From positions 48,819 to 112,818 of the forward strand of contig CAYXQO010000003.1 of assembly GCA_964467475.1 (NCBI GenBank): a DNA stretch of 64,000 bases. The letters run 5' to 3'. Within the stretch, counting starts at the first letter, position 1. The number at the start of each line of letters is the position of its first letter. This document shows, one piece after another, positions 1-64,000 of this stretch. The notes beneath the pieces were generated by a model. It made no database searches. It worked only from the letters and a program-made list of their open reading frames with translations, and was not told the origin of the DNA. The position numbers and the translations under genes were made by a program. Source of the DNA: an uncultured Syntrophomonadaceae bacterium. GTDB lineage: Bacteria > Bacillota > Dethiobacteria > DTU022.

Positions 1-241
1 AAAAATATTTTTAAGTGGATGCCGGGTTATCGCCTGGGTTAGCCTTGTGGATCTTTTCAGAGGTTAAGGGGGCCATTGAGTGAATGAAAAATACCGGCTG
101 TTACTTACTTTCTGAATGCCCTTTATGATTATATTCACAGGGTTTTGCAATGGTTGCAAGGAATTTACAGGTAAAAAAGTAGCCTTTTTAACTTGACTTC
201 ATGCCAAAAAACTATTAAAATTAATTACCGTAAAGGGATAT

Positions 242-316
242 GGGCGAATAGCTCAGCGGGAGAGCACCTGCCTTACAAGCAGGGGGTCGTAGGTTCGAAA
301 CCTACTTCGCCCACCA
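242..316 (+). tRNA. tRNA-Val (anticodon TAC)
   Basis: Cloverleaf read directly. The acceptor stem is GGGCGAA/TTCGCCC, the D-arm GCTC/GAGC, the anticodon stem CCTGC/GCAGG with loop CTTACAA, and the T-arm GTAGG-TTCGAAA-CCTAC. CCA is encoded. The overlapping ORF 193..414 is spurious. Confidence 0.9.
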
Positions 317-432
317 CCATTTTGGGCTTTTGGAACTTAGGCATAAAGCGAACTAAGTCCAAAAGCCTTTTTAGTAGCCGGGATGTTGCACTTACTACCC
401 GGCGGCGATATTAATGAAAAGCGAGGGATAAC

Positions 433-1011
433 ATGGAGACGAAAAAACCTTCTCGTGAAGAAGCGATGGCGTTGTTAAAGAAACACAACAAAAATGATGC
501 TTTGATCAACCATGCTCTGGCAGTGGAAGCAGTAATGAAACATTTTGCAGAAAAGTTTGGTGAGGATGTGGAAAAATGGCGGGTTATCGGCCTGGTCCAT
601 GACCTGGATTATGAAAAATATCCCGATGAGCATTGCCATAAAACAAGGGAAATGTTAGAAGAGGAAGGTTACCCTGAGGAATATATCAGGGCGATCCAGA
701 GCCACGGGTGGAAAATTTGCACCGATGTGGAGCCAGTTGAAAAAATGGAGAAGGTGCTTTATGCGATAGATGAGCTAACTGGTCTGATTGTTGCTACTGT
801 TTTAATGCGGCCGAGTAAAAGCATAATGGACTTGACTGCTAAATCAGTAAAGAAGAAATGGAAGCAAAAAGGTTTCGCCGCCGGGGTGGATCGCGGCATA
901 ATCGAAGAAGGGGCCAACCTTTTAGGTATGGAAACAGGGGAATTGATCGAAGAAACTATCAAAGGTATGCAAACTGCTGCTGATGAACTGGGTCTCAGGG
1001 GAAACTTATAA
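433..1011 (+). CDS. HD-domain phosphohydrolase (HDIG-like), 192 aa
   Basis: Contains the motif H..H..LVHDLDYEKY typical of the HD superfamily. A GGAG-like RBS lies upstream. Confidence 0.7.
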   Translation: METKKPSREEAMALLKKHNKNDALINHALAVEAVMKHFAEKFGEDVEKWRVIGLVHDLDYEKYPDEHCHKTREMLEEEGYPEEYIRAIQSHGWKICTDVEPVEKMEKVLYAIDELTGLIVATVLMRPSKSIMDLTAKSVKKKWKQKGFAAGVDRGIIEEGANLLGMETGELIEETIKGMQTAADELGLRGNL

Positions 1012-1054
1012 TTACCGGGCTGCCGGAAAATTATTCAGTTGCTATCAGTCCCGC

Positions 1055-1708
1055 TCAGCAGTATTTTTTCCAGGTTGCTGAAGATTTTAGGCACTCGCGG
1101 TACATTTGCAGTCGGTAGATTACCCCTCGGGTAAACCCGTACTTGGCTTCTTTCATGTGATGAGTAAGGCCTTTTAACTGTGGATAAGAAACAGGGTGTC
1201 CCTTGTAAGCCGCATATTTACTTAAAAATATTTCTACACCGAATCTGCTCCATGAAAGATCGGGCAGTTCTTCTACAAAGCTTTGTTTTAGGCCTCTTTG
1301 CCCGTTCAGGATATCAAAAAAGCGGTGGGCCAGGTCGGTAATTGTTCTGCCTCCGTGAAAAACACCCACTGTCATGTCATAATTACTGTTTTCATGAAGG
1401 GGGGCCAGCAGGGCATTTAAGTGTTGATGGTGCAGGTTGATTAAATCGGCATCGACAAAGAGCCAGTAATCCGTTTTGCCGATATACTCGATCCCTGCTT
1501 GCAGGGCGGCTCCCTTACCCAGATTGCGCGCAAACTGCACGATTTCTACAGGATAGTATTTTGCTGCTTGAGCTGTATTATCAGTTGACCCGTCATCTAT
1601 TACCACTACCCTTTTAGAAACCTCATAACTACAAATAACATCAAGAACGGGGCTTATACGCGGTCCTTCGTTATAAGCTGGAACTAGAATAGCTATTTCC
1701 TTGTTCAA
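1055..1708 (-). CDS. Family 2 glycosyltransferase (short form, ~217 aa)
   Basis: Carries the ILVPAYNEGP...VVVIDDGSTDNT GT2 signature. The start is placed at TTG 1708..1706 behind an AGGAGG RBS. The longer ORF reaching 1894 has no RBS. Confidence 0.7.
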   Translation of the reverse strand: MNKEIAILVPAYNEGPRISPVLDVICSYEVSKRVVVIDDGSTDNTAQAAKYYPVEIVQFARNLGKGAALQAGIEYIGKTDYWLFVDADLINLHHQHLNALLAPLHENSNYDMTVGVFHGGRTITDLAHRFFDILNGQRGLKQSFVEELPDLSWSRFGVEIFLSKYAAYKGHPVSYPQLKGLTHHMKEAKYGFTRGVIYRLQMYRECLKSSATWKKYC

Positions 1709-1905
1709 TTTAAGCCTCCTCAAACTTTTATTTAATACTAATTCTTGGTTTTGTCCTGTAATTCCTTTTTTATTGAAACGGTTGACTTTTTTGATTGCTG
1801 CACAGCTGAACAAACTATAATGAATGTTATAATTAAATAGGCAATACCAGGATAGTGTTATAAAAGGGAAGTGTGTGAATTGGTAGATAGCCACAATAAA
1901 AAAGT

Positions 1906-2989
1906 AATGGTTGCTATGAGCGGCGGAGTGGATAGCTCAGTCGCGGCCCTGCTTCTTAAAGACGCTGGTTATAAAGTTATTGGCGCAACCATGCGCATTT
2001 GGGTCGATCCAATGTCTGAAGAGCGCGCCGATGAAGAGGCCGGGAGCTGCTGTTCTTATAAAGATGTACTGGATGCGAAAAAAGTTGCTGCTTTGCTTGA
2101 CATACCCCACTATGTGTTGAACATGAAAGACGAATTTTACAGGGACATAGTCTGCCATTTTACTTCAGAATACATGCAAGGAAGAACCCCGAATCCCTGT
2201 GTCGAATGCAACCGGACAGTTAAATTTCACCATCTTCTGCAGAAGGCTAAAGGACTGGGAATTGATTATTTAGCCACCGGCCATTATGTCCGGAACCCAT
2301 ACGATCAGGAAAGCGGTTGTTTTAAGTTGATGCGTGGCCGGGACCATCACAAAGATCAGAGCTATATGTTGTATATGCTCGGGCAGAGGGAACTGAGCTC
2401 CGCATTTTTCCCTGTCGGTGATAAAACAAAGCAGGAGATCAGGGAAATTGCCGAAGCAGGAGGGCTTAAAGTAGCCGGTAAAGAAGAAAGCCAGGAAATA
2501 TGCTTTATTCCCGATAATGATTACCGTTCTTTTATGGAACGAATGCGTCCTGAAGTTGTCCAACCTGGGGATATAGTTAATACAACGGGAGAAAAATTGG
2601 GGCGTCATCACGGCATAGCCTTTTATACTATAGGCCAGCGCAGGGGATTGGGTATAACTGCTTCTGAACCTCTATACGTTATCAAGATTGATCCCAGAAA
2701 CAACCGTATAGTGGTGGGGGAAGAAAAAGATACATACAGCAGAGGTCTGGTTGCTGAAAACTTGAATTATGTGGTCGGTGAAGCTCCGGTAGGACCGATC
2801 CAGGTTGAAGTGAAAATCCGTTACCGGGCCCCAGCTGTTCCGGCAATACTTTATCCACCGGTCAAAGACCTGGCCCGGATAGAATTTCTGGAAGCTCAAA
2901 AAGCGGTTACTCCCGGTCAATCCGCGGTTTTTTATAAAGGTGAAGAAGTGTTGGGCGGGGGAATTATCAAAGAACCGCTTTCCCGCTAA
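1906..2989 (+). CDS. mnmA: tRNA-specific 2-thiouridylase MnmA
   Basis: PP-loop motif MSGGVDSSVAA plus the conserved C-terminal domain. An alternative start lies at 1871. Confidence 0.9.
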
Positions 2990-3075
2990 AATAAATTGCT
3001 ATTTAACCGTGCTGCATTTTAGATGGTTAACTTTGGAGCAATTTTTGCGATGCAATGCTAAGTATCCTTGCTGGT

Positions 3076-4278
3076 TTATGAGTTTGTTCGAGAAAAAAGA
3101 TGTCTTAGTTTACCCAGGAAGCCTTTCTTTTCTTCTTCAGCAGTGCTTTCTTCTCTTTCTGCAGTTAAAGGCAGCAGTTTTTCGGCTATTGATACTACGC
3201 ACCGGGATGCAGGTGTGAGGGGGTTGTAGAGCACAAAAGGCCTAAATTGCTTGACCGATTTTACGACATTATCATCTTTGACAATGTGTCCGATTGTCTG
3301 GGGGGTTAAATCGAGGAAGCGGTCGGTTACATCAGTAAGTCTTGTAGATACTTTTTTAGCCTCAGTAAGATTCTCAACCAGGTTAAAGACAAGCTTTATA
3401 GGAGGCTGAAACTCATTTTTAGTAAGCACTTTAATTATAGCGTAGGCATCAGAAATCGAGTGCGGTTCAGGAGTAATAACTACTACAATTTCATCTGCTG
3501 CCATGGCAAATTCAACTACATTCCTGGATATCCCCGACCCGGTGTCAATCATGATGATATCGGCGTCTTCTTCAAGGGGTTTTAGCATGCTTACTATCCT
3601 GCCGAGTTCATCCTCGGGAAGCTCAGTCAGAGATTGTAGGCCCGATCCACCAGGAATAACTTGAACCCCTTCCGGTCCTTCAACTATAATATCCCTCAAA
3701 TTCATTTCCCTGTCCTCAACCAGGGTGTTTATAGTATATTTAGACTGTAGGCCCAACAAAACATCGACATTGGCGGTGCCCAGGTCAGCATCTAACAAGT
3801 ATACTTTTTGACCTCGCTGAGAAAGAGCAATGGCGGTATTGATCACAAAATTAGTTTTTCCGGTGCCTCCTTTGCCACTGGTTACTGCAATTACCTTGGG
3901 GCGTTTTTTCTTGTTGTCGCTTTGTTTTGGTTTATAGCCAGGGATTTTATCCTGGTTTTCTTTCTGGTTATTTAGTACTGCAACGTTTTCTTTTCCTGTT
4001 TCATTAATATTGTCTTTCATTTTTTTACCGGGTTTAAATGCAGGGACCCTGGCAGAAGGCACGGTGATCATCTCCTTGGTGTGCAGGTGCCGAATTCGTT
4101 TAAGAGAGCGTTCTTTTATCTTAAATGTTCCAAATCCTTTTATACTCACACTTTCTCCCCGGGCTAAGCTCTCGCCTATGGAGTTAATTGTGGCCTCTAC
4201 AATTTTTTTTGCTTCACGATTTGTAATGTTTGCTTTTTCAGCTGTTTTTTTTACCAGGTCATTTTTATTCATGTTCAT
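3076..4278 (-). CDS. Fusion protein with an N-terminal HU/IHF-like DNA-binding domain and a C-terminal MinD/FlhG-family P-loop ATPase
   Basis: Residues 1-90 resemble HU (NKNDLVKK...GFGTFKIKER...R.P.FKPGK). After a K/N-rich linker comes the deviant Walker A VTSGKGGTGKTNF and DADLG, very similar to FlhG at 47787. The ATG start has a GGGGG RBS. Confidence 0.75.
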   Translation of the reverse strand: MNMNKNDLVKKTAEKANITNREAKKIVEATINSIGESLARGESVSIKGFGTFKIKERSLKRIRHLHTKEMITVPSARVPAFKPGKKMKDNINETGKENVAVLNNQKENQDKIPGYKPKQSDNKKKRPKVIAVTSGKGGTGKTNFVINTAIALSQRGQKVYLLDADLGTANVDVLLGLQSKYTINTLVEDREMNLRDIIVEGPEGVQVIPGGSGLQSLTELPEDELGRIVSMLKPLEEDADIIMIDTGSGISRNVVEFAMAADEIVVVITPEPHSISDAYAIIKVLTKNEFQPPIKLVFNLVENLTEAKKVSTRLTDVTDRFLDLTPQTIGHIVKDDNVVKSVKQFRPFVLYNPLTPASRCVVSIAEKLLPLTAEREESTAEEEKKGFLGKLRHLFSRTNS

Positions 4279-4509
4279 TTATTCCCCCGATGATAAAGAA
4301 GGTAAATACATATTCAACAAAAATGTACTTCTATCCTGCAAATCCGTCTATCTCCCCTGTATTATATTTCGGCAGGAATTAATTTTAATTTAGAGAAGCA
4401 TTAAAGCTAAAAAGATTATTATATTAGTAGCACCTGGAACCCTTTAATTTTAAACTTCGTGCTTAAGAAAAAAAGAAAGCTGCCGAATATTTAGGTAGAG
4501 GTGAAAAAT

Positions 4510-5322
4510 ATGGCCAGTTTTGGCGATAAATTGCGTTATAAGAGAATGGGAATGGGGCTATCTCTGAAAGAAGCTTCGAAGAAAGCAAAGATCAAACAAA
4601 AACATTTAAAAGCCCTGGAAGAGGAAAACCTTCTTATTTTCTCGGATAAAGAAAGTATAATCGAGTTGATTAAGAAATATGCTCCAGTGGTGGGTATTGA
4701 CCAGGTAGAGTTAATTGATGATTTTAATGTTCTTTGGACCGATTCAAGGATGGCCAAAGCCTACTTGCAGCAGAGCTTCAATAAGCAAAAAACTTATAAT
4801 CTCGGACTTGAGAGAATACCGGTCTACGGTACAATTATTCTTGCAGCCGCACTGTTTTTGTCGGTTGGTGGTTTTTTGGTATGGGAATATGTGATTGATT
4901 TTTCACCTCTAGGAGAAGAAAGGGCTCATCAAACGGAAGCCGGTCCGGAGACACTCCCTGAAAAAGAATTTATGCTGGGCGAAGACCACACATTGAAGGA
5001 AGAAGCTAAACGTGATCTTTCCGCAAAAAGCGATCCCGGGGAAAAAGAGTATATCGAGGGTTCGAAGCAGTTTGCAGAAAGGACAAGCGAGGAACTTGCC
5101 GAAGAAAATAAAGAAAAAGCGGAAAAAAAAGAGGTAGAAGATGACACCTATTTATTGGAAGAAGAAGGAGCACCGGTTCCCCGTACGGGCGGAAATTACA
5201 ACCTCTTTTACACGGGGCTTTCTTTCTTAATCGGTGGATTATTACTGTTGTTCTGCACCAAGAATCCCTTTTATCAATTTCTGACGAAAGCTCCCCTTTT
5301 ATCTAAAAACCTACCCAAATAA
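4510..5322 (+). CDS. RodZ-like protein (XRE-type HTH followed by transmembrane segments)
   Basis: N-terminal FGDKLRYKRMGMGLSLKEASKKAKIKQKHLKALEEENL matches the RodZ HTH. Two hydrophobic segments follow, with an acidic linker. Confidence 0.6.
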   Translation: MASFGDKLRYKRMGMGLSLKEASKKAKIKQKHLKALEEENLLIFSDKESIIELIKKYAPVVGIDQVELIDDFNVLWTDSRMAKAYLQQSFNKQKTYNLGLERIPVYGTIILAAALFLSVGGFLVWEYVIDFSPLGEERAHQTEAGPETLPEKEFMLGEDHTLKEEAKRDLSAKSDPGEKEYIEGSKQFAERTSEELAEENKEKAEKKEVEDDTYLLEEEGAPVPRTGGNYNLFYTGLSFLIGGLLLLFCTKNPFYQFLTKAPLLSKNLPK

Positions 5323-5541
5323 AGCCGCAAAAATATGGGAGCAGTTTCCACTGTTCGTTTATTTTTTCTCAAGATTTTAGTTTGTACTACTAAAACATCA
5401 CCGGTTGTAATATGGTTTTCCCCCCCGATTTGCTTTTGAACGCAAATTTTAATATTATATTAGCAGGAAATAGAAGCCATATTGCGAAATAATACACAAA
5501 CGTAAAGAAATAACGGGCCGGGAAAGGATGGCGCCGCAAGT

Positions 5542-5808
5542 ATGCTTGTACTTACAAGAAAAGCCCAACAAAGTATCATGATTGGTGAAGATATCGAGGT
5601 AATGGTTGCCTCTATTGATGGCAATTCAGTGCGTATCGGGATCAGGGCACCGAAAGATATAAAAATCCTTCGTAAAGAAACATTTGAAGAAGTTCGCATG
5701 GAAAACCTTAGGGCTATTGAGGCCGCGGCAAAATATACCGGGGAGATAGACGGAATCCTTACTCAAGGACAGTCTCAGGAAGAACCAAAAAAACAGCAGG
5801 ATGATTGA
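5542..5808 (+). CDS. csrA: Carbon storage regulator CsrA
   Basis: MLVLTRK..SIMIGEDIEV.V......VRIGI.APKDI.ILR.E is the canonical CsrA fold sequence. Confidence 0.9.
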   Translation: MLVLTRKAQQSIMIGEDIEVMVASIDGNSVRIGIRAPKDIKILRKETFEEVRMENLRAIEAAAKYTGEIDGILTQGQSQEEPKKQQDD

Positions 5809-5870
5809 TTAAAAGCTCCTTTTCTACTCGGTTATGTTTTAACGAGGACTTAAAGGGGAGATGCAGGGCT

Positions 5871-6254
5871 ATGAAAATAGATGGTATAGATCCCTTGTTG
5901 TTAAATAAAATCAAGGAACAACAGGCCTTAAAAGAGGTTCAACCAGCGGAAAAATCTGCTGCGGAAACCCGGGTTACCAGGGAGGGCCGTTCCGGTCAAG
6001 AACGCGATAAAACGCTTTCTGGTAATGCTTACGAACAAAAAGTTCGCGAAACCATTGACAGGCTTAACAGGGATGCTAAAAATGAAGGGCAACCACTACG
6101 ATTCAGTGTGCATAAAGAATCAAAACTGTGGCACATTGAAGTTTATGATATCGAAAACAATAAAAAAATCCGGGAAATTCCTACCGAAAAAGCCCTCGAA
6201 GTTGCCAACCGAATGCAAAGTCTTTTCGGTATTTTAATGGACGAGAAAAGGTAA
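5871..6254 (+). CDS. flaG: Flagellar protein FlaG
   Basis: The C-terminal LRFSVHKESKLWHIEVYDIENNKKIREIP matches the FlaG family. The start is at ATG 5871 behind an AAAGGGGAG RBS. The longer ORF from 5805 has no RBS. Confidence 0.75.
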   Translation: MKIDGIDPLLLNKIKEQQALKEVQPAEKSAAETRVTREGRSGQERDKTLSGNAYEQKVRETIDRLNRDAKNEGQPLRFSVHKESKLWHIEVYDIENNKKIREIPTEKALEVANRMQSLFGILMDEKR

Positions 6255-6464
6255 TCAATTTTAATCTCAGAAACAATTGACCATACCGTTGAATTAAAGA
6301 GTACATTTTTTTTGGAAGAGGGTTGCAATTATTAGCTATATATGTTAGGCTCAATTAACAATTGAAGAGTGAAACGATATAACTAACAATGATAGTCTAA
6401 AAAGTGTTAGTTATATTTATAACCCAAATGTTAGGTAGTACTAAGTAGTGGATTTCACTTTGCT

Positions 6465-8240
6465 TTGATGATTGTTAAGAGGTTATGCCCGGATTGTGAG
6501 TGTGATGCTGTTATGTTTAAAAATGTTTTGCCATGGTTAATTTGGATAGGTATCATAACCCTGGCAGTTTTCTATTTTGGTTTAGATGAAATAACTCTAG
6601 TTTTGGGAGAAGCAGAATGGAGCACAATGTTGCTGCTTACCGGGCTACAGGTCGGCACCTTAAGTATAACTGCATACCAGTGGCAATTTTTGATTAACAA
6701 GAGCAGTGGAAACATTACTTTGGGCAGATCATTAGCGATTAACCTGGCCGGGAATTACGTGGAAAGTGTTACTCCTTCAGTGAAGGTCGGCGGGGAATCA
6801 GCTAAAATTTTTTTACTTCATAAACACACTGCTCTACCATACCAACAGTTAGCCGGTATTATGCTCGCTCTCAAGTATTTTTCACTGCTTCCGTTCCTGG
6901 GTTTAATTTCTGTGGCCCTGGGTACTGCTTTTTTTATATATGAATTGCCCCGGATAATATTGCCGGTTTTTCTGGTTTTCCTGTTATTCTTTTTATTGAT
7001 TGCCTGGTTCCATTTGAAAAGTGGAAAGGATAAGTCAGGCGTGCAGCGAGAGGAAAATAAAGGCACCGGTCAACCCGGGGAAACTGCGGAAGCCGGCTAT
7101 GAATATCGTGACCTTGCATCTGGTAAAAGGCTTAAAGCTTTCTTTAAAAAGAAAGCTCTATCACTGAGTAACTTCGTTCAACGTGCATCTTTTTATTCAC
7201 GGGGATTGGTGAGCACTGAAGAAAGCGTTCTTCTGGTTGTTTTTTCTGGGTTAATCTGGGTACTGTATCCACTGAAGGTTTACCTGGTAGCCCGGATGAT
7301 CGGTTTAGAGGCCGGACTGGTTACCGTTACTATAGCTACCTTTACCGCTTACCTGGTAAGCATGGTTCCGCTTTTGCCGGGCGGGTTGGGTTCTTTTGAA
7401 GGAACTATGGCATTGATGTTTACTGTAAGTGGACTGCCCCCTGCAGAAGGCTTAACGGTAGCGCTTCTAACCCGTTTAATCACCTTCTGGTTTCCTCTCT
7501 TGTTATCATCTATAAGTGCAGGATACCTTGCTTTAAATCATAACCACTATACGCAATTAAAAAGAACAAATGTAACTGATTTTTATCATGGTACTACCCT
7601 TGGTCAAAATTCTGGAAGGAACGCCAAAAAAGATTCTCCTTTTTTTAGTTTGTCACAGAAAATGGAAAGCATTGCCGCCCGTTCAGCATTTGTTGCTTTC
7701 TTATATCATAAAATATTTTATAAAAAAATGTTGGAAAAGGAATTTTACCTGGCCGAGTTAAAACCGGGAAGCACTGTTTTGCACATCGGAAGCGGTGCTT
7801 ATCCTTATACAGCTTTCTACCTGGCAGATAAAGGTTTTAAAGTCGAAGCCCTGGATTGCAACGAGAAAGCGGTTGTGGAAGCGGAAAACCTAATCAAAAA
7901 AATGAGTTATGATGATAAAATTAATACGCTTTATGGCAATGGGGTTAATTTAAAGGGAAAAAGCTATGACGCGATATGGGTTTCGTTAAACATTTCTCCC
8001 AAAGAAAAGGTTTTACAGAACGCTTATTTCTTGCTTAAAGATAGCGGGGTGCTGGTTTATCGCAATCTTCCACCGTGGGTGGGCAAGAACCGCTGTTCAA
8101 CAAACGGTTTAAACTGGCCGGGTGAATATGTGGCAAACAAATGCACTTCTTTACTGGGCACGGAAAGCCTGGTAGTTCAAAAGATATCAAAACCGGTGCA
8201 GCAGGGTATTCCCCGTGCATGTTGTAGTGTGCGTAATTGA
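6465..8240 (+). CDS. Membrane protein: flippase-like (lysyl-PG synthase TM-type) N-terminal domain fused to a C-terminal Rossmann/methyltransferase-like domain
   Basis: About 8 TM helices with UPF0104-like character. The C-terminus carries VLHIGSGAYPYTA...EALDCNEKAV (a GxGxG SAM-fold motif). The start is ambiguous. Confidence 0.55.
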   Translation: MMIVKRLCPDCECDAVMFKNVLPWLIWIGIITLAVFYFGLDEITLVLGEAEWSTMLLLTGLQVGTLSITAYQWQFLINKSSGNITLGRSLAINLAGNYVESVTPSVKVGGESAKIFLLHKHTALPYQQLAGIMLALKYFSLLPFLGLISVALGTAFFIYELPRIILPVFLVFLLFFLLIAWFHLKSGKDKSGVQREENKGTGQPGETAEAGYEYRDLASGKRLKAFFKKKALSLSNFVQRASFYSRGLVSTEESVLLVVFSGLIWVLYPLKVYLVARMIGLEAGLVTVTIATFTAYLVSMVPLLPGGLGSFEGTMALMFTVSGLPPAEGLTVALLTRLITFWFPLLLSSISAGYLALNHNHYTQLKRTNVTDFYHGTTLGQNSGRNAKKDSPFFSLSQKMESIAARSAFVAFLYHKIFYKKMLEKEFYLAELKPGSTVLHIGSGAYPYTAFYLADKGFKVEALDCNEKAVVEAENLIKKMSYDDKINTLYGNGVNLKGKSYDAIWVSLNISPKEKVLQNAYFLLKDSGVLVYRNLPPWVGKNRCSTNGLNWPGEYVANKCTSLLGTESLVVQKISKPVQQGIPRACCSVRN

Positions 8241-8269
8241 TGAACCTTCAGATAGAAAGGAGAAAAAAA

Positions 8270-8845
8270 ATGAGTATCATCCCGTCAATTGTTGCAGCGA
8301 TGGAGAAAAAAGCAGCGACCAGTTCTCTGCTGGTTGCCCTTTATTCACGTATATATAATGAAGTAATCCGTAACGAAATTTCCCTGGCCGGAATTACTGC
8401 AGGCGACCTGGTTGTAAATGTCGGCTGTGGAGGTATTCCTTTTTCTGCTATCCAGGTAGCCAGGCTTACTGGAGCCCGGGTTTTGGCTATAGATTGCGAC
8501 GAGGATGCTGTCCATAGCGCACGCAGGTGTATTTCCTCACTTGGAATGGAAGGGCAGGTTGAAGTTGCCTGCGCAGATGGCAGCAAACCACTACCGGTTG
8601 AATTTGATGTTGCCCTGGTTGCCCTGCAGGCTGAACCTAAAAAACTTTTGCTCGATAACCTTATGGCAGGATGCACTTCCCATGGTCGCCTGGTATTCAG
8701 GCAGCCAAGAAGAGAACTGTCGCATCAGTATGATTTACTGCCTGATGAACCAGCTTATTGCGACGAGATCAAGCAAAAGCAGGTTACTTTCGACTCCTCT
8801 GTGCTTTATATTAGTGGTTGTATCGTAGATAAGGAAACGAAGTAA
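8270..8845 (+). CDS. Rossmann-fold methyltransferase-like protein, paralogous to the C-terminus of the upstream gene
   Basis: VVNVGCGGIPFSAIQVARLTGARVLAIDCDEDAV parallels the upstream C-terminal domain. ATG 8270 follows an AAGGAG RBS. Confidence 0.55.
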   Translation: MSIIPSIVAAMEKKAATSSLLVALYSRIYNEVIRNEISLAGITAGDLVVNVGCGGIPFSAIQVARLTGARVLAIDCDEDAVHSARRCISSLGMEGQVEVACADGSKPLPVEFDVALVALQAEPKKLLLDNLMAGCTSHGRLVFRQPRRELSHQYDLLPDEPAYCDEIKQKQVTFDSSVLYISGCIVDKETK

Positions 8846-9316
8846 TTATGTTCGGGTAAGCCCATGCTTTGTTTGAGAGGCCGCAACATCTAATATAAAG
8901 CAACGGAACAGGCAAAATAATATTTGACTAAATCAAATATTGAAACCACCAAATAAAAATCTATTTACATAATGCTTGAAAATGAGGCCTTTATTCTGTG
9001 ACAAAGGGGATGGTCTCATTTTATTACACATGCAGGTAAGCGGTTGTAACGGTCATTGAGGCATAGTTTGTAGATAGGTTGACTTGAGCGCCAAAGAGGG
9101 GTGTGGTTCGAGCGTGCATAAGCGCAGACGAAGGCCGAAGAGAAAGATGTTGGAAGTATCGTCTCTGGCTTGTATTTTGATTGAATAGTTCTTCCACAAA
9201 ATATTCTCTTAATCTCATTGCTGTGGTAGAATGTTCACAGGCTTGAATACACAGGGAATTCATAAGGGCTTAATTCTGTTACCCTAAAGCTAAAAAAGCC
9301 GGTTCGAGGTGGTTAT

Positions 9317-11350
9317 ATGGCTAATGTTTCCGGTAATAAAAAAAAATTTCCGGTATTAACCGTTTTAGCGTTCATGCTGATTATTGTTTTAGCCTGGTTC
9401 TCAAGTTATGCTCCTCCCACCCTGAATGCTGCCGAGGATGATGAAATTGACTTTACTATATTACATACAAATGATGCACACGGGGCAATGATTCCGCACT
9501 CGTCTGCCATTGATTACCATCCCGAACGGGAGAATCCTACCATTGGTGGATACGCCCGCCTGGCCGATGCGGTTGCAGAAATTAGGGAAGAAAAAAAGAA
9601 AACCGGGGAACCGGTTTTGTTATTTTCAGGTGGAGATTTTATCGGCGGCACTGCTTTCAGCTGGTTGGTACCGGAAAGCTATGCCCCGGAATTGAGCGTT
9701 AAACAAGAAATCGGCTACGATGCGGTGGTTATCGGGAATCATGAGTTTGATTACGGTGCAGCTAATCTGGCCGATTATTTGCTTAAAGCCGGTTACCCGC
9801 AAGCCCATGAACATACTGCAGTGCTTGGATCTAATTTCAGGGTTCCTAACGATCACTTGTTGCAAGCCCAAAACCTTTACCTGGATAATCATCTAATTAC
9901 CCTTAAAAACGGCCTTAAAGTTGGGATATTTGGCTTAATGGGTAAAGATGCTGCCGATGTTACTTATGATCATGCTCCGGTGGAATTCACTGACCAGCAT
10001 GAAGCAGCCGAGCGAATGGTGGCAGAACTGGAAGGGCAGGGTGCACAAGTGATTGTCGCCCTTACTCATTCAGGTGTCGATGAAGACCTGGCATTGGCGA
10101 GGGATGTTTCCGGTATCGATGTTATTGTTGGTGGACACTGCCATACCGCCCTTCAGGAACCGCTGGTAGAAAATGATACAATAATAGTCCAGGCCGGTGC
10201 ACATTTGGAATATCTCGGTCAACTCGAGCTGGCCTATAATTCTGCGCGCGGGGAAGTGCGTATTCGCAACCTGGAAAGTGAAGCTTCCTTCTTACACAGG
10301 CTGGATAGCTCTTATAAAAAGGATCCGGAAATAGATGCAGCTGTGGCAGTATATAAGGAAAGGCTGAACGAGCTGGTTTATGAAAGAACGGATGGTGAGT
10401 TTAGACACATCCTTGACCCGGTAATGTTCTCAGATTTTAAAATTCCTGATTATCCACCCTTGCAGGAGTCGCCTTTTGGTAACTTTGTAACCGATGCGAT
10501 GCGCCTGGTTGCCGGGGATAAAACCGAACATAATCCCGATTTTGCCATCCAGGCTAACGGGGCAATAAGAGGAAGTGTTGTTCCGGGGTCTATGCCCCAC
10601 TCAATGGGGCAGGTATCGTTTTATGATTTAACCGAGCTTGTCGGTCTGGGCATTGGGGCTGATAATGAAGCCGGCTATCCCCTAACCGCTGTTTACCTGA
10701 CCGGTGATGAAATACTACAGCTTTTGGAAGTAGCCGCCTTGATCGAAGAAGTGATGGGTAATACTTATTTTCTCCAGTTTTCTGGCTTGCGGTATGAGTA
10801 TAATCCTCAGAATGCAATCTTATTTAATATCCCCTTTATAGATCTTCCCATTCCAACGACCGGTGCGGTGGTCAGCGCAGAACGCTACACGGGCGAGGGA
10901 CGTCAGGGTTTTGATGATCGGGAATATACTGCGATTAAAGAAGGGGATCAAGAGCTGTACTGCCTGATTACAGATTCATATGTGGTTTCTTTTTTACCCA
11001 TGGTAAACGAGCTTGTACCCCAGCTTGATGTTACGTTAAAAGATCGCGAGGGTAACCCTATTGGCGAAGAAGAAATCAAAGAGCAAATTCTTTATGTGAA
11101 CGGCAGAGAGTTAAAGGTGTGGCAGGCAGTCGTAGAGTATGCGGCAGGTCAACCGGAGGGCACAGCCGGTTTGCCCGAGGCTGAATCGTACTATGCTTCC
11201 ACTGCAGGCAGGATAAACCGGGTGTGGACCTTCCCTTACATAGCCTGGCTGGTCTTAGCCCTGGCTATCCTTTTTATAGTAATAGTAGCGGTTATCCTGG
11301 TAATTCGCCGAAGGGGACACCGTAAAAAGGCGTTAAACAGAATCCGGTAA
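9317..11350 (+). CDS. Bifunctional metallophosphatase/5'-nucleotidase, membrane anchored
   Basis: ILHTNDAHG...GNHEFDYG metallophosphoesterase motifs, plus a 5'-nucleotidase C-terminal domain. There are N- and C-terminal hydrophobic anchors. Confidence 0.8.
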   Translation: MANVSGNKKKFPVLTVLAFMLIIVLAWFSSYAPPTLNAAEDDEIDFTILHTNDAHGAMIPHSSAIDYHPERENPTIGGYARLADAVAEIREEKKKTGEPVLLFSGGDFIGGTAFSWLVPESYAPELSVKQEIGYDAVVIGNHEFDYGAANLADYLLKAGYPQAHEHTAVLGSNFRVPNDHLLQAQNLYLDNHLITLKNGLKVGIFGLMGKDAADVTYDHAPVEFTDQHEAAERMVAELEGQGAQVIVALTHSGVDEDLALARDVSGIDVIVGGHCHTALQEPLVENDTIIVQAGAHLEYLGQLELAYNSARGEVRIRNLESEASFLHRLDSSYKKDPEIDAAVAVYKERLNELVYERTDGEFRHILDPVMFSDFKIPDYPPLQESPFGNFVTDAMRLVAGDKTEHNPDFAIQANGAIRGSVVPGSMPHSMGQVSFYDLTELVGLGIGADNEAGYPLTAVYLTGDEILQLLEVAALIEEVMGNTYFLQFSGLRYEYNPQNAILFNIPFIDLPIPTTGAVVSAERYTGEGRQGFDDREYTAIKEGDQELYCLITDSYVVSFLPMVNELVPQLDVTLKDREGNPIGEEEIKEQILYVNGRELKVWQAVVEYAAGQPEGTAGLPEAESYYASTAGRINRVWTFPYIAWLVLALAILFIVIVAVILVIRRRGHRKKALNRIR

Positions 11351-11451
11351 GTGGTTTTAAGTCGCCACCATTATCCGCGACGAGTCGGCACTAGTCTAAA
11401 ATGTAGCACGGGTTCTAGCAAAAATAATTAAATTAAAAAAGATCGGAGTTG

Positions 11452-12312
11452 ATGGAATTGAAAAATCTTGCCTGGATTGATGGGAATGTTTGCAATCTGG
11501 AAGAAGCAAAGATCCCGTTGGAGGACAGGGGTTTTCTTTTTGGTGACGGAGTTTATGAGGTAATAAAAGTTTATAACGGCAAACCTTTTTACCTGGGAGC
11601 CCACCTGGAAAGGCTGCAGCGCAGCGCCAGTGCGATAAGTATTAATATCCCCTATCCGTACCCGGACCTGGTCAGGTACAGCTGTGACCTGGTAGAACAA
11701 AGTGAATGCGACCATGGATATCTTTACCTGCAAGTTACCAGGGGATGCGCACCGCGTGGTCATCTTTTTCCCGGTAATGTTTCACCTACAGTGGTGATGT
11801 ACGTGCGAGGTTTTGAGTCTGGGCCTCCAGATGAGCTGGCTGAACCGGTGGATTGTATCACCCTCCCCGATGAGAGGTGGTTAAATTGCTATATTAAAAC
11901 GGTCAACCTGTTACCAAATGTGCTGGCATTGCAAAAAGCTCATGAAATGGATGCCGGTGAGGCTATCTTGTATCGCCCGGACGGAACTGTTACTGAGGGA
12001 ACCAGGACTAATATTTTTGCGGTTATCGAAGGAACTGTTAAAACTCACCCGGAAACCAGGTATGTTTTACCCGGCATCACCAGGCGGATAGCACTCGATA
12101 TTCTTGAAGATCTGCAAATATCTGTTTTGGAGGAACCTTTTAAGGTTAACGATTTAGCTGAAGCAAGCGAGGTTTGGACAGCTTCCACCGGAATGGAAAT
12201 ATTACCGGTAGGAACTATTGATGGCAGAGCTTTGAAAGAACCTGCTCCCGGTCCGGTTTGCCGGCAGGTGGCCGAAAAGTTTTGGGAAATTGTCCGATCC
12301 GAGTGTTATTGA
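11452..12312 (+). CDS. Class IV aminotransferase (likely D-amino-acid aminotransferase)
   Basis: FLFGDGVYEVIKVYNGKPF...HLERL motifs of fold-type IV PLP enzymes. The start is ATG 11452. Confidence 0.7.
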   Translation: MELKNLAWIDGNVCNLEEAKIPLEDRGFLFGDGVYEVIKVYNGKPFYLGAHLERLQRSASAISINIPYPYPDLVRYSCDLVEQSECDHGYLYLQVTRGCAPRGHLFPGNVSPTVVMYVRGFESGPPDELAEPVDCITLPDERWLNCYIKTVNLLPNVLALQKAHEMDAGEAILYRPDGTVTEGTRTNIFAVIEGTVKTHPETRYVLPGITRRIALDILEDLQISVLEEPFKVNDLAEASEVWTASTGMEILPVGTIDGRALKEPAPGPVCRQVAEKFWEIVRSECY

Positions 12313-12459
12313 TCAAAAGAGTTATGTCTCAACCGAAAATAAAGATTCGATTTGCCAGGTGTCTCGTGGAAATAAATGAGACTATAAAAAGCTGACAGTT
12401 TTTAAAGCCGGGAATTTGTTATAGAATAGAATCAGCAATTTTGGTGGAGGTGAGCAATA

Positions 12460-13581
12460 ATGCAGGCAAGAGTAGAAAATATTATCGACTACATGGAAGC
12501 ACTGGCTCCTTCTTCGATAGCTTTGTCCGGTGATCCGGTAGGTTTACAGTTGGGACATCCCGAAGCAGAAATAAAAAAAATTATGGTTGCTTTAGATCCC
12601 GACTGGGAAACAATTGATGAAGCTTCTAATACTGGCACTGATATGCTGGTAACCCATCACCCTCTATTCTATAACAAACTTTCCGGAATTGATGAAAGTT
12701 CCCCGGCAGGCTCCCTGGTGGCTGCTGCTGTAAGGAAGGGGCTCCATATTTTCAGTGCACACACCAACTATGATATATCACCATATGGGGTGAGCTATCG
12801 CCTTGCACAATGCCTGGGATTTCCCTTAAAGCATACCTCCGTTTTAGAGGTGACCGGGAGTGAGCAAATGCTGAAGCTGGTAGTTTTTGTTCCAGACGGT
12901 TACGAAGACAGGGTTCGCGATGCCCTGGCCGAAGCCGGCGCTGCCCAAATGGGCGAGTATAGCCATTGCACTTTCCAGGCACCTGGAACAGGCACATTTA
13001 TGCCCGGTGAAGGAACCAGTCCGTTTATTGGCGATCAGGGAAAACTGGAGAAGGTTAACGAATTGCGTATGGAAACAATATTACCGGCTACTTTCCGTTC
13101 AAAAGTAATTAAATCTTTAATCGAAGCGCATCCTTATGAAGAAGTGGCTTACGACTTGTACCCGCTTGCCCTGGAAGGTAAAAGCATCGGATTAGGCTTG
13201 AACATTGAACTTGAAGAACCGTTACCCCTGGAAAAACTGGTTGAAAACTGCCGCAAAAATTTAAAACCGGCAACCTTGCGCTACTGGACACCCCAAACCA
13301 GGGAAGTTACCAGGATAGCTCTCTGCGGGGGTAGTGGTGGATCTATTATTGCGAATGCTGCCGGTCATGGAGCGGAGGTTTTAATCTCGGGAGATTTCCG
13401 TCACCATGACCTGAAACATGCCCAGGCCCTGGGATTAGCCCTTGTGGATGCCGGGCATGATGCTACCGAGTGGCCAGGGGTTTCTTACCTCCAGCAATAC
13501 CTGGAGAAACGCTTGAAAGAAGACGGTTATAATACCGAAGTATTTCTGCCGGCTTCGGCCGCAGAAAATTGGAGCAGCTAG
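12460..13581 (+). CDS. Nif3-family dinuclear metal center protein
   Basis: N-terminal Nif3 motifs (MVALDPD...DMLVTHHPLF). Length 373 aa. Confidence 0.85.
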   Translation: MQARVENIIDYMEALAPSSIALSGDPVGLQLGHPEAEIKKIMVALDPDWETIDEASNTGTDMLVTHHPLFYNKLSGIDESSPAGSLVAAAVRKGLHIFSAHTNYDISPYGVSYRLAQCLGFPLKHTSVLEVTGSEQMLKLVVFVPDGYEDRVRDALAEAGAAQMGEYSHCTFQAPGTGTFMPGEGTSPFIGDQGKLEKVNELRMETILPATFRSKVIKSLIEAHPYEEVAYDLYPLALEGKSIGLGLNIELEEPLPLEKLVENCRKNLKPATLRYWTPQTREVTRIALCGGSGGSIIANAAGHGAEVLISGDFRHHDLKHAQALGLALVDAGHDATEWPGVSYLQQYLEKRLKEDGYNTEVFLPASAAENWSS

Positions 13582-13586
13582 TTCGT

Positions 13587-13618
13587 TAGGGTAGGTTAAA
13601 ACCTACCCTATTTTATTG
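13587..13618 (+). terminator. Rho-independent terminator-like hairpin
   Basis: TAGGGTAGGTTAAAACCTACCCTA followed by TTTTATT. Confidence 0.5.
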
Positions 13619-13754
13619 CCTTCCGGTATTAATCGCTTAATCTTTAGGCCCCCTATACTGGATGATTATTAAAAGGGTATATTTATTACCTGTTTAAATT
13701 GAACTTGTATTTTTAACTACGGTAATAATCAAATTAGGAGAGGGGTGTTTAAAT

Positions 13755-14471
13755 GTGCAGTTGAAATTATTATGGGAACTGCAGGAACTGGATTTGTCGA
13801 TTAGAGATCTTGAACAAAAAATTGAAGAGGCTCCTCAAATGAGCGGGGTTGAAGAAGCAAAAGAGCATATGGAAAGCATGGAGCAGAAATATGCTGCAAT
13901 TGAAGAGAGATTGCAAGAAGATCGAAAAAAATTAAGACAGCTGGAGCTGGAGGAACAAAAATTAACCGATGACAGCAAAGAATTGAATGACAGTATGTAT
14001 GGTGGCAAAGTAAAAAATGTTAAAGAACTGGAGCAAATGCAGCGTAAGTTGGACCTGTTGGCTGAAGATAAGAAAAAAGTGGAAGAGGACATCTTGGCTC
14101 TAATGGAGTCGATTGAGGAACAGGAACAGAAGTTACAGGAAGCAGAAGAAGAATTAAATAATAGCAGGCAGGTTTTAAAAGATAAAGAAAACCAGCTTGC
14201 AGCGGACTTGCAATCATTAAAGCGGGAACTTTCAAGATTGCAAGATGAACGTGAACAGCAGGAAGCGAAAATAGATCGAAAGTATCTTGATAAGTATGCT
14301 GTGCTGGCGGAAAAATATCAGGGGAAGGCCATGGCCAGGGTTGATCATGATATTTGTGGCGGTTGTCGGGTTTTCATTTCATCAGCCCAGCGCGGTCACC
14401 TTTACAATCCGAGCGCAATGGTGTATTGTGAAAACTGCGGGCGCTTACTGGTGAAACTGGAAAATCAGTAA
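13755..14471 (+). CDS. Zinc-ribbon coiled-coil protein (COG1579-like, the usual Nif3 neighbour)
   Basis: Long coiled coil, then C-terminal CGGCRV...CENCGRLL. GTG start. Confidence 0.7.
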   Translation: MQLKLLWELQELDLSIRDLEQKIEEAPQMSGVEEAKEHMESMEQKYAAIEERLQEDRKKLRQLELEEQKLTDDSKELNDSMYGGKVKNVKELEQMQRKLDLLAEDKKKVEEDILALMESIEEQEQKLQEAEEELNNSRQVLKDKENQLAADLQSLKRELSRLQDEREQQEAKIDRKYLDKYAVLAEKYQGKAMARVDHDICGGCRVFISSAQRGHLYNPSAMVYCENCGRLLVKLENQ

Positions 14472-14541
14472 GGGTATCATATTAATACCGCGGCAATGAA
14501 AATATGCCGTAGCTCTCAATATTGGTACGGAGGGGTATGCT

Positions 14542-15354
14542 TTGGCAAAAAAAGAAGCTCCGAAAACATTAAAACAAAAAAGGTGGGCGGCCATCGTTGC
14601 CGGTATTCTTGCTTTTGGGATGCTTGTTTCCGCCGTGGGGGCATATCTAGGCCAGGGTTTGGGCCAAGAAGGTGCCGTTTTGCCGGATCAGCAGGCGGAT
14701 CCTGAACCGGAAGATTATCTTGCACATTATGAAAGCGAAGTTGAAAGGTTGGAGAATTACCTGGAGGAACATGAACCTACCGCGGTGGTGCTGCGCGAGT
14801 TGGCCGAGAATTACCAGTTTTTAGTCTTTATAAAACAGGTTTACTTTGAAGATCAGGAATCGGTTCAGGAGTACAAGGAAAGAATGGTCTCGATTTACGA
14901 AACGCTGACTGAAAAAGAGCCGGATGAGCCTGAACACCGCTATGAATTGATTAACCTCTACCTGGAAACGCAAAAAGAAGAAGAGTTAGTTGATCGGGAA
15001 ATTGCTGTTTTGCTGGATATTCTGCGTGAAAATCCGGATCCCATGATCCATCTTTCCCTGGTGGAGACCCTTTCTGCCGCAGGGGAAGAAGAAAAAGTCC
15101 AGGAAGAAGTCAACTGGCTTAAGGATTATCTTGAAAAAAGAGTGTCCGAAGGGGCGGCGGATAATGAACAGCGTTATATTTATGCTGTCCTCTTAGGAGA
15201 ATTCCTGGAAGATCCCGGGACAGCCGAAGTTATATTAAAAGATATTTTAGATGAAGAAAGCGAAGGTAGCAGGTTGTACCAGGCCGCCAGTCAGTACCTT
15301 AGTTTTCTTGAGGCAGATGTCGATTATGAGGAAGACGAGGTCTTCATAGATTAA
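14542..15354 (+). CDS. Hypothetical membrane-anchored acidic helical-repeat protein
   Basis: An N-terminal TM segment followed by an acidic alpha-helical region. Confidence 0.4.
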   Translation: MAKKEAPKTLKQKRWAAIVAGILAFGMLVSAVGAYLGQGLGQEGAVLPDQQADPEPEDYLAHYESEVERLENYLEEHEPTAVVLRELAENYQFLVFIKQVYFEDQESVQEYKERMVSIYETLTEKEPDEPEHRYELINLYLETQKEEELVDREIAVLLDILRENPDPMIHLSLVETLSAAGEEEKVQEEVNWLKDYLEKRVSEGAADNEQRYIYAVLLGEFLEDPGTAEVILKDILDEESEGSRLYQAASQYLSFLEADVDYEEDEVFID

Positions 15355-15385
15355 ATAGTGAAGGGAAAGAGCCAAAAAAGGGATT

Positions 15386-16147
15386 ATGGATAGAGAAAAG
15401 TTACTGCGTTTATTCCAAGAGCTGCGCAAACGGTTAATCATCATTGCGGTTACAGTTTTTGTTTTTGCAATAGTCGGTTTTACTTTTAGCGATGAAATCC
15501 GCAGGATTTTATTAATGCCTGCTGATATGGCCTATGCCGGCCTTGATCCTGAAGAGATTGATCTGCAGTTGATCTTCCTTACCCCTTCAGAAGCCCTGAT
15601 GGCCAATATCCGTTTGGCTTTTATAACCAGCGCTACTGTAACTATGCCGATCATTCTTTATCAACTGGTTGCCCTGGCTATAGCTACAGCCGGGAAACCA
15701 AGGAAATCGGCTGTGTTGTTAACCTTGATAATGTACATCCTTTTTGGATTGGGTTTGTCTTTTGCTTATTTTGTGGTTTTACCCTTTGCTTTAAACTTCT
15801 TTATTGGTTTTTCAGGGGCAGACTTAATGCCCAGTTTTAGTATTGCCCGGTATGTTTCTTTTACTACAGCCTTTATTTTCTCATTTGGCCTGGTTTTTCA
15901 AATGCCGGTATTGTTTTGGTTTCTAGGGAGCATAGGATTGCTCACCACTGACTTCTTAAAACGCAACCGTAAATTTGCCCTATTGATAATTATTTTATTT
16001 GCTTCTGTTTTAACCCCTCCGGATATATTTTCCCAGGTATTAATGGCTATTCCCCTAATGATTTTATATGAACTGGGAATTTTGATGGTTCATCTATCCT
16101 GGCGCAAAAAAGACAAACAAGATCTGAATGATGCCTCTACCGGTTAA
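15386..16147 (+). CDS. tatC: Twin-arginine translocase subunit TatC
   Basis: Six TM helices and TatC family motifs. Confidence 0.8.
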   Translation: MDREKLLRLFQELRKRLIIIAVTVFVFAIVGFTFSDEIRRILLMPADMAYAGLDPEEIDLQLIFLTPSEALMANIRLAFITSATVTMPIILYQLVALAIATAGKPRKSAVLLTLIMYILFGLGLSFAYFVVLPFALNFFIGFSGADLMPSFSIARYVSFTTAFIFSFGLVFQMPVLFWFLGSIGLLTTDFLKRNRKFALLIIILFASVLTPPDIFSQVLMAIPLMILYELGILMVHLSWRKKDKQDLNDASTG

Positions 16148-16376
16148 AAAGCGCAGGGTGCTTATTCCAAAAATGCTAACATGAAGCGAACACATTGTGT
16201 TAGCAATTGCTAATTGTTTGTATGATCTGTATGTTAGTTTTTGGTGTGGTTCGGCAAAAAAGATAGATTAACCAGGGTAAAGAAGTGGTTCTAAGAAGGG
16301 AATAACCAGAATATGTAGAAATTAACATTGCAACTCAAAAATATTGCAGGAACCTCGGAAAGGCAGACGATTAGTG

Positions 16377-17939
16377 ATGAAAATAGCCGGTGATGGAGTA
16401 TACCGGGGAGAAACGTTAAATAACAAACCGCACGGCCGAGGAACTGTGACCTGGCCAGACGGCAGCCGGTACACCGGTGAATTTAAAAACGGGTATTTTC
16501 ATGGTGAAGGTACTTTTATATGGTCGCATGGCGACAAGTATGAAGGACAGTGGAAAGAAGACCGCATGCATGGGCGGGGCACCTACCTTTTTGCTGATTG
16601 GCGCAAATATGAAGGGCAATGGTGTGAAGACCAAATGCACGGGCTGGGCACTTATTATTGGCCCAGCGGGGAAAAATACGAGGGTGAATTTGTAAACGGC
16701 CATTATGAGGGCCACGGCACCTATTCCTGGCCAGATGGCAAATTGTATTCGGGAAAGTGGAAGAGATCTTGCCGCCACGGGGAAGGCAAAATGACCTGGC
16801 CTGATGGCAAAAGTTATTCCGGATGTTGGTTTGAAGACCTCAGGCATGGCTATGGAGAACAAGTCTGGCCCGACGGGCGTTCTTATGCTGGTGAGTGGAA
16901 AAGGAACCGGATGCATGGGCATGGTATCTACACATTTGCTGATGGTTCGCGCTATGAAGGTTTGTTCAAAGAAGGCAGTTTTGTCGACAAGGGAAAATTT
17001 TATTATCCCGACGGTTCCAGGTTCAAGGGTAAAATTTTCAACGGGCTTCCCCATGGCAAAGGAATCGTTTTGTTTTCCGATGGCAGCCAGTTCTACGGAA
17101 AGTTTGAGTACGGTTACGACATCGGGTGGGGAGAATGCTATTATTCTGACGGATCGAAATATATCGGTGAAAGCAAACAGAATTTACCCCATGGTGAGGG
17201 CAGGTTAAATTATCCGGATGGTTCTCGCTATGTAGGGATGTTTAAAAATGGAGTTCCCGATGATTCGGGAAGTTTCTTTTTTAACGATGGATCTCGTTTT
17301 GCCGGAGATATGAAGCATGGTCGTCCACACGGTCAGGGGAGAGTAACTTTTAGGGATGGATCGAATTACACGGGCGAATTTAGGAAAGGTTCTAGAGAGG
17401 GTAAAGGCCGACAAGCCTGGCCTGATGGTTCCGAATACGAGGGGGAATGGTTTGACGACCGAATCAGCGGCCAGGGAGTCTACTGTTCTGCTTCGGGAAA
17501 TCGCTACGAAGGGTATTTTTATAACAACCTACGTCATGGATGGGGCTGCCTGGAGCAGGCTGACGGAGCAGAATTTGAAGGGAACTGGAAAAATGGTAAA
17601 ATGCACGGCTATGGCCGCTGCCGGTTTGCCCGGGGTGGCTTATATGAAGGAGAATTTGCCGGTGGCAAGTTTCATGGTTGGGGCGTGAGAACCTGGGCTG
17701 CCGGCAGTATCTACAAGGGCCGCTGGTGGAAAGGATTAAGGCACAAGTACGGAACTTATTCGCCTGTTGTTGGTGATCAATACAATGGAGGATGGTTTTT
17801 GGACCGCTGTCACGGACACGGCCGCATAATAACCGGAGAAGTGTTTAAAAAGGGTTTTTGGTTTTTAGGTTTTGGACCGTTCAGGGTTACCGAAGAGCAC
17901 TTAGATTTCTCTTCTGAAGGCAACTTTTCTGAAAGCTAA
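16377..17939 (+). CDS. MORN-repeat protein (~22 tandem MORN repeats)
   Basis: The unit Y.G.W...K.HG.G is repeated throughout. The repeats also create ORF artefacts in other frames. Confidence 0.75.
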   Translation: MKIAGDGVYRGETLNNKPHGRGTVTWPDGSRYTGEFKNGYFHGEGTFIWSHGDKYEGQWKEDRMHGRGTYLFADWRKYEGQWCEDQMHGLGTYYWPSGEKYEGEFVNGHYEGHGTYSWPDGKLYSGKWKRSCRHGEGKMTWPDGKSYSGCWFEDLRHGYGEQVWPDGRSYAGEWKRNRMHGHGIYTFADGSRYEGLFKEGSFVDKGKFYYPDGSRFKGKIFNGLPHGKGIVLFSDGSQFYGKFEYGYDIGWGECYYSDGSKYIGESKQNLPHGEGRLNYPDGSRYVGMFKNGVPDDSGSFFFNDGSRFAGDMKHGRPHGQGRVTFRDGSNYTGEFRKGSREGKGRQAWPDGSEYEGEWFDDRISGQGVYCSASGNRYEGYFYNNLRHGWGCLEQADGAEFEGNWKNGKMHGYGRCRFARGGLYEGEFAGGKFHGWGVRTWAAGSIYKGRWWKGLRHKYGTYSPVVGDQYNGGWFLDRCHGHGRIITGEVFKKGFWFLGFGPFRVTEEHLDFSSEGNFSES

Positions 17940-17964
17940 AAGCGATAATAATGTCGGTGAACAA

Positions 17965-17993
17965 TTGACAATATATTTATTTTTAATTATACT
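17965..17993 (+). promoter_or_regulatory. Sigma-A-type promoter (TTGACA, 17-nt spacer, TATACT)
   Basis: Read directly. Positioned to start a transcript ~18 nt before the riboswitch-like element. Confidence 0.5.
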
Positions 17994-18017
17994 TTGAGCA
18001 CTGGATAATTTATGGTG

Positions 18018-18112
18018 TCCGATCGACAAAGGCAAACCTGTCGAGAGGCAGGGGCGCAAAACCAAGGGCCTTAGGAATTACAATGGGCTAAGGCAGCCTG
18101 GTTGCCAGATTG
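18018..18112 (+). ncRNA. Candidate c-di-GMP-I (GEMM) riboswitch aptamer
   Basis: GGCAAACC precedes a hairpin CCUGUC-GAGA-GGCAGG with a GNRA loop. Then comes GGCGCAAAACC, a P3 hairpin GCCUUAGG...CUAAGGC, and a closing GGUUGCC. This parallels the Vc2-type consensus GGCAAACC-hairpin(GAAA)-GACGCAAAGCC. Confidence 0.6.
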
Positions 18113-18135
18113 GCATTTTGAACATTTCTTTGTCG

Positions 18136-18162
18136 GTCCCTTATTTTAAAGGGTTTTTTTTA
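18136..18162 (+). terminator. Riboswitch expression-platform terminator
   Basis: CCCTTATTTTAAAGGG followed by TTTTTTTT. Confidence 0.5.
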
Positions 18163-18342
18163 TGTATTATATCGAAAGACTGAACCCGGCTATAATATTT
18201 AACTATATTTGTTTTATTTACAATTTCAATTACTAAGGTTAACTTAAACCGGGGTAAAGGATATCGCTTTATACTTAATCCGTTTAAGCTTGATGCCGAT
18301 AATAATAACAGCAACACTAGCAGAATTTAGGTGCGATCAAAT

Positions 18343-19464
18343 ATGCGACTAGTACCCGTTTGGGCTTTGCGGCCCGGGATGACGGTAGCTAAAAAAGTTT
18401 CCAGTGGTGAGGGAGCAGCTCTTCTCAATGCCGGGGTAAAACTGGAAATGGAATATATTCAACAGCTTAAGAAGCTTAATATTCGTGGAGTTTACGTTCA
18501 TGACAACTTGATACCGGATATTGAGGTTGAAGATGTGATCCTTGATGAGACCAGGGAAAAGGCGGTAAGCCTGGTTAAGGATACTTTGACCGGAATAAAA
18601 GGCCAGAGCGATAAAAAATACACCCAGTTTATTTCTGTAAAAAAAGAATTGTCCAACCTTCTCGATGATATAGTTGGCCAGCTTCTCAGTAATAAAAATC
18701 TCACAGTTAACTTATCCGATATCAGGTATACTGACAATTACACATTTTCACATTCAGTTAATGTTGCAGTTTTGGCTATTATGACCGGGATATCGCTGGG
18801 GATGGGCAAATCTGCCTTGAAGAATATGGGGCTTGGTGCTTTTCTCCATGACCTGGGGAAAGTGGTCGTCCCCTTAAAGATATTAAACAAACCTGATCGT
18901 TTGGGTGAAGATGAGCGTCTGGAAATTGAAAGGCATCCGGCTTACGGCTTTGACCTGATCAAAAGCCGCCAGTTGTTTAACGGCCCTACACTGTCAATTG
19001 TTTACAAACATCACGAGAGAATTGATGGCAGTGGTTATCCGCAGGGTTTGTATGGAGACAAAATTGAATTATACCCCAAAGTGTGTGCTGTTGCGGATGT
19101 TTATGATGCCCTGGTATCGGATCGTCCTTATCGGCCCGGCTTTATGCCTCACAAAGCGATGGAAATAATGGATCAAGAATGTTCAGGATATGATCTTGAT
19201 ATCATGCAAACTTTTTACCACCACATTCCCGCTTACCCGGTGGGAACTATAGTGGGCTTAACTAACGGCTTTGTCGGTGTGGTGGTACACAATACCCATG
19301 GGTATCCATACCGGCCCAAAGTCAGGGTGATTTCTGACAGGGAAGATTATATGCCCCTGGATAGCTTTGAAGTAGATCTCCTGGAAAAACTTGATGTGGC
19401 TGTGGACCGGGTTTACCTGGATGATGAACTGCCGCAGCAATTATTAAACCGGGGTATATCTTGA
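18343..19464 (+). CDS. HD-GYP domain c-di-GMP phosphodiesterase
   Basis: HSVNVA...FLHDLGK...HHERIDGSGYP motifs. ATG 18343 follows a TAGGTG RBS. Confidence 0.85.
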   Translation: MRLVPVWALRPGMTVAKKVSSGEGAALLNAGVKLEMEYIQQLKKLNIRGVYVHDNLIPDIEVEDVILDETREKAVSLVKDTLTGIKGQSDKKYTQFISVKKELSNLLDDIVGQLLSNKNLTVNLSDIRYTDNYTFSHSVNVAVLAIMTGISLGMGKSALKNMGLGAFLHDLGKVVVPLKILNKPDRLGEDERLEIERHPAYGFDLIKSRQLFNGPTLSIVYKHHERIDGSGYPQGLYGDKIELYPKVCAVADVYDALVSDRPYRPGFMPHKAMEIMDQECSGYDLDIMQTFYHHIPAYPVGTIVGLTNGFVGVVVHNTHGYPYRPKVRVISDREDYMPLDSFEVDLLEKLDVAVDRVYLDDELPQQLLNRGIS

Positions 19465-19497
19465 TCATCCAAAGTCATAGAACGGGGAGAAGCTGTT

Positions 19498-19758
19498 ATG
19501 GAACTGAAAAATCTTATGGAACAAGTTGTTTCGCAGACGATTGATGATGTGAGGAAATATCATGAATTTTGCACTTGTCCGCAGTGTCGCCTGGATGTTA
19601 GTGCAATCGCTTTAAACAAAGTTCCACCTCGCTACGTGGTTTCCAGCAAGGGTGAAAGTTACGGGAGAGCTGAACTATTGGCCATGCAGGAGGATCTGGA
19701 TGTTCTGGGTGTCGTCCTTGAGGCAGTTAAATTAGTGCAAAAAAACCCACGGCATTGA
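19498..19758 (+). CDS. ComFB-family small protein (4-Cys)
   Basis: CTCPQC...C spacing and an overall ~86 aa length match ComFB. Confidence 0.65.
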   Translation: MELKNLMEQVVSQTIDDVRKYHEFCTCPQCRLDVSAIALNKVPPRYVVSSKGESYGRAELLAMQEDLDVLGVVLEAVKLVQKNPRH

Positions 19759-19836
19759 TCATCGATAATTTTATGTATTTCACGGAAAAGTGCTACTCTA
19801 GGACCCCAAAAAATACCGAAGTGAGGGTTTGTTCAC

Positions 19837-21645
19837 ATGGGACAACATGAAGAAAACAACAATAATGCTGAGAAAATCCTGCTTGCCGTGGAAAACGGCC
19901 GGGTTAAAATTAGCGATACTTCCGGTGAAGGTGTCAAGGGAGCGCTCATTCGACCGGGACAAGGGATTTCTGTAAAAGTAAATAACCAGGAGATAACTGG
20001 GAGTCAGGAAGTTTATCCCGGAGACAAGGTTGAAATCACGCCTCTTGAAGAAACCGAACCGGACCGGGTTGAAGTTAAAGTCAGCGCCGATGGAATGAAG
20101 GCGCATGCCCGGTATCTGCCCGGCATTCGGCGTTACTATGTTATACCTGATCACCCATACACGGACGACCTCACAGTTGAAGGTGAACCTAAAGAAGAAC
20201 CTCTAAAAAACCTCACTCCTGAGCAAATCCTTGAAACGATAAAAGAAAATGGGGTTAATTTCGGTATCGATGAATCATTATTACCGGTTTTGCTTGAGGA
20301 AAGTGAAACCTGGCAAACTGTGGCCTCCGGAAAACCGGTTGTACAGGGAAAAAACGGCTGGGTTGAGCCGCTGTTTGAAGGAGCGGTAAAGGCTGTTTCC
20401 TATGATGATGAAGCAAACCGGGTTGATCTCCGCAGAAGGTTTGAAATTGAGGAGGTTAACAAGGATGATGTTATTGCCAATATACACCCTCCTGTTCCAG
20501 GCGAAGCCGGAAAAAGGGTAACCGGGGAGGATATTCAACCCGATCCGGTTTTCCCGGTGGAGATAAAATGTGATCACGGGACTGCCCTTAGCCAGGATCA
20601 AACAAAGGTGATAGCTACCTGTACCGGAGCCCCTAGCTATAAAAAAGGGCGCACCCCTAAATTCAGGGTCGATGATTTGTACACCCACAAAGGCGACGTT
20701 GATATTAAAAGTGGAAATATTGATTTCCGCGGTCATTTAAAAGTCCAGGGGGGCATAAACGAGGGAATGAAGGTTTCCGCCGACGGTAATTTGGAAGTAG
20801 AAAAAAATGCTTCCGGAGCGGAAGTGTTGGCCGGCGGCAGCATCATTCTTAAAGGAAACTGTATTAAATGCAAAGTTCGGGCCGGCTGGGTAGAAATGGT
20901 AGTTTCCGAAATATATGAAACCCTGGATAAAATGAATGATAGTGTAACCAGCGCCCTGGCTGCTTCAGAAGAAGTTGCCAAGGCCCTGGAAAAGAAAGGC
21001 AAACATACTGAAAAAATGGAGGCGGCGGTAGTCCGCTCACTTTTGCAAAGTAAATTTGCAGAACTCCCTGAGTATGCCAATTCCCTTATGAAGACGGTAA
21101 AAGCTGCCGGAAGGTCAATCCCAGGGAGCCTGGCTCAGTTAATCAATGATATTGCGCCGTATTTTACCGATTACCAGTACAGTCAAACTTTAGGGCGTCC
21201 TGTGTTGCAGGAAATACATGATAAACTCCAGCAATTAAAAAATGATAGTTCAGATGAGAAGTCAGTACGAGCTGATATTACCGTCCCTTATGTCCAGAAC
21301 AGCGAGCTTACCGCTACCGGCAATATAATTATTAACGGTCCCGGTGTATATAATTCTCAAATAAAGTGCAAAGATGAAGTGAGGGTTTCCCGGCTGTTTA
21401 GAGGAGGAACCATTGAGGCAGGTGGCGATGTCTACATAGGCGAAGCCGGATCGCCGCGGGTTAGCTCTGAACAGGGGCGGATCCAGGTTCCTTATAAGAG
21501 CAAAGTACATCTGGGCAATATCTATGAAAATGTGAAAATAAAATTTGGCAATATCGAATTCCGCACTGAAAAACCCTTAAGTAGCGTCCGCCTTGTCCTC
21601 GACCAGGAAGAATTTGAAGTAAAAATCCTTCCCTGGGAAAAATAA
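19837..21645 (+). CDS. FapA-family (DUF342) protein
   Basis: About 600 aa with C-terminal beta-helix-like repeats (GNLEVEKNASGAEVLAGGSIILKGN...). This family is typical of chemotaxis/flagellar neighbourhoods. Confidence 0.65.
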   Translation: MGQHEENNNNAEKILLAVENGRVKISDTSGEGVKGALIRPGQGISVKVNNQEITGSQEVYPGDKVEITPLEETEPDRVEVKVSADGMKAHARYLPGIRRYYVIPDHPYTDDLTVEGEPKEEPLKNLTPEQILETIKENGVNFGIDESLLPVLLEESETWQTVASGKPVVQGKNGWVEPLFEGAVKAVSYDDEANRVDLRRRFEIEEVNKDDVIANIHPPVPGEAGKRVTGEDIQPDPVFPVEIKCDHGTALSQDQTKVIATCTGAPSYKKGRTPKFRVDDLYTHKGDVDIKSGNIDFRGHLKVQGGINEGMKVSADGNLEVEKNASGAEVLAGGSIILKGNCIKCKVRAGWVEMVVSEIYETLDKMNDSVTSALAASEEVAKALEKKGKHTEKMEAAVVRSLLQSKFAELPEYANSLMKTVKAAGRSIPGSLAQLINDIAPYFTDYQYSQTLGRPVLQEIHDKLQQLKNDSSDEKSVRADITVPYVQNSELTATGNIIINGPGVYNSQIKCKDEVRVSRLFRGGTIEAGGDVYIGEAGSPRVSSEQGRIQVPYKSKVHLGNIYENVKIKFGNIEFRTEKPLSSVRLVLDQEEFEVKILPWEK

Positions 21646-21777
21646 TTACACCTTTACTTAATTACCCCTTAAATATTTTTCCAACCTGACGATTATTGAA
21701 TATGAAAGACTTAGTATCTGGTTAGAGGTAGAAAATTTACGCTGGATCCAAGTTCTTATGGAAAGAAGGGATCGAAG

Positions 21778-22065
21778 ATGAGAATAAGTTCAAACTATCT
21801 TCAATTGATTAACCGTATACTTACAGATCAACCGGGTAAATCATCGGGTGATTCTCAAAAGGCCAAGCCGAAAGGGGAAGACAGCAAAGAACTATCAAAG
21901 CTGCTTACCGGCTTGCAGGAGGAGATGGACCGACTCGAAGAGGAATCCCGCCCTGAGAAAGCGGCCCAGCTGAAAAGTCTTGCCGAAAAAATTGAAAGCG
22001 GCGAGTATCATGTGGACAGCGAAAAATTGGCCGAAGCGATGCTTAAATTCATGGGGAAAATTTAG
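21778..22065 (+). CDS. flgM: Anti-sigma-28 factor FlgM
   Basis: C-terminal KIESGEYHVDSEKLAEAMLKF is the FlgM signature. Confidence 0.8.
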   Translation: MRISSNYLQLINRILTDQPGKSSGDSQKAKPKGEDSKELSKLLTGLQEEMDRLEEESRPEKAAQLKSLAEKIESGEYHVDSEKLAEAMLKFMGKI

Positions 22066-22086
22066 AACTTGAAGGGAATGCTTAAC

Positions 22087-22572
22087 ATGGCAGTACCTGT
22101 ATACCGGGAAAAAGCGGTACAGCTGGATAATGTTTTAACCGAAGGAACCAAATTATACAAAAGTTTACTTAATATGGAAGAAAAGCTGCGCAAACAGTTG
22201 ATGAAAGGTGATTATAATGCGCTTTTGGAAGATGAGGAGAAGCGGAAACTGCTCCAGCAAGAGATTGCCTGCCTCGAGGACAAGCGCAAAAGCCTGGTTC
22301 CCGGGGAAAGAAGCATCAGGGAATATATCAAAACCAGGATTGCAAAAACCAGCCAACCTGCTTTACTGGAAAAGTTAGATGAAATCAAAGACATCTTGCA
22401 GAAAACAAAAGCTGTGCATGAAGTAAATCGCGCTCTGTTAGAAGAGCGGATCCGATTTTCGAAAGAACTCCAGGATTTGGTCCTGAATACTAAAATCGCA
22501 CATTACGACCAGAAGGGCCGGCTTCAAAGGTCGGGGCCGGGGGCTGCCGGTAGTCTTAACCGCAGCTGTTGA
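22087..22572 (+). CDS. flgN: Flagellar export chaperone FlgN
   Basis: Positioned between flgM and flgK. Helical FlgN-like sequence. ATG 22087 follows a GAAGGGA RBS. Confidence 0.65.
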   Translation: MAVPVYREKAVQLDNVLTEGTKLYKSLLNMEEKLRKQLMKGDYNALLEDEEKRKLLQQEIACLEDKRKSLVPGERSIREYIKTRIAKTSQPALLEKLDEIKDILQKTKAVHEVNRALLEERIRFSKELQDLVLNTKIAHYDQKGRLQRSGPGAAGSLNRSC

Positions 22573-22602
22573 TAAGGTTTAAAAGCAAAGGAGAATAAGG
22601 CA

Positions 22603-24000
22603 ATGACTATATTTGGTTCATTTGAGATTGGCCGCAAAGCTTTAAGGGCACAGCACAAAGGAATGGAAGTCAGTGGCCAAAACGTGGCCAATGCCAACAC
22701 TCCCGGATATAGCCGGCAGAGGGCTAACCTGGAATCGGTTGCCTCACCCATAGTGGCTGATACAGACATGGCACCCGGTAACGGGGTAAGGGTCTCAAAG
22801 GTTGAAAGAATGCACAGTGAATTTTACCACTCGCAGATGATTAATACCGGCTCCCACGAGGCTTACTGGGAAACACGCCGCGAAACTTACCTGACTACAG
22901 AATCGATTATGATGGAACCGGATGAATACGGGATCAACAAGTATTTAAATGATTTTTTTGATGCCTGGCAGGAATTAAGTTCTTCCCCCGAAGAAGCTGC
23001 CGTGCGTTCCGGTTTGCGTGAAAAGTCAATCAGCCTTACTCATACGGTTGAAGATGTTTATATGCGCCTTGAAGATACACGCCTTGACAAGCAGGAAGAG
23101 TTGGAAATGCGGGTTAACGAAGCAAACCGGTTAGCCGATGAGATCGGTGAATTGAATGACAAATTGCGTTTTGTCGATGCCCTCCAGCAAGATTCCAACG
23201 AACTGCTTGACAAACTGGATCTGGCTATCGAAGATTTATCCGAACTGCTCGATATCCAGGTGCACCGCAAAGGCAGCGGCACGGTTGATATATTTGCAGG
23301 TGGTCAGTTAATAGTCCAGGAAGACCAGGCGCTCCATCTGGATTTAAAAACTGTTGATGAGAGCGAAGGCTTGCAGGTAGTAAGCCACCGGGGCCGGCCT
23401 CTTAATTTGACCTCCGGTCGCATTGTCGCGCTAAGCGATGCAGTGAATAAAGATATTCCCCATGTCCAGGACGAGCTTGATAAAGTTGTGGGGACCCTTA
23501 TAGAAGAGGTTAATGAACTGCATAGTGAAGGCTACGGTTTGGACCAGGAGGAGAGCGGAAACAACTTTTTCGAAGATGTTGAGGAAGGATCTTCGGCGGC
23601 CATGAATTTTCAGGTCGCGGAACCGATCATCGAAGATTCTTCAAATATCGCTGCTTCCAGTGAACCTAATGAACCCGGCAACGGGGAAAACTCTCTTGAA
23701 ATAGCTCGCCTGAGGGATAAAAGGGGCGATGAACGTTTAGATGGAGTTACCCTGGTGGAATATTACCGGGGCCTGGTAACCTCAATTGGTGTTGAGGCCC
23801 AGGAGTGTGAGCGGATGGTCGAAGCATTTAATAGTACCAAGAAGGAATTCCAGGAGATGCATAACTCGGTGGCCGGTGTCAATATGGACGAAGAAGTGTT
23901 GAATATGACCCAGTACCAGCATGCCTGGCAGGCCGCTGCGCGTTATTTGAATCACGTAGATGAAATGCTTACCGTGCTCTTTACCGAGCTGGGACGTTAG
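22603..24000 (+). CDS. flgK: Flagellar hook-associated protein 1 FlgK
   Basis: N-terminal GMEVSGQNVANANTPGYSRQ and a conserved C-terminus. Confidence 0.9.
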   Translation: MTIFGSFEIGRKALRAQHKGMEVSGQNVANANTPGYSRQRANLESVASPIVADTDMAPGNGVRVSKVERMHSEFYHSQMINTGSHEAYWETRRETYLTTESIMMEPDEYGINKYLNDFFDAWQELSSSPEEAAVRSGLREKSISLTHTVEDVYMRLEDTRLDKQEELEMRVNEANRLADEIGELNDKLRFVDALQQDSNELLDKLDLAIEDLSELLDIQVHRKGSGTVDIFAGGQLIVQEDQALHLDLKTVDESEGLQVVSHRGRPLNLTSGRIVALSDAVNKDIPHVQDELDKVVGTLIEEVNELHSEGYGLDQEESGNNFFEDVEEGSSAAMNFQVAEPIIEDSSNIAASSEPNEPGNGENSLEIARLRDKRGDERLDGVTLVEYYRGLVTSIGVEAQECERMVEAFNSTKKEFQEMHNSVAGVNMDEEVLNMTQYQHAWQAAARYLNHVDEMLTVLFTELGR

Positions 24001-24011
24001 GAGGTCCGGTT

Positions 24012-25982
24012 ATGCGAATAACTCATAGCATGGTTGCTCACAACATAAATCGTAATCTTCAAAACAACCTCAGCAGGCTTGAAGATTACGGGCACCAGTT
24101 GTCGACGGGCAAAAAATTTACCCGGCCTTCCCAGGAACCGGTCGGCGTGGGCAGAGTAATGAGTTACAGCGCTTCAATCGATCGAAACGAGCAATTTAGG
24201 CTCAACATGAACCAGTCCAGGAGCTGGCTGGAGAATACCGAGGGAGGCCTGCAAAATGGGTTGGACGTACTGCAGCGGATCCGGGAGTTGTGTATTCACG
24301 GGGCCAATGACAGCCTGACCGCGGAAGATCGCCGGGCCATGGCCCCGGAAGTAATTGAGTTTATCGAGCATCTGATCGGGGTAGCCAATAAAGAATCGAA
24401 CGGTTTATACACCTTTGGCGGCCACCAGACTTTTGATCCCCCCTATCTCAGGGAAAACACTTATCACGTTAGTGTAAGTGAAGACAGCGGGATCCTTTTT
24501 GGGGAGGTAAACGAAGACGAAGTTTATGATGTGGTTGCCGAAGGGTTGCAGAACGGTGATTACCGCCTCGAGCAAAGCAGAGAAGAGATGGAGGAAAATC
24601 AAGCTGCCGCTGTCAGCATAAACCAGCAATTCCTGCAGGGCAGCGCCGTCAATATTATCGGTGATGAAGATTTTGACAGTACTGCAGGGGTAATTGAAAG
24701 CGGGATCATGGTTGACACAGAGCTGCAGGAAGGATCGGAGCTGGCAATAGATGATGAAGATGGTTTTGTTACGACTGATGATGATTTTGAGGGAGACTTT
24801 GCTTTGCAGCTTACTTATGACGAGGAAGATGGACAATGGAATTATGTTGAAAGCGTCAGCGGTGAGACCGGTACAGTAAATATAGATAATGACAATGGAA
24901 CCCTCGAACCTGATGATAACGAAGATCCTTCCTTTTTGGGCGGTGACTTTACTTTAGATACGTCTCAGCTCGAAAATGCCGAAGACGGCGATACTGTCAC
25001 CGTCGCTTCCGGCTTCAGCGCTTCGGTGGAGTTAGAGGTAAACTCTATCGACGAAGCAACCGGTGAGGTCAAGTATACCTATACCTCTCACCAGTATGCC
25101 CTGGATGGAACCTATGCCAAAAAAGAGGGCACATTCGAGGTTACTTATGGTGAAGACGGGGAAGCAACCCAACCTGTTGAAATTGGAGAGATCCAACTGG
25201 ATCTGGCAGGATTAGATGAACTCGAGGCTGCCGATGCCGGGGATTTGCAGGTGGGTGACAAAGCAATCCTAAACTTCACCCCTGCCCGCGAGGAAAACTT
25301 AACCTATGATCAAATCAAGCTCAGCGGAGATTACCGGGGCGATAATACTGAAACGAATTACTTCTTTGCCGAAGGTGCCCTGGATGAAAAAAGCATTGAT
25401 CTGCACCAGCAAAGCCTCGATACTTTCAGCCGTTCACCGGAGCTGGGCGAAAGCTACGATGGCAAGCTAAGCCTTACCTACGGTGATGAATTCGAAGATA
25501 CCGGTGACGAGGCCGCTTTAACTTTTTCATACGACGCTGAAGGCTTTCCGGTTTATTACGGTGACGACAAAGAACGCAGCCAGGATATCAGCCCGCATCA
25601 GCAGGTGATTATGAACTTAAGCGGCAAAAAAGTTTTTGGTGAAAACGAGGAAGTGTTTGAGGCTGTGTTTGAAGTTTACAATGCCTTGATGGATAACGAC
25701 CGGGAAGCTTTGGGGGGCGAAGCTCTGGATAAGATGGACCGATCCGTGGATCATTTCTTGGAACAGTTAGCCCAGGTGGGAGCCCGTTCTAACCGGGTGG
25801 AAGCAATGTATGACACGCTTTTCAGCGAAAATATTTCTCTGCGTGAGGTTCGTTCTGAAATAGAAGATATTGATCTGGCCTATGCGATTACCGAATTTAC
25901 CATGCAGGAGAATGCTTACCACGCTGCGCTTTCAACAAGCCAGAAAATGCTTCAGCCCACCCTGGTAGATTACATGCGCTAA
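24012..25982 (+). CDS. flgL: Flagellar hook-associated protein 3 FlgL, with a large acidic central insertion
   Basis: N-terminal MRITHSMVAHNINRNLQNNLSRLE..LSTGKKFTRPSQEP matches FlgL. Length is 656 aa. Confidence 0.85.
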   Translation: MRITHSMVAHNINRNLQNNLSRLEDYGHQLSTGKKFTRPSQEPVGVGRVMSYSASIDRNEQFRLNMNQSRSWLENTEGGLQNGLDVLQRIRELCIHGANDSLTAEDRRAMAPEVIEFIEHLIGVANKESNGLYTFGGHQTFDPPYLRENTYHVSVSEDSGILFGEVNEDEVYDVVAEGLQNGDYRLEQSREEMEENQAAAVSINQQFLQGSAVNIIGDEDFDSTAGVIESGIMVDTELQEGSELAIDDEDGFVTTDDDFEGDFALQLTYDEEDGQWNYVESVSGETGTVNIDNDNGTLEPDDNEDPSFLGGDFTLDTSQLENAEDGDTVTVASGFSASVELEVNSIDEATGEVKYTYTSHQYALDGTYAKKEGTFEVTYGEDGEATQPVEIGEIQLDLAGLDELEAADAGDLQVGDKAILNFTPAREENLTYDQIKLSGDYRGDNTETNYFFAEGALDEKSIDLHQQSLDTFSRSPELGESYDGKLSLTYGDEFEDTGDEAALTFSYDAEGFPVYYGDDKERSQDISPHQQVIMNLSGKKVFGENEEVFEAVFEVYNALMDNDREALGGEALDKMDRSVDHFLEQLAQVGARSNRVEAMYDTLFSENISLREVRSEIEDIDLAYAITEFTMQENAYHAALSTSQKMLQPTLVDYMR

Positions 25983-26009
25983 TTGTGTGTTAGAACAGGA
26001 GGTTTAATT

Positions 26010-26441
26010 ATGACAATTGAACAGACCGCCGTAGATGCAAGCCAACGCAAGCTGGTAGAGTTTATTTTCCCCCGAGGCATCCCCGGGTTGGAACTGTACC
26101 GCCGCTTTTTAATAGAACCGATTCCCGGTAACAGGCTTTTTGCCATGCTGGTTGCGGCAGATGATCCTTCAATCGGGATGATCCTGGTTGATCCCCTGCC
26201 CTTTTTCCCCCGTTACAGTGTGGACCTGCAGAGAAACGACCGCCGCGATTTAATGCTCAAAAGAGATCGCGACCTGGTGATATTTACTACCGTTACCGTG
26301 GATGAAGCTATGCTCTATACCAACCTTGCCGCCCCGATCCTGGTCAATGTGGCCCAGAAACGCGGCAAGCAGCTTATCGTGCCCCATCGCTGCGACGATA
26401 TGCGGGTACCGCTTGATACAGTGGTAGGGCCGGAGAATTAA
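26010..26441 (+). CDS. fliW: Flagellar assembly factor FliW
   Basis: FPRGIPGLE...F.L.P...FA.L...DDPSIGMILVDP motifs. ATG 26010 follows a CAGGAGG RBS. Confidence 0.85.
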   Translation: MTIEQTAVDASQRKLVEFIFPRGIPGLELYRRFLIEPIPGNRLFAMLVAADDPSIGMILVDPLPFFPRYSVDLQRNDRRDLMLKRDRDLVIFTTVTVDEAMLYTNLAAPILVNVAQKRGKQLIVPHRCDDMRVPLDTVVGPEN

Positions 26442-26448
26442 AAGCGGG

Positions 26449-26886
26449 GTGAAAAAAATTAACCGGGCACAACATGGCAAGACGGCAAAAACAAGTAATC
26501 AGGATAAGGCTGGCGAAAGAGGTTTGACTCGCTCAGTGGATGTCCTTGAACGCTTAAGCGTTGCTCTAAAAGAAGAAACGGCAGCAATTAACAATTTTGA
26601 TGATGAAAAGCTAAAAGAACATGGAGATATAATCCAGGCATTATTTGATGAGCTAACAGACTCTATGCCTTCTGCAAAAGATCTTTCTATTGATGAATCA
26701 AAAAACCTTTACGGCTTATTAAAGGATGTCAAACAGCACCGGGAAAAAAACCGGCAGCTCTTAGAGAAGTTGGTGAAAAATGCCGGGGAAAAAATCAATA
26801 AGCTTTCTGTGGGCAGACAAACTTTGCAAGCCTATAAAGGATTAAAACCAGATAAAGAAGAATTGTTTGTTAAGAAAAAATGCTGA
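26449..26886 (+). CDS. Hypothetical helical protein, possibly a FlgN/FliT-like flagellar chaperone (occupies the usual csrA slot)
   Basis: No CsrA motifs. Helical and K/E-rich. The start codon is uncertain. Confidence 0.35.
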   Translation: MKKINRAQHGKTAKTSNQDKAGERGLTRSVDVLERLSVALKEETAAINNFDDEKLKEHGDIIQALFDELTDSMPSAKDLSIDESKNLYGLLKDVKQHREKNRQLLEKLVKNAGEKINKLSVGRQTLQAYKGLKPDKEELFVKKKC

Positions 26887-27140
26887 GTGATTTCAGTTTA
26901 TAAAAAACCTTTTTTACAGCTACAGATACTGCTGCTGCATGTTTCATTGTCACTACCCAAAGCCCCACTATAATGCTACTAAAACCTCTTACCAGGCTTC
27001 GGTGGATTTGCTAACAGTTAAATTCATAAAAGAAATATTACAAAAAAGAAGGAATTATTAGTCCGGCAGCGAATGTAGAAAAGTGGAGGGGGCTAATTAT
27101 TAACTTTTTATAATTAATTTAAACTTTTTTTGTTTTTTTA

Positions 27141-27170
27141 TTGACCGGACAGTTATCACTTTGCTATAAT
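27141..27170 (+). promoter_or_regulatory. Sigma-A promoter of the flgB operon (TTGACC, 18-nt spacer, TATAAT)
   Basis: Read directly at 27141..27146 and 27165..27170. Confidence 0.6.
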
Positions 27171-27215
27171 GTAAGTCCAATATTGAGAAAGAACTGGTAT
27201 TAGTAAACTAAAAGA

Positions 27216-27295
27216 CTGTTAAAGGCTAACCCATAGTGATATGGGGGCGCAAAACCGTGGATCCGTCCAGTGCCGGATTGCCAGGTTGCCAGTCT
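27216..27295 (+). ncRNA. Candidate c-di-GMP-I (GEMM) riboswitch aptamer in the flgB leader
   Basis: GGCUAACC, then hairpin CCCAUA-GUGA-UAUGGG (GNRA loop), then GGCGCAAAACC, then a P3 hairpin, then GGUUGCCAG. The architecture matches the element at 18018. Confidence 0.55.
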
Positions 27296-27349
27296 CTGAT
27301 AGAAATTAAACAAGGAATTCCCATAATAAGGGAAACCTTGATTATCAAA

Positions 27350-27390
27350 GAGAGGCAGCCATTTAACCGGCTTCCTCTCTTTTTTATTTT
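27350..27390 (+). terminator. Intrinsic terminator/attenuator immediately upstream of flgB
   Basis: GAGAGGCAGCC-ATTTAACC-GGCTTCCTCTC with one mismatch, followed by TTTTTTATTTT. Confidence 0.6.
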
Positions 27391-27408
27391 CTTAACGGGG
27401 GTGTAAAT

Positions 27409-27813
27409 GTGAAAATTTTTCGCGATGAAACTGCATCAGGGATTTTGAAAGGCATGGATGCGGCGAACCTGCGCCAGCAGGTAACCGCCAACAACCTGGC
27501 CAATCTCAATACGCCTGGTTTTCAACGCAGCGATGTTTCTTTCGAAAAACAGCTCCGGGAAGCCAGGGAAAACATTGATTCCCCGTTGGCCCGGACCGAC
27601 GAAAGGCATTTTCCCCGGGTGTCTCAGCAGGAGATAGAGCCTGAGGTAAAAAAAGATACCTCCACTGTTCGCCGTATAGATGGAAGTAATGTCGATTTAG
27701 AAAGGGAAATGCTTAACCTGGTTACCAACCAGCTTCGTTACAATACATATACCCAGCAGTTAAATACCCGTTTTGATAACTGGCGCTTTGTAATTAACGA
27801 AGGGAGGCGTTAA
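27409..27813 (+). CDS. flgB: Flagellar basal-body rod protein FlgB
   Basis: NLANLNTPGFQR motif. Confidence 0.9.
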   Translation: MKIFRDETASGILKGMDAANLRQQVTANNLANLNTPGFQRSDVSFEKQLREARENIDSPLARTDERHFPRVSQQEIEPEVKKDTSTVRRIDGSNVDLEREMLNLVTNQLRYNTYTQQLNTRFDNWRFVINEGRR

Positions 27814-27815
27814 GT

Positions 27816-28283
27816 TTGGCTATGTTTCCTAATTTCCGCATTTCCGGTTCAGCCCTCACCGCTGAAAAAACTCGATTAGACACTATTGCCGGCAATATAG
27901 CGAATATGAATACTACCCGCACCGAAGAAGGAGGTCCCTACAGAAGACGAACTGTAGCTTTTTCCGAGGACCTGGCCCGTGCAGAACAGCAGGGGAGAAG
28001 GAGAATTGTCCAACCCTTTATCCCCAGCGAACGTGTACCGGGTGAAGTTGAGGGACGAGGTGTCAGGCTTGATCAGGTGATCGCCGATGATGAAGAACCA
28101 ATGCTGGTTTATGATCCCGAACACCCTGATGTCCGGGAAGACGGTTATGTAGAATATCCCAATATCGAACTGGCTAAAGAAATGACCGATATGATCACTG
28201 CTCAACGCTCATATGAAGCAAATTCAACAGCGGTAAATACCGCAAAAAGTATTTATGCCAAGGCTCTTGAAATCGGTCGATAG
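27816..28283 (+). CDS. flgC: Flagellar basal-body rod protein FlgC
   Basis: SGSALTAEKTRLDTIAGNIANMNTTRT motif. Confidence 0.9.
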   Translation: MAMFPNFRISGSALTAEKTRLDTIAGNIANMNTTRTEEGGPYRRRTVAFSEDLARAEQQGRRRIVQPFIPSERVPGEVEGRGVRLDQVIADDEEPMLVYDPEHPDVREDGYVEYPNIELAKEMTDMITAQRSYEANSTAVNTAKSIYAKALEIGR

Positions 28284-28296
28284 GAGGAAATAATAG

Positions 28297-28608
28297 ATGA
28301 TCGAGAATACAGGTGGAATCAACAGGGTTGATTTTATCGATCGTAATATTGCCACCCCGTCTACAGAAGAGAAAGATGATAAAAAAGCTCTCAGCTTTGC
28401 TGATACCCTTTTTGGAGCGCTGGGAGAAGTTAACCAGCTACAGGTCCAAGCCGACCAGGCTACTGAAGACTTGCTTACCGGTGATCTGGATAATATTCAC
28501 CAGGTTATGATTAAAACGGAGGAGGCCCGGTTGAGCCTCCAGTTAACTGGCCAGGTAGTTAACAAAGTCCTGGATGCGTACCAGGAGATCTCACGGATGC
28601 AGATCTGA
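28297..28608 (+). CDS. fliE: Flagellar hook-basal body protein FliE
   Basis: Size, position and a conserved FliE C-terminus. Confidence 0.85.
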   Translation: MIENTGGINRVDFIDRNIATPSTEEKDDKKALSFADTLFGALGEVNQLQVQADQATEDLLTGDLDNIHQVMIKTEEARLSLQLTGQVVNKVLDAYQEISRMQI

Positions 28609-28640
28609 TCAACAGTATTCGCATTATATGAGGTGCTAAC

Positions 28641-30245
28641 ATGGCTGAAGAAAATGATATGCAATCAGCTGAGAACAACTACCGGGCAGAGGACGGCTAC
28701 ATGCCGGACCCGGCAGAGCAGGAAGAAAAAAGTTACCTGAAACGGTTTTGGAGTAACCTGCAGCCCCCTGCGCGTATAGGTGTAATTGTTGTAGGCGCGC
28801 TGGCTTTTGCCGCTATTTTGATTTTATCGATAACCAGCTCTTTATCTGATCAAAAAGAAGTTTTATATCACCGGCTTAATCCCGCCGATGCCAGGGAAAT
28901 AGCTGCAGCCCTCGATGAAGATAATATTCCGTATGAACTCGAAGATGATGGGACCACTATCCTGGTTCCCCCGGAACAACGCGATCGCCTGCGCATTAAC
29001 ATGTCTCCCGACTTGCATGCCCAGGGCATCGGGTTTGAACTGTTTGAAGAAGGGGCCATGGTGGCCAGTGACTTTGAACGGCAGGCCCAGTGGCAAATTG
29101 CTTTGGAAGAAGAATTGCGCCGCACCATTGCCAGCCTTGATGCAATTGATCAGGCCCGGGTTCACCTGGCTATCACAGATGACGGATTATTTATCAGGGA
29201 AAGAGAAGATCCCTCCGCTTCAGTGTTCTTACGCCTCAGTCCCCTGACTACGTTAAGCGATGATCAGGTCCGCGGTATTGTCAGTCTGGTCTCGGGAAGT
29301 GTTGAAGGACTGAACCCGGAAAATGTGAGCGTAGTAGATGAGGGTGGAGCAGTTTTACATGATGCTTTTGCGCCAATAGATGATGATGCGGTTACCACGA
29401 CAGTGGAAGAACAGCACCAGCTTAAACGCCAGTTTGAAACTGAGCTGGAAAGCAGGCTGCGTTCAATCCTTGAACAGGTTTATGGCCCCGGTAGGGCAGT
29501 GGCCATGGTATCGGCGGAGCTCGATTTTGATAGCAGGGAACAGACCATGGTTGCTTATGACAACGATGCCGTGCCCCGGTCCACTCATCGCATTGAAGAA
29601 CAAAGTGAGAGTATGGGGGCTCCGGTTGAAGAAGTTGGCGAAGCGAATATTCCGGGGCAGGCGGCTGCGGTTGCCGGCGAGGGTGAGTCAAGTTATGAAC
29701 TTCTTGAAGAGATAGCTAATTATGAAGTTGGCGAAACCAGGGAGTATGTGGAAACTGCACCGGGGCAGGTGGTTAATCTTAATACTGCTGTGATTGTTGA
29801 CAATGACGGCGGAGATCCTTTTATGGAAGAGCAGGTTGCCGAACTGGTAAATTCTGCTGTGGGATTGGATGAAGCCCGGGGCGATACCTTGAGTGTGCAG
29901 ATGATCCCCTTTGAGGCCCCCGATGTTCCGGAGCCGATCCCGGAAGAACCGCCGGTGGCTCTTCCTTTACCCTTGCCCTGGCTGATCGCGATTGCAGCTG
30001 CTCTATTGATTGCGATAATCGCCTTAATTCTATTCTTGCGGGCCCGGGCAAAACGGCGTCGTGAAGAGCAGCAAGCTGAGATGGATGCGCTTTCTTTGGA
30101 AGATCAGATGGAAGCCAGGGTGCGCGAAGAAACAGAAGAAGAGCCGGGTGAGGCAGAGAAGAAGGCAAAAATGATCCGTGATATGGCCAAGGAAGAACCA
30201 GAAAGTGTAGCTAACCTGCTAAAAACTTGGTTGACGGAGGAGTAA
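28641..30245 (+). CDS. fliF: Flagellar M-ring protein FliF
   Basis: Two TM segments flanking a periplasmic domain. Position after fliE. Confidence 0.9.
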   Translation: MAEENDMQSAENNYRAEDGYMPDPAEQEEKSYLKRFWSNLQPPARIGVIVVGALAFAAILILSITSSLSDQKEVLYHRLNPADAREIAAALDEDNIPYELEDDGTTILVPPEQRDRLRINMSPDLHAQGIGFELFEEGAMVASDFERQAQWQIALEEELRRTIASLDAIDQARVHLAITDDGLFIREREDPSASVFLRLSPLTTLSDDQVRGIVSLVSGSVEGLNPENVSVVDEGGAVLHDAFAPIDDDAVTTTVEEQHQLKRQFETELESRLRSILEQVYGPGRAVAMVSAELDFDSREQTMVAYDNDAVPRSTHRIEEQSESMGAPVEEVGEANIPGQAAAVAGEGESSYELLEEIANYEVGETREYVETAPGQVVNLNTAVIVDNDGGDPFMEEQVAELVNSAVGLDEARGDTLSVQMIPFEAPDVPEPIPEEPPVALPLPLPWLIAIAAALLIAIIALILFLRARAKRRREEQQAEMDALSLEDQMEARVREETEEEPGEAEKKAKMIRDMAKEEPESVANLLKTWLTEE

Positions 30246-30251
30246 ATTTTT

Positions 30252-31265
30252 ATGACTACAGCCACCAGGAAAATATCAGGGCTAAAAAAAATTGCGATTT
30301 TCTTGTTAGCGCTCGGCCCTAATCTTTCCGCGGGAATTTTGAAGCACTTTAGTGAAGCGGAAATTGAAAAAATCAGCATGGAAATCGCCAATACCACCAG
30401 GGTGGAAAGAGATAACCTGGATGAAATACTTGATGAATTTACTGCTATCCATGAAGCCCAGCAGTACATGGTCAATGGTGGTTATGATTATGCCAAAGAG
30501 GTCCTTGAAAGAACCCTGGGGCCGCAGAAAGCCGGCGATTTAATGAAGAAACTCAGGGAACAGAGTAAAGTAAAACCCTTTACCTTTGTTCGCGAGGCCG
30601 ACACAAAGCAGCTAGTCAATATGATCAGCCAGGAGCATCCGCAAACTATCGCATTTATTCTTTCTTACCTTGATGCTGATCAATCGGCAATGGTGATATC
30701 TGAATTGCCACAGGATATTCAAAGTGATATTGCCAGGCGAATTGCTGTAATGGAAAGAACTTCGCCCCAGATTATTAAGGGGGTTGAAAGTGTGATGAAG
30801 GAACGGCTCTCGACAATTTTTCAACAGGATTTTACTTCTGCCGGAGGTATCGGAGCGGTGGTCGAAATTTTGAATAATGTAGATCGAGGTACGGAAAAAT
30901 TAATTCTTGAAGAGTTGGAAAAAGAAGATGCTGAACTGGCAGAAGAAATCAGGCAGCAGATGTTCATCTTCGAAGATATAATCAGCCTTGACGATGCTTC
31001 TATCCAGAGAGTAATCCGTGATCTCGATCACAACGATATCGCGATGGCCCTGAAAGGAGCCAGCGAAGAAGTTAAAAACAGGGTTTTCAAAAATATTTCC
31101 AAACGGGCTGGAGAAATGCTCGAAGAAAATATGGAGTTTATGGGGCCGCTCAGGCTGCGTGAAGTCGAAGATGCTCAGCAGCGTATCGTGGCTGTAATCA
31201 GACGCCTGGATGAGAGCGGAGAAATAATCATATCACGGGGTGGCGACGATGCCATTATCGCCTAA
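30252..31265 (+). CDS. fliG: Flagellar motor switch protein FliG
   Basis: FliG family sequence, 337 aa. Confidence 0.9.
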   Translation: MTTATRKISGLKKIAIFLLALGPNLSAGILKHFSEAEIEKISMEIANTTRVERDNLDEILDEFTAIHEAQQYMVNGGYDYAKEVLERTLGPQKAGDLMKKLREQSKVKPFTFVREADTKQLVNMISQEHPQTIAFILSYLDADQSAMVISELPQDIQSDIARRIAVMERTSPQIIKGVESVMKERLSTIFQQDFTSAGGIGAVVEILNNVDRGTEKLILEELEKEDAELAEEIRQQMFIFEDIISLDDASIQRVIRDLDHNDIAMALKGASEEVKNRVFKNISKRAGEMLEENMEFMGPLRLREVEDAQQRIVAVIRRLDESGEIIISRGGDDAIIA

Positions 31266-32145
31266 AAAAATTTATAAGCAACCGCAAATAGAAGGTGCTT
31301 CTTTGTATGATCCCGGGGATCCGGAAAAGGAAGCGCTCCCGGAAAACAATTATGATGCACCGATTCCGGGGAATAGCACCTACAATAATGGGCATGATCA
31401 AGAAAAAGTGGTGCTATGGCCGCAACCTGTCGAGGAAAATTATACCGAAAATAATACATTTGAACAGGGTACCACAGAAGAAAAAAATGGGGAAGAAGTA
31501 GAAGATTATCACAGCACCGGACAGGCTGACCAAAAACAAGAAAAGAAGAAGACCCCCGAAGAGATCGCAGAAGAGATATTGGAAGAAAAAATGGAACAGT
31601 GTATCCAGGAAGGCTACGAAAAGGGCAAAACTAAGGCAGAAAAGGAATGTCGCGAGATGCGACAGGAAGCTGAAGCTAAGTTCAAGGAAGCAGAGGAATG
31701 TCTTCAGGAATCTCGCAGGCGTGCACAAGAAATTGTGGCGGCCTCGGAAAACAAAATCGTCGAACTTTCTGTGGCAGTAGCAGAAAGATTGCTTCACAAA
31801 CAACTTGATATCAACCAGGAAACTATAACCGGGATTGTCCGCGAAACCCTGAACATTCTAAATGGCGGCGAGCAGGTTGAAGTTTTTGTCAATCCTGCAG
31901 AAATCGATATTTGCCTTGAATACAGAGAGAAGTTGAAAGAGGAATTTACCGAGATAATCAAGCTTGATTTAATTGCAGATGAAAATGTGTCGCGGGGTAG
32001 TTGCCGGGTTGAATCAGAAAGTGGCGTGGCCGAGTATCTACTGGGGGAAGAGAAAAAACAACTCGAACAAATGCTTTTAAAGGTGGCCCGTGAAGGGGTA
32101 ACCGAACAAACGGGAGAGGCGGAATCTGTTTATGGCAGGTACTGA
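31240..32145 (+). CDS. fliH: Flagellar assembly protein FliH
   Basis: Position and a FliH-like C-terminus. An alternative start lies at ATG 31249. Confidence 0.8.
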   Translation: MATMPLSPKKIYKQPQIEGASLYDPGDPEKEALPENNYDAPIPGNSTYNNGHDQEKVVLWPQPVEENYTENNTFEQGTTEEKNGEEVEDYHSTGQADQKQEKKKTPEEIAEEILEEKMEQCIQEGYEKGKTKAEKECREMRQEAEAKFKEAEECLQESRRRAQEIVAASENKIVELSVAVAERLLHKQLDINQETITGIVRETLNILNGGEQVEVFVNPAEIDICLEYREKLKEEFTEIIKLDLIADENVSRGSCRVESESGVAEYLLGEEKKQLEQMLLKVAREGVTEQTGEAESVYGRY

Positions 32146-33457
32146 AGCAAGCAATGGTAAATATTTTTCCACTCTGACCGCCATGCCCGGAGGACGGGTT
32201 AAGGGTAAGGTCCGCCAGGTAATCGGACTGGTGATCGAGGTAAGCGGTATCCGTCCTTTTATCGGGGAGATATGCAACATACATTCCTACACGGGAGAAA
32301 CTTTTGTTGCCGAAGTGGTTGGATTTCGGGAAAAATGTGCCCTGCTGATGCCGCTTGGTAACCTGCACGGTATTTCACCAGGTTGTGTGGTTGAACCGAC
32401 AGGTAAGAGTTTTGCCGTTCAGGTAAACGAAAAATTAAAAGGTAAGGTATTAGACGGACTCGGTTATCTCTTGGATAGTGGCCACCCCCCGTTAAAGCCT
32501 GATGAAGGAGCTGAATATCCGGTTCACAACAATCCACCCAACCCGATGGAAAGGCGGCCCATTGAAGCTATCTTGCCGACGGGGGTAAAGGCTATTGACG
32601 GTCTTTTAACCTGCGGCGAAGGTCAGAGAGTAGGCATATTTTCCGGAAGCGGGGTTGGGAAAAGTACATTACTGGGAATGATCGCCCGCCACAGCGAGTC
32701 GGACGTTAATGTGATTGCCCTGATCGGGGAAAGAGGCCGCGAGGTGGGTGATTTTATCCGCCAGGACCTGGGTGAAGAAGGCTTGAGACGTTCTATAGTC
32801 GTGGTTTCAACTTCTGACCGTCCTGCTTTGGAACGGGTTATGGGGGGATTAGTGGCGGCAACTATTGCCGAGTATTTCCGGGACCGTGGCAAAAAAGTAA
32901 TTTTTATGATGGATTCCGTAACCAGGTTTTGTATGGCTCAAAGAGAAATCGGTCTTGCCGTAGGCGAACCGCCTTCTACCAAGGGTTATACTCCCTCGGT
33001 TTTTGCCCTGATTCCACGTTTTCTTGAAAGATCGGGGACTTCGAGTAAAGGTAGTATCACCGGTTTTTATACAGTGCTGGTTGACGGTGATGATTTTACA
33101 GAACCGATTACCGATGCTGTCCGCAGTGTTCTTGACGGGCACATCGTATTAAGCCGCAAACTGGCTTCGCAAAATCATTTCCCGGCCACCGATGTGTTAA
33201 ACAGTAACAGTCGTTTAATGCTGAATTTAATTGAAGAAAAGCACAATGAAGTAGCCGCTGAGTCTCGCAAGCTTCTATCAAAATATGAATCGATGGAAGA
33301 CTTGATTAATATCGGCGCGTATGTCCCGGGTTCACAGCCGGAAGTAGACCGGGCCATCCAAAAACGTCCCGAAATCATGAAATTTCTGCGCCAGGAACCC
33401 GGCGAACGTTTTGAACTAAAAGAAACAATCAATCAACTGGAAAAGGTAGTTCGTTAA
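32132..33457 (+). CDS. fliI: Flagellum-specific ATPase FliI
   Basis: Walker A GSGVGKST and F1-ATPase beta-like fold. Confidence 0.95.
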   Translation: MAGTEASNGKYFSTLTAMPGGRVKGKVRQVIGLVIEVSGIRPFIGEICNIHSYTGETFVAEVVGFREKCALLMPLGNLHGISPGCVVEPTGKSFAVQVNEKLKGKVLDGLGYLLDSGHPPLKPDEGAEYPVHNNPPNPMERRPIEAILPTGVKAIDGLLTCGEGQRVGIFSGSGVGKSTLLGMIARHSESDVNVIALIGERGREVGDFIRQDLGEEGLRRSIVVVSTSDRPALERVMGGLVAATIAEYFRDRGKKVIFMMDSVTRFCMAQREIGLAVGEPPSTKGYTPSVFALIPRFLERSGTSSKGSITGFYTVLVDGDDFTEPITDAVRSVLDGHIVLSRKLASQNHFPATDVLNSNSRLMLNLIEEKHNEVAAESRKLLSKYESMEDLINIGAYVPGSQPEVDRAIQKRPEIMKFLRQEPGERFELKETINQLEKVVR

Positions 33458-33498
33458 ACTGTTCCTAGTCGTAGACGGCAGTTGAAAGGAGCCAGGCT

Positions 33499-33948
33499 AT
33501 GAGATCCTTTAACTTCAGGTTGCAGCGCTTACTTGGATTTCGCAATATCCAGGAAGAAGAGGCTAAGAAGGAACTCAACCTGCGCTGGAAAGCTCTTGAG
33601 GAAGAAAATGCCAGGCTCAGCGGGCTAAAGTACGAAGAAGAATCTTTGCTCGAAAAATGGCAAAATCAGGTGGAACAAAATATCGAGTTACCTCGTTTAC
33701 AAGTAACCCAGGAATACAGCCGCCGTTTGGATAACTTGCTAATGAACCAGGCTGAACAATACAACAAGACAAAGTCATGGGTAGAAGAGCAACGGGAAGT
33801 GGCTATGCAGTGTTGGCGGAAGAAAAAAGTTCTCGAAATATTGAAAGACAAGGCTAAAGATGAGCATATTTACCAGGAAAAAATTAACGAGCAAAAGCTT
33901 ATCGATGAAATAGTTCTGAACAACTATAACCGGAAAGGAGGTGATTAA
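33499..33948 (+). CDS. fliJ: Flagellar export protein FliJ
   Basis: Coiled coil of 149 aa positioned after fliI. Confidence 0.8.
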   Translation: MRSFNFRLQRLLGFRNIQEEEAKKELNLRWKALEEENARLSGLKYEEESLLEKWQNQVEQNIELPRLQVTQEYSRRLDNLLMNQAEQYNKTKSWVEEQREVAMQCWRKKKVLEILKDKAKDEHIYQEKINEQKLIDEIVLNNYNRKGGD

Positions 33949-33949
33949 A

Positions 33950-35479
33950 TTGAAGGTAGACATGGCATTCCTGGAGCAGCTTGACCTTGATTTCAATGGA
34001 AAAGTTGCTGCGGGAAAAGGTTCACCTTCCGGAGAATTTGCCGCAATATTACAAGGGCTTACTTCCGGTGAAGTTTCTGTTGACCAGGGTTCTTCGGAAA
34101 TTGAAGCAGCTCTGGAAAAACTGGAAAACTTCCTGGACATGGATCAGCTTATTACGGACGCAGGCCAGCCGGCCGGAGGTTTCCTGGAAGGTGAAGAAGC
34201 GGAGCAGCTCCTGCAAAAAATAGCAGAAAAGATTTTATCTGTTCTAATGCAGGGCTCTCCATTAGCCGGTTCAGAAACTGCTACAATCACTGATTCCAGC
34301 TTTGAAGGTTCTATTGCAAAACTGGCCGATGAACTCCTGACGGAAAGGGGAGAACAGTTAACCGCTGATTTAAGAGAGACTCTCAAGCAAGTCTCTGCCG
34401 AAGAACAGGCTGGTTTAGAGTTTGAGGAAAGTAGCAGTAAAGCAAGCATGTTCTTGCAGCAGTTGGCGGAAAAAGTTCTCGCTGCGCTTTCCGGTGGTAG
34501 TACCGGAAAAGAGGGTGAAGCTGCCCCTAAAAGTGGAAGCAAGGTTGATTGGTCTTTATTGGCCGGTGATCCCGGCGGCGAAGCATTACTTTATAAAGTA
34601 GCCGGAAAGCTTAAGTCCGGGGGCGAAGGGGAATTGCCCCCAGATTTAAAGGCTGCTTTAAAAGAGGCAGAGTTTCTCGGAGAAAAAGCAAAAGCTGTTT
34701 TAACGGATACCGAGCTTTCTGGGGGAGATGGTAAAAAAGCGTTCATTGAAGAAGCCCTTGAAAAAGCGGGGTTGAAAATGGAGAGCGATGAAAAACCGCT
34801 ACAAAGTAAAGAAGGCGGTGAAAAACTGAAAGCTGATGCGGATCTTCAAAAGGCCCTGGAAGCAGCCCGCAACCAGTCAAAAGCTGAGTATGCCGGCAAA
34901 GCAGGCGAGCAAAAAGCGAAAGCTGCCTATGCCCAGAAGACCTCACCAGCAGTTGGGCAGGATAGCATTTTGCAGCAGTCTGCACTAATGGCTAACAGCA
35001 ATATCCAGGCTGGAAAAGAGTTGCCCCCTCAACTCGAAACTTTGCGGGAAAATATCATGCAGCAGCTTGAAGGACGGTTAACCTACTTCCGGGAAACCGG
35101 TTCAACACCGGCGGAAATGCGGATGACCCTGCACCCCCCTGAACTGGGTGAAGTTACCATCAGGGTGTTTTCGAGACAAGGGCAGCTTTCTGCATCAATT
35201 ATTACGGAATCTGCTGTTGTCAAGGAGATCCTGGAAAGCAGTATTACTGAGCTGCGGCAGCGCTTAAACTTCAGCAATATCCAGTTTGAGCAGATCGATG
35301 TATCTACCCAAAGCCAGCAGTTCAATGGATCAAGTCGGTTTGGCGCAGGGGAACACAACCACGAAAACTTACCCGGTGGCGATCATGAAGGGAAAAGTCC
35401 GCTTGCGGGTGAGCAGGAAGTGGCAGAGTCCATGGTTACAGCCGATGCTGCGAAAAGCGGCATCGATTACTGGGCTTAA
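33950..35479 (+). CDS. fliK: Flagellar hook-length control protein FliK
   Basis: C-terminal Flg_hook domain (RMTLHPPELGEVTIRV). An acidic, low-complexity N-terminal part. TTG 33950 follows a GGAGG RBS. Confidence 0.75.
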   Translation: MKVDMAFLEQLDLDFNGKVAAGKGSPSGEFAAILQGLTSGEVSVDQGSSEIEAALEKLENFLDMDQLITDAGQPAGGFLEGEEAEQLLQKIAEKILSVLMQGSPLAGSETATITDSSFEGSIAKLADELLTERGEQLTADLRETLKQVSAEEQAGLEFEESSSKASMFLQQLAEKVLAALSGGSTGKEGEAAPKSGSKVDWSLLAGDPGGEALLYKVAGKLKSGGEGELPPDLKAALKEAEFLGEKAKAVLTDTELSGGDGKKAFIEEALEKAGLKMESDEKPLQSKEGGEKLKADADLQKALEAARNQSKAEYAGKAGEQKAKAAYAQKTSPAVGQDSILQQSALMANSNIQAGKELPPQLETLRENIMQQLEGRLTYFRETGSTPAEMRMTLHPPELGEVTIRVFSRQGQLSASIITESAVVKEILESSITELRQRLNFSNIQFEQIDVSTQSQQFNGSSRFGAGEHNHENLPGGDHEGKSPLAGEQEVAESMVTADAAKSGIDYWA

Positions 35480-35494
35480 AGGAGGCATGGCAAG

Positions 35495-35983
35495 ATGAAT
35501 GAAATAACAGGTGTTAACCAGGCAGTACCGGCACAAAACCAGGCTGCCGAAAAGGCGCCGGAAACAGCTCCTGCACCGGCTCCCCGGGAGGAACCTCCGG
35601 CGGGGCAAATGCCCGGGCAGGAGTTTGACAGCGACTTATTTCTGCAACTCCTGGTTACCCAGTTGCGGTACCAGGATCCCATGTCTGAACAGCAGGATAC
35701 CGGTGATATGATCACCCAGCTGACTATGTTTACCCTGGTTGAACAGGTGACCAACCTGCAGGAAGCCGTGGAAGAACAGGCTGAATCACAGGGTAATCAC
35801 CAGGCCCTTAACTTGTTGAACCAGCAGGTTGAAATTTCGGGCAAAGGTGAAGGGGAGAATATCCATGGAATGGTTAGCGCAGTTGAATTCCGCAGTTCCG
35901 GTCCCTACGTTACTGTAGGCGATCATCAGTATCCGCTCAGCGATGTCGTAAAAGTTGAAGGGGGCGGAAGCGAAGATGGTTGA
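35495..35983 (+). CDS. flgD: Flagellar hook capping protein FlgD
   Basis: FLQLLVTQLRYQDPM motif. Confidence 0.9.
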   Translation: MNEITGVNQAVPAQNQAAEKAPETAPAPAPREEPPAGQMPGQEFDSDLFLQLLVTQLRYQDPMSEQQDTGDMITQLTMFTLVEQVTNLQEAVEEQAESQGNHQALNLLNQQVEISGKGEGENIHGMVSAVEFRSSGPYVTVGDHQYPLSDVVKVEGGGSEDG

Positions 35984-36374
35984 TAAAACCGGACCGCATA
36001 TCAGGCCCACCGATCCGGCTGCCAAACCGCAGCCTGGAAAAACGGGCAAGGAAACTACTAAAAAAGATGGTGAAAACCTTTCTTTCCATCAAATCCTGGA
36101 TCATCTCCAGGAAAAACAGGAAGTTGTTTTTTCTGCCCATGCCAAAGAGCGGATTGAAAGCCGCCAGATTGATCTGGGGGCAGAGGATATGCAGCGAATA
36201 GAAGAGGCCATGGATAAAGTGCAGGAAAAAGGCGGACGCTCCTCCCTGCTCATGTTCGGCGATGTAGCCCTGTTGGCCAGTGTTACCAACCGGACCATCA
36301 TCACCGCCGTTGACGGAAAAGAGGAGCAGGAGCAAGTGTTTACCGGAATTGATAGCGCGGTTATTGTAAAGTAA
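35976..36374 (+). CDS. Flagellar operon protein (TIGR02530-like small protein between flgD and flgE)
   Basis: FHQILD...VFSAHAKERIESR...LLMFGDVALLASVTNRTIITAV is conserved in Firmicutes fla operons. Confidence 0.6.
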   Translation: MVDKTGPHIRPTDPAAKPQPGKTGKETTKKDGENLSFHQILDHLQEKQEVVFSAHAKERIESRQIDLGAEDMQRIEEAMDKVQEKGGRSSLLMFGDVALLASVTNRTIITAVDGKEEQEQVFTGIDSAVIVK

Positions 36375-36481
36375 AGGCCGGACCTCCTGAATTAGAGGAA
36401 GCCTTGTCCTGCTGACCGACCGAGGCAGGACGCCGCGCCGCTTAAAATAAGGCTTAAAAGGCCAAAAGGAGGTTATTTTTA

Positions 36482-38425
36482 ATGATTCGTTCAATGAGTG
36501 CAGCTGTTACCGGCTTAAGAGGCCACCAGCAAAAACTCGATGTAGTTGGCAACAACATCGCCAACGTTAATACAACCGGTTTTAAAAAATCACAGGCCCG
36601 TTTTGAGGACCTGATCAGCCAGACCATCCAGGGAGCGACCGGCCCGATGGAAGAACGGGGCGGCATTAACCCTTCCCAGATAGGTTTAGGGATGGCCGTT
36701 TCCTCCATTACCGATATTCACACCCAGGGATCAATTACCGATACGGACCGCGAGACCGACCTGGCCATTGAAGGCGAAGGCTATTTTGTCGTTACCGACG
36801 GGGAAATGGAGTATTTCACCCGGGACGGTTCATTCGGCGTTGACCAGAACGGCCATATTGTTAACGATAACGGTCTCAGGCTGCTCGATGTCGACGGCAA
36901 TGAAATCAACATTCCAGTAGATGACGACATGGTCGCCCAGGCTACGGAAAACAAGCGCTTTGCCGGCAACCTTGATGCCCGGGCCTTTACCGAAGCCACC
37001 CCGGGACAGGCAATCGGTGCGGCAGAGCTGGCCGAGGTTGGCAATGGCTATCTCCTGGGAGCTGAGGATGATGTCATAAGTTCCTTGGAAGGCCATGATG
37101 ATGATTTAGAAGTTGAGTTTACTATTGATGGTGATGAACAAACAATGACTATAGAGGAGGACGATTTGGGGGAGATTCAGACCCAGGATCAGCTCCTTGC
37201 CGCGCTTAATTATGGTCAGTTTACCGATGACGAAGGTGAGCTTATAGAAATTGATGGCTGGGATGGTCTGGAGGAATTAGGTGCTCGTGCCTCCTTCGAC
37301 GACGAAGATCACCTGTTGATTACTTCTTTATCTGAAGGAGAAGGCTCCGTGGTTGAAGTTGATGGCGACGAAGATGATGTCGAAGCTTTGTTTGGCACCG
37401 GAGATGATCGTGTTGTTCGCTCAGGAGATGATGTCGAAAAACTGGTGGACCTTGAAGATGACCTCGAATTCGATGTTGTTGTCGATGGCGGCGATGCCCA
37501 GACGATTACTGTAGATATGGATGGTATCACCACCCGCGAGGCACTCCTGGAAGCGCTTAATGAAGAGCTTGACGGTGCCACCGCTGAATTTGACGACGGC
37601 GACAACCTGGTGATCAGCTCCGACACGCGGGGGCCGGAATCGTCGGTGGAGTTAGATGCTGACGATGATAATGTGGCATTCCAGACCCTTTTTGGAGAAG
37701 AAGGAGAGTGGAACGAAACCACCGGTGAAGTCGATGAGCACACTTTCCCCTACTATGTGCACGACTCCCTCGGCCGCCGCTACGACATCGATTATAACTT
37801 CAGGCCGGTTGACGACAATGTATGGGAATACCAGATGGAGGTAACCGATGAAGCCGGCAACCTGATTGAAGTTGATGAAGGCGCTGAAGGGACCCTGGTA
37901 TTTGATGAAAACGGAGGGTTAAACGAAGACGCTTCCGATATGCCGAACCTGGTCTTCGACCCACCGGGCGAAGCAGCGGTGGTGAATGTTGAACCTGACT
38001 TTAGCTCAGTTACCCAGCTGGCAGGGTCGAACAACCTCCTGGTTCGCGACCAGGACGGCTATGAAGCCGGCGAACTGGCCGCCTTTGACATTGACCGGGC
38101 CGGGGTGGTAGCGGGCACTTACACCAACGGGATGCGGCAGGAGTTCGGTCAAATTGGGATGGCCACTTTTTCCAACCCGGAAGGTTTACGCAAGGAAGGT
38201 GGCAACCTTTTCCTGGATACGGATAACTCCGGTGACCCGCAGATTGGCGCACCCGGGGAAGGTGGCCGCGGGTTGGTCCAGTCATCAGCGCTCGAGCTGT
38301 CCAATACAGACCTTTCTTACGAATTTACTGAGCTAATCACGACCAGCCGGGCTTTTCAAGCCAACACCAGGGTGGTAACCACCTCGGATGAAGTACTTAC
38401 TGAAGTAGTGAACATGAAGCGTTAA
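36482..38425 (+). CDS. flgE: Flagellar hook protein FlgE, with a large acidic repetitive insertion
   Basis: N-terminal MIRSMSAAVTGLRGHQQKLDVVGNNIANVNTTGFK and a conserved C-terminus. Length is 647 aa. Confidence 0.9.
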   Translation: MIRSMSAAVTGLRGHQQKLDVVGNNIANVNTTGFKKSQARFEDLISQTIQGATGPMEERGGINPSQIGLGMAVSSITDIHTQGSITDTDRETDLAIEGEGYFVVTDGEMEYFTRDGSFGVDQNGHIVNDNGLRLLDVDGNEINIPVDDDMVAQATENKRFAGNLDARAFTEATPGQAIGAAELAEVGNGYLLGAEDDVISSLEGHDDDLEVEFTIDGDEQTMTIEEDDLGEIQTQDQLLAALNYGQFTDDEGELIEIDGWDGLEELGARASFDDEDHLLITSLSEGEGSVVEVDGDEDDVEALFGTGDDRVVRSGDDVEKLVDLEDDLEFDVVVDGGDAQTITVDMDGITTREALLEALNEELDGATAEFDDGDNLVISSDTRGPESSVELDADDDNVAFQTLFGEEGEWNETTGEVDEHTFPYYVHDSLGRRYDIDYNFRPVDDNVWEYQMEVTDEAGNLIEVDEGAEGTLVFDENGGLNEDASDMPNLVFDPPGEAAVVNVEPDFSSVTQLAGSNNLLVRDQDGYEAGELAAFDIDRAGVVAGTYTNGMRQEFGQIGMATFSNPEGLRKEGGNLFLDTDNSGDPQIGAPGEGGRGLVQSSALELSNTDLSYEFTELITTSRAFQANTRVVTTSDEVLTEVVNMKR

Positions 38426-38498
38426 GATCTATCCGGAACCGGCCGGGAGGTTTCCCTTCCTTCCGGCCGGTCGGTCTAAAAAATGCGGAGAGATATGC

Positions 38499-39323
38499 AT
38501 GAATAAATACGATTTTCTTACAGCGGTAGGGATAATAGTGGGAGTTGGCCTGGTCCTTATGGGGATCATTGTTCAAGATGGTGAGCTGGGCGCTTTTATG
38601 GACCCGGCGGGAATGATGATTACCTTAGGAGGGACATTTGGGGCTACCCTGGTTAGTTTTAGGCAGGGTGAAATAAAAACGGTTGTTCAGGTTACTAAAA
38701 ATGTATTTTTCCAAAAGGAACAATCGATTATCGATTTACATGACCGGTTTACCGATTTAGCCCAAAAAGCAAGGCGTGAAGGTTTGCTTGTCCTGGAAGA
38801 TGAACTGGACGAAATTGAAGATCCCTTCTTTCGCAATGGTTTGCAGATGGTAATCGACGGTTTTGAACCGGACAACATCCGCAGTATTTTAAATGCTGAG
38901 TTAACTTCCATGGAAGCGCGCCATGAACAGGGACAAAAGTTGTTTAGCACTATGGGAACTTTTTCTCCGGCATTTGGAATGATCGGCACCTTGATTGGTT
39001 TGATCATGATGCTGGCGGAACTTGATGACCCCGATGCTATCGGGCCGGGAATGTCCGTAGCTTTGCTTACTACTTTTTACGGGGTGTTTCTGGCTAACCT
39101 GGTGTTTATTCCCATATCTAACAAGCTTGCCCTGCACAGTGAAGAAGAATCTCGCATGAAAGAGATTATAATCGAGGCATTGTTGGCCCTGCAGAGCGGC
39201 ATAAACCCGCGTTTGTTGAAGGAACAGATTAAGTCTTATTTTTCACCGCAGGAAAAGAAACTGTTGGAAGAAGCGCAAAAACGTGCCGAGGAAGAAGAGG
39301 AGGACGATTTAGTCGATGTCTAG
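38499..39323 (+). CDS. motA: Flagellar stator protein MotA
   Basis: MotA/TolQ/ExbB family with 4 TM segments. Confidence 0.85.
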   Translation: MNKYDFLTAVGIIVGVGLVLMGIIVQDGELGAFMDPAGMMITLGGTFGATLVSFRQGEIKTVVQVTKNVFFQKEQSIIDLHDRFTDLAQKARREGLLVLEDELDEIEDPFFRNGLQMVIDGFEPDNIRSILNAELTSMEARHEQGQKLFSTMGTFSPAFGMIGTLIGLIMMLAELDDPDAIGPGMSVALLTTFYGVFLANLVFIPISNKLALHSEEESRMKEIIIEALLALQSGINPRLLKEQIKSYFSPQEKKLLEEAQKRAEEEEEDDLVDV

Positions 39324-40116
39324 TCCAGGCCAAAGGCGCCCGAACAATCTGCGAAAAGGAAAAAACAAGGAATCAGGACAAAAGGGTAGTCCGCACTGGA
39401 TGCAGACTTATTCCGACATGGTCACGTTGCTGTTAGCTTTTTTTATTTTGTTATTTTCCATGTCGGTAATTGATATTGAGCGATTTCAGACGGTGATAAT
39501 ATCAATTCAAACCTCTTTTCTTGGAGATACCGGGATCATGGATCAAACTGAAGAACCCCATGAACCAACCGGCGAAGCCCTTAGCCATGAAGACGGGGTT
39601 TTTTCTGAGGCTGATTTACGGGAGCACCTGGAACGGATGGAAGAAGCCGAGGAAGTGAAGGAAGAGGTAAGGGCTTTTTTGGCAGAAATGGGCCTGGAAG
39701 GTGAAGTGGAACTGAGCCTTGATGAACGCGGTGTGGTTATGGAAATGCCCGACTATATCTTCTTTGAAAGGGCTCAGGCTGATTTGATTCCGGAAGCAAG
39801 AGACTTACTCGAAGAATTTGCGGATTTTTTCCGCCAAATGGAGTACGGGATTATTGTTGAGGGGCATACCTGCCACTTGCCGATGAATACCCCGGAGTTT
39901 CCTACTAACTGGGAACTATCAGTGATCAGGGCGGTAAGGGTGATCCGCTACCTCTCTGAAGAGCAAGGTGTCGATCCCGATCGTTTGACCGCTACCGGTT
40001 ATGGCGAACACCGGCCGCTTGAATCAAACGAAACGGCAGAGGGACGTGCCAGGAACCGCCGGGTTACTATTGTTCTTTCTGTATATGAGCCTGAAGAGCA
40101 GCGTGAAGCTTACTAG
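39316..40116 (+). CDS. motB: Flagellar stator protein MotB (OmpA-like C-terminus)
   Basis: N-terminal TM with a conserved Asp region. The C-terminal OmpA-like domain carries NRRVTIV. Confidence 0.85.
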   Translation: MSSPGQRRPNNLRKGKNKESGQKGSPHWMQTYSDMVTLLLAFFILLFSMSVIDIERFQTVIISIQTSFLGDTGIMDQTEEPHEPTGEALSHEDGVFSEADLREHLERMEEAEEVKEEVRAFLAEMGLEGEVELSLDERGVVMEMPDYIFFERAQADLIPEARDLLEEFADFFRQMEYGIIVEGHTCHLPMNTPEFPTNWELSVIRAVRVIRYLSEEQGVDPDRLTATGYGEHRPLESNETAEGRARNRRVTIVLSVYEPEEQREAY

Positions 40117-40136
40117 GACTTGGAGGTAGATTGACG

Positions 40137-40649
40137 GTGACTGCTAAAGAAAAAGAAGAAAAGAATGAAGAAAAGACTGCTGAAAAAAGTGAAAAAAAGG
40201 GGAAAAAACGAAGCCCGTTGTTAAAGATAATCTTAGTTTTGGTCCCGGTTATGATTCTTGGCGGTGGGGCCGCATTCTACTTCATTAGTGGGGAGCTTCC
40301 GTTTTTCGGCGATGGGGTTATTGGTGGAGAAGAAAGCGACAGCCCGCCCCGTTACAGCTATTCAATGCAGGAGTTCCAGGTCAACTTGGCTGATCCGGGG
40401 ACCAGTCGTTTTTTAAGAACTACTTTTGATTTGGCTTATGATGCTCGCGGGTTAACCAGGGAAATCGAAGACCGGGAACCGGAGCTGCGTTCGGAAATCA
40501 TTGCTATCCTGCGTAGTAAATATATTGAAGACCTCGAGGAACCGGGTGGCATGAAAAACTTGGAAAAAGAAATCCTGGATAAACTTAATGAAATGCTTGA
40601 TTCAGGAGAAGTAAAAGCTATTTATTTTAAGGAATTTATTTTCCAATAA
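40137..40649 (+). CDS. fliL: Flagellar basal body-associated protein FliL
   Basis: A single TM plus a FliL domain. GTG 40137 follows a GGAGGTAG RBS. Confidence 0.8.
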   Translation: MTAKEKEEKNEEKTAEKSEKKGKKRSPLLKIILVLVPVMILGGGAAFYFISGELPFFGDGVIGGEESDSPPRYSYSMQEFQVNLADPGTSRFLRTTFDLAYDARGLTREIEDREPELRSEIIAILRSKYIEDLEEPGGMKNLEKEILDKLNEMLDSGEVKAIYFKEFIFQ

Positions 40650-40666
40650 AGCAAAGGGGTATTATA

Positions 40667-41098
40667 ATGGCCGGCAGATCATGGGAAGAATACAGGCCTG
40701 TTTCCGGAGAAAGCACTGAAGAAACTAATCACTGGGAAGAGGCAACGGAGCAGGGGAAACCTGAAATAAAGAAAGTAGTCTTCCAACCGCTTTCTGAAAG
40801 TGAACCTGTTTCTCCCAGACGCGGTATTGCTTCGGAATTTCATGGTGTCAATTTGACTATAAGTGCTGAACTGGGAAAAGTCACCTTAAAGGTCCGTGAT
40901 TTAATAAATCTGGAAGAAGAATCAATCCTGCAGTTAAACCGGGTGGCCGATGAAAAAGTTTTAATTCTAGTCAATGAAACTCCCTTTGCACACGGCGAAA
41001 TAGTGGTGATTAACGACCGTTTCGGTGTAAGGATAACTTCTTTGGTAGATGAAGAAGAGAAAAGCACAGACGATTTTGATCCGGGGAAAGAGAGCTAA
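40667..41098 (+). CDS. FliN-domain (SpoA) protein, an extra FliN paralog at the ancestral fliN position
   Basis: C-terminal LNRVADEKVLILVNETPFAHGEIVVINDRFGVRITSLV is the FliN/SpoA signature. Confidence 0.75.
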   Translation: MAGRSWEEYRPVSGESTEETNHWEEATEQGKPEIKKVVFQPLSESEPVSPRRGIASEFHGVNLTISAELGKVTLKVRDLINLEEESILQLNRVADEKVLILVNETPFAHGEIVVINDRFGVRITSLVDEEEKSTDDFDPGKES

Positions 41099-41101
41099 AT
41101 A

Positions 41102-41461
41102 ATGGGTAGCTATGGAATGATTTTACAATCAATGGGCTTTTTGGTTCTGATCGTGGTTTTGGCTTACCTGGCGATTCGGTACGGGCTTCGTTCGGTTTAC
41201 CGCGGCATCAGTGGGGGGTATATGAAAGTCCTGGAAAGGGTCCCCCTTGATCATAAGAGTGGCAGCTCCCTGGCTTTGATCCAGGTGGGCAAAGAAATTT
41301 ACCTTGTGGGGACTGCGCAAAACAATGTAACCTTGCTGAAAACATATGACTGGAAAGATTTGCAGTATCTTGAGGACAACCTTTCAGAGAATCCGGTTGA
41401 CCTAAAAAACTCTTTTTCCCGGATTATGCATAGTTTTAAAAAAGATAGTGGTAACGAATAG
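41102..41461 (+). CDS. fliO: Flagellar biosynthesis protein FliO/FliZ
   Basis: Small single-TM protein upstream of fliP. Confidence 0.75.
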   Translation: MGSYGMILQSMGFLVLIVVLAYLAIRYGLRSVYRGISGGYMKVLERVPLDHKSGSSLALIQVGKEIYLVGTAQNNVTLLKTYDWKDLQYLEDNLSENPVDLKNSFSRIMHSFKKDSGNE

Positions 41462-41491
41462 ATTAATTATGAAAGCAGTGGCGAAAAACAA

Positions 41492-42271
41492 ATGAAGTCT
41501 GGTTTGAAAAGCGGAATCATCCTTGCTCTTTTTATAACTTTATTGATCATATTTTTCTTGCCGGCAGAAGGGTCTGCTCAGCCGGTGCAGGTGCCTCAAA
41601 TCGATCTGCAGATTGGTGGAGAAGAAGGGGAAGAAGACCCGGAAAGCCTGGTCGGGTTTTTACAGCTTTTACTGATTATAGCCCTTTTAACTCTGGCTCC
41701 GGCCTTTGTTATCTTGATGACCTCTTTTACCCGGATTGTGGTGGTGCTCTCTTTTACCCGGAACGCTATGGCTACCCAGCAAATTCCGCCGAACCAGGTG
41801 CTCATTGGGCTGGCTTTGTTTCTTACATTTTTTGTAATGCAACCGGTGCTCGCAGAGGTTAATGAAAATGCGGTAGAGCCTTACCTGGATGGGGATATCG
41901 ACCAGGAAACTGCCCTTGAAATCGGTGCAGAACCGTTTAAAGAGTTCATGTTTTACCATACCAGGGAAAGAGACCTGGCGCTCTTTGTCAATATAGCCGA
42001 GATTGAAGGCCCTGAAACCCAGGAAGATGTGCCCCTGCATGTGTTGGTGCCCGCTTTTATCATCAGTGAATTGAAAACAGCTTTCCAGATGGGCTTTATG
42101 CTCTTTGTGCCTTTTCTGATTATAGATATGGTCGTGGCAAGCACCTTAATGTCGATGGGGATGTTTATGCTTCCCCCGGTGATTGTTTCTATGCCTTTTA
42201 AACTTCTTTTGTTCATTATGGTTGACGGTTGGCACCTGGTGGTAAGTTCATTGCTGGAAAGCTTTAATTAA
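41492..42271 (+). CDS. fliP: Flagellar export apparatus protein FliP
   Basis: FliP family TM motifs. Confidence 0.9.
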   Translation: MKSGLKSGIILALFITLLIIFFLPAEGSAQPVQVPQIDLQIGGEEGEEDPESLVGFLQLLLIIALLTLAPAFVILMTSFTRIVVVLSFTRNAMATQQIPPNQVLIGLALFLTFFVMQPVLAEVNENAVEPYLDGDIDQETALEIGAEPFKEFMFYHTRERDLALFVNIAEIEGPETQEDVPLHVLVPAFIISELKTAFQMGFMLFVPFLIIDMVVASTLMSMGMFMLPPVIVSMPFKLLLFIMVDGWHLVVSSLLESFN

Positions 42272-42285
42272 AGGGGTTTTTATCT

Positions 42286-42552
42286 ATGACGCCCGATGGC
42301 TTATTAAATGTGGTGCAGCAGGCAGTAATCGTAATTTTGCTTATGGTAGCACCAATCATTGGTTCAGGATTGGCTGTAGGGTTGACAGTGAGTATTCTGC
42401 AGGCTACTACCCAGATCCAGGAACCAACGCTGGCCTTTGTGCCAAAAATTGTTGCGGTATTAGTGGCAGTAATGGTTTTTGGTGGTTGGGTTTTCAGCAA
42501 TGTAGTTCAGTTTACTATCGAGCTTTGGAGTGAAGGGTTAACGAGGCTTTAA
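42286..42552 (+). CDS. fliQ: Flagellar export apparatus protein FliQ
   Basis: 88 aa, two TM segments, FliQ family. Confidence 0.9.
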   Translation: MTPDGLLNVVQQAVIVILLMVAPIIGSGLAVGLTVSILQATTQIQEPTLAFVPKIVAVLVAVMVFGGWVFSNVVQFTIELWSEGLTRL

Positions 42553-42696
42553 TGTTAGTTAAGGTCAGCAGGTGGTTTTCAGTGCTCTTTAATAATGAAA
42601 ATTCTAGCTGTCTACGGTTTGTAGGGGCATGGTTGAACAGGGATAATGCCGGGGGACTGAAAAGAGAAGCCCCGGACCCGGGATGGGGGAGATGAC

Positions 42697-43476
42697 TTGG
42701 AAGCATTCTTTCCCCTTGATTTGCAAGACTGGGTGGTTTATCTCTTTGTTTGGGCCCGTATGATGGGGATTGTCTTTTTGTTTCCTTTTTTCAGTTACCA
42801 GGGCATCCCTTTTACCCTGCGCCTCTGGCTTTCACTGGTGATTGCCCTGCTAATTTTCCTTTCCCTGGAAAGCCTCCCTGAGTTTGATTTTCGGGGGCCT
42901 TTGGAGATGGTTTTGCTGCTGGGTAAGGAAGTACTGGTCGGTTTGGCCCTGGGTTACCTGGTGAATATGATGTTTCAGGTATTCCTTAACGCAGGCCAGA
43001 TGGTTGATTTAAAGTCGGGGTTGATGCTTTCAGGGGTATTTGAACCGCAGTTTGGCAGCAGGGTTACCTTTATGGGACAGTTTTATTACTTGTTGGCGCT
43101 GGTCTTTTTTCTGACCGTTAACGGGCATCATTACTTTATTCGGGCTCTGGCTGACAGTTATACACTTATACCGTTGGATGCCCCGCTCATGGAGCAAACC
43201 CAGGCTACCGGGTTAATCCGGCTTTTTGCCGATATGTTTGCCCTGTCTTTTCAACTGGTGGCGCCGATTATTATTATCCTGATGGTTGTTGATATTGCTC
43301 TCGGGTTGATAGCAAAAACTGTGCCGCAGGTGCATGTATTTATCCTGGGGTTGCCTTTGAAAATAGCTTTATCTTTGCTTTTATTTGCCATGCTGGTTCC
43401 AGTTTTTGGAGCTGTATGGGATGGTCTGGTTGACCGTTTTATACTAAATCTAAATCAGTTTATGCAGGGATGGTGA
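42697..43476 (+). CDS. fliR: Flagellar export apparatus protein FliR
   Basis: Polytopic membrane protein. TTG start behind GGGGGAG. Confidence 0.85.
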   Translation: MEAFFPLDLQDWVVYLFVWARMMGIVFLFPFFSYQGIPFTLRLWLSLVIALLIFLSLESLPEFDFRGPLEMVLLLGKEVLVGLALGYLVNMMFQVFLNAGQMVDLKSGLMLSGVFEPQFGSRVTFMGQFYYLLALVFFLTVNGHHYFIRALADSYTLIPLDAPLMEQTQATGLIRLFADMFALSFQLVAPIIIILMVVDIALGLIAKTVPQVHVFILGLPLKIALSLLLFAMLVPVFGAVWDGLVDRFILNLNQFMQGW

Positions 43477-43480
43477 AAAT

Positions 43481-44560
43481 TTGCTTTTCTTCTTCCAGGA
43501 TAGTGGCGAAAAAACAGAAGAACCTACGCCGCATCGATTGCGTGAAGCCCGCCGCAAGGGGCAGGTTTTCAAAAGCATGGAGCTTAATTCCGCGATCAAC
43601 ATTTTAGGGGTTATGCTTTTATTCACTATTTTTGGCACCCTGGCCCTTGGAGGGATTGAAGAAGCATTTAACTTGTTTGCACATGATATGCTTGCTTTCT
43701 CTCTTAATATGGAAAATGCTCATACCGTGCTTTGGGATGCGATCACCCGCTATTTTTCGATTATGGCCCCGGTGTTTGCAGTGGCCTTTATCCTGGGGAT
43801 AACAGCAAACCTGGTTCAGGTTGGTTTTTTAACTTCCACTCAGCAGATGGCGCCGCAGTTAAAACGGTTGAATCCCCTGGAAGGGGTCAAAAAAATTGCC
43901 TCCAAGAAAGCGCTATTTGAGATGGTCAAATCCATCTTGAAGATAGGGGTAATTAGCACGGTCGCTGTTTTGTTTATTTATAGCCGTTTGGACGAACTGC
44001 TGAAATTAATAAACCAGAGCGCTGCAGTTAGCCTGGGTGTTTTTTGGAATACAATTATTATGATGGGGCTTATAGTCGGGTTGGTATTTTTATTTATCGC
44101 TTTGCTCGACTATATATACCAGCGTTATGAGCACAAACAAAGCCTGAAAATGAGCCAAAAGGAAATAAAGGACGAACATAAGAACTTGGAAGGGGATCCC
44201 CTGATTCGTTCCAAGCTCAAGGAAAAACAACGCAAGCTGGCCCAGGAACGGATGATGCAGGATGTTCCCGATGCCGATGTTGTCATTACAAACCCTACGG
44301 AAATAGCTGTTGCCCTGGTTTACCGGGAAGGTCAGGACCAGGCACCACGGGTGGTAGCCAAGGGAGTGGAAGTATTGGCTCAAAAAATCAGGGAAATAGC
44401 CGGAGAACATGAAGTGCCGGTGGTGGAAAATCCTCCGGTAGCCCAAATCTTATGGAAGAAAACCGAGATTGGCGAGGAAATACCGATTGAATTGTACCAG
44501 GCGGTAGCCGAAATAATGGCCATGGTTTACCGTATGCGCGAGAAAAGAAGCTATATTTAG
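43481..44560 (+). CDS. flhB: Flagellar export apparatus protein FlhB
   Basis: N-terminal EKTEEPTPHRLREARRKGQV and an NPTE autocleavage motif. Confidence 0.9.
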   Translation: MLFFFQDSGEKTEEPTPHRLREARRKGQVFKSMELNSAINILGVMLLFTIFGTLALGGIEEAFNLFAHDMLAFSLNMENAHTVLWDAITRYFSIMAPVFAVAFILGITANLVQVGFLTSTQQMAPQLKRLNPLEGVKKIASKKALFEMVKSILKIGVISTVAVLFIYSRLDELLKLINQSAAVSLGVFWNTIIMMGLIVGLVFLFIALLDYIYQRYEHKQSLKMSQKEIKDEHKNLEGDPLIRSKLKEKQRKLAQERMMQDVPDADVVITNPTEIAVALVYREGQDQAPRVVAKGVEVLAQKIREIAGEHEVPVVENPPVAQILWKKTEIGEEIPIELYQAVAEIMAMVYRMREKRSYI

Positions 44561-44579
44561 TTGAAGGGCATGGTAAGAA

Positions 44580-46679
44580 ATGTCGATCATTGATCAAAAC
44601 CGGTTCAACATTAATTCAGTAAGCAAGCTGATAAAGAGCAATACTGATATTATGGCGGCAGTAGCCTTTATCGGCATGGTTGTTATTATTATTATTCCGG
44701 TTACCCCGTGGCTACTTGATTTGCTGTTAACCCTAAATATTGCCTTTGGCCTGATTGTTTTGCTGGTCACCCTGTTTGCCAGCGATACCAGGGAATTGAA
44801 CATATTTCCTTCTGTATTATTAACTGCAACGTTGTTTCGCTTAGCGTTAAATATTTCTTCCACCCGGTTGATCCTTTCTGAAGCTCATGCCGGGGCGGTA
44901 ATACAGGCTTTTGGCGACTTCGTGGTTCGGGAAAACTATGTTGTGGGGATGGTTGTATTTGTCATTATCACCGTGGTGCAGTTTGTAGTGATAACAAACG
45001 GTGCCGGAAGGGTAGCAGAGGTTGCAGCCAGGTTTACTCTTGATGCCCTGCCCGGTAAACAGATGAGCATTGATGCCGATTTCAATGCCGGACTGATTGA
45101 TGAAGAAACCGCCCGTAACAAGCGTAAGGAAATGCAAAAGGAAGCTGATTTTTATGGCTCCATGGATGGTGCCAGCAAGTTTGTGCGTGGCGATGCTATA
45201 GCCGGGATTGTGATTGTGTTGATCAATATATTAGGTGGTTTAGGGATTGGTGCCCTTCAGCTGGGAATGTCTATAGAAGAAGCAGCCTCGGTATTTACTA
45301 TTCTTACAGTGGGAGACGGCCTGGTAGCTCAGGTGCCCGCTTTGCTTATCTCCACTTCGGCTGGAATGCTGGTAACCCGTTCTACCGCGGAAGCCTCATT
45401 CGGTGAAGAGATGAGCGCTCAACTGGTAGCTTTTCCGAAGGTGATCTTTTTGGCGGCGGTTCTGTTGTTTTTCCTGGGGATAGTCCCGGGCATGCCCGCT
45501 CTGCCATTTTTCCTGCTGGCTGCTGCCGGCGGCACTTTGTCATTTTTCCTTTTCAGGGAAAGCAAGCAGGCCGAAGACAAAGCTCAGGCTGTTGCTGAAC
45601 AAGAGACGAAAGAAACAGCTCCTGAACCGGATGATTTTACTTCCCTGCTCAGAGTTGAATTGTTGGAAATAGAAATTGGATATAACCTGGTGGAGCTTAC
45701 TGATGAAGCGAGAGGTGGTAACCTGCTCGACCGAATTACGGCAGCCCGCAAGCGAGCGATCAATGAACTGGGTATTATTATTCAACCGATCCGGATGCGG
45801 GACAATCTCCAGTTGAGTCCATTTGAATACCGTTTTAAGCTAAAGGGCAATGAAATTGCCCGCGGAGAGGTGCGGCCCGGACTTTACCTTGCCCTTAACC
45901 CGGAAGGGGAACTGCCTGAGGGAATTGAGGGGATCGAGACTACCGAGCCTACTTTCAACCTGCCTGCAGTTTGGATTTCAGAAGAACAAAGAACCATAGC
46001 TGAAACGCTTGGTTGTACTGTGGTTGATGCCTCAACCGTTTTGATTACGCACTTAAGTGAAGTAATCAAAAATAATGCCCATGAAATACTGGATCGTCAG
46101 GCTGTAAAAGAAATGATGCAGGCGCTGAAAGAGACCAATCAGGCCGTGGTAGAAGAGTTGACTCCCGAGATCATGTCGCTTGGTGAAGTGCAGAAAGTCC
46201 TGCAGAACCTGCTCAAGGAAAGGGTTCCTTTACATGATATGGTGACAATTTTGGAAGAGCTGGCCGACCAGGGCAGGACTACCAAAGATATCGACATATT
46301 AACCGAGTCGGTCAGGCAAGCCCTCCGCAGGACGATAACTTCGCAGTATGTCAATGAAAGCGGGCAAATGCAGGTGGTTACTATAGATCCGAAACTGGAA
46401 AAGAAAATATCTGAGTCCATTCAACATACTAAGCAGGGCAGCTTCCCGGTAATGGATCCGGAAGTGACCCAGAATCTGGTGGACGGCATTAGTAAGGTTG
46501 TCGATAATTTACATAAAAAGGGGATTTCCCCGGTTCTTCTTACTTCGCCGACTATTCGGCTACCGTTAAAACGGCTGCTTGAAAGATTTCACTTGACTGT
46601 TCCGGTACTATCGATCAATGAAGTTCTGCCGGAAGTTAAAGTGGAAGCAGCGGGGGTGATCAAAGAAAATGAAAATTAG
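44580..46679 (+). CDS. flhA: Flagellar export apparatus protein FlhA
   Basis: FlhA family, 699 aa. Confidence 0.95.
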   Translation: MSIIDQNRFNINSVSKLIKSNTDIMAAVAFIGMVVIIIIPVTPWLLDLLLTLNIAFGLIVLLVTLFASDTRELNIFPSVLLTATLFRLALNISSTRLILSEAHAGAVIQAFGDFVVRENYVVGMVVFVIITVVQFVVITNGAGRVAEVAARFTLDALPGKQMSIDADFNAGLIDEETARNKRKEMQKEADFYGSMDGASKFVRGDAIAGIVIVLINILGGLGIGALQLGMSIEEAASVFTILTVGDGLVAQVPALLISTSAGMLVTRSTAEASFGEEMSAQLVAFPKVIFLAAVLLFFLGIVPGMPALPFFLLAAAGGTLSFFLFRESKQAEDKAQAVAEQETKETAPEPDDFTSLLRVELLEIEIGYNLVELTDEARGGNLLDRITAARKRAINELGIIIQPIRMRDNLQLSPFEYRFKLKGNEIARGEVRPGLYLALNPEGELPEGIEGIETTEPTFNLPAVWISEEQRTIAETLGCTVVDASTVLITHLSEVIKNNAHEILDRQAVKEMMQALKETNQAVVEELTPEIMSLGEVQKVLQNLLKERVPLHDMVTILEELADQGRTTKDIDILTESVRQALRRTITSQYVNESGQMQVVTIDPKLEKKISESIQHTKQGSFPVMDPEVTQNLVDGISKVVDNLHKKGISPVLLTSPTIRLPLKRLLERFHLTVPVLSINEVLPEVKVEAAGVIKENEN

Positions 46680-47784
46680 AAAATACCTAGCCGATGATAT
46701 GAAAGAGGGCATGATGCAGGTAAAAAAAGACCTTGGCATGGAGGCAGTTATCCTTTACAGTCGACCGGTGAGACGTAAGGGGTTGCTTGGCTTTTTTACC
46801 CCAAAACAGATGGAGATTGTTGCGGCTGTGGATCCAAAAAGAAAAGAGCCCCCTGCAAACAATTCCACGCTCAAAAAAGTTGCTGAGAAGGACAGGGAGA
46901 TCAGCTACATGAATGAAGAGATCAAGGAGTTAAAGGAAAAAATTTCAGAGATTTCTGCTGTGGCGGCGATCAATGACCAGGAAGAATCGGTAGAATCAAA
47001 AGTTGTAACCAGGAAAAAAAGCTCTGCTTACTGGAGAAACTATCTTGAGCACCATGATCTTGACCCGACTTTATTGGAGGAAGTTTTTAGTGAAGCTGAG
47101 GCTGAGGCTGCAAAACCGGGGCGTATGAGTCATGCTCAGATGGCTGAAATACTTAAAGGTAAAGTGGAAGGTAAAATAAGCTGTGCAAACGGATGCAGCA
47201 ACCGCACCCAGATATTTATTGGCCCTACAGGGGTGGGCAAGACCACAACTTTGGCTAAACTGGCAGCTCGGCACTCACTTAATCAAGATGAAAAAGTGGG
47301 ACTGGTTACAATTGATCATTACCGCATTGGTGCTGTGGATCAACTGTGTGCTTATGCAGAAATTATGGATTTACCGCTTGAAGTAGTAATGAGTCCACAG
47401 GATCTATTTAAGGTAATGATGCGCCTTGAAAATTGCGACCGAATTTTAATTGATACGGCTGGCAGATCCACGGGGAACAATGAACAACTTAGTGATTTGG
47501 CCTCATACATAGAAATGCTGAAACCTGCTGATATTTACCTGGTGTTAAGTGCTACTACCAGGAGCCAGGATTTACAGTTTATTACTGAGCGTTTTAAAAA
47601 ACTCAGCTATAACCGTCTGGTTATAACCAAGCTTGATGAAACCAGTTCTTATGGTGCGATTATGAATAGTTCATATTATACAAAAATGCCGCTGGTTTAT
47701 CTGACCGACGGCCAGCAGGTGCCTGAAGACTTGAAGCTGGCTGCAGAAGCCGATCCGGCCGGCATGTTGTGGAGGAAAGGGTAA
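46669..47784 (+). CDS. flhF: Flagellar SRP-like GTPase FlhF
   Basis: GPTGVGKTTT G1 motif with SRP-GTPase architecture. Confidence 0.9.
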   Translation: MKIRKYLADDMKEGMMQVKKDLGMEAVILYSRPVRRKGLLGFFTPKQMEIVAAVDPKRKEPPANNSTLKKVAEKDREISYMNEEIKELKEKISEISAVAAINDQEESVESKVVTRKKSSAYWRNYLEHHDLDPTLLEEVFSEAEAEAAKPGRMSHAQMAEILKGKVEGKISCANGCSNRTQIFIGPTGVGKTTTLAKLAARHSLNQDEKVGLVTIDHYRIGAVDQLCAYAEIMDLPLEVVMSPQDLFKVMMRLENCDRILIDTAGRSTGNNEQLSDLASYIEMLKPADIYLVLSATTRSQDLQFITERFKKLSYNRLVITKLDETSSYGAIMNSSYYTKMPLVYLTDGQQVPEDLKLAAEADPAGMLWRKG

Positions 47785-47786
47785 AT

Positions 47787-48683
47787 ATGGGAGACCAGGC
47801 TGAACAACTAAGAACTGCTGCCAGGGAAAAAAGAACGGAAAGTTCTTATGAAAAGAAGAGCTCGTTTGCAGGCAAATCAAAGGTTTTTACCATCACCAGC
47901 GGTAAGGGTGGGGTTGGTAAAACCAGCCTGGTGGTTAATCTTGGATTGGCCCTTACCCGTATTGGCTATAAAGTAGTGGTTATTGATGCTGATCTGGGAT
48001 TGCCCAACATTGATGTCATGACCAATTCATTTCCTTCTCACAATATCGATGATGTGATCAGCGGGACGAAAAACATCAGGGAAATAATTATGGAAGGGCC
48101 AATGGGTTTAAAGATGGTGCCGGGGGGATCCGGTTTCTATGATTTAACCAACCTGTCGCAGACGAAGCGGGATATTTTATTAAAACAATTGGTTGATTTG
48201 GAAAACGAAGGCGATTTTATTTTAATTGATACGGCTGCTGGCATATCGCGTAACGTAATCAGCATGGTTGAGGCGGGCGATGAGTTCATCTTGATAACTA
48301 CACCGGAACCTACTGCTATGACTGATGCGTATAGCTTGTTGAAAGTTGTTTTTGAAAGAGGTCTTAGAAAAGAAGGGCGGGTGGTAGTCAATCTTACCCG
48401 CAACCCGGATCACGGTCAAAAAGTTTATTCCGGTTTTAACCGGGTTATCCAACAATACCTACCGGAAATGAATTTAAATTACCTGGGTGATGTCAGGTAT
48501 GACCCGGCAGTGAGCAATGCAGTCCATAATTTTACTCCTTTTGTGGTCAGTCGCCCGCAAAGCATTGCTTCGACGGCGGTCAACAGGATTGCCTGGCGGA
48601 TTGCGGCAAATAGTGAAGTAGAAGAACAGCCCAGGCAGGGCTTGGCCGGTTTTATAGACAGGTTGAAAGGTAAAGGTGCATGA
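47787..48683 (+). CDS. flhG: MinD-type ATPase FlhG (YlxH)
   Basis: Deviant Walker A SGKGGVGKTS. Positioned after flhF. Confidence 0.85.
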   Translation: MGDQAEQLRTAAREKRTESSYEKKSSFAGKSKVFTITSGKGGVGKTSLVVNLGLALTRIGYKVVVIDADLGLPNIDVMTNSFPSHNIDDVISGTKNIREIIMEGPMGLKMVPGGSGFYDLTNLSQTKRDILLKQLVDLENEGDFILIDTAAGISRNVISMVEAGDEFILITTPEPTAMTDAYSLLKVVFERGLRKEGRVVVNLTRNPDHGQKVYSGFNRVIQQYLPEMNLNYLGDVRYDPAVSNAVHNFTPFVVSRPQSIASTAVNRIAWRIAANSEVEEQPRQGLAGFIDRLKGKGA

Positions 48684-48732
48684 TGAGGCTGTTTTGGCTT
48701 AGGAAAGGATAAAGGAGGTTCAACAGGCAACC

Positions 48733-49497
48733 ATGCTTGAGCAGAATGCGAAAAAAGCATATCAAAATCACGAACAGGCAAAGCCACATGAAGGCAGCAG
48801 TGAAGAGGTTATTACCAATTACCTTCCGTTGATTAGAAAGCTGGCCGGTAAGCTCAGCATAGCCTTGCCTCCTTCTCTGGATGAGGAAGACCTGGTCGGA
48901 AGCGGAATTATTGGTTTGATCGAAGCCTGGGAGCGCTATGAAAGTTCGCGAGGCGTGCAGTTTTCTACCTATGCTACCTGGCGAATTAAAGGTGCCATGA
49001 TTGATGAAATCCGTAAAAGCAGTCCGGCGTCGCGTTCATTTTTCAGCCAGTTCCGCAAGCTCCATGAAACTGAAGAAAAATTAAGGCAGACGTTGAACAG
49101 GGAACCGGAGAAGGAAGAAATCGCTTCTTACCTTGGCTGGAATCCTTCCACGGTAGACCAGGTTTGGGCAAATTACAATCTTATGTCGGTAGTGTCCCTG
49201 GAAAAAGTGATTCACTCGCCCGATGGCGATGAGACCCTTCGTTTGGAAGGGGTGATTGCATCGCCTGAGCAAACACCCGAAGAAATACTTGCCGACAAAG
49301 ATCAGGTCAGGCAGTTGGCCGAGGCAATTGATCAACTGCCTGAACGGGAGCGGTTGATGTTGTCTTTATTCTACTATGAAGAGCTTACCAAGAAAGAAAT
49401 TGCCGAACTAATGAAGGTCTCGGCAGCGCGTATTTCACAACTTCATGCCCGGGCTATAGAAAGACTGCGGTTGATGTTGGCAAACCCGTCTGAATAA
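48733..49497 (+). CDS. fliA: Flagellar sigma factor sigma-28 (FliA/SigD)
   Basis: Sigma-70 regions 2 to 4. Position after flhG. Confidence 0.9.
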   Translation: MLEQNAKKAYQNHEQAKPHEGSSEEVITNYLPLIRKLAGKLSIALPPSLDEEDLVGSGIIGLIEAWERYESSRGVQFSTYATWRIKGAMIDEIRKSSPASRSFFSQFRKLHETEEKLRQTLNREPEKEEIASYLGWNPSTVDQVWANYNLMSVVSLEKVIHSPDGDETLRLEGVIASPEQTPEEILADKDQVRQLAEAIDQLPERERLMLSLFYYEELTKKEIAELMKVSAARISQLHARAIERLRLMLANPSE

Positions 49498-49567
49498 TGG
49501 ATTGCCGGTTTTGTTGCCGGAAAGATCAAAAAAGGTTTATTAAAGTGGGGAAGTAAGGAGGTGCTGC

Positions 49568-50059
49568 ATGGGTTATTTAATCCTTGGCTTTTTACTGGGC
49601 GTAGCGGTTAGCTGGTTCTGGCAAACCCAATTCAGCGGTGTTCCTGCCTTTAAGCAATTAATGCAAAAAGAGCTGGCTGTAAATGGGCAGCTGGGTAGTG
49701 TTAACACCCTGAAAAAAAGATTGGAGACATTGGAGGCCCGGTTTTCTGAAATGGAAGCACCTACGGAATTTAAAAATAGGAGTCAGCAGCCAGAAACCGA
49801 ACATATAGAAAAAACAGCAGGTATTACCGGTGCTGTAGACCGAGATCAAGTGCCGGCAGAAACAGCAAAAGGCGTGCAAAAAAGTAACGTTGTAGCGCCG
49901 CTGCGCCCTCCGGCCACAAAAATTGATCGAAACAAGGTGATGTCTCTGTGGCATGAAGGAAAAGATATAGCCGAAATAGCTTCAAAGTTGAACCTGGGGA
50001 AAGGTGAGGTGAAACTGATCATATCCATGCAGGATCGTTTCCGGCAGAAACAAGTTTGA
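49568..50059 (+). CDS. Hypothetical N-terminally anchored membrane protein (in the SwrB-like position after sigD)
   Basis: N-terminal TM helix. A possible HTH-like segment at the C-terminus. Confidence 0.4.
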   Translation: MGYLILGFLLGVAVSWFWQTQFSGVPAFKQLMQKELAVNGQLGSVNTLKKRLETLEARFSEMEAPTEFKNRSQQPETEHIEKTAGITGAVDRDQVPAETAKGVQKSNVVAPLRPPATKIDRNKVMSLWHEGKDIAEIASKLNLGKGEVKLIISMQDRFRQKQV

Positions 50060-50232
50060 CCCGGTTGTCCTGAACTGGCAACCTTTCAATGCCCGGTAAA
50101 TACAAGACAAACTTAAGTTTTTAAACCAGGGTGATAAAAAAAGTGGTGATGTTTTAATTTAATGCTTGATGGTAGTGATAGTTTCTTTTAGTTTGTTAAG
50201 TTATTCAAGAAACCTAAAAGGAGGTGGAAATT

Positions 50233-51009
50233 ATGCGCGGTTTATATTTATCAGAAGGAGCGATGCTGGTCCAGCAATCCCAGTTGGATAATATCAGTAA
50301 CAACCTGGCTAACTTGCGGACTAACGGATACAAGCGCGATCACAATGTGGAAACCAGTTTTGCTGAGTGGATGCTTTATGAACTATATCCCGAGGAAGAA
50401 CAAGGCAGAAACAGGCAGCTCAGGCCGCTCGGATCCAAGGCTCACAATGTGGCTACCCATGAAACGGTAACTTCTTTTGCCCAGGGGCCGCTTAATGTTA
50501 CCGGCCGGAACCTGGATTTTGCCCTGGTGGGTGATGGTTTTTTCCAGGTTGAAGGCGAAGAAGAAGTTCTTTATACGAGGAACGGGCGTTTTGAGCTTGA
50601 TGAAGAAGGCAATCTGGTTACAACTGAAGGTTACCCGGTTCTCGGTGAAGGTGGCCCCATACAGTTAGAATCTGAAGAGGTCTATGCCCATTCTGATGGA
50701 ACGCTGTATCAAGTAGATGAAGATGGCAATACCGATGAAATTGACACATTAGACATAGCGGTGTTTGACCTGGCAGAAGCCGGGTTAGAAAAATACGGTG
50801 AAAATTATTTTACCACCGAAGATGCACCGGACGGAGAAGAAGAATTTGAAGTGGTCCAGGGGTTCCTGGAAGGCTCAAATGCGAACCTTGCCCGGGAAAT
50901 GACAGATATGATGAAGGTCCGACGTTCTTACGAAGCGGCTCAAAAGATCATGATTACCTATGACCAAATTTTAGATCGGGCTGCCAATGAACTTGGCGCT
51001 TCAGTATAA
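50233..51009 (+). CDS. flgF: Flagellar basal-body rod protein (FlgF/FlgG family)
   Basis: NISNNLANLRTNGYKR motif. ATG 50233 follows an AAAGGAGG RBS. Confidence 0.8.
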   Translation: MRGLYLSEGAMLVQQSQLDNISNNLANLRTNGYKRDHNVETSFAEWMLYELYPEEEQGRNRQLRPLGSKAHNVATHETVTSFAQGPLNVTGRNLDFALVGDGFFQVEGEEEVLYTRNGRFELDEEGNLVTTEGYPVLGEGGPIQLESEEVYAHSDGTLYQVDEDGNTDEIDTLDIAVFDLAEAGLEKYGENYFTTEDAPDGEEEFEVVQGFLEGSNANLAREMTDMMKVRRSYEAAQKIMITYDQILDRAANELGASV

Positions 51010-51044
51010 TGTTTTGATGCCGATAATAAGAGAGGTGAGATCTA

Positions 51045-51830
51045 ATGAGTAGATCGTTTTACAACGCTTTTAGCGGAATTGCCGCTTATCAGCGATCTTT
51101 GCAGCAAATAGGCGACAACCTGGCCAATTTAAATACCAATGCCTATAAAAGGTCGGAAGTATCTTTCACCGAATTGCTTTACCGTGATATCCAGGAAAGG
51201 GGATATTCAGTGGATCCTGCCCCTGATGGACCGGTTCCGTTCAGTGGTAAGGGGACTCACATGTATCCCGTAACCAAAATTTTTGACCAGGGATATCTGC
51301 AGGAAACCGAGAGGCCCCTTGATCTTGCCATTGAGGGCGACGGGTTTTTCAGGATTAACCGGGAAGATGGCACCGAAGCTTATACCCGCCGGGGCAGTTT
51401 TTATGTTGATGCTGATGGAAATATAGTGACCGACCGGGGTGATTACCTGGATGTGGATTTTGATCTAGATGGCATCTATGTAAATACCGTAGCAATCGGC
51501 CCGAATGGTCAAGTTAGCGGAGTTAATGAAGCTGGAGAAAGGGTGGATTTGGGCGAAATTCCGCTTTATATATTTCAGAATAACGGAGGTCTTTCCAAGG
51601 AAGAAGGCGGCCTTTTTGAGGAAACAGATACTTCTGGGGCACCGGAGGAATTTGTTCCCGGCACCGGTGAGGCAGGAACGCTTCGCCAGTTTTACCTGGA
51701 AGGTTCGAATGTGGACCTGGCTGCCGAGATGGTCGAACTTATCGCTAACCAGCGTGCACTTGAGGGAAATACCAGGAGTATGATTACCGCAGATGAATTG
51801 AAAGCGCTTACCCTGCTGGTCAGGGGCTAG
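51045..51830 (+). CDS. flgG: Flagellar basal-body rod protein FlgG
   Basis: GDNLANLNTNAYKR motif and a conserved C-terminus. Confidence 0.85.
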   Translation: MSRSFYNAFSGIAAYQRSLQQIGDNLANLNTNAYKRSEVSFTELLYRDIQERGYSVDPAPDGPVPFSGKGTHMYPVTKIFDQGYLQETERPLDLAIEGDGFFRINREDGTEAYTRRGSFYVDADGNIVTDRGDYLDVDFDLDGIYVNTVAIGPNGQVSGVNEAGERVDLGEIPLYIFQNNGGLSKEEGGLFEETDTSGAPEEFVPGTGEAGTLRQFYLEGSNVDLAAEMVELIANQRALEGNTRSMITADELKALTLLVRG

Positions 51831-51864
51831 ATAGTTTTTACCAGGTTGATCGGGAGGTGGCCAT

Positions 51865-52875
51865 GTGAGCAAAGACGCATTAACCCAATCGGAAATTGAC
51901 TCGTTAATCAATGCAATCTCAAGTGGGGATCTGGGAGAAGAAGAAACAACAGAAACAACTACTGAATACCAGACTTATGATTTTCGAAAGCCGACCAAGT
52001 TTACCAAAGAACAGCTTCGGACCCTGCAGATCATCCATGAAAACTATGCCCGGGTTATGGGCAACTTTCTTACTTCATTTTTGCGAGTTCCGGTGAAATT
52101 AAATGTTGTGTCTGTTGCCCAGGTTTCATACGAAGAATTCGTGTTTTCACTTCCTGTGCCAACTTTGATGACAATATTTAACATGTCCAAAGACATGGGT
52201 GTGGCTATGCTGGAAACCAACCCCACCTTTGTATTTACGATTATCGATCTTCTTTTTGGCGGGGAAGGAAGGCAACCGGGGAAAATACGGGAACTGACTG
52301 AAATTGAAATCTCGGTGATGAAACAGATTAACGAAAAATTTCTCGATAACCTTGGCTATGCCTGGAAAGGAATTGCCCAACTGGAACCGCAGATCGAAAG
52401 CATGGATACAAACCCTCAGTTCAACCAGGTAGTTGCCTCCAATGAGACCGTTGCTTTGATCACTTTCTCTGTTACGGTGCAAAATGTGCAGGGCTTTGTT
52501 AATCTTTGTTTTCCATTTATGGGACTGGAGCGCATTCTTTCCAGCCTTACCGCACAACAGTGGTTCAATCAGTTTCAACAAGCTGCTTCGCAGAACAAAC
52601 CCGGGGATATTGAAAAACGTTTGCGCGGTCCGGAAGCGGAAGTAAAGGTTGTGCTTGGCAAGTCCAGGATTACCCTTGATGATTTCTTGCAGCTGCAAGA
52701 AGGTGATGTTCTTCCCCTGCGCCGGCGTAGTGGAGAACCGCTGGAGCTATTGGTGGAAAATAAACCGATTTTTAAAGTTCAACCAGGAACCCGGGGCAAG
52801 AGAGTGGGGGTTAAGATTGTTGATTGGGTTTCCGATGATAAAGATATAGAAAAAACGGGGGATGACTATGGATAG
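51865..52875 (+). CDS. fliM: Flagellar motor switch protein FliM
   Basis: N-terminal LTQSEIDSLI (a CheY-P binding motif) and the FliM middle domain. Confidence 0.9.
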   Translation: MSKDALTQSEIDSLINAISSGDLGEEETTETTTEYQTYDFRKPTKFTKEQLRTLQIIHENYARVMGNFLTSFLRVPVKLNVVSVAQVSYEEFVFSLPVPTLMTIFNMSKDMGVAMLETNPTFVFTIIDLLFGGEGRQPGKIRELTEIEISVMKQINEKFLDNLGYAWKGIAQLEPQIESMDTNPQFNQVVASNETVALITFSVTVQNVQGFVNLCFPFMGLERILSSLTAQQWFNQFQQAASQNKPGDIEKRLRGPEAEVKVVLGKSRITLDDFLQLQEGDVLPLRRRSGEPLELLVENKPIFKVQPGTRGKRVGVKIVDWVSDDKDIEKTGDDYG

Positions 52876-53212
52876 CCGGCATATATTGTCAGAAGAAGAA
52901 ATGAACGCCTTGCTTAACGAGGATTCGAATCGTGAAGATGAGCTGAAGATGGATCTAAAGCTCAAACTGGTTCTCGATTTTCCCCTGGAGGTTTCTGTCC
53001 GTCTTGGCAAAGCGGAGAGAACAATTGGGCAGTTGCTCAATTTGACTGTGGGGACAGTTATTGAGCTCGACAAAATGATTGAAGAACCGGTTGAATTAAT
53101 GGTTAACGGCAAAACTTTTGCTGAAGGTGAAGTGATCACAATTGATGAGACCTTCGGGATACGTCTGAAAAATATTATTAAACCGGAGGAACGAATTGAA
53201 ACCTTGCGTTAA
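52862..53212 (+). CDS. fliN: Flagellar motor switch protein FliN
   Basis: SpoA domain, 116 aa. Confidence 0.85.
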   Translation: MTMDSRHILSEEEMNALLNEDSNREDELKMDLKLKLVLDFPLEVSVRLGKAERTIGQLLNLTVGTVIELDKMIEEPVELMVNGKTFAEGEVITIDETFGIRLKNIIKPEERIETLR

Positions 53213-53236
53213 ACTGGGATGGAAAGGAAGGATTAA

Positions 53237-55000
53237 GTGGAAGATTTAAGTGCGCTTGAAAAAGACACCCTGGCCGAGGTGGGAAATATATCTCTTGGTG
53301 CTTCTGCTACTGCCCTGTCGACCATCCTTGATAAATTTGTGGATATAACCACACCACAGCTTTCAATTTTTGATGGTAGCGAGGTCAGTCAAAAGTATCC
53401 TATACCTTGTCTTTTGGTAGAGGTGGAATATACCTCGGGACTACAGGGCAGCAATATCTTGCTGATCAAAGAACAGGATGCCGTGGTCATTGCCGCCCTG
53501 ATGATGGGTGAAGATCCTAAAGATAAAAAAGGACCGCTAAGCGAAATTGAGATGAGTGCCGTCCAAGAGGCAATGAATCAGATGATGGGTTCGATGGCTA
53601 CCTCCATGTCAGAGCTGTTCCAGCGAACCATTGAGCTATCCACCCCCAATATTGATCTGATTAACCTGGCTGAGGAGAAGCCCGAGCATGAGTCGTTATC
53701 TTCTGAAGGAAAAGTCGTCCATGTCCAATTTTCGATGCAGGTTGATGATATTATTGACAGCATTATGGTCCAGGTAATCCCGCTTGATTTTGCCCGGGAA
53801 ATGTGCTCTCACCTTTTATCAGGCGGTGCAGAAACGGCTTCTGCTCCGGAGGAACAAACTACTTCCGGGCCGGAGGCAGTAGCTGACATCCCTGGTGTTG
53901 ATCAAGATGGTGAGGAGGAAGATTACGGAATTGAAACGGTGTCAATTGATACCGGTAAAAAAGAAGCGGTGCCCGAGACAGAATCGGAAGAATTAAGCGA
54001 TCTGGAAAAAGATACGGTGGCGGAAGTGGGCAATATTTCCCTGGGGGCTTCAGCGACAGCTCTTTCGACGATCCTTGACAAATCAGTTGATATAACTACT
54101 CCACAATTGGACATCCGGAAAGTAAACGAAATTCAAGAAAAATACCCGGTTCCGTGTTTGCTGGTAAAAGTAGAATATATTTCGGGATTAGAAGGCAGTA
54201 ACGTTTTAATGATCAAGGAAAATGATGCTTTAATTATTGCTGCCTTAATGATGGGTGAAGATCCGGAGACCAAGGAAGGGCCGTTAAGTGAAATAGAATT
54301 GAGCGCAGTCCAGGAAGCAATGAACCAGATGATGGGTTCTATGGCTACTTCAATGTCTGAGCTTTTCCAAAGGACTATCGAGATTTCTACTCCTGTCCTT
54401 GAGTCAATTGATCTTTCTACCGGCCTGCCGCAGCTGTACGATTTTGATCATGATGATAATGTGGTGCACGTAGAATTCAACATGAAAATAGCGGATGTCA
54501 TCGATAGTGTCATGATCCAGGTGATTCCAGTCAAGTTTGCCAAGAAAATGGCTGGGTACCTTCTTTATGGAGAAAGCGATCCGGAATCAGCACCGGTGGA
54601 AACCACTGAAGATACGGAAATGTCTCCCGAACCGGAGCCTGGGCCTCCGGAAATGGCATCTCAACCGGAAACGGAAGAAAGCGAGTCACCTGCAGGAATG
54701 CCTGAAACTACCGAGGTTGCGGGAAAAATGGCGGTTGATATGCAAAAGTTGAATTTGGTTAAAGACATTCCAATGGATATTGTAGTGGTGCTTGGTTCAG
54801 CGAGGGTTCCACTGGGTCAGCTTTTTTCCATGGATAAGGGAGGTATTGTCGAACTTGATTGTAATGTTAATGACCCGGTCGAAATTTTGGCAAATGATAA
54901 GCTTTTAGCGAGGGGAGAAGTAGTGATGATCAACGATCAACTGGGTGTCAGGATAACTGAAATTCAGTTCGAAGAAGTTATTGAAAGCTACGGTATATAA
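53237..55000 (+). CDS. fliY: FliY-type switch protein with two tandem CheC-like domains and a C-terminal FliN domain
   Basis: EVGNISLGASATALS..(D/E) CheC motifs occur twice, followed by a SpoA C-terminus. Confidence 0.85.
   Translation: MEDLSALEKDTLAEVGNISLGASATALSTILDKFVDITTPQLSIFDGSEVSQKYPIPCLLVEVEYTSGLQGSNILLIKEQDAVVIAALMMGEDPKDKKGPLSEIEMSAVQEAMNQMMGSMATSMSELFQRTIELSTPNIDLINLAEEKPEHESLSSEGKVVHVQFSMQVDDIIDSIMVQVIPLDFAREMCSHLLSGGAETASAPEEQTTSGPEAVADIPGVDQDGEEEDYGIETVSIDTGKKEAVPETESEELSDLEKDTVAEVGNISLGASATALSTILDKSVDITTPQLDIRKVNEIQEKYPVPCLLVKVEYISGLEGSNVLMIKENDALIIAALMMGEDPETKEGPLSEIELSAVQEAMNQMMGSMATSMSELFQRTIEISTPVLESIDLSTGLPQLYDFDHDDNVVHVEFNMKIADVIDSVMIQVIPVKFAKKMAGYLLYGESDPESAPVETTEDTEMSPEPEPGPPEMASQPETEESESPAGMPETTEVAGKMAVDMQKLNLVKDIPMDIVVVLGSARVPLGQLFSMDKGGIVELDCNVNDPVEILANDKLLARGEVVMINDQLGVRITEIQFEEVIESYGI
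53246..54580 (+). repeat. Intragenic tandem duplication (~585 nt units with a 750 nt period) encoding two CheC-like domains
   Basis: Protein segments 4-197 and 254-447 are ~70% identical. The nucleotide copies are diverged to roughly 75%. Confidence 0.75.
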
Positions 55001-55032
55001 ACAACCAGGTTTATATGCAGGGAGGTAATAAA

Positions 55033-57183
55033 ATGGATATCAGTCAATATGCTGAGCTTTTCCAGGCTGAAGCCGGGGAGTATATGCAGGTGTTAAACCA
55101 GTGTTTGCTTAATTTAGAAAAAAATCCTAAAAATCAGGAAGAGCTTCACGAAGCATTTCGAGTGGCGCACAGTTTAAAAGGCATGGCCGGGACAATGGGC
55201 TATCAGCATGTAACCAATATCGCTCACGGACTTGAAAATTTTATGGAAGATTTTAAAAGTCTTGAACGAGAACCAGGCCCGGAAATAATCGATCTTATAT
55301 TTGAAGCGGTTGACTTGTTGCAAGAAGCACTTGAAACTCCCGACCAATCTACAGAAGAAGATCAACGGAAGTGGGATCAGCTTTTAGCCAGGATGAAACA
55401 GGCAAAAGATGATGGGCCCTCGGGTAATGCTTCGGAAGAAGCTGCAGCAGAGAACATGGAAGATCTTTTTGACCTTGGTCCTATGGATCAGGAAGTACTC
55501 AGGCAGGCGGAAGAACAGGGCAGCAATCCCTGTGTAGTTGAAATAGAATTAAAAGAGGACACCTTGATGAAATCTGTCCGGGTGCATATGATTATTAAAG
55601 GAATCGAGGAATTTGCCGAAATAGTTAAAACTGTTCCTCCACAACAAAATTTAGAAGAAGAAGAGTTTGAACAATCTTTCCGGGTGCTTTTAATCCTGGA
55701 AGCAGGGGAACCCGAAGAATTAAAAGAAAAGATTTTACAGATAACCGATGTTGAAAATGTAAATATCAATTTATGGAATAGCGAAGGAAAAGCAGATGGT
55801 TCAGAGAGCTTTTTGGAAGATAAAGATGTAGAAACTGAGGAAGAACCCGGCGAACAAATCGAGAGACCTAATGAAACGAAAAGTCTTGTAGAGGATAAAA
55901 AACAGCCTGCAACAGAAGAGCTGGATAAAGAAAAGGCCTCCAGTGATAATAAAAAATCTGCTGCTTCAAGCGGAGAGCAGGGGCAGGTATCCAAGGCTGT
56001 TGATAAAATGGTCAGGGTTGAAACTCAAAAGCTGGATGACCTGGTAAACCTGGTTGGTGAAATGGTGGTAGCAAGGACCAGGATTACTGAAATAGGACAT
56101 GGTTTCAATGAAGACCTTGACAGTACTATTGATCAGCTAAAACGCTCTATTACAAACTTACAGGATACAGCCATGGAATTGCGCATGGTTCCAATTGACC
56201 AGGTTTTTGGACGCTTCCCCCGGATGGTCCGGGATTTGTGCCGGGAAAAGGGCAAACAAGTACAACTTCATATCAGCGGAGAGGAAACCGAGCTTGACCG
56301 CTCCATAATTAACCGGCTTTCCGATCCCCTGGTGCACCTGCTGCGCAATGCTTTTGACCACGGTATTGAAACTCCGGAGAAGCGAAAAGAAAAGGGCAAA
56401 AATCCCGAAGGATCTATTTACTTAAATGCCCGTCATGAGGGAAACCAGGTAGTTATAACTGTTGAAGATGACGGTGGAGGGATAGATCCTCAAAAAATAG
56501 GTGAACTGGCGATTCAAAGAGGGGTGATTACGGAAGAGGAAAAGAAACAGCTGAGCAAGGACGATTTGGTCAGCCTAATATTTTTCAGTGGATTCAGCAC
56601 TTCTGAGGAGATTACTGATGTTTCGGGCAGGGGGGTAGGAATGGATGCAGTTAGGAACAGTATCGAAGCTTTGCACGGAACGGTTGAAGTTAACAGTGAA
56701 GTTGGTGTGATGACCCGTTTCGAAATCCGTCTTCCTTTAACCCTGGCGATCATAACTACGCTGCTGGTGAAATCTAATAATCAGCTTTATGCTATTCCTG
56801 TAGAAGTGATCCGGGAAAACGTTTATCTTGATGCAAAGGAAATAAAATCGATACGCGGAAATCCTGTGGTTAATCTCAGAGGGGAAGTGATTCCACTTCA
56901 TACTCTTAGCAGTTTACTTGGTTTTGAACTAAACGAAATGCCGGATGAGGAGTGCTCGGTGGTTATTGTAGAGGCGTCTAACCGCAAGGCCGGTTTTATC
57001 GTCGATGAACTGGTTGGCCAGGAAGAAATAATGATCAAATCGTTGGGCAGTTTGCTTAAGGGATTAAAAGGAATTGCCGGTGCTACGGTTCTTGGGGACG
57101 GCAGTGTAACTTTAATTATAGATGTGGCAGGTCTTTTAAGCGAAGGGAGGGATTATGTTGAGCAAAACAGTATTGGTGGTTGA
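55033..57183 (+). CDS. cheA: Chemotaxis histidine kinase CheA
   Basis: HPt motif HSLKGMAG, HATPase domain and a C-terminal CheW-like domain. Confidence 0.9.
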   Translation: MDISQYAELFQAEAGEYMQVLNQCLLNLEKNPKNQEELHEAFRVAHSLKGMAGTMGYQHVTNIAHGLENFMEDFKSLEREPGPEIIDLIFEAVDLLQEALETPDQSTEEDQRKWDQLLARMKQAKDDGPSGNASEEAAAENMEDLFDLGPMDQEVLRQAEEQGSNPCVVEIELKEDTLMKSVRVHMIIKGIEEFAEIVKTVPPQQNLEEEEFEQSFRVLLILEAGEPEELKEKILQITDVENVNINLWNSEGKADGSESFLEDKDVETEEEPGEQIERPNETKSLVEDKKQPATEELDKEKASSDNKKSAASSGEQGQVSKAVDKMVRVETQKLDDLVNLVGEMVVARTRITEIGHGFNEDLDSTIDQLKRSITNLQDTAMELRMVPIDQVFGRFPRMVRDLCREKGKQVQLHISGEETELDRSIINRLSDPLVHLLRNAFDHGIETPEKRKEKGKNPEGSIYLNARHEGNQVVITVEDDGGGIDPQKIGELAIQRGVITEEEKKQLSKDDLVSLIFFSGFSTSEEITDVSGRGVGMDAVRNSIEALHGTVEVNSEVGVMTRFEIRLPLTLAIITTLLVKSNNQLYAIPVEVIRENVYLDAKEIKSIRGNPVVNLRGEVIPLHTLSSLLGFELNEMPDEECSVVIVEASNRKAGFIVDELVGQEEIMIKSLGSLLKGLKGIAGATVLGDGSVTLIIDVAGLLSEGRDYVEQNSIGG

Positions 57184-57520
57184 TGACACTGCTTTTATGA
57201 GGATGACTCTAAAGAGTATGCTGGAAAAAAATGGTTATGAGGTAGTAGGTGAAGGTGAAGATGGTGTGAGGGGAGTGGAACTATTTAAGGAATTGAAGCC
57301 ATCCCTGGTGACAATGGATATTACCATGCCTAACAAAGATGGGATTACAGCTATAAAAGAAATTATGGAATATGATCCTAATGCAATGGTTATAGTTGTC
57401 AGCGCTATGGGACAAAAAAGCTTAGTAATAGAAGCCTTAAATGCCGGAGCCAAAGATTTTGTGGTCAAACCCTTCCAGCCGGATCGGATAGCGGAAGCTT
57501 TGGCTAAGTTAGAGGGATAA
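57155..57520 (+). CDS. cheY: Chemotaxis response regulator CheY
   Basis: A single REC domain of 121 aa. Confidence 0.8.
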   Translation: MLSKTVLVVDDTAFMRMTLKSMLEKNGYEVVGEGEDGVRGVELFKELKPSLVTMDITMPNKDGITAIKEIMEYDPNAMVIVVSAMGQKSLVIEALNAGAKDFVVKPFQPDRIAEALAKLEG

Positions 57521-57563
57521 AAACTATAACAATAGTTTGTCTTATCCGACGCGGAGGTTTTAA

Positions 57564-58052
57564 ATGGAAACAGTACACGTTAAAATAGCTGATCTGGCAG
57601 TGAAAAAAGACAGTGGGGTTTTGGTTACATTCGGTCTTGGATCTTGTATCGGGATAGCCCTTTATGACCATAATGTAAAAGTAGGTGGGCTTGCCCATAT
57701 TTTGTTAAATGACAGCAGTAAATTTAAGCGGCCCAGTTCCGGAGATGTGAACCCGGCAAAATTTGCCGATACCGCTATTCCTCATATGATCGACCAAATG
57801 GTTACCATTGGAGCCAGGAAAAACAATATTGTAGCCCAAATAGCCGGTGGGGCCAGCCTGTTTAATTTTCAAAATGAATCAGGCAATGTAGGATTTAAAA
57901 ATATTGAGGCAGTACGCAATGTTTTGAAGGAGCAGGGGATTAAAATTATCAGTGCAGAAGTGGGTGGCAAATGTGGCAGAACCATGCGTCTGTTTGTTGA
58001 TTCAGGGGAGGTAAAAATAACAACAGTTGGTGAAGGAGCCGTGAAGAAGTGA
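57564..58052 (+). CDS. cheD: Chemoreceptor glutamine deamidase CheD
   Basis: CheD family with GLGSCIG. Confidence 0.85.
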   Translation: METVHVKIADLAVKKDSGVLVTFGLGSCIGIALYDHNVKVGGLAHILLNDSSKFKRPSSGDVNPAKFADTAIPHMIDQMVTIGARKNNIVAQIAGGASLFNFQNESGNVGFKNIEAVRNVLKEQGIKIISAEVGGKCGRTMRLFVDSGEVKITTVGEGAVKK

Positions 58053-59110
58053 ACAGGATACGCGTTTTGGTGGTTGAAGATTCAGCATTCATGCGTCGCA
58101 TAATCAGTGATATTGTTAATGAACATTCGGAAATGGAAGTGATCGCTACTGCCAGGGATGGTGTTGATGCCCTGGGAAAAATAAAAAAAGATTGCCCGGA
58201 TGTAGTGACCATGGATCTGGAAATGCCACGTTTGGATGGAATTAAGACATTGCAACGTTTGATGGCGGAAGATCCACTACCGGTAATAATGTTAAGCACT
58301 CATACAAGGGTAGGTAGCGAAGTGACTCTGAAAGCCTTGGATGCAGGAGCAGTAGATATTATTGCTAAGCCGAGCTTAAATATTTCAGGTTCGGGTGAAG
58401 GATCTGTCGAGGAGCTAAAAAATGTGTTGCCTCAAAAAATAAAAGCTGCAGCTTCAGCTCAGGTTAGTTTGATTACTACAGAAAAACCGGGGCCGGCTAT
58501 GGCTGCAAAAAATCTACAGCCAAAGCGCAGAGAAGAAGAGGCCAGGGTTATCATCGCTATTGGTGCCTCGACAGGGGGTCCCAAAGCATTGGAGGGTGTA
58601 TTTAACAGATTGCCGGCTAACTTACCGGCAACTATCCTGCTTTCTCAACATATGCCGCCGGGTTTTACCCTGTCTTTTGCACAAAGGCTTGATATGATCT
58701 CTCCCTTGAGGGTTAAAGAAGCGGAAAATGGTGACCCCCTGCTTAAAGGACTTGCCCTGGTAGCTCCCGGGGGTTTTCACATGATAGTGAAAAATGGCAA
58801 GGTGCAATTGGATACGGGTCCAAGAGTCAACTTTGTTCGTCCGGCAATCGATGTTATGTATGAATCATTGCTGGAATGTGAACAAAAAGTATTGGTGGTG
58901 ATTATGACCGGCATGGGTAAGGATGGTACAGCCGGAACAGTCGCTCTAAAAAAGAAAAAAAAGGATACGATTGTAATAGTGCAGGAACCGGAATCAGCGC
59001 TAATTCCCAGTATGCCTGCGGCAATTATCAAAGCCGGTTTATGTGATGCCCGGGTACCTTTGGAAAAACTGGCAAGTGAAATAGATCGTTATACCGGGGT
59101 TCTTATTTGA
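58049..59110 (+). CDS. cheB: Chemotaxis methylesterase CheB
   Basis: REC domain plus a methylesterase domain carrying GASTGGP. Confidence 0.9.
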   Translation: MNRIRVLVVEDSAFMRRIISDIVNEHSEMEVIATARDGVDALGKIKKDCPDVVTMDLEMPRLDGIKTLQRLMAEDPLPVIMLSTHTRVGSEVTLKALDAGAVDIIAKPSLNISGSGEGSVEELKNVLPQKIKAAASAQVSLITTEKPGPAMAAKNLQPKRREEEARVIIAIGASTGGPKALEGVFNRLPANLPATILLSQHMPPGFTLSFAQRLDMISPLRVKEAENGDPLLKGLALVAPGGFHMIVKNGKVQLDTGPRVNFVRPAIDVMYESLLECEQKVLVVIMTGMGKDGTAGTVALKKKKKDTIVIVQEPESALIPSMPAAIIKAGLCDARVPLEKLASEIDRYTGVLI

Positions 59111-59147
59111 AACTGTGATTACAGGATGTGAAAGGAGATGAAACTGA

Positions 59148-59936
59148 GTGAAGGGTGACTGGGATTTTGTCCGGTTTAAAAAAGAATTTTACGATTTAAC
59201 CAGCCTGGATTTGGACAGGTATAAAGACAGGCAGATGGAAAGAAGGATAGGCCAGTTGGTGGCTCGTGAGGGTTATGACGGTCTTCATTCTTTTTTCAAA
59301 GCCCTTAAGTCAAGCAACGAACTGCTCCATAAGTTTTATAATTATTTAACTATTAATACCTCAGTCTTTTTCCGGGATACGAAAGTTTATGACTATCTTC
59401 AGAATAATGCACTGGTTGATTTGCTAAATAATTTCCAGCGCATAAAGATTTGGAGTATGGGGTGTTCACATGGTGAAGAACCCTATACTATAGCCCTGAT
59501 TTTAGATCAATTGTCTGCTCTTCAACGGGCAGAAATTTTGGCCAGCGATATAGACGATAAGGCTTTAGAAATGGCCCGTGAAGCTAAATATAATCCGAAC
59601 CAGTTGGAAAAAGTGCCGCCGCAGCTTTTAAGGGAAGCTTTTGTCCAAAAAAATGGATTTTATTACCTTGCTCAGTCATACAAGAGTGCGGTTACATTTA
59701 AAAAGCATAATCTTTTGGCTCCAATATACAAAGATATGCCTGCGATGCAGCTAATTCTCTGTCGCAATGTCTTTATTTATTTTAAGATCGATGTTCAGGA
59801 ATGGATCGTAGAACAGGTTTCAAAGAAAATAACACCGGGTGGTTACCTGATCATCGGTTGTGCTGAATTTATAAATAAGCCTGAACGATTTAACCTGGAA
59901 AGGTTAATTCCTTCGATTTATAAAAAAGTAAAATAA
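59148..59936 (+). CDS. cheR: Chemotaxis methyltransferase CheR
   Basis: CheR N-terminal domain plus SAM-binding domain. Confidence 0.85.
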   Translation: MKGDWDFVRFKKEFYDLTSLDLDRYKDRQMERRIGQLVAREGYDGLHSFFKALKSSNELLHKFYNYLTINTSVFFRDTKVYDYLQNNALVDLLNNFQRIKIWSMGCSHGEEPYTIALILDQLSALQRAEILASDIDDKALEMAREAKYNPNQLEKVPPQLLREAFVQKNGFYYLAQSYKSAVTFKKHNLLAPIYKDMPAMQLILCRNVFIYFKIDVQEWIVEQVSKKITPGGYLIIGCAEFINKPERFNLERLIPSIYKKVK

Positions 59937-59983
59937 CCCTGTAACTTCCGTTCCAGTTGCCGATAAATATAGTGGAGGTAATA

Positions 59984-60808
59984 ATGGTGGGGAAGTACAG
60001 GTTTAAAGTAGTTATATATACGTTAGCTGCAGCCCTCTTTTTACTCGCTCTCGCCGGAGATGGTACAGATTTACTTAATTATTTTTGGGAAGAGCGACCT
60101 GAGAGGACTGTGGAAACGGCTTTTGAGGTTACTTCTGTGCGCACCGAAAGAGTGCTCATGGAAGGGACTGAATGGGAAACTGTTCTTTATAAAATAAGTT
60201 CGCCAACTGAAGGTCCTACGGTGATGATCATTGGCGGTATTCATGGTAATGAACCGGCCGGTTTCAAGGCAGCGGACACTATGAAAAACTGGGCGATCGA
60301 CCGGGGCACCCTGCTGGTATTACCCAGGGCAAATGTTCCGGCCATCGAAGCAAGATCCAGGAGAGCCCCGAGTGATGGGCTTGATTTAAACCGCACTTTC
60401 CCGGGGGATGCCGATGGAACGGGAACTGAAATTATGGCCTCTGTCATTGTTTCGCTGATGGAAGAATTTGAGCCTGACTGGGTTATTGATCTTCACGAGG
60501 CCTCTAATTTTGAAAGAAATGTACCGGGTTCCCTGGGACAGACATTAATCTATCCGAGAAATGCTGATGCATTAGATGTAGTAGAGAAATTAAAAAAAGC
60601 AGTAAACCGGACTATATTAAATAAAGACCATCACTTTTTGATTATTCGCGGTGGTACCACGGGCACCTTGATTAATGAAGCTCATACTAGCGGTTATGAG
60701 GCGATCATTACTGAGACGGTTACAAAAATGCCCATGGAAGATCGCATTCATTTTCAACAACAAATAGTGACTTCGCTATTATATATCCTTGGGATTACTA
60801 TCTATTAA
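59984..60808 (+). CDS. Secreted M14-like zinc carboxypeptidase (succinylglutamate desuccinylase/aspartoacylase family)
   Basis: Signal peptide. GGIHGNEPAG and DLNRTFPG zinc-ligand motifs. Confidence 0.65.
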   Translation: MVGKYRFKVVIYTLAAALFLLALAGDGTDLLNYFWEERPERTVETAFEVTSVRTERVLMEGTEWETVLYKISSPTEGPTVMIIGGIHGNEPAGFKAADTMKNWAIDRGTLLVLPRANVPAIEARSRRAPSDGLDLNRTFPGDADGTGTEIMASVIVSLMEEFEPDWVIDLHEASNFERNVPGSLGQTLIYPRNADALDVVEKLKKAVNRTILNKDHHFLIIRGGTTGTLINEAHTSGYEAIITETVTKMPMEDRIHFQQQIVTSLLYILGITIY

Positions 60809-60853
60809 TAGATAGTAGTTAAATAGCCGGGATTTTTTAAAGGGACAGGGAGA

Positions 60854-61582
60854 GTGAGCCGTTTGGATAGCAGTTTTTTAACCGCTTTATTCCGTGATCC
60901 GGTATTAAACCGGCTTACCGCAAGTAAGCCTTCCGGGTCGGTCGGTAGCGGTGCCAGGATGCCGGAATCCCTGGTGGCAAAAGTCACTGCCCTCAAAGGC
61001 GAAGCTGCGGTTTTACGCTGGGAAGGGGGAACTTTTGCTGCTCTGCTAAACGCCGAAACAACCCCGGGTGAAAAACTTTTCTTAAAATATAACGGGATGA
61101 AAGAAGGCAAGCCCCATTACCGGATTATGGCTCGCATACCCGGGAGCAACACTGCTGAAAATAATATTTTGCCCAACCGTATGGAAGCGGGAGAATCATT
61201 TTTATTTGCGTTAATGCCCGGGGTGGCCGGGAGGCAAGGAGCCCGCCCGGCCCTGGTTCGATTTACTCCAAGGGATGAAAAACGCAAGCCGGCAAATAAT
61301 CAGCCGGAACCACTAATTGAATTATTTTTGGATACAGAACGATTTGGTCTTATTTTGGTCCGTTTTTTTTATCAACAAGGCAAAAATATTGAGTGCCGTT
61401 TTGTGGTAGAATCCAGGGAAGCCGGCCGAGATCTCCAGGGTGAGGCGGAGCGCTTTATTGATGAGACGGGGGGTTCCGGACAAGCCGGAGACACGCCGTT
61501 GAAGTGGTCGGTTGGTAATTTACGCAAGAAGGCAGCAGAGGTTTTGCATCATGGGGGTTATGGAATAAACAAGAAAGCTTAG
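60854..61582 (+). CDS. Hypothetical protein, possibly with a FliK-like C-terminal domain
   Basis: Weak resemblance of PEPLIELFLDTERFGLILVRF to the Flg_hook motif. Positioned upstream of the FlhB-C-like gene. Confidence 0.35.
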   Translation: MSRLDSSFLTALFRDPVLNRLTASKPSGSVGSGARMPESLVAKVTALKGEAAVLRWEGGTFAALLNAETTPGEKLFLKYNGMKEGKPHYRIMARIPGSNTAENNILPNRMEAGESFLFALMPGVAGRQGARPALVRFTPRDEKRKPANNQPEPLIELFLDTERFGLILVRFFYQQGKNIECRFVVESREAGRDLQGEAERFIDETGGSGQAGDTPLKWSVGNLRKKAAEVLHHGGYGINKKA

Positions 61583-61593
61583 AGGGGATTCAA

Positions 61594-61890
61594 GTGGAAG
61601 AGAATAATTCCAAAAACAGGCGTATTGATGAACTTCGCCGGGCAATCGCTTTGCAGTACGATCCAAATAAAAATGAAGCACCCAGTGTTACAGCCAGCGG
61701 CCGGGGGTGGTTAGCTGAACGCATAATTCAGCTGGCCAATGATAACAGCGTTCCTATAATCGAGGACAACGCCCTGGCTAAAGCGCTTGGTGATTTACCC
61801 CTGGGGGAGGAGGTGCCGCAGGAGCTTTATGAGGCTGTAGCGGCAATTTATGCGTTTATTATAGAAGCAGATCAACGGACGGGTTACTAG
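61594..61890 (+). CDS. FlhB C-terminal domain-like small protein (EscU/YscU/HrcU family, YlqH-like)
   Basis: 98 aa homologous to the FlhB cytoplasmic domain. Confidence 0.7.
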   Translation: MEENNSKNRRIDELRRAIALQYDPNKNEAPSVTASGRGWLAERIIQLANDNSVPIIEDNALAKALGDLPLGEEVPQELYEAVAAIYAFIIEADQRTGY

Positions 61891-62082
61891 TAATTATCCG
61901 CCGGAGGTTTTGCTATTGGTATAGAGGAATTACCTGGTTAACTGGCGAATTATTATGCCACCGTGTTTAAGGAATCAGGCTTTAATACCCTGGCCTGGCA
62001 AAAGCCTGGAGCATTAACTTAATTAAGCCTGTTTTTTATCGCCGGGAGAGAAAGCCGGGGTTTTGGACAAGGGGGATTATCG

Positions 62083-63294
62083 TTGGAAATTTTCGTGGCC
62101 AGACAACCTATATTTGACAGGCGCCAAAAAGTTTATGCTTATGAATTACTGTACCGAGCCGGGAAAGAAAATTATAACCCTGTTACAAACGGTGATCTGG
62201 CTACTTCTGAGGTTATCGTCAATAGTTTTCTGGACCTCGGTCTAGACAAATTAACCAGGAGGAAGAGAGCTTTTATTAACTTCAGTAACCAGCTGCTTAA
62301 CAATAAAACAGCATTGCTGCTGCCGAAAGAACTAATCGCGGTAGAAGTGACCAGGGAGATCGAGTCAGACCAGGAAACTATTGAGGCTTGTAAAGAACTC
62401 AAGAAAAAAGGTTACATGATGGTCCTTGATGATTATAACCACGATGCTGAAAATAAAAGGATTGTCGATATTGCTGATTTTATCAAAGTGGACTACCAGG
62501 AAACCGGGACAGCAGAGCGTGAAAAAATTGTCAATTACTTCAAAGGCAGCAAGAAAAAACTAATTGCGGAAAAGGTAGAAAATGTAAAAGACTATGGCGA
62601 TGCAATGGCAAATGGGTATGATTTTTTCCAGGGATACTTTTTTTGTGAGCCAACAGTGGTGGCAGGCAGGGAAATACCCGGTGCCAAGCTGCAAAACCTC
62701 CGCTTACTCCAGGAGATTTATAAACCGGAGATGGATTTTGACCAGATTGAAGCTTTGATTAAGCAAGATCCCTCCCTTTCCTATAAATTGTTGCGTTTTA
62801 TCAATTCTGTAGCATTTCCGCTTCGCTTCCCAATTCGTTCAATCCGCCAAGCTATAGCCCTGTTAGGACAAAAAGAAATGATCAAATGGTCTTCCCTGGT
62901 GGCCTTACGCGGTGTTGGGTATGATAAACCGGATGAATTGATTGTTACTGCTGTAGCCAGGGCAAAATTTTGCGAATCGATGGCAAAAGCCACCGATTTA
63001 CAAGACCGTAGTGCTGATTTATTTTTAACCGGGATGTTCTCGCTTCTCGATACATTTCTTGATCAACCTATGGAGAATGTCCTCGCGGAATTGCCGCTGG
63101 CAGACGAGATAAAAAGTGCCCTCAGTGGAGAACCGGGACCGTTTCGTGATATTTTAGACCTGGTGCTGCTTTATGAAAAGGGAAACTGGGAGAAAGCCTT
63201 TACCATAGCATCAGAAAAGTATGGCCTTGATGAAGTGGAAATGATGTCTTATTATCTCGAATCACTTGAGCTGGCAGATATGGTATGGAAATAA
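62083..63294 (+). CDS. EAL-like plus HDOD domain protein (EAL motif reads ELL)
   Basis: N-terminal EAL fold (QPIFD...YELLYR). C-terminal HDOD (LLRFINS...). TTG start behind AGGGGGA. Confidence 0.7.
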   Translation: MEIFVARQPIFDRRQKVYAYELLYRAGKENYNPVTNGDLATSEVIVNSFLDLGLDKLTRRKRAFINFSNQLLNNKTALLLPKELIAVEVTREIESDQETIEACKELKKKGYMMVLDDYNHDAENKRIVDIADFIKVDYQETGTAEREKIVNYFKGSKKKLIAEKVENVKDYGDAMANGYDFFQGYFFCEPTVVAGREIPGAKLQNLRLLQEIYKPEMDFDQIEALIKQDPSLSYKLLRFINSVAFPLRFPIRSIRQAIALLGQKEMIKWSSLVALRGVGYDKPDELIVTAVARAKFCESMAKATDLQDRSADLFLTGMFSLLDTFLDQPMENVLAELPLADEIKSALSGEPGPFRDILDLVLLYEKGNWEKAFTIASEKYGLDEVEMMSYYLESLELADMVWK

Positions 63295-63319
63295 AATATA
63301 ATTTGGGAGGAATAATGGA

Positions 63320-63808
63320 ATGACTATGAAAGCAGAACAAAAAGTGTATGAAACCCTTGAACAACTGGGGGTTAATTATACCCGCTACGAGCACCCTCCG
63401 GTATATACCGTGGAAGAAGCTAAAAAATACTGGAAAGACATTCAAGGGGCTCATGCAAAAAATTTATTTTTAAGAAACAATAAGGGGAACCGTCATTTCC
63501 TGGTGGTCCTGGAACAATCCAAGTCTGCAGACTTAAAAGATTTGTCTGCTAAGCTGGCTGCCGGCAAATTGAGTTTTGCTTCGGAAAGGCGGCTTAAAGA
63601 ACATCTTGACCTTGATACCGGGGCTGTTTCGCCGTTTGGCCTGATCAATGATGAAAAGAATGCGGTTACGGTAGTTCTCGACAAGGATTTAAAAAAAGCT
63701 GAAATGGTTAATTTTCATCCCAATGTCAATACTGCAACTATAAGCATCACATACCGGGATTTTGAAAAGTTTCTTGAACATTGTGGCAATGAAATAATAT
63801 ATATTTAG
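63320..63808 (+). CDS. YbaK/ProX-family aminoacyl-tRNA deacylase
   Basis: YbaK/EbsC-like sequence of 162 aa. Confidence 0.7.
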   Translation: MTMKAEQKVYETLEQLGVNYTRYEHPPVYTVEEAKKYWKDIQGAHAKNLFLRNNKGNRHFLVVLEQSKSADLKDLSAKLAAGKLSFASERRLKEHLDLDTGAVSPFGLINDEKNAVTVVLDKDLKKAEMVNFHPNVNTATISITYRDFEKFLEHCGNEIIYI

Positions 63809-63961
63809 TTCGTCTTAAAAAGGCTGTTGTAGATCATAAAGGGTTAACCGCCCCATAATTGTCTCCACCGGATCCGGCATATACATTGGTTTTGCTGGAG
63901 GCTTAAAGCCTTGAATTCTAACATCAAGATTAACCCTCAAGATAAGGGAGGCCGTTATCTT

Positions 63962-64000
63962 TGAAAGAATTGAAAAGCATTCAGGAGTTTCTGCAAAAAG
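63962..64000 (+). CDS. 5' end of a hypothetical CDS (truncated by the window edge)
   Basis: A GGGAGG RBS lies 9 nt upstream of TTG. The frame stays open to the window end. Confidence 0.3.

What the first reader, a model, noticed from the sequence alone, without database searches (positions are those of the whole stretch)
3076..4278. HU-like DNA-binding domain fused to a FlhG/MinD-type ATPase
The N-terminal ~90 aa read as a bacterial histone-like HU/IHF fold. The C-terminal ~270 aa carry the deviant Walker A (SGKGGTGKT) of MinD/ParA/FlhG ATPases and closely resemble the FlhG encoded at 47787. A nucleoid-binding module covalently attached to a positioning ATPase is an unusual architecture. It could tether a MinD/FlhG-like patterning system directly to DNA, for example for flagellar number or placement control, or for cargo segregation. 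It is encoded away from the fla operon, next to mnmA.
Basis: partly seen in the sequence, partly recalled or inferred. Interest (0 to 1): 0.65.

Follow-up and report, generated by a model that had tools for sequence, protein, structure and literature searches.

The report
HU-fused FlhG-like ATPase paired with RodZ-like gene
This is a real, rare gene that joins a bacterial "histone-like" DNA-binding domain to a flagellar-type (FlhG) positioning ATPase with a membrane-binding tail; it always sits beside a RodZ-like cell-shape gene, which suggests an ATP-controlled link between chromosome and cell membrane that has not been described.

Summary
Window 3076-4278 (- strand) is one 400-aa ORF. It has a full-length HU domain (PF00216, E 1.8e-25), a disordered linker, a MinD/ParA-type ATPase and a C-terminal amphipathic helix.

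The fusion is not an artefact: about 50 protein clusters (47-77% identity) share it. It is also rare, with one full-length representative among 1.84 billion.

The ATPase belongs to the FlhG/FleN lineage, not MinD. It keeps the catalytic residues, the FliY/GpsB-binding triad and the membrane-targeting helix. It lacks the DQAxxLR motif that lets FlhG activate FlhF. It is not a copy of the resident flhG (37% identity). It branches among PilZNR-ATPase paralogues, though that nesting is only weakly supported.

New findings:
1. In 8 of 8 loci the gene is divergently paired with a RodZ-like gene.
2. A SigH-type promoter is conserved in 8 of 8 loci, and SigD-like elements occur in the window's subclade.
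3. A second, independent FlhG-HU fusion (HU at the C-terminus) occupies the flhF-flhG-fliA slot in another lineage.

The best reading is an ATP-gated nucleoid-to-membrane bridge that works with the RodZ-like partner. This is inferred, not shown. I rate it a new variant of a known kind, with interest about 0.6.

The parts
3076..4278 (-). HU-FlhG-like fusion ORF (400 aa; stop codon 3076-3078; probable true start is the ATG at 4272, Met3)
4003..4272 (-). HU (Bac_DNA_binding) domain, residues 3-92. The arm keeps R57/K60/R63 (HU R55/R58/R61). The intercalating Pro63 is replaced by Leu65.
3898..4002 (-). Disordered linker, residues 93-127, ending in the basic stretch KPKQSDNKKKRPK. Its length varies from 10 to 65 aa across the family.
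   Evidence: (pLDDT below 50 for residues 95-123)
3175..3897 (-). FlhG/FleN-lineage MinD/ParA-type ATPase core, residues 128-368. K136 is the signature Lys, K141 the Walker A Lys, and D163/D165 and D245 the catalytic Asps. K283/R313/F321 correspond to the GtFlhG FliY/GpsB-binding residues K177/R207/F215.
3853..3879 (-). Deviant Walker A, SGKGGTGKT (residues 134-142)
   Evidence: read directly; invariant in alignment A1
3088..3126 (-). C-terminal amphipathic helix KKGFLGKLRHLFS (residues 385-397). It is homologous to the FlhG membrane-targeting sequence.
   Evidence: helix 387-397; hydrophobic moment 0.56; aligned to GtFlhG FFAKLRQLF
4312..4339 (-). SigH-type promoter element GCAGGATAG-N12-GTTGAAT (AGGA-N18-GAAT), ending 33 nt upstream of the ATG at 4278. 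An equivalent element is present in 8 of 8 homologous loci.
4367..4392 (-). SigD/sigma-28-like element TAAA-N15-GCCGAAA(T), oriented toward the fusion gene
4501..5322 (+). Divergent partner gene for a RodZ-like protein. It has HTH_25, a DFNxxWSDxxxAKAY motif, a TM helix, an acidic linker and an LPXTG-like VPRTGG followed by a hydrophobic tail. The probable start is the ATG at 4510.
   Evidence: adjacency
4463..4489 (+). SigD-like element TTAA-N15-GCCGAATA, oriented toward the RodZ-like-csrA-flaG genes
5542..6254 (+). csrA (5542-5808) and flaG (5805-6254), downstream of the partner gene. This arrangement is conserved only in the window's subclade.
47769..48683 (+). Comparator, not part of the module: the resident canonical flhG (DQAEQLR motif), sitting between flhF and the fliA/sigD-type sigma gene

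Best explanation
The gene encodes a paralogue of the flagellar ATPase FlhG. Its N-terminal FlhF-activating helix has been replaced by a complete HU DNA-binding domain.

Shown by computation:
- the domain architecture;
- the FlhG/FleN lineage of the ATPase;
- intact catalytic residues;
- an intact FliY/GpsB-type partner-binding triad;
- a C-terminal helix homologous to the FlhG membrane-targeting sequence;
- conserved HU core and DNA-contact residues;
- obligatory divergent pairing with a RodZ-like membrane-protein gene;
- a conserved SigH-type promoter, plus SigD-like elements in the window's subclade.

Inferred mechanism:
1. HU folds only as an intertwined dimer, so the protein is a constitutive dimer parked on the nucleoid.
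2. ATP binding closes the two ATPase domains into the sandwich dimer, as in FlhG and MinD, and releases the two amphipathic helices.
3. The helices bind the membrane, which bridges chromosomal DNA to the membrane.
4. ATP hydrolysis releases the membrane contact.
5. At the membrane, the closed dimer presents the FlhG partner surface to the cytoplasmic HTH domain of the RodZ-like protein, and possibly to FliM/FliY.

The module would thereby couple nucleoid position to lateral envelope sites where elongation and, in this subclade, flagellar assembly take place. Without DQAxxLR it cannot stimulate FlhF, so it does not duplicate the resident FlhG.
For: Architecture.

The fusion is real and conserved: about 50 clusters.

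Lineage:
- PDB phmmer gives FleN 9e-55 and GtFlhG 8.5e-43, against MinD 3e-30 to 3e-16 and Soj 3e-6.
- Foldseek gives 4RZ2 FlhG at TM 0.92 and 2.0 A.
- In the NJ tree, the FlhG-like proteins separate from NCBIfam-verified MinD at 98% bootstrap, and the N-HU clade has 98% support.

Conserved residues:
- Catalytic: K136, K141, D163, D165 and D245 are invariant in 45 of 45.
- Partner surface: GtFlhG K177/R207/F215 correspond to K283 (45/45), R/K313 (45/45) and F321 (45/45). MinD lacks the F215 equivalent.
- PMC12327844 shows this triad binds FliY and GpsB in the ATP dimer.

Membrane-targeting helix: FLGKLRHLF aligns to GtFlhG FFAKLRQLF. L391 is invariant, K390 and F395 are nearly so, and AF2 predicts a helix at 387-397.

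HU DNA contacts: R55 in 45/45, R58 as R/K in 45/45, R61 as R/K in 44/45, and K80/K83/K86 in at least 40/45.

Partner: the RodZ-like gene is divergently adjacent in 8 of 8 loci. It is absent from the PilZNR sister clade. The fusion and its partner change together in two subtypes.

Precedents:
- B. subtilis RodZ interacts strongly with MinD and MinJ in two-hybrid assays (PMC5778138).
- E. coli MinD binds DNA non-specifically and tethers it to liposomes (PMC3792344; bioRxiv 2025.02.06.636808).

An independent FlhG-HU fusion sits in a fla operon.

Promoters: the SigH-like element occurs in 8 of 8 loci, against a mean of 0.11 of 8 in 2000 shuffles. The SigD-like element occurs in 4 of 8 loci in each direction, against a shuffle maximum of 1-2.
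Against: - There is no experimental or multimer-model evidence for DNA binding, membrane binding, ATP gating or a RodZ-like interaction.
- In the window's subclade the HU arm has lost the intercalating Pro63 (Leu65) and the flanking glycines. DNA bending, and perhaps DNA binding, may therefore be altered.
- A constitutive HU dimer carries two membrane helices at all times. ATP gating requires that the helix is sequestered in the open state, as in monomeric GtFlhG. This is assumed, not shown.
- Gene adjacency is divergent rather than operonic.
- The RodZ-like protein scores far below the curated RodZ cutoffs.
- SigH-type elements are common in this window's intergenic DNA, with 8 in 5.4 kb. The promoter says little about the biological process.
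Confidence: 0.45

Rival explanations
1. It is a DNA-bound regulator of flagellar gene expression. In this reading it works like a FleN/FlhG anti-activator that is brought to DNA directly by HU instead of through an enhancer-binding protein such as FleQ or FlrA. It would tune flagellar number at the level of transcription.
For: - The best PDB sequence hit is FleN, and FleN-FleQ complexes rank high in the fold search.
- SigD-like elements lie on both divergent genes in the window's subclade.
- The partner gene is followed by csrA-flaG.
- An independent HU fusion to the operon-encoded FlhG sits next to fliA in another lineage.
Against: - HU-type domains bind DNA with little sequence specificity (established knowledge).
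- No FleQ/FlrA-type partner is seen in the window.
- Deep-branch members (P0050, P0040, P0036) have no flagellar neighbours and no SigD-like elements.
- The conserved C-terminal membrane helix has no role in this model.
Confidence: 0.15
2. It is a chromosome-anchoring or nucleoid-occlusion-type factor used at the transition to stationary phase or at sporulation. In this reading it resembles RacA or Noc and has nothing to do with flagella.
For: - A SigH-type promoter is conserved in 8 of 8 loci.
- The protein combines a DNA-binding and a membrane-binding module.
- The pairing with a RodZ-like gene echoes RodZ's roles in septum placement in B. subtilis.
Against: - SigH-like elements are frequent upstream of ordinary genes in this window, including csrA and the flgB operon region. 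SigH regulons can be very broad in some Bacillota (PMC12456013).
- The window holds no sporulation genes.
- The FliY/GpsB-binding triad and the SigD-like elements point toward a link with flagella or the elongasome.
Confidence: 0.15
3. The HU domain no longer binds DNA and serves only as a dimerisation or protein-interaction module. The protein would then be a constitutively dimeric, membrane-associated FlhG-like switch.
For: - Pro63 is lost in 28 of 45 members. G60 is kept in only 7 of 45 members and G66 in 16 of 45, and both are replaced in the window protein.
- The HU survey documents HU clades (CCDC81, HU-HIG) that probably lost DNA binding (PMC5499826).
Against: - R55/R58/R61 and K80/K83/K86 are conserved in nearly all members. 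Deep-branch members keep a fully canonical RxGRNPxTGE arm.
- The linker next to the ATPase is basic in both subtypes.
Confidence: 0.12
4. It is an artefact: two separate genes (hup and a MinD-like gene) joined by a sequencing or assembly error.
For: None was found.
Against: The ORF is continuous. The same fusion appears in about 50 clusters from independent assemblies and sources, with variable linkers. An identical protein is on record (P0001).
Confidence: 0.01

Closest known systems
FlhG (YlxH) of Geobacillus thermodenitrificans and Bacillus subtilis; FleN of Pseudomonas
   Same: It has the same ATPase fold and lineage. The deviant Walker A with its signature Lys, the catalytic Asp, the FliY/GpsB-binding triad K177/R207/F215 and the C-terminal amphipathic membrane-targeting helix are all shared.
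   Different: It has no N-terminal DQAxxLR helix, which is the FlhF activator and whose Q8A mutant phenocopies an flhG deletion (PMC12327844). It carries HU plus a linker in that position. It is not encoded after flhF. It is only 37% identical to the resident FlhG.
PilZNR-ATPase orphan paralogues (about 360-385 aa, Clostridia and Negativicutes; not described in the searched literature)
   Same: They are the closest relatives of the ATPase core (49% identity), and the N-HU clade nests among them. They also lack DQAxxLR and keep the C-terminal helix.
   Different: Their N-terminal module is PilZNR (PF12945) rather than HU. They have no RodZ-like neighbour. Two of five examined loci have a divergent 69-aa gene upstream (Zn_ribbon_8 in L010, no Pfam hit in L097).
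FlhG with a C-terminal HU domain (P0161, P0271-P0275, P0211)
   Same: It combines the same two domains, an FlhG-type ATPase and HU.
   Different: The domain order is reversed and the origin is independent (a separate clade with 98% bootstrap). It keeps DQAxxLR. It is the operon-encoded FlhG between flhF and fliA. Its lineage is different: neighbouring genes carry Por_Secre_tail domains.
E. coli MinD acting as a DNA-membrane tether (Di Ventura et al. 2013, PMC3792344)
   Same: It is a MinD-family ATPase with a C-terminal amphipathic helix that also contacts DNA and can tether DNA to membranes.
   Different: MinD binds DNA through the ATPase surface, with no dedicated domain. The protein here is not a MinD: it scores below the TIGR01968 and TIGR01969 cutoffs and separates from MinD in the tree. 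There is no minC or minE neighbour.
Noc and RacA of Bacillus; membrane-anchored bacterial HU-CCDC81 proteins
   Same: All are proposed or shown to link chromosomal DNA to the cell envelope. HU-CCDC81 proteins combine HU with a TM segment and a peptidoglycan-binding domain (PMC5499826). The information on Noc and RacA comes from my own knowledge.
   Different: They use different folds or anchors: ParB/CTP with an N-terminal helix in Noc, DivIVA in RacA, and a TM helix in HU-CCDC81. None of them contains a MinD/FlhG ATPase switch.
RodZ interactions with the Min system in B. subtilis (PMC5778138)
   Same: A RodZ-type HTH-TM protein partners with a MinD-family ATPase.
   Different: In B. subtilis the partners are unlinked genes and the ATPase is the true MinD. 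Here the pairing is a fixed divergent gene pair, and the partner in the window lacks RodZ_C.

Membership tests
FlhG/FleN (flagellar number and placement ATPase) | MinD/ParA-type deviant Walker A with a signature lysine, plus the catalytic Asp residues | tested here: met
   SGKGGTGKT is present. K136, K141, D163, D165 and D245 are invariant in 45 of 45. K141 maps to Gt K36 and D165 to Gt D60.
FlhG/FleN (flagellar number and placement ATPase) | Closer in sequence, structure and phylogeny to FlhG/FleN than to MinD or ParA | tested here: met
   Bootstrap support against verified MinD is 98%.
FlhG/FleN (flagellar number and placement ATPase) | C-terminal amphipathic membrane-targeting helix | tested here: met
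   Sequence homology to the GtFlhG helix, conservation, a predicted helix and a hydrophobic moment of 0.56. Membrane binding itself cannot be tested here.
FlhG/FleN (flagellar number and placement ATPase) | FliY/FliM (and GpsB) binding residues K177/R207/F215 | tested here: met
   K283, R/K313 and F321 are each conserved in 45 of 45.
FlhG/FleN (flagellar number and placement ATPase) | N-terminal DQAxxLR activator helix that stimulates FlhF | tested here: not met
   0 of 55 N-HU proteins have the motif, against 109 of 185 relatives with a short N-terminus of FlhG-type length. The window's own FlhG has DQAEQLR.
FlhG/FleN (flagellar number and placement ATPase) | Encoded directly downstream of flhF in the flagellar operon | tested here: not met
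   That slot is occupied by 47769..48683. The fusion gene lies about 43 kb away.
MinD (septum site-determining ATPase) | Reaches the curated MinD model cutoffs | tested here: not met
   TIGR01968 scores 115.2 bits against a cutoff of 212.9, and TIGR01969 scores 143.7 against 201.75.
MinD (septum site-determining ATPase) | minC or minE neighbourhood, and clustering with MinD in a tree | tested here: not met
   No min genes appear in any of the 8 loci. The protein separates from MinD at 98% bootstrap.
HU/IHF (PF00216) | Full-length match above the gathering threshold, with the alpha1-alpha2-beta-arm-alpha3 topology | tested here: met
   89.4 bits against 22.4, covering 1-90/90. DSSP on the model confirms the topology. 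The alignment to HU 4QJN has no gaps.
HU/IHF (PF00216) | Arm and body DNA-contact residues (R55, R58, R61, K80, K83, K86) and the aromatic dimer core (F47, F50, F79) | tested here: met
HU/IHF (PF00216) | Intercalating Pro63 at the arm tip | tested here: not met
   The window protein has Leu65 at this position. Pro is retained in 17 of 45 family members, which belong to the deep subtype.
HU/IHF (PF00216) | DNA binding and bending | not testable with these tools
   Requires EMSA, FRET or a structure with DNA.
ParA/Soj partition ATPase | Adjacent parB or centromere, and close similarity to Soj/ParA | tested here: not met
   No parB appears in any locus. Soj 1WCV scores E 3e-6, against 9e-55 for FleN.
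RodZ (for the partner gene 4501-5322) | N-terminal HTH_25 followed by a single TM helix | tested here: met
   HTH_25 scores E 3.2e-10. The hydrophobic segment after residue 105 is read from the alignment.
RodZ (for the partner gene 4501-5322) | C-terminal RodZ_C (DUF4115) domain, and scores reaching the curated RodZ models | tested here: not met
   The window protein has no RodZ_C, although the deep-branch partners do. NCBIfam RodZ scores 44.6 bits against a cutoff of 375.

The most novel reading that the evidence does not exclude
The HU-FlhG-like ATPase and its RodZ-like partner may form a previously unrecognised ATP-driven module that physically couples the chromosome to the growing lateral envelope. 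In the window's subclade the partner may additionally be wall-anchored through an LPXTG-like tail. Two independent HU fusions, one of them on the operon-encoded FlhG, would then reveal a general principle: FlhG-type ATPases read the nucleoid as a positional cue when they place flagella and coordinate with cell elongation.
Probability: 0.2. Interest if true: 0.8.

Novelty: new variant of a known kind. Interest (0 to 1): 0.6.

Why it matters
ParA/MinD-family ATPases pattern bacterial cells by using either the nucleoid (ParA, PomZ) or the membrane (MinD, FlhG) as a matrix. This protein hard-wires both surfaces into one polypeptide of the FlhG lineage, and evolution made the FlhG+HU combination at least twice.

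If the inferred mechanism holds, it gives a simple natural experiment on three questions:
- how FlhG-type switches couple to the chromosome and to the cell-wall elongation machinery, extending the recent FlhG-GpsB finding in B. subtilis;
- how Bacillota that lack Noc, RacA or GpsB might link the nucleoid to the envelope;
- how N-terminal module swapping (DQAxxLR helix, PilZNR, HU) retargets one ATPase chassis.

The fixed RodZ-like partner gives a concrete, testable interaction. The limitation is that every carrier found so far is an uncultured Bacillota MAG, so testing needs heterologous work.

Tried and rejected
2. A metagenome-contig scan with alignment A1 returned 80 ATPase-only relatives and no HU fusion. 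It served only to supply MinD outgroups.
3. Cluster-member look-ups gave no organism names.
4. The afdb50 fold library was unavailable, so I could not search by structure for the architecture in named organisms.
5. I first read the SigH-type promoter as a link to sporulation and then withdrew that. The same loose motif occurs 8 times in 5.4 kb of this window's intergenic DNA, always co-oriented with the downstream gene, and SigH regulons can be broad.
6. I considered that the partner's conserved ALEEE(D/N) stretch might mimic the FliM/FliY EIDAL motif. I rejected this by reading the sequence: it is the usual third-helix motif of HTH_25/RodZ HTH domains.
7. I rejected the idea of a recent duplication of the resident flhG (37% identity; 0% bootstrap support).
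8. I rejected a ParA-type partition role (no parB; weak similarity to Soj).
9. Literature searches for an HU-MinD, HU-FlhG or PilZNR-ATPase fusion found nothing. This shows absence from the searchable library, not proof that no description exists.
Full report
**Observation.** Window 3076..4278 holds a single 400-aa ORF on the - strand. Pfam places a complete HU domain (PF00216) at residues 3-92. It covers model positions 1-90 of 90 at 89.4 bits against a cutoff of 22.4, E 1.8e-25. MinD/ParA-type P-loop families (AAA_31, ParA, CbiA, MipZ) match residues 128-366. The deviant Walker A SGKGGTGKT is at residues 134-142, nt 3853-3879.

The HU half aligns without gaps to S. aureus HU (4QJN, E 4e-21). 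An AlphaFold2 model built on a 45-sequence family alignment has mean pLDDT 78. It shows the HU topology (residues 5-94), a disordered linker (95-123), a confident ATPase (128-368) and a separate C-terminal helix (387-397). The probable true start is Met3 (ATG at 4272), because all homologues begin MNK.

**Not an artefact, and rare.** A word-indexed search of 5.8 billion proteins found an identical protein and about 50 further 90%-identity clusters with the same HU-plus-ATPase architecture. They are 367-429 aa long, 47-76% identical by BLASTP (49-77% over alignment A1), and come from several independent sources. Linker length varies from 10 to 65 residues while both domains stay in frame.

An exhaustive HMMER scan of 1.84 billion 50%-identity representatives found only one full-length representative (P0020, matching query residues 3-398). 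It also found an HU-less or truncated member of the deep branch (P0051). The systematic survey of HU-superfamily architectures never mentions an ATPase fusion and describes classical HU/IHF proteins as short (PMC5499826).

**What the ATPase is.**
- Against PDB sequences the order is FleN (E 9e-55), then G. thermodenitrificans FlhG (8.5e-43), archaeal MinD (3e-30), bacterial MinD (2e-21 to 3e-16) and Soj (3e-6).
- Foldseek gives FlhG 4RZ2 first (TM 0.92 normalised to target, 2.0 A), then FleN, MinD, and Soj/NifH.
- The protein scores far below the curated MinD cutoffs.
- I built a neighbour-joining tree of 71 ATPase cores (244 columns, 200 bootstraps) with NCBIfam-verified bacterial and archaeal-type MinD outgroups. 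All FlhG-like proteins separate from MinD at 98%. The N-terminal-HU family is monophyletic at 98%. It never groups with the window's own FlhG (0%).
- Core identity of the window protein is 69% to its own family, 49% to PilZNR-ATPases, 44% to FlhGs in general, 37% to the resident FlhG and 29-32% to MinD.
- The HU clade nests among about 360-385-aa paralogues that carry an N-terminal PilZNR domain (PF12945). Its sister is P0053 (73% bootstrap). Deeper nesting has only 33-37% support, so the idea that HU replaced PilZNR is likely but not firm.

**FlhG features kept and lost.** I mapped residues through the alignment to GtFlhG. Chain numbering is offset by +8, as the D60A entry 4RZ3 shows. The features that are kept:
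- The Walker A Lys (Gt K36 maps to K141).
- The hydrolysis Asp (Gt D60 maps to D165).
- The signature Lys K136.
- The FliY/GpsB-binding residues (K177, R207 and F215 map to K283, R313 and F321).

All of these are conserved in 45 of 45 family members, with R or K at position 313. MinD lacks the F215 equivalent. PMC12327844 documents that this triad binds FliY and the cell-wall adaptor GpsB in the ATP-bound dimer. It also documents that the N-terminal DQAxxLR motif stimulates FlhF, and that a Q8A substitution resembles an flhG deletion. The C-terminal FLGKLRHLF aligns with the GtFlhG membrane-targeting helix FFAKLRQLF and is conserved across the family.

What is lost is DQAxxLR. It occurs in 0 of 55 N-terminal-HU proteins, against 109 of 185 relatives with a short N-terminus of FlhG-type length. 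The window's own FlhG (47769..48683) has DQAEQLR and sits between flhF and the fliA-type sigma gene. The fusion is therefore of the FlhG lineage and works like an FlhG-type switch, but it fails two defining tests of a bona fide FlhG.

**The HU half.** The dimer-core aromatics (F47, F50, F79) and the DNA-contact residues are conserved: R55 in 45/45, R58 as R/K in 45/45, R61 as R/K in 44/45, and K80, K83 and K86 in at least 40/45. The intercalating Pro63 is kept in only 17 of 45 members. The window protein has Leu65 at that position.

**Two co-varying subtypes.**

| Feature | Deep subtype (e.g. P0050 from a Desulfitibacter MAG, P0040; P0036 is intermediate, with a 29-aa linker) | Window subtype |
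|---|---|---|
| Linker | 10-aa basic linker (ERRKxGLP) | 27-65-aa disordered linker |
| HU arm | canonical RxGRNPxTGE | Pro replaced by Leu, Met, Phe or Ile |
| Partner C-terminus | RodZ_C | acidic linker, then [VL]PR[TS]xG and a hydrophobic tail (LPXTG-sorting-signal-like) |
| Neighbours | no flagellar genes | csrA-flaG downstream of the partner; mnmA near the fusion gene |

**Conserved partner.** In the window and in seven homologous loci spanning the family's diversity, the fusion gene is divergently adjacent to a RodZ-like gene, with a 148-266 bp gap. The partner has HTH_25, a DFNxxWSDxxxAKAY motif and a TM helix. Every other neighbour changes in the deep branches. Five loci of the PilZNR sister clade have no such neighbour. 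The partner's only curated-model hits are RodZ models, all far below cutoff, so I call it RodZ-like. A RodZ link to a MinD-family ATPase has experimental precedent: B. subtilis RodZ interacts strongly with MinJ and MinD in two-hybrid assays, and rodZ mutants misplace septa (PMC5778138).

**Promoters.** All eight intergenic regions carry one AGGA-N17/18-GAAw element pointing at the fusion gene, 33-110 nt upstream of the start codon. In the window it lies at 4339..4312 on the - strand. By comparison, 2000 dinucleotide shuffles gave a mean of 0.11 loci out of 8 and a maximum of 3. Six of eight loci have a similar element facing the partner gene. The motif matches the SigH consensus, -35 AGGA and -10 GAAT with a 17-18 nt spacer, as reported in PMC12456013.

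The same loose motif occurs 8 times in the window's 5.4 kb of intergenic DNA, always co-oriented with the downstream gene. I therefore do not read it as a sign of sporulation.

SigD/sigma-28-like elements (TAAA-N15-GCCGAAAT at 4392..4367 on the - strand; TTAA-N15-GCCGAATA at 4463-4489 on the + strand) occur in 4 of 8 loci in each direction. All are in the window's subclade, and the shuffle maximum is 1-2. This suggests that this subclade's module is wired into the flagellar regulon.

**A second, independent fusion.** Two top FlhG-type hits (P0161, P0211) carry HU at the C-terminus. P0161 keeps DQASKLR and an MTS-like SLFERIAKV ahead of the linker and the HU domain. The family comprises six 90%-identity clusters around P0161, plus P0211. 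It forms its own clade with 98% support elsewhere in the FlhG tree. In a 400-kb contig it is the operon FlhG, in the order fliM...flhB-flhA-flhF-[flhG-HU]-fliA. FlhG and HU have thus been fused at least twice, which argues that putting an FlhG-type ATPase on DNA is functionally meaningful.

**Mechanism (inferred).** HU folds as an obligate intertwined dimer (established knowledge), so the protein should be a constitutive dimer on the nucleoid. In FlhG and MinD, ATP closes the two ATPase domains and exposes the amphipathic helices for membrane binding. Here that would bridge DNA to the membrane, and hydrolysis would release it. The closed dimer would present the conserved K283/R313/F321 surface to partners at the membrane. 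These would be the RodZ-like HTH domain and possibly FliM/FliY.

E. coli MinD already shows weak DNA-to-membrane tethering without a dedicated domain (PMC3792344; bioRxiv 2025.02.06.636808). I give this reading a confidence of 0.45. The rivals are a direct role in transcription (0.15), a chromosome anchor unrelated to flagella (0.15), HU acting as a mere dimeriser (0.12) and an artefact (0.01).

**Origin and novelty.** The window's FlhA is at most 65% identical to any named relative (Dethiobacteria MAGs), and all closer hits are unnamed MAGs. The carriers are therefore uncultured Bacillota. I found no description of this architecture, of its RodZ-like pairing or of the PilZNR-ATPase sister family in the searchable literature. 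I rate it a new variant of a known kind, with interest 0.6.

Noticed in passing
L096:8001-9215 (P0273); also P0161, P0271-P0275 and P0211: An independent family of canonical FlhG proteins (DQAxxLR present) has a C-terminal HU domain. It is encoded in the flhA-flhF-[flhG-HU]-fliA slot of an uncultured bacterium whose neighbouring genes carry Por_Secre_tail (T9SS-type) domains.
   Followed up: partly
P0053-P0120 (for example L009:8001-9119, L010:8001-9086, L011:8001-9110, L097:2722-3822): A large orphan family of FlhG-like ATPases has an N-terminal PilZNR (PF12945) domain. Members lack DQAxxLR but keep the C-terminal amphipathic helix. Two of five examined loci (L010, L097) have a divergent 69-aa gene upstream, Zn_ribbon_8 in L010. 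The PilZ-domain survey I read does not mention this family.
   Followed up: partly
window 4501-5322 (+), C-terminal about 50 residues; also L004, L006, L094 and L095 partners: In the window's subclade the RodZ-like partner has lost RodZ_C. It ends instead in an acidic linker followed by [VL]PR[TS]xG, a hydrophobic segment of about 20 aa and a charged tail. This resembles an LPXTG sortase sorting signal on a protein that already has an N-in TM anchor.
   Followed up: no
window 27214-27293 (+) and 18022-18110 (+): There are two c-di-GMP-I riboswitch aptamers. One lies just upstream of the flgB flagellar operon (27409). The other, the GGC variant, lies upstream of an HD_5 (HD-GYP-type) gene at 18331-19464.
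   Followed up: partly
window 5542-5808 (csrA) and 25983-26441 (fliW): csrA is separated by about 20 kb from fliW, which sits after flgK-flgL. Instead csrA follows the RodZ-like gene and precedes flaG. This arrangement is conserved in the window's subclade (L004, L006, L094, L095).
   Followed up: partly
window 3558-3584 (-): A strict sigma-28-like match (TAAA-N15-GCCGATA) lies inside the fusion gene on its coding strand. It could be chance or an internal promoter.
   Followed up: no
L093:7269-8273: In the P0036 locus, an actin-like ALP/ParM-type gene (ALP_N plus MreB-like_C) lies directly downstream of the HU-ATPase gene.
   Followed up: no
window 6465-8240 (+): A 591-aa protein fuses an LPG_synthase_TM-type membrane domain to a C-terminal methyltransferase domain. 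A second small methyltransferase-like ORF follows at 8237-8845.
   Followed up: no
window 16344-17939 (+): A 531-aa protein consists of 13 MORN repeats and lies just upstream of the c-di-GMP riboswitch-HD_5 unit.
   Followed up: no
P0051 (285 aa; 10 member sequences; 2.6-kb contig): A member nested inside the deep N-HU clade lacks the HU domain and starts just before the basic linker. It is either a truncated gene call or a secondary loss of HU.
   Followed up: no

Follow-up and report, generated by a model that had tools for sequence, protein, structure and literature searches.

Does the spacer between a MORN-repeat gene and an HD-GYP gene hold a riboswitch that would let c-di-GMP control its own degradation, and if so, in which direction would it act? 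The spacer has 404 nt (region 17940-18345) and lies in a 64,000-nt stretch of DNA from an uncultured Syntrophomonadaceae bacterium; we will call this whole stretch the window. A first-pass annotation, made from the letters of the DNA, described a GEMM-I (c-di-GMP-I) RNA with its own promoter and terminator and suggested a direct feedback loop with the phosphodiesterase gene that follows. We propose, with a probability of about 0.6, that the spacer holds a transcription-terminating class I c-di-GMP riboswitch, most likely an OFF switch, and that it was acquired ahead of a pre-existing sigma-D promoter where a motility gene cluster begins.

The locus and its relatives

The genes and the transcription and translation signals of the locus are:

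16344-17939: MORN-repeat gene, the upstream neighbour of the riboswitch spacer
17965-17993, + strand: sigma-A-type promoter (TTGACA, 17-nt spacer, TATACT)
18276-18302, + strand: candidate sigma-D/FliA-type promoter (TAAT-N15-GCCGATAA), ending 41 nt before the ATG
18329-18333, + strand: Shine-Dalgarno sequence AGGTG, 9 nt before the ATG at 18343, conserved in orthologous loci L087 and L089
18343-19464, + strand: HD-GYP domain protein, predicted c-di-GMP phosphodiesterase, 373 aa (PF13487)
19498-19758, + strand: ComFB-family protein (PF10719, E = 6e-23), 34 nt after the HD-GYP gene
19837-21645, + strand: homolog of FapA (flagellar assembly protein A), from Pfam
After FapA and up to about 26886, + strand: FlgM, FlgN, FlgK, a Flagellin_N protein, FliW, and a 145-aa ORF, from Pfam
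27214-27293: second c-di-GMP-I aptamer (RF01051, 59.7 bits), with its own promoter and a strong terminator

The HD-GYP gene is where the first-pass annotation had placed it. Its product matches PF13487 (HD_5) with 91.2 bits (E = 8e-26), and the start codon from the gene callers agrees with an exact protein look-up. The nearest solved structures are PmGH (4mcw, E = 3e-25), which is an active HD-GYP phosphodiesterase, and V-cGAP3 (5z7c). H137, H169-D170, H198, H223-H224, D252, and the GYP motif are conserved, and within this set the motifs HDLGK and HHERIDGSGYP, along with H137, H198, and D252, are invariant in 42 homologs. Four residues before the first His, the protein has a Tyr where PmGH has a Glu; this Glu reportedly ligates the third metal in PmGH. 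Given these residues, we predict that the protein degrades c-di-GMP, with cGAMP as the other possible substrate.

ComFB proteins are receptors for c-di-GMP or c-di-AMP, and ComFB from B. subtilis inhibits motility (PMC12448109, PMC12265714). The ComFB-family protein in the window has D33, A36, I37, N40, K41, V47, and Y55, which are all of the contact positions listed in PMC12448109, and it also keeps Cys25/27/30. It is a predicted c-di-GMP receptor. Beyond FapA come the late flagellar genes, and a simple scan of 19400-27300 found no terminator-like site on the + strand. We infer the limits of an operon that would run from HD-GYP to FliW. So the first-pass annotation was right that HD-GYP is the first gene under the leader, but what is regulated is not this one gene alone: the unit forms the start of a cluster of late flagellar genes.

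Two predicted promoters lie within the spacer. The sigma-A-type promoter, which the first-pass annotation had reported, is at 17965-17993 and matches 11 of 12 consensus positions in a promoter scan. In the closest ortholog (L087; 83% protein identity), both hexamers are identical, even with differences at 8 of the 17 spacer bases. (The name of the L087 contig, SL_5KL_010_SED, can be read as soda-lake sediment.) Transcription from this promoter would start near 18000.

The second promoter lies in the roughly 180 nt between the U-tract of the terminator and the ATG of HD-GYP. For comparison, the sigma-D consensus of B. subtilis is a TAAA-N15-GCCGATAT-like motif. The motif T[AT]A[AT]-N14-16-GCCGA[AT]3 occurs 36-41 nt before the HD-GYP start in the window and in L087, L088, L091, and L094. 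It is essentially the sole match in each of these five loci of 4-7 kb, and three of the five have no riboswitch. A FliA/WhiG sigma factor is encoded in the window at 48733-49497 (TIGR02479, 234.5 bits), and the site at 18276-18302 is a candidate for use by sigma-D. Most other matches to GCCGATA in the window are inside genes or lack a correctly spaced -35 element, so the site at 18295 is the sole one that we put forward as a sigma-D-type promoter. We also considered a 24-codon leader ORF that would begin at 18162, and dismissed it: it lacks a Shine-Dalgarno sequence, and L087 does not share it.

Orthologous loci were gathered by exact protein look-up; a search of metagenome contigs with a single protein gave 4 loci. 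The aptamer is present in just one of the 14 orthologous loci (55-83% protein identity), namely L087, so that, counting the window, 2 of 15 syntenic loci have the riboswitch. In twelve loci at 55-76% identity, L088 and L089 from the metagenome search among them, neither Rfam nor our own covariance model found an aptamer, even with filters off. These twelve keep the HD-GYP-ComFB(-FapA) arrangement. In most loci that lack the aptamer, the spacer upstream of HD-GYP is merely 112-223 nt. The order TatC-MORN-HD-GYP-ComFB-FapA-FlgM is kept in the loci that are long enough to show it. Among the matches listed in a search of genome contigs, 80 distant HD-GYP loci (at most 39% identity) had no aptamer either. 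Since L087 is the only one of the 14 orthologous loci to carry it, the riboswitch was either recently gained or widely lost.

An identical HD-GYP protein is found on metagenome contigs (JGI 3300027784 and several SRA runs), and its named relatives are a "Bacillota bacterium" and, at 55% identity, a "Dethiobacter sp." The organism is a Bacillota bacterium, probably from a soda lake.

Aptamer fold and expression platform

The elements of the leader RNA, all on the + strand, are:

18019-18113, + strand: c-di-GMP-I-type aptamer, identified by an Rfam match at 18022-18110, ligand contacts, and covariation
About 18019-18025 with 18106-18113, + strand: P1
18037-18042/18047-18052, + strand: P1a, with a GAGA loop
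18060-18074/18088-18103, + strand: P1b
18021-18031, + strand: 5' strand of the anti-terminator (anti-P1), GAUCGACAAAG, which includes the 5' strand of P1, the conserved AAA, and G20
18128-18138, + strand: 3' strand of the anti-terminator, CUUUGUCGGUC; its last base, C18138, also opens the terminator stem
18138-18161, + strand: intrinsic terminator with a 5-bp stem (CCCUU/AAGGG), a 6-nt loop, and U8

The match to a covariance model, the nucleotides that contact the ligand, and covariation all agree that this is a c-di-GMP-I aptamer. The motifs that had led the first-pass annotation to propose it, GGCAAACC, a GNRA loop (GAGA), and GGCGCAAAACC, are all present as described. Its closing helix does not hold up: GGCAAACC was supposed to pair with a downstream GGUUGCC, and in the family fold both segments sit in P1a, P1b, and the ligand pocket. 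Furthermore, L087 turns the pair A18035-U18102 of that helix into an A·C mismatch. The same change, U18102 to C, is compensated within P1b, where A18061-U18102 becomes G-C.

To look at covariation, we aligned three aptamers: 18022-18110 of the window, its ortholog in L087, and the second aptamer of the window (27214-27293). Each of the three aptamers forms every one of the 20 modelled pairs, 7 of which have changed on both sides. With slid partners, just 0-1 pairs changed on both sides, and 1 of 500 shuffles equals the real 7.

The two orthologous aptamers differ in how their hairpins could meet. In the window, the tetraloop is GAGA, and P1b is fully paired (CCUUAGG/CUAAGG) where the 11-nt receptor would be. 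L087 has a GAAA loop and a UCUAAG/UAUGA motif that resembles the 11-nt receptor. It looks as if loop and receptor changed in concert. GEMM RNAs that lack a receptor ("type 2") also count as members of the class. The window's aptamer also has G in place of the conserved A of the "GAC" bulge, and the aptamer upstream of flgB has the same G.

Downstream of the aptamer, a terminator scan found the short hairpin and U8 that the first-pass annotation had described (CCCTT-ATTTTA-AAGGG at 18138-18153, then T8 at 18154-18161). The alternative structure is an 11-bp helix, 18021-31/18128-38, which is in the minimum-free-energy fold of the leader. The energy of this anti-terminator duplex is -17.0 kcal/mol; dinucleotide shuffles were as stable in 2 of 2000 cases for the window and in 10 of 2000 for L087. 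When we folded the growing chain, P1 and the aptamer persisted until 18132, and the long-range helix won once 18138 was made (-51.6 versus -40.3 kcal/mol). L087 keeps the helix by two changes that preserve pairing (U·G to U-A, and A-U to G·U). Because the 11-bp helix buries the 5' strand of P1, the conserved AAA, and G20, it is incompatible with ligand binding.

The helix also competes with the terminator. In the window they share one base, and losing that base weakens the terminator from -4.7 to -1.4 kcal/mol (a 4-bp stem). L087 has a terminator at the same place, with a stem of 12 positions that includes one U·U mismatch, followed by U7. There, the overlap is 4 nt (GAUC); without these bases, the terminator has -8.1 instead of -13.8 kcal/mol and no longer adjoins the U-tract. 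These structures suggest that the riboswitch is probably an OFF switch. The window's terminator is weak, with 3 G-C pairs in 5 bp, and given such a marginal terminator and the one-base overlap, the predicted contrast between the two states is small in this genome. The expression platform is known from two independent sequences, the window and L087, which makes for thin covariation support. The OFF model leans on L087 as a single ortholog.

Under our proposal, the sigma-A promoter would start the leader RNA near 18000, and the aptamer, with its canonical pocket (G20/A47/C92), would bind c-di-GMP. When no ligand is present, GAUCGACAAAG, including G20, would pair with CUUUGUCGGUC as soon as the latter is made. 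This anti-P1 helix would occupy the bottom of the terminator stem, so that RNA polymerase would read on into HD-GYP, ComFB, FapA, and FlgM. With c-di-GMP bound, P1 and the pocket would be locked, no anti-terminator could form, and the hairpin with its U8 would release the leader as an RNA of about 160 nt. At high c-di-GMP, there would thus be less sigma-A-driven expression of the phosphodiesterase and of the late flagellar genes. This would be a positive (double-negative) feedback that reinforces the decision to be motile or sessile. The first-pass annotation had foreseen a feedback loop, and the HD-GYP gene is downstream as it said, but the OFF platform implies that the feedback is positive (double-negative) rather than homeostatic.

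Riboswitch control would also be incomplete. The leader has its own sigma-A promoter and terminator, as first described, but the conserved sigma-D-type promoter would partly bypass them. Since that promoter lies past the terminator, the riboswitch can gate only transcripts that start at the sigma-A promoter or read through from upstream, and transcription from 18276-18302 would be independent of it. The history of the locus is likely that an ancestral operon, driven by sigma-D, gained an upstream cassette made of the sigma-A promoter, the aptamer, and the terminator.

We also considered that the aptamer is real but that the switch has largely decayed, or has another role, in this genome, with the sigma-D promoter driving the HD-GYP operon. 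The hairpin may then mainly end the tatC-MORN transcripts as well as the sigma-A leader, and the product would be a stand-alone RNA of about 160 nt that binds c-di-GMP. This would account for a terminator that is 8 nt shorter than that of L087 and has lost most of its overlap with the anti-terminator, and for a conserved sigma-D-type promoter that sits past the terminator and is present in orthologs without a riboswitch. It would also fit the terminator scan, which found no terminator between the MORN gene and the riboswitch. However, the hexamers of the promoter, the core of the aptamer, and the anti-terminator helix are intact while the surrounding intergenic DNA has strongly diverged. That all three are preserved between two lineages argues for selection on the whole switch, and we consider its decay unlikely.

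Could the same aptamer be an ON switch instead? Ligand binding would then favour read-through and high c-di-GMP would induce its own phosphodiesterase, a homeostatic circuit; negative feedback on a second messenger is an intuitive design. Some class I c-di-GMP riboswitches, such as Vc1, do activate expression (PMC4744006), and neither predicted state gives the window a strong terminator. But an ON switch seems inconsistent with the platform: no segment that the ligand would free is complementary to either strand of the terminator, and the sole significant alternative helix joins the 5' strand of the aptamer to the bottom of the terminator, which is OFF logic. Also, the genes that follow are flagellar, a kind of gene that c-di-GMP represses in other systems (PMC6366702). 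We view an ON switch as quite improbable.

The second riboswitch bears on our proposal of an OFF switch as well. It precedes flgB, flgC, fliE, and fliF, and the cluster continues to flhF, flhG, and fliA. By analogy, its layout is the same as that of Cd1-flgB-sigD of C. difficile. Because fliA is behind the riboswitch at 27214, the promoter at 18276-18302 is itself probably under the control of c-di-GMP. If both riboswitches are OFF switches, then c-di-GMP would repress the HD-GYP cluster directly and also via fliA and the sigma-D promoter.

Ligand pocket and choice of Rfam model

The first-pass annotation had named RF01051 as the family to search with. A significant match to the clan was found, but the top model is not RF01051. 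Across the 64-kb window, the best model at 18022-18110 is RF03167 (c-di-GMP-I-GGC), with 71.6 bits (E = 5.6e-15) against a gathering score of 59, and the match recurs when the sub-region is searched by itself. The L087 aptamer scores 72.7 bits with RF03167. A second family of the same clan (CL00126) is also over its own gathering score at 18022-18110. The Rfam listing is made after clan competition and gives a score just for the best clan member; by elimination, the second family is almost certainly RF01051 (gathering score 35). Other Rfam matches in the leader (PyrD_leader, SNORA19, and ceN89) have E = 3-8, are far under their gathering scores, and are noise.

The consensus pockets of RF01051 and RF03167 differ at one position: GACGC-A-AA (GACGCAAA) versus GACGC-G-AA (GACGCGAA). 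This position corresponds to A47 of the Vc2 riboswitch and is G in RF03167. The name "GGC" is said to stand for positions 20, 47, and 92, and c-di-GMP-I-GGC is reportedly an orphan variant. The window's aptamer reads GGCGC-A-AA, with A18058 at position 47, and L087 likewise has A. So the G47 that defines c-di-GMP-I-GGC is absent from this RNA, even though its score passes the threshold of RF03167. By alignment to the consensus, G18031 is G20, A18058 is A47, and C18105 is C92, and the interhelical pair is C18055 (C44) with G18096 (G83). In Vc2, the nucleotides G20, A47, and C92 contact c-di-GMP, and the interhelical pair C44-G83 is universally conserved (PMC4744006). Given these canonical contacts, c-di-GMP is the predicted ligand. 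The RNA is a genuine class I c-di-GMP riboswitch, an ordinary member of a well-known class.

That this RNA belongs to the orphan class (RF03167) and senses another ligand is very unlikely: RF03167 is the best-scoring model and is above its gathering score in both the window and L087, but its pocket differs from that of RF01051 only at A47, which both RNAs keep, and the c-di-GMP-I, -GGC, and -UAU models of Rfam are reported to recognise the same sequences (PMC9943018). Position 20 also speaks against 3'3'-cGAMP as the ligand, as G18031 is there instead of the A that distinguishes GEMM-Ib. A20 reportedly marks the riboswitches for 3'3'-cGAMP.

A bolder version of our proposal is that the RNA is a close relative of the GGC class that keeps A47 (ancestor-like or a revertant), that the full cassette of promoter, aptamer, and terminator was inserted recently ahead of the older sigma-D promoter, and that it forms a bistable double-negative loop through which c-di-GMP silences HD-GYP, ComFB, and FlgM. 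We regard this as doubtful. If it were true, then comparing this RNA with members of the GGC class would show the effect of A47G and may help to identify their ligand.

Comparison with known systems

The context of this riboswitch is familiar, as it involves genes for c-di-GMP turnover and motility, and no feature is categorically new. Of some interest are the misleading top match to the GGC model, an OFF-type platform that would be built on the 5' strand of the aptamer, the nested sigma-D promoter, and the pairing with a ComFB receptor and with a riboswitch linked to flgB. The locus is an example of a c-di-GMP riboswitch that appears to be wired directly to both the turnover and the reception of c-di-GMP: one leader is over an HD-GYP hydrolase, a ComFB-type receptor, and the anti-sigma factor FlgM, and it is layered on a sigma-D promoter. 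Its counterpart is the flgB-fliA operon with the second riboswitch. Should the OFF model hold, positive feedback would be combined with feed-forward, and the choice between motile and sessile could become switch-like. The patchy distribution illustrates how riboswitch cassettes can be gained or lost over short evolutionary distances.

The RNA shares with RF01051 and Vc2 (from V. cholerae) the two-hairpin architecture, with P1b and a GNRA loop on P1a, as well as the cores AAAGGCAAACC and GCGCAAA(A/G)C, the G20/A47/C92 contacts, and the C44-G83 pair. Unlike them, it has a GAGA loop with no 11-nt receptor in P1b, and G for the conserved A of the "GAC" bulge. As for c-di-GMP-I-GGC (RF03167), it is the best model match, but the pocket is the canonical G/A/C, with A18058 rather than G. 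For annotation, the caution is that the GGC model can outscore RF01051 on RNAs with a canonical pocket, so position 47 should be checked.

Bc1, from the B. cereus group, resembles our leader: it is reported to combine a class I aptamer with a platform based on termination, to have a long leader, and to involve several layers of regulation (PMC11218506). As described there, Bc1 has two terminators 28 bp apart; the window has one weak terminator, and then a second promoter.

The closest parallel in gene content is Cd1 (Cdi-1-3), which precedes the flgB operon of C. difficile and has been shown experimentally to be a class I OFF switch (PMC6366702). In both systems, an intrinsic terminator and flagellar genes come after a class I aptamer, both are from Bacillota, and both have sigD or fliA in the network. 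The directly equivalent position to Cd1 is that of the window's second riboswitch (27214-27293), not 18019-18113. Unlike Cd1, the riboswitch at 18019-18113 heads a late cluster (HD-GYP, ComFB, FapA, FlgM, FlgN, and FlgK) instead of flgB, an internal sigma-D-type promoter comes after it, and its first gene encodes a predicted c-di-GMP phosphodiesterase.

Genes around the HD-GYP gene

The following features flank the HD-GYP gene or lie elsewhere near the start of the window:
242–313, tRNA gene (RF00005, 73.3 bits)
16344–17939, MORN-repeat protein gene (531 aa), upstream of the HD-GYP gene
18276–18302, candidate sigma-D/FliA-type promoter motif, TAAT-N15-GCCGATAA, 3' of the riboswitch terminator and 5' of the HD-GYP gene
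19498–19758, ComFB-family protein gene, immediately 3' of the HD-GYP gene

The ComFB protein has the full set of residues that are reported to contact c-di-GMP in this family (D33, A36, I37, N40, K41, V47, and Y55), and three zinc-binding cysteines are likewise kept. Since these contact residues are kept and the ComFB gene adjoins the HD-GYP gene, we propose that the gene for a predicted c-di-GMP hydrolase is co-transcribed with the gene for a predicted c-di-GMP receptor. On the other side, the 531-aa protein consists almost entirely of MORN repeats (13 stretches matched), and in all orthologous loci whose upstream DNA reaches far enough, a MORN-repeat gene is flanked by tatC on one side and the HD-GYP gene on the other. 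(Read by eye, the tRNA has the anticodon loop CUUACAA and would accordingly be tRNA-Val(UAC).)

Distribution of the riboswitch

The gene order HD-GYP–ComFB(–FapA–FlgM) is kept in L088–L099, which are orthologous loci from relatives at 55–76% protein identity. The spacers upstream of the HD-GYP gene in these loci are mostly 112–223 nt and contain no c-di-GMP aptamer. Because of this, the riboswitch cassette is, as judged from these spacers, confined to the window's organism and its relative with 83% identity (locus L087). The two aptamers differ: the window's has a GAGA tetraloop and an all-Watson-Crick CCUUAGG/CUAAGG segment (18047–18050 and 18069–18093), while that of L087 (2644–2730) has GAAA and a UCUAAG/UAUGA motif similar to the 11-nt receptor. 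The tetraloop and the receptor appear to have changed jointly.

The sigma-D/FliA-type motif lies 36–41 nt upstream of the HD-GYP start in the window, L087, L088, L091, and L094, and this placement is kept in orthologous loci without the riboswitch as well. We also noticed a promoter-like site on the minus strand (TTGAAA-16-TATAGT, 18229–18202, 10/12 positions) that is directed back across the riboswitch; in DNA this rich in AT, such a match may have arisen by chance.

A second riboswitch upstream of flgB

Another c-di-GMP-I riboswitch, made of promoter, aptamer, and terminator, is found at 27141–27385 and is listed here with an ORF that precedes it and a sigma factor gene that lies farther downstream:
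26449–26886, 145-aa ORF, 3' of fliW
27141–27170, promoter, TTGACC-18-(TG)TATAAT
27214–27293, aptamer (RF01051, 59.7 bits)
~27347–27385, strong terminator
48733–49497, FliA/WhiG (sigma-28) factor gene (TIGR02479, 234.5 bits)

The 145-aa ORF has no match in Pfam or NCBIfam; its place after fliW is the one that csrA has in the B. subtilis operon. Directly downstream of the riboswitch is flgB (27409), which leads a gene cluster that extends through flhF (46669), flhG (47769), and the FliA/WhiG gene. This layout is the same as that of Cd1–flgB–sigD in C. difficile, where Cd1 is a class I c-di-GMP OFF riboswitch.

Follow-up and report, generated by a model that had tools for sequence, protein, structure and literature searches.

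The closest described system to the locus presented here is the flgB leader of C. difficile, which carries the class I riboswitch Cd1 (Cdi1_3). In vitro c-di-GMP raises the amount of terminated product from this leader, northern blots reveal a terminated RNA of about 160 nt, and overproduction of a diguanylate cyclase results in less flgB mRNA and in less motility (PMC6366702, PMC3649979). The flgB operon of C. difficile is 23 kb long (PMC6366702) and includes sigD, by which the later flagellar genes are affected indirectly (PMC6366702, PMC3649979). The structural archetype of the family (RF01051) is Vc2 of Vibrio cholerae, in which G20, A47, C92 and an interhelical C-G pair serve to bind c-di-GMP or to join the two helices (PMC4744006, PMC5888326). 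A further GEMM-I aptamer of the Firmicutes is Bc1 of the Bacillus cereus group, which acts through rho-independent terminators in its expression platform (PMC11218506).

The stretch of 64,000 nt analysed here (the window) presents an arrangement like that of Cd1, in that a class I aptamer stands in the leader of the flgB operon, an early flagellar operon with sigD among its genes. This likeness to the C. difficile riboswitch had been put forward in the original prediction, and aptamer kind, target operon and predicted logic do agree between the two. OFF-type termination is experimental in C. difficile whereas here it is predicted from the wiring of antiterminator and terminator, and the host, a Bacillota bacterium whose nearest relatives are MAGs labelled Syntrophomonadaceae, belongs to a lineage distant from C. 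difficile. The flgB-leader switch is very probably a c-di-GMP-I riboswitch of the OFF type, which would terminate transcription at high c-di-GMP. The mechanism is not new, having already been shown in C. difficile, and this is a well-supported but ordinary further example of it. The current picture of c-di-GMP signalling is unchanged, and the aptamer would be flagged by standard Rfam-based annotation. The finding extends the one case of a riboswitch-controlled master flagellar operon that has been studied by experiment (Cd1) to an uncultured clade of anaerobes distant from C. difficile. Moreover, the arrangement is kept in every sampled relative with a FlgB identity of at least 49%, and its expression platform is compact and readable. 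Such a leader could be a handy natural template when termination is assayed in vitro, and its layout a simple marker to predict c-di-GMP-repressed motility from MAG sequence alone. The coordinates of the features are collected in Table 1.

Table 1. Predicted features of the flgB leader and of the genes downstream (positions in the window).
Feature	Position	Strand	Details
Sigma-A-type promoter	27141..27170	+	-35 TTGACC 27141..27146, 18-nt spacer, -10 TATAAT 27165..27170
c-di-GMP-I (GEMM-I) aptamer including P1	27213..27295	+	RF01051 match
Aptamer P1	27213..27218 with 27290..27295	+	AGACUG with CAGUCU; pairing checked directly by script
Aptamer first hairpin	27230..27245	+	GUGA loop (GNRA type) at 27236..27239
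Aptamer second helix	27254..27288	+	
Antiterminator 5' strand	27284..27302	+	GGUUGCC-AG-UCU-C-UGAUAG; aptamer P3 and P1 3' strands plus 7 nt
Linker hairpin	27311..27340	+	CAAGG..UUCCC-loop-GGGAA.CCUUG; about -12 kcal/mol
Antiterminator 3' strand	27342..27360	+	UUAUCA-A-AGA-GA-GGCAGCC; includes whole terminator 5' arm (27347..27360)
Intrinsic terminator	27347..27390	+	Stem 27347..27360 with 27369..27382, 8-nt loop, U-tract
Shine-Dalgarno GGGGGUG	27397..27403	+	Outside terminator stem
flgB GTG start codon	27409..27411	+	Outside terminator stem; N-terminus MKIFRDET agrees with homologues
flgB, flgC, fliE, fliF, fliG, fliH, fliI, fliJ, fliK, flgD	First part of 27409..50059	+	Pfam
Small flagellar ORF, flgE, motA, motB, fliL, fliN-like gene, fliO, fliP	Within 27409..50059	+	Pfam
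(fliQ), fliR, flhB, flhA, flhF, flhG	Within 27409..50059	+	Pfam; fliQ expected in a gap
Sigma-70-family factor at sigD/fliA position, then DUF6115 gene	End of 27409..50059	+	Pfam
Two flgF/G-like genes, fliM, fliN, CheC-FliN fusion (FliY-like)	Within 50224..59936	+	Pfam
cheA, cheY-like gene (receiver), cheD, cheB, cheR	Within 50224..59936	+	Pfam

A search with FlgB, using one genome per GTDB species, returned 44 loci. The closest of these (L003-L015) are from 13 MAGs of species rank, which carry the labels Syntrophomonadaceae, Bacillota or Clostridia and have FlgB identities from 84% to 49%; among the named relatives a 'Syntrophomonadaceae bacterium' MAG ranks first (84%), an exact match to the FlgB sequence occurs on Logan contigs only, and several of the MAGs come from soda-lake sediment. 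All 13 (FlgB identity at least 49%) have an above-threshold GEMM-clan match whose end lies 84-123 nt upstream of flgB. The more distant loci L016-L036 were also searched and gave no GEMM match except for L026. A scan of metagenomes, which brought little additional covariation power, returned mostly the same lineages as the genome scan, among them near-copies of leaders already in the set (L047, L048, L055 and L058), and three further distinct leaders, L051, L056 and L057, all with the aptamer. On the metagenome contigs L063, L065 and L066 (FlgB identity 47% or less) the aptamer was searched for and found to be absent.

The TTGACC-18-TATAAT promoter that had been predicted for the window is present at its site. 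It matches the sigma-A consensus at 11 of 12 positions and has a TG extended -10 (TGcTATAAT, 27162..27170). The leader alignment has the TTGACC..TGCTATAAT block kept in the window and in L003-L007, L009 and L010, and the promoter block of L008 reads TGTTATAAT instead of TGCTATAAT. Transcription is predicted to start near 27177, which would give a leader of about 232 nt, of which some 36 nt stand unstructured ahead of the aptamer. The intergenic region measures 522 nt, between a 145-aa ORF (end 26886) and the flgB GTG at 27409, and promoter, aptamer, antiterminator, terminator and start codon are all packed into 270 nt. The fold of the stretch 27178..27410 (233 nt, covering the leader and running to the second base of the GTG) beats its own shuffles with z = -3.17. 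The product of flgB has a Pfam match to Flg_bb_rod. A second promoter-like site, TTGTCA-16-TATAAT (26947..26974), was dropped as operon promoter, being unconserved in the alignment with L003-L006. Other RNA families were looked for in the 541-nt intergenic stretch with a permissive Rfam search, which gave nothing beyond the GEMM-clan matches and far sub-threshold noise (mir-485, CsrC, BSR0709), and were rejected.

In C. difficile the promoter lies 496 bp from flgB, and a long leader with the RecV-invertible flagellar switch follows the terminator (PMC3649979, PMC5386303, PMC7446863), whereas here just 19 nt lie between the end of the terminator and the flgB start codon. A search of 26880..27420 for inverted repeats of a similar invertible switch yielded the terminator arms and otherwise just chance pairs rich in AT, and downstream of the aptamer up to flgB there are no inverted repeats besides the terminator itself.

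Regarding the aptamer, the original prediction had placed a GEMM-like element at 27216..27295 and named the absence of an RF01051 score as a ground for rejecting it. A cmscan of the whole 64-kb window against 4227 Rfam families gave an RF01051 (c-di-GMP-I) match of 80 nt at 27214..27293 (+), which reached 59.7 bits (E = 3.6e-9) where the gathering score is 35. The alignment to the model is full length (positions 1-87) with high posterior probabilities, and the elements follow each other in the order GGCUAACC, GUGA-capped hairpin, GGCGCAAAACC, second hairpin and GGUUGCCAG. The two-helix fold with a GNRA-capped first hairpin is common to this element and to Vc2, and by alignment to the family model G27224, A27251 and C27289 are the equivalents of G20, A47 and C92 (Vc2 numbering), while C27248 and G27280 are those of the interhelical C-G pair (PMC4744006, PMC5888326). 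In contrast to Vc2, the tetraloop of the window element is GUGA and the tetraloop-receptor segment of the consensus (11 nt, CUAA..UAUG) is deleted in its alignment; the expression platform and the regulated gene differ as well. RNAalifold applied to 16 related aptamers gave compensatory double changes in 12 of the 21 consensus pairs, and on these 16 sequences it recovered neither P1 nor the short G-C/C-G helix that the Rfam model has. P1 covaries among the relatives (AGACUG/CAGUCU, GACUG/CGGUC and AGACCG/CGGUCU, with changes from U-A to U-G and from U-A to C-G). With very high confidence the flgB-leader element can be assigned, judging from its sequence, to the c-di-GMP-I riboswitches.

A related family of the same clan (CL00126), RF03167 (the c-di-GMP-I-GGC variant), whose model includes the P1 stem, ranks about level with RF01051 on the flgB leader in a narrower Rfam search. 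It is also the best-scoring model for several of the homologous flgB leaders and, in the cmscan of the window, for a second element at 18022..18110 (71.6 bits); the similar element that had been noticed at 18018 is thus a real GEMM-clan match. The two Rfam consensus lines, from which the distinguishing position was read, differ at the A47-equivalent (GACGCGAA in RF03167 and GACGCAAA in RF01051), where RF03167 has G. Both window elements have A at this position, which in contrast to the RF03167 variants points to the canonical binding site, and because of this A the flgB-leader element was filed under RF01051. The 'GGC' in the name of RF03167 is left unexplained in the main text of Weinberg 2017 (PMC5737381).

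The close ranking of the two families bears on whether the aptamer could bind a ligand other than c-di-GMP, for instance 3',3'-cGAMP (GEMM-Ib) or the ligand of the RF03167 variant. The selectivity of GEMM-Ib goes with a base other than G at position 20, and specificity may drift within the clade, the G20-equivalent being C in L010 and A in L011. Nevertheless, RF03167 reaches on the flgB leader only 56.4 bits in a narrow permissive search, under its own gathering score of 59, and the contact positions of the window agree with those of Vc2 (G, A and C), with A where RF03167 has G. As all the contact bases are canonical, another ligand is highly improbable in the window.

The hairpin and U-tract that had been predicted at 27350..27390, about 20 nt before the start codon, correspond to the intrinsic terminator of Table 1. 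Its arms, AAAGAGAGGCAGCC (27347..27360) and GGCUUCCUCUCUUU (27369..27382), make a 14/14-nt inverted repeat with 93% complementarity, and the dG of the hairpin is -19.3 to -19.9 kcal/mol. The hairpin is trailed by UUUAUUUU, which ends at 27390, and the U-tract UUUUUUAUUUU occupies 27380..27390. A simple terminator scan overlooked this hairpin solely through one internal mismatch. A lack of conservation of the hairpin in related genomes had been named as another ground for rejecting the prediction; aptamer and hairpin with U-tract are kept in them. An equivalent terminator is present in 13 of 14 homologous leaders (13 MAGs and the distant L026) and also in L051; L015 has the aptamer and no recognisable terminator. 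In the alignment the aptamer is conserved and so is the GGCAGCC terminator arm, with the complementary arm and a run of T after it. GGCAGCC or its core GGCAGC is kept in L006-L010 and L014, and the variants are GGCAGCU in L003, GACAACC in L011, GGCAAC in L012 and GGCGGCAGC in L013.

The 5' arm of this terminator has a second partner in the 3' strands of the aptamer. The antiterminator duplex 27284..27302/27342..27360 has an energy of -20.9 kcal/mol, and shuffled partners gave a mean of -7.8 (sd 2.6; z = -5.0), with none of 500 shuffles equalling it. Folded as a single piece, 27280..27366 gives a stem of -31.3 kcal/mol with the linker hairpin at its tip; in the terminator state the linker hairpin forms independently. 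Most of the homologous leaders have a hairpin at the linker position, the sequence itself being unconserved. The modelled pairings support a standard three-element OFF design, here with one terminator and one antiterminator, whereas the long platform of Bc1 holds two terminators spaced by 28 bp and dual regulation is reported for it (PMC11218506). Since the P3 and P1 3' strands of the aptamer pair with the terminator 5' arm, and ligand binding would block that pairing, the OFF direction of the original prediction finds computational support.

Some GEMM-I riboswitches do activate, as for example Cdi1_1 of C. difficile with an approximately 10-fold induction (PMC3649979), and the same aptamer might act here as an ON switch, where the binding of c-di-GMP promotes read-through into flgB. 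Direction is unprovable from sequence alone, and the full leader has both aptamer and terminator in its minimum-energy fold. The terminator stem is however clear of the aptamer, and the only strong alternative partner of the terminator 5' arm is the aptamer 3' strand, so that stabilisation of the aptamer frees the terminator and should favour termination. Moreover, flagella turned on at high c-di-GMP would contradict what is known of the biology of c-di-GMP as well as the precedent in C. difficile (PMC6366702). An ON switch is thus considered very unlikely and the OFF switch is preferred.

The order in which the OFF switch would fold was followed by stepwise folding, in which the transcript was lengthened from the predicted start and the minimum-energy fold taken at each 3' end. 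With 3' ends up to 27345 this fold holds the intact aptamer; with 3' ends at 27362..27375 it is the antiterminator, for which P1 and the second helix are open; and only after the complete 3' arm at 27382 do aptamer and terminator together form the minimum. When the window transcript is begun at the aptamer and cut before the terminator 3' arm, the minimum pairs the terminator 5' arm slightly differently. The complete leader without ligand gives -63.7 kcal/mol for aptamer plus terminator and -56.2 kcal/mol with the antiterminator forced, a difference of about 7.5. As aptamer plus terminator is already the minimum on the full leader without ligand, the model relies on a kinetic, co-transcriptional competition. 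Kinetic control is usual for most transcriptional riboswitches.

In the mechanism that we infer, as regards transcription start, ligand binding, kinetic competition and extent of co-transcription, RNA polymerase would initiate at the sigma-A promoter. At low c-di-GMP the aptamer 3' strands (27284..27302) would be unlocked and could pair with 27342..27360 during its transcription; the resulting antiterminator, capped by the 27311..27340 hairpin, would keep the terminator 5' arm occupied and the terminator blocked, with read-through into flgB and on through the flagellar genes, sigD among them. At high c-di-GMP the ligand would be gripped by G27224, A27251 and C27289, P1 and the second helix would be stabilised and the antiterminator 5' strand sequestered. 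The terminator (27347..27382) and its U-tract would then form, stopping transcription about 20 nt ahead of flgB.

The alternative pairing recurs among the relatives. In homologous leaders cut before the terminator 3' arm, the minimum-energy fold pairs the aptamer GGYUGCC with the terminator 5' arm in 9 of 14 cases, the antiterminator duplex has z <= -3 against shuffles in half of the 14 leaders (7/14), and the pairing is also found in L051. An aptamer C at the Y position faces G in L003, L006, L010 and L014, and in L011 and L012 a partner A in the terminator arm faces the aptamer U. Co-variation in the antiterminator helix is limited but consistent. The distal antiterminator sequences are unlike yet complementary, being UGAUAG/UUAUCA in the window, UCUAUAAU/GUUAUAGA in L006 and CUGU/ACAG in L010. 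L004 and L005 pair in a shifted register with the P1 3' strand only (GUCUC with the terminator-arm GAGAC), for which z is about -1.5 and not significant, and in L008, L009, L011 and L013 the duplex is also weak against shuffles.

This complementarity has to be accounted for by any other reading of the leader, such as translational control, or an unregulated attenuator with the aptamer acting elsewhere (in RNA stability or as a stand-alone small RNA). In C. difficile the terminated riboswitch transcripts accumulate as small RNAs of about 160 nt (PMC3649979), and in the window the terminator is kept in the minimum-energy fold of the leader without ligand, both of which would suit such readings. 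An unregulated attenuator would however leave the match between aptamer 3' strand and terminator 5' arm, found in 0 of 500 shuffles and recurring across species, unexplained. As for translation, neither the Shine-Dalgarno sequence nor the start codon is part of any strong helix and, as no helix is seen to sequester either of them, a translational mechanism is not indicated. There is accordingly very little probability in either of these readings, and regulated termination is retained.

The original prediction held that the switch would gate about 32 kb, from flgB to cheR. The genes are co-directional and the gaps small, which favours it, but a gap of 164 nt (50060..50223) after sigD and the DUF6115 gene counts against its full extent, so that gating of the whole flgB-to-cheR stretch is possible and the first part of it better founded. 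Intergenic gaps within 27409..50059 do not exceed 107 nt except in the stretch expected to hold fliQ, and scanning of the + strand of the downstream cluster revealed no convincing internal terminator. In the 164-nt gap both the scan and a reading of the sequence gave no convincing terminator or sigma-D promoter. The B. subtilis fla/che operon and the C. difficile flgB operon end at the point equivalent to sigD/DUF6115. The stretch from flgB to sigD/DUF6115, of 22.7 kb, can reasonably be expected to be directly gated and is a safer estimate than the full 32 kb; it is the counterpart of the 23-kb flgB operon of C. difficile (PMC6366702). Since this stretch includes sigD, an indirect effect on the flagellar genes farther on would follow anyway.

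With two aptamers in the window, it can be imagined that they form a riboswitch-only c-di-GMP circuit in the flagellar supercluster, and that flagellar control of the L010/L011 type has been re-targeted to another cyclic dinucleotide, although we regard this as speculative and rather unlikely. If true, one messenger would set its own degradation as well as entry into the flagellar hierarchy.

The flgB-leader aptamer is conserved across a whole alkaliphilic Syntrophomonadaceae-like clade. The aptamer at 18022..18110 is located 9 kb upstream of the flgB switch, ahead of an HD-GYP-type gene that encodes a putative c-di-GMP phosphodiesterase.

A second aptamer of the GEMM clan was found in the window; the gene that it precedes encodes HD_5/HD domains, and both lie within the flagellar supercluster (coordinates of all features are listed in the table). 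The base at the position equivalent to A47 of this aptamer is A, and the product of the downstream gene is a putative c-di-GMP phosphodiesterase of the HD-GYP type. The 5' side of the aptamer is complementary to CUUUGUCGGUC, which is located 3' of it, and this complementarity together with the weak hairpin and U8 that follow the aptamer suggests an expression platform of a different kind, and possibly a feedback loop.

Features of the window and of flgB leaders from related loci
Feature	Position	Strand	Remarks
145-aa ORF	26449..26886	+	directly 3' of fliW
Promoter-like site TTGTCA-16-TATAAT	26947..26974	+	11/12 matches; strong
Conserved block AAGAAGGAATTATTAGTCCGGCAGCGAATG	~27047..27075	+	~70-95 nt 5' of flgB -35 box
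Second GEMM-clan aptamer	18022..18110	+	RF03167, 71.6 bits
Weak hairpin CCCUUAUUUUAAAGGG, then U8	18138..18161	+	3' of second aptamer
HD_5/HD gene	18331..19464	+	downstream of second aptamer
Intergenic gap, 164 nt	50060..50223	+	largest in flagellar/chemotaxis cluster
Homologous aptamer, flgB leader	L010:1332-1408		C at G20-equivalent ligand-contact position
Homologous aptamer, flgB leader	L011:1325-1403		A at G20-equivalent ligand-contact position
GEMM-I aptamer 5' of flgB	L015:1283-1370		87.1 bits
GEMM-I aptamer 5' of flgB	L058:361-449		85.8 bits

The flgB leaders of two related genomes (L010 and L011) keep the A47 and C92 equivalents and are changed at the G20 equivalent. GEMM-Ib aptamers, which are selective for cGAMP, are typified by an A there, so that the C of L010 and the A of L011 may, judging from these bases, reflect a ligand specificity of the flagellar switch that varies within the clade. 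The highest GEMM-I scores among the flgB leaders belong to L015, another related genome, and to the metagenome contig L058. In L015 no recognisable intrinsic terminator was found between aptamer and start codon; the expression platform of this leader may differ, for example by acting through translational control.

Upstream of the flgB promoter, AGGAAYT and AGCGAA of the AAGAAGGAATTATTAGTCCGGCAGCGAATG block are invariant in the alignment of the window with L003-L006, four related flgB loci, and the surroundings are AT-rich and poorly conserved. Judged by eye, the spacing within the block is not that of a sigma-D or sigma-54 promoter; it may be a transcription-factor site. The promoter-like site, ~190 nt 5' of the main flgB promoter, is not conserved in L003-L006 in the alignment. 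The ORF that follows fliW had no Pfam match at E <= 1e-5; csrA or flagellin-related genes are often found in this slot.

The intergenic gap separates the sigma factor gene at the sigD position and a DUF6115 gene from the flgF/G-like genes on its 3' side. It may represent an operon boundary or hold an internal promoter, but its sequence showed neither a clear terminator nor a clear sigma-D box.

Follow-up and report, generated by a model that had tools for sequence, protein, structure and literature searches.

Tandem duplication of the CheC-like phosphatase domain in the FliY protein of a soda-lake Bacillota clade

A doubled catalytic domain in a soda-lake FliY

The window (the whole 64-kb stretch of DNA analysed here) holds a full flagellar and chemotaxis cluster, within which fliY encodes a protein with two CheC-like phosphatase modules arranged in tandem ahead of a FliN/SpoA domain. 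The analysis shows the architecture of this protein, its fold, the conservation of its motifs, its gene context, and how old the duplication is and where it falls in the phylogeny. Jointly, they are best explained by a C-ring FliY of soda-lake Bacillota with a tandem-duplicated catalytic domain and, as we propose, four CheY-P phosphatase sites, a reading that we regard as likely. The comparative analysis further suggests that the FliY phosphatase domain has been multiplied repeatedly across the Bacillota, with different fates for the additional copies.

Gene call and domain layout

The fliY gene (53237..55000, + strand, as are all features described below; 587 aa) is an intact open reading frame with a GTG start codon and a AGGAAGGA Shine-Dalgarno sequence a few bases 5' of the start, and the same product has been called by JGI in a metagenome (P0001; 100% identity and coverage). 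Its identification as FliY in the first-pass annotation was borne out by the NCBIfam FliY model NF005995/PRK08119, which the whole protein matches with 566 bits against a cutoff of 218. Our own module HMM recovered module 1 (aa 1-197; 53237..53827) and module 2 (aa 250-447; 53984..54577) with 413 and 415 bits, respectively.

Each module is followed by an acidic linker, as the annotation had described, and both linkers are predicted to be disordered. Linker 1 (aa 198-249; 53828..53983) spans 52 residues and linker 2 (aa 448-506; 54578..54754), which is also rich in proline (10 P), spans 59; both contain 16 D/E and 2 K/R residues. Among members of the clade, linker 1 is between 11 and 53 aa long. 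The FliN/SpoA domain likewise anticipated after the modules, and here assigned as a predicted C-ring anchor, occupies the C-terminus (aa 507-587; 54755..54997), where PF01052 matches aa 507-576 (E = 9.6e-21) and the PDB structures of FliN 1O6A/1YAB are matched with E = 1e-16.

Pfam searches returned four CheC stretches, in addition to FliMN_C at aa 507-576. Since the CheC model is short and covers one pseudo-symmetric half of the domain at a time, these four stretches amount to two complete CheC-like domains. A gapless BLASTP self-alignment of aa 2-208 with aa 251-457 (207 aa, 67% identity, 84% positives, E = 1e-99) and the four Pfam stretches together substantiate the intragenic tandem duplication of the CheC-like phosphatase domain that had been read from the gene, and the peptide motifs quoted for it are present in the translation. 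The BLASTP results also reveal remaining homology between the first ~10 residues of linker 2 and the beginning of linker 1.

Divergence and age of the two modules

At the DNA level the two copies lie at an offset of 747 nt, close to the 750-nt period initially put forward. Their nucleotide identity reaches 74% over the best 256 nt and falls to 65.5% over all 621 aligned nt. Tandem Repeats Finder reported nothing on fliY, its longest period of 500 nt being shorter than the 747-nt offset. Codon-level comparison of the two modules yielded a pN of 0.20 and a pS of 0.84, which is saturated, with an identity of 39% at third codon positions. The saturation of pS against a pN of 0.20 indicates that the duplication is ancient and that both copies have since evolved under purifying selection. 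The orthologues of module 1 and of module 2 are equally conserved (mean pairwise identity of 0.68 and 0.69), and the identity between modules within proteins (0.638) is marginally higher than that between proteins (0.624).

The description of the modules as near-identical hence holds for the existence of two modules, but not for their near-identity, given a protein identity of 67%, a DNA identity of 65% and saturated synonymous sites. The recent duplication that this description implied is contradicted by the saturation of synonymous sites and by the presence of the two-module form in approximately 40 orthologues, down to 53% identity. The idea that the repeat was falsely expanded during assembly can be given almost no credence: the presence of a repeat is all that speaks for it, 34% of nucleotides and 61% of third codon positions are different between the copies, and dozens of assemblies made independently, from NCBI, JGI, ENA and Logan, contain the same two-module gene. 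A collapsed or expanded assembly repeat was thus ruled out by the divergence of the copies, without read mapping.

Conservation of fold and active-site motifs

The sequence of module 2 aligns to the Thermotoga maritima FliY structure 4HYN with E = 6e-35, with both E..N pairs aligned. An AlphaFold2 model of FliY, built from 41 homologues, gave each module a pLDDT of ~90 and each linker one below 50. Foldseek searches with the whole model returned T. maritima FliY 4HYN as the best PDB match (TM 0.90, rmsd 2.1 Å, E = 1e-17), followed by CheC, FliM middle domains and CheX. The modules therefore adopt, in the AlphaFold2 model and its Foldseek matches, the alpha/beta catalytic fold of the CheC/CheX/FliY type.

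The active-site motif of the CheC family, (D/S)x3Ex2Nx22P, was located by regular expression at all four half-sites of FliY, two per module, and its conservation was scored across 41 aligned two-module proteins, that of Bacillus cereus among them. In module 1, the first motif (D10-x3-E14-x2-N17-x22-P40; 53264..53356) has invariant E14, N17 and P40 among these 41 sequences, and the second (S107-x3-E111-x2-N114-x22-P137; 53555..53647) has invariant S107, E111 and P137, with N114 conserved in at least 90% of sequences. In module 2, all four residues of the third motif (D259-x3-E263-x2-N266-x22-P289; 54011..54103) are invariant, as are S356, E360 and N363 in the fourth (S356-x3-E360-x2-N363-x22-P386; 54302..54394), where P386 is conserved in at least 90%. 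The same four motifs are found in nearly all of the ~40 two-module orthologues of the clade. This conservation argues, without amounting to proof, that all four predicted sites are functional. The doubling of phosphatase capacity is accordingly a reasonable expectation for a protein in which both modules keep both active-site motifs.

Extra modules are not always kept as enzymes, as evidenced by the loss of motifs from N-terminal copies in other lineages. The motif has disappeared from the N-terminal copy of four proteins (P0071, P0073, P0074 and P0076), and one or both motifs have been lost from module 1 of the three-module proteins P0041-P0054. These degenerate modules, together with the FliM middle domain, which appears among the Foldseek matches with the same fold and has no activity, lend some substance to the notion that one of the window modules serves without catalysis as a structural part or spacer, for instance extending the reach of the other module or adding mass to the C-ring, much like the FliM middle domain itself or the degenerate first modules of other multi-module FliY proteins. 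We nonetheless consider such a role unlikely for the window protein, in which the catalytic Glu and Asn and their flanking residues have remained near-invariant in both modules across ~40 orthologues in spite of saturated synonymous divergence.

Phylogenetic history of the modules

Modules were cut from 120 homologues and aligned, and neighbour-joining trees were inferred with 200 bootstraps. Modules 1 and 2 of the window clade group with each other, apart from those of single-module relatives (181/200 bootstraps), and cluster further with the single-module FliY proteins of Dethiobacteria type (176/200), whose one module is 56-57% identical to both window modules. Within the clade, each window module has the corresponding module of the nearest relative (P0002) as its partner, in 197/200 bootstraps for module 1 and in 199/200 for module 2. 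The joint grouping of the clade modules and their module-wise pairing with P0002 indicate one duplication near the base of the clade, after the split from single-module relatives, although more than one early event or gene conversion is also possible. The basal split into module-1 and module-2 clades is weakly supported (4 and 22 of 200), which may reflect either a short stem or some gene conversion. The comparison with the FliY of relatives that had been suggested as a means to date the duplication hence places it near the base of the soda-lake clade.

The module tree also bears on the possibility that a stand-alone cheC gene became joined to the start of fliY, instead of a FliY domain being duplicated. 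Apart from the lack of cheC at its normal position in the clade, the evidence runs against such a fusion. Identity amounts to 67% between the two modules and to 56-57% with the one FliY module of relatives, but to just 24-27% with the CheC of the neighbouring sister lineage, and in the tree both modules fall into a single clade inside the FliY modules (181/200). We rejected the fusion, which is extremely improbable on the basis of the module tree and of the low identity to CheC.

The tree indicates separate duplications for the B. cereus group (163/200), P0050 (196/200), P0065 (200/200) and P0066 (187/200), and the neighbour-joining tree without bootstrap points to additional ones. The modules of Listeria and Ectobacillus were not placed in the module tree. 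The better supported reading is that the FliY phosphatase domain underwent at least five independent duplications or triplications in the lineages tested by bootstrap, and more if untested multi-module groups are counted. It is likewise better supported that the fate of the extra copy varies, appearing fully conserved in some lineages and degenerate in others. No description of this repeated multiplication of FliY modules with differing fates was found in the searchable literature.

Distribution of multi-module FliY proteins

Approximately 40 orthologues with 53-76% identity to the window FliY, from NCBI, JGI, ENA and Logan assemblies, present the same two modules. Among genome records, those nearest to the window are MAGs from soda-lake sediment that bear the label Syntrophomonadaceae, and a partial match (P0042) is labelled Dethiobacteria, the group to which the closest named relatives belong. 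Among 80 GTDB species-representative loci, 65 carry one module, 15 carry two and one, from Ectobacillus ponti, carries three; the two-module loci belong to soda-lake MAGs, seven species of the B. cereus group and two Listeria species. Three-module proteins of ~800 aa are also present in uncultured Bacillota. A scan of 1.84 billion representative proteins returned 354 clusters at E <= 1e-30. Among the best 150 of these 354 clusters, ~25 have two-module and ~5 have three-module representatives, one of which stands for the whole window clade.

The unusualness implied for the window protein is therefore not upheld, given that the B. cereus group, Listeria, Ectobacillus and numerous uncultured Bacillota also have FliY proteins with two or three modules. 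Judged from these sequences, the doubled FliY is a genuine yet fairly ordinary variant, whose layout already exists in reference genomes. No paper discussing two-module FliY was found in the searchable literature, and a recent paper describes the chemotaxis proteins of B. cereus as little known (PMC12848376). The pathogens B. cereus and Listeria are among the Bacillota with a multiplied FliY phosphatase domain. The pattern of multiplication should be of modest interest to those working on the flagellar motor; the single gene matters little.

Gene context and CheY docking peptides

The local gene order in the window is flgG-flgG-fliM-fliN(116 aa)-fliY-cheA-cheY-cheD-cheB-cheR, which places fliY in a flagellar and chemotaxis operon beside fliM, as expected for a member of the FliY family. 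Upstream of fliY lie fliM (51865..52875; 336 aa; PF02154 E = 2.6e-54, TIGR01397 295 bits) and a fliN encoding a 116-aa protein with a SpoA domain (52862..53212; PF01052 E = 9.6e-23, TIGR02480 85.3 bits with the cutoff at 84.05), and just 24 nt separate the fliN stop codon from the fliY start. Downstream, cheA (55015..57183) encodes Hpt, P2, H-kinase_dim, HATPase_c and CheW domains and is followed by cheY (57155..57520; Response_reg E = 2.2e-30), the presumed substrate once phosphorylated, and, 43 nt after it, by cheD (57564..58052; PF03975 E = 4.1e-31). The order fliM-fliN-fliY-cheA-cheY-cheD is conserved in seven other loci of the clade, and the 116-aa fliN is also present in relatives. The window encodes a second FliN paralogue besides the 116-aa protein.

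An N-terminal EIDAL-type peptide for binding CheY-P is typical of FliY, as in Bacillus subtilis, yet not universal. In the window, no such peptide was found at the N-terminus of FliY, which starts directly at helix alpha1 (MEDLSALEKDTLAEVGN). The N-terminus of FliM contains the CheY-binding motif LTQSEIDSLI, and that of the 116-aa FliN contains the EIDAL-like peptide ILSEEEMNALL.

Absence of cheC from the cheY-cheD junction in the window clade

The absence of a separate cheC from the che block, pointed out in the first-pass annotation, extends to the entire 64-kb window, where the module HMM, run against six-frame open reading frames, detected no CheC-like frame besides FliY and, weakly, FliM. 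The same HMM does pick up stand-alone CheC in other loci (48 bits). In the window and in seven other two-module loci (L001, L002, L003, L005, L007, L087 and L088), cheC is absent and cheY leads straight into cheD. The single-module relatives that share the operon (L081/L082 and L011) carry cheC between cheY and cheD, with a product of 199 aa in L081. The loci of relatives were viewed with flanks of 6-10 kb on either side, and the comparison was made without the single-module loci L089 and L090, in which the che operon lies beyond the retrieved flank. Loss of cheC from the cheY-cheD junction hence appears to be a feature of the clade, mapping to the same stem branch as the FliY duplication. This makes the clade a clean natural comparison, in which sister lineages with one module and cheC can be set against two modules and no cheC.

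The co-occurrence of both changes invites an explanation in terms of sub-functionalisation, in which one FliY module took on the role that CheC has as a binding partner of CheD and in the feedback of CheY-P levels to the receptors. Such a takeover would have allowed the loss of cheC and moved the adaptation loop to the motor, with a motor-tethered module assuming the binding of CheD and the feedback among CheC, CheD and CheY-P relocating to the flagellar switch. In line with this explanation, cheY directly precedes cheD, without any CheC-like frame, in every clade locus that spans the junction; relatives with one module and the same operon order hold cheC at that very position (L081/L082, L011); and cheD, whose product in B. 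subtilis depends on CheC binding for its main role (PMC3513319), has been retained in the clade.

The wider comparison goes against it. Five independent multi-module lineages preserve cheC beside cheD, between cheY and cheD: one with three modules (L083), two with two modules (L084 and L085) and two with two modules of which the first is degenerate (L091 and L092). Because these lineages retain the gene, cheC loss is not a general consequence of extra modules, and the notion that additional FliY modules generally replace CheC was rejected; the link hinted at between a doubled FliY and a missing cheC is thus specific to the clade. In the clade itself, full catalytic motifs are present in both modules, which show equal conservation and no sign of divergence toward a new partner, and the CheC of the sister lineage is just 24-27% identical to either module. 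A cheC gene may also lie elsewhere in these genomes, the view here comprising 64 kb, or 6-10 kb to each side in relatives. We hence regard this explanation as unlikely, both for the assumption of the CheC role by one FliY module and for the relocation of the feedback to the switch. Independent multiplication of the FliY domain is better supported than the replacement of CheC at CheD by one of its modules.

Proposed mechanism

The history that we consider likely would start from an ancestral single-module FliY, composed of a CheC-like domain, a linker and a FliN/SpoA domain. One in-frame tandem duplication, encompassing the catalytic domain and the start of its linker, would have taken place at the base of the clade. 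In the resulting protein, the C-terminal SpoA domain would anchor FliY at the C-ring base, alongside FliM and the FliN paralogues, and the two CheC-like domains would hang from it, swinging on the flexible acidic linkers. Each CheC-like domain is expected to dephosphorylate CheY-P at two pseudo-symmetric Glu/Asn sites, providing four sites per polypeptide instead of two.

With FliY devoid of an EIDAL-type peptide and both FliM and the 116-aa FliN bearing one, CheY-P would presumably be concentrated near FliY by the EIDAL-like N-termini of these two neighbours. Several features reported for the T. maritima protein fit this model: both of its sites are reportedly active, its N-terminal peptide is said not to be needed for activity, and the protein reportedly dimerises through its C-terminal domain. 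The catalytic activity of all four sites, the C-ring location and the recruitment route are the predicted components of the model. FliY acts as the main CheY-P phosphatase of B. subtilis, where CheC has ~6% of the activity of FliY (PMC3513319).

Comparison with known systems

The window protein shares with the FliY of B. subtilis and T. maritima (PRK08119; 4HYN) a CheC-like catalytic domain in which two E-x2-N sites are arranged pseudo-symmetrically, a C-terminal FliN/SpoA domain and the location of its gene beside fliM in a flagellar operon, and its function can be inferred from these two proteins. It differs from them in having two catalytic domains instead of one and in lacking the N-terminal EIDAL-type peptide, which is found instead on the separate 116-aa FliN. 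The window FliY also coexists with two FliN paralogues, whereas FliN and FliY are described as excluding each other in most bacteria (PMC6946799).

The closest match in layout is the two-module FliY of the B. cereus group and Listeria (NF005275/PRK06782; represented here by P0113 and by loci L009-L015, L017 and L023), with which the window protein shares the order CheC-like, CheC-like, SpoA. It aligns end to end with the PRK06782 profile (aa 4-576 on profile positions 7-515 of 516), but its score of 451.7 bits falls short of the family's cutoff of 681. The B. cereus protein, too, retains all four motifs. The B. cereus and Listeria proteins are, however, just 32-35% identical to the window FliY, and the B. 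cereus protein carries an N-terminal extension of ~19 aa. The duplication in B. cereus appears to be a separate event and not one of shared origin, its modules 1 and 2 pairing with each other in 163/200 bootstraps.

The three-module FliY proteins of ~800 aa (P0041-P0054, P0063 and the E. ponti locus L016) follow the same building principle one step further; in P0041-P0054, the first of the three modules is highly diverged, with 23-34% identity to the other two. Stand-alone CheC, the class I protein that partners with CheD (T. maritima 1XKR/2F9Z), has the same fold as the window modules (TM 0.72-0.76). Whereas CheC is a soluble partner of CheD in a stand-alone form of ~200 aa, the window modules are tethered to a SpoA motor domain within a 587-aa protein, which scores 128.7 against the cutoff of 250 of the CheC model NF041093. 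Outside the Bacteria, the CheC3 protein of Halobacterium consists of two CheC domains (PMC3579733), and this archaeal protein thus resembles the window FliY in the doubling of the domain.

Short FliN-like gene upstream of fliY

The gene encoding a FliN of 116 aa (FliN-116; window 52862-53212, plus strand) overlaps the 3' end of fliM by 14 nt at its start. The N-terminus of this protein, ILSEEEMNALL, constitutes a putative EIDAL-like CheY-binding motif, which is absent, in contrast, from the window FliY. Judged by its sequence, FliN-116 looks like a FliY devoid of the catalytic domain. A short FliN-like gene (93-133 aa) occupies the same position in all related loci examined, among which the N-terminal EIDAL-like motif was read in L001, a member of the two-module clade of the window.

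FliY proteins with three modules

Three CheC-like modules were identified in the FliY of a group of homologues (P0041-P0054; e.g. positions 10001-12409 of L083, a locus keeping cheC) and of Ectobacillus ponti (L016, 5980-8208), these proteins spanning ~740-860 aa. In P0041-P0054, module 1 is strongly diverged and has lost the catalytic motif in part or whole. For the E. ponti FliY, our module HMM returned similar scores for all three modules (215-225 bits).

Chemotaxis genes and the region downstream of cheR

The cheY-cheD junction (window 57520-57564) was compared with that of L081 (13437-14036), a single-module relative with cheC. Sister lineages sharing this operon carry a cheC of 199-205 aa between cheY and cheD, whereas the window lacks cheC there and cheD begins 43 nt past cheY. 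Similarly, several relatives place cheW between fliY and cheA; the window has no cheW at that position, and no CheW-only gene was found in its 64 kb.

Past cheR lies a plus-strand gene set (window 59957-63294) encoding a Peptidase_M99-like AstE/AspA-like protein, a 242-aa protein (60854-61582) without a Pfam match and, at 62083-63294, an EAL+HDOD protein. These genes are conserved as a set, also adjoining the flagellar cluster in L087 and L088 (two-module clade) and in the single-module relatives L089 and L090. A 98-aa protein consisting solely of the FlhB C-terminal domain (61594-61890, plus strand) is encoded in addition to full-length flhB (43481-44560), and its gene is likewise kept 3' of cheR in L087 and L088.

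Other ORFs in the window

A 400-aa protein (window 3076-4278, minus strand) is a fusion of two domains, HU-type DNA-binding (aa 3-92) and ParA/MinD-like ATPase (aa 128-366), and 13 MORN repeats account for nearly the whole length of a 531-aa protein (16344-17939, plus strand). Two plus-strand ORFs lack Pfam matches: one of 270 aa (14542-15354) and one of 145 aa (26449-26886), the latter directly past fliW, at the expected csrA position.

SpoA-domain proteins of the flagellar cluster

A second FliN-like SpoA gene (143 aa, FliN-143; window 40667-41098, plus strand; PF01052, E = 3.5e-21) is flanked by fliL and fliO. The cluster hence encodes four SpoA-domain proteins (FliM, FliN-116, FliN-143 and FliY), an unusual complement given that FliN and FliY have been reported to be mutually exclusive in most bacteria (PMC6946799).
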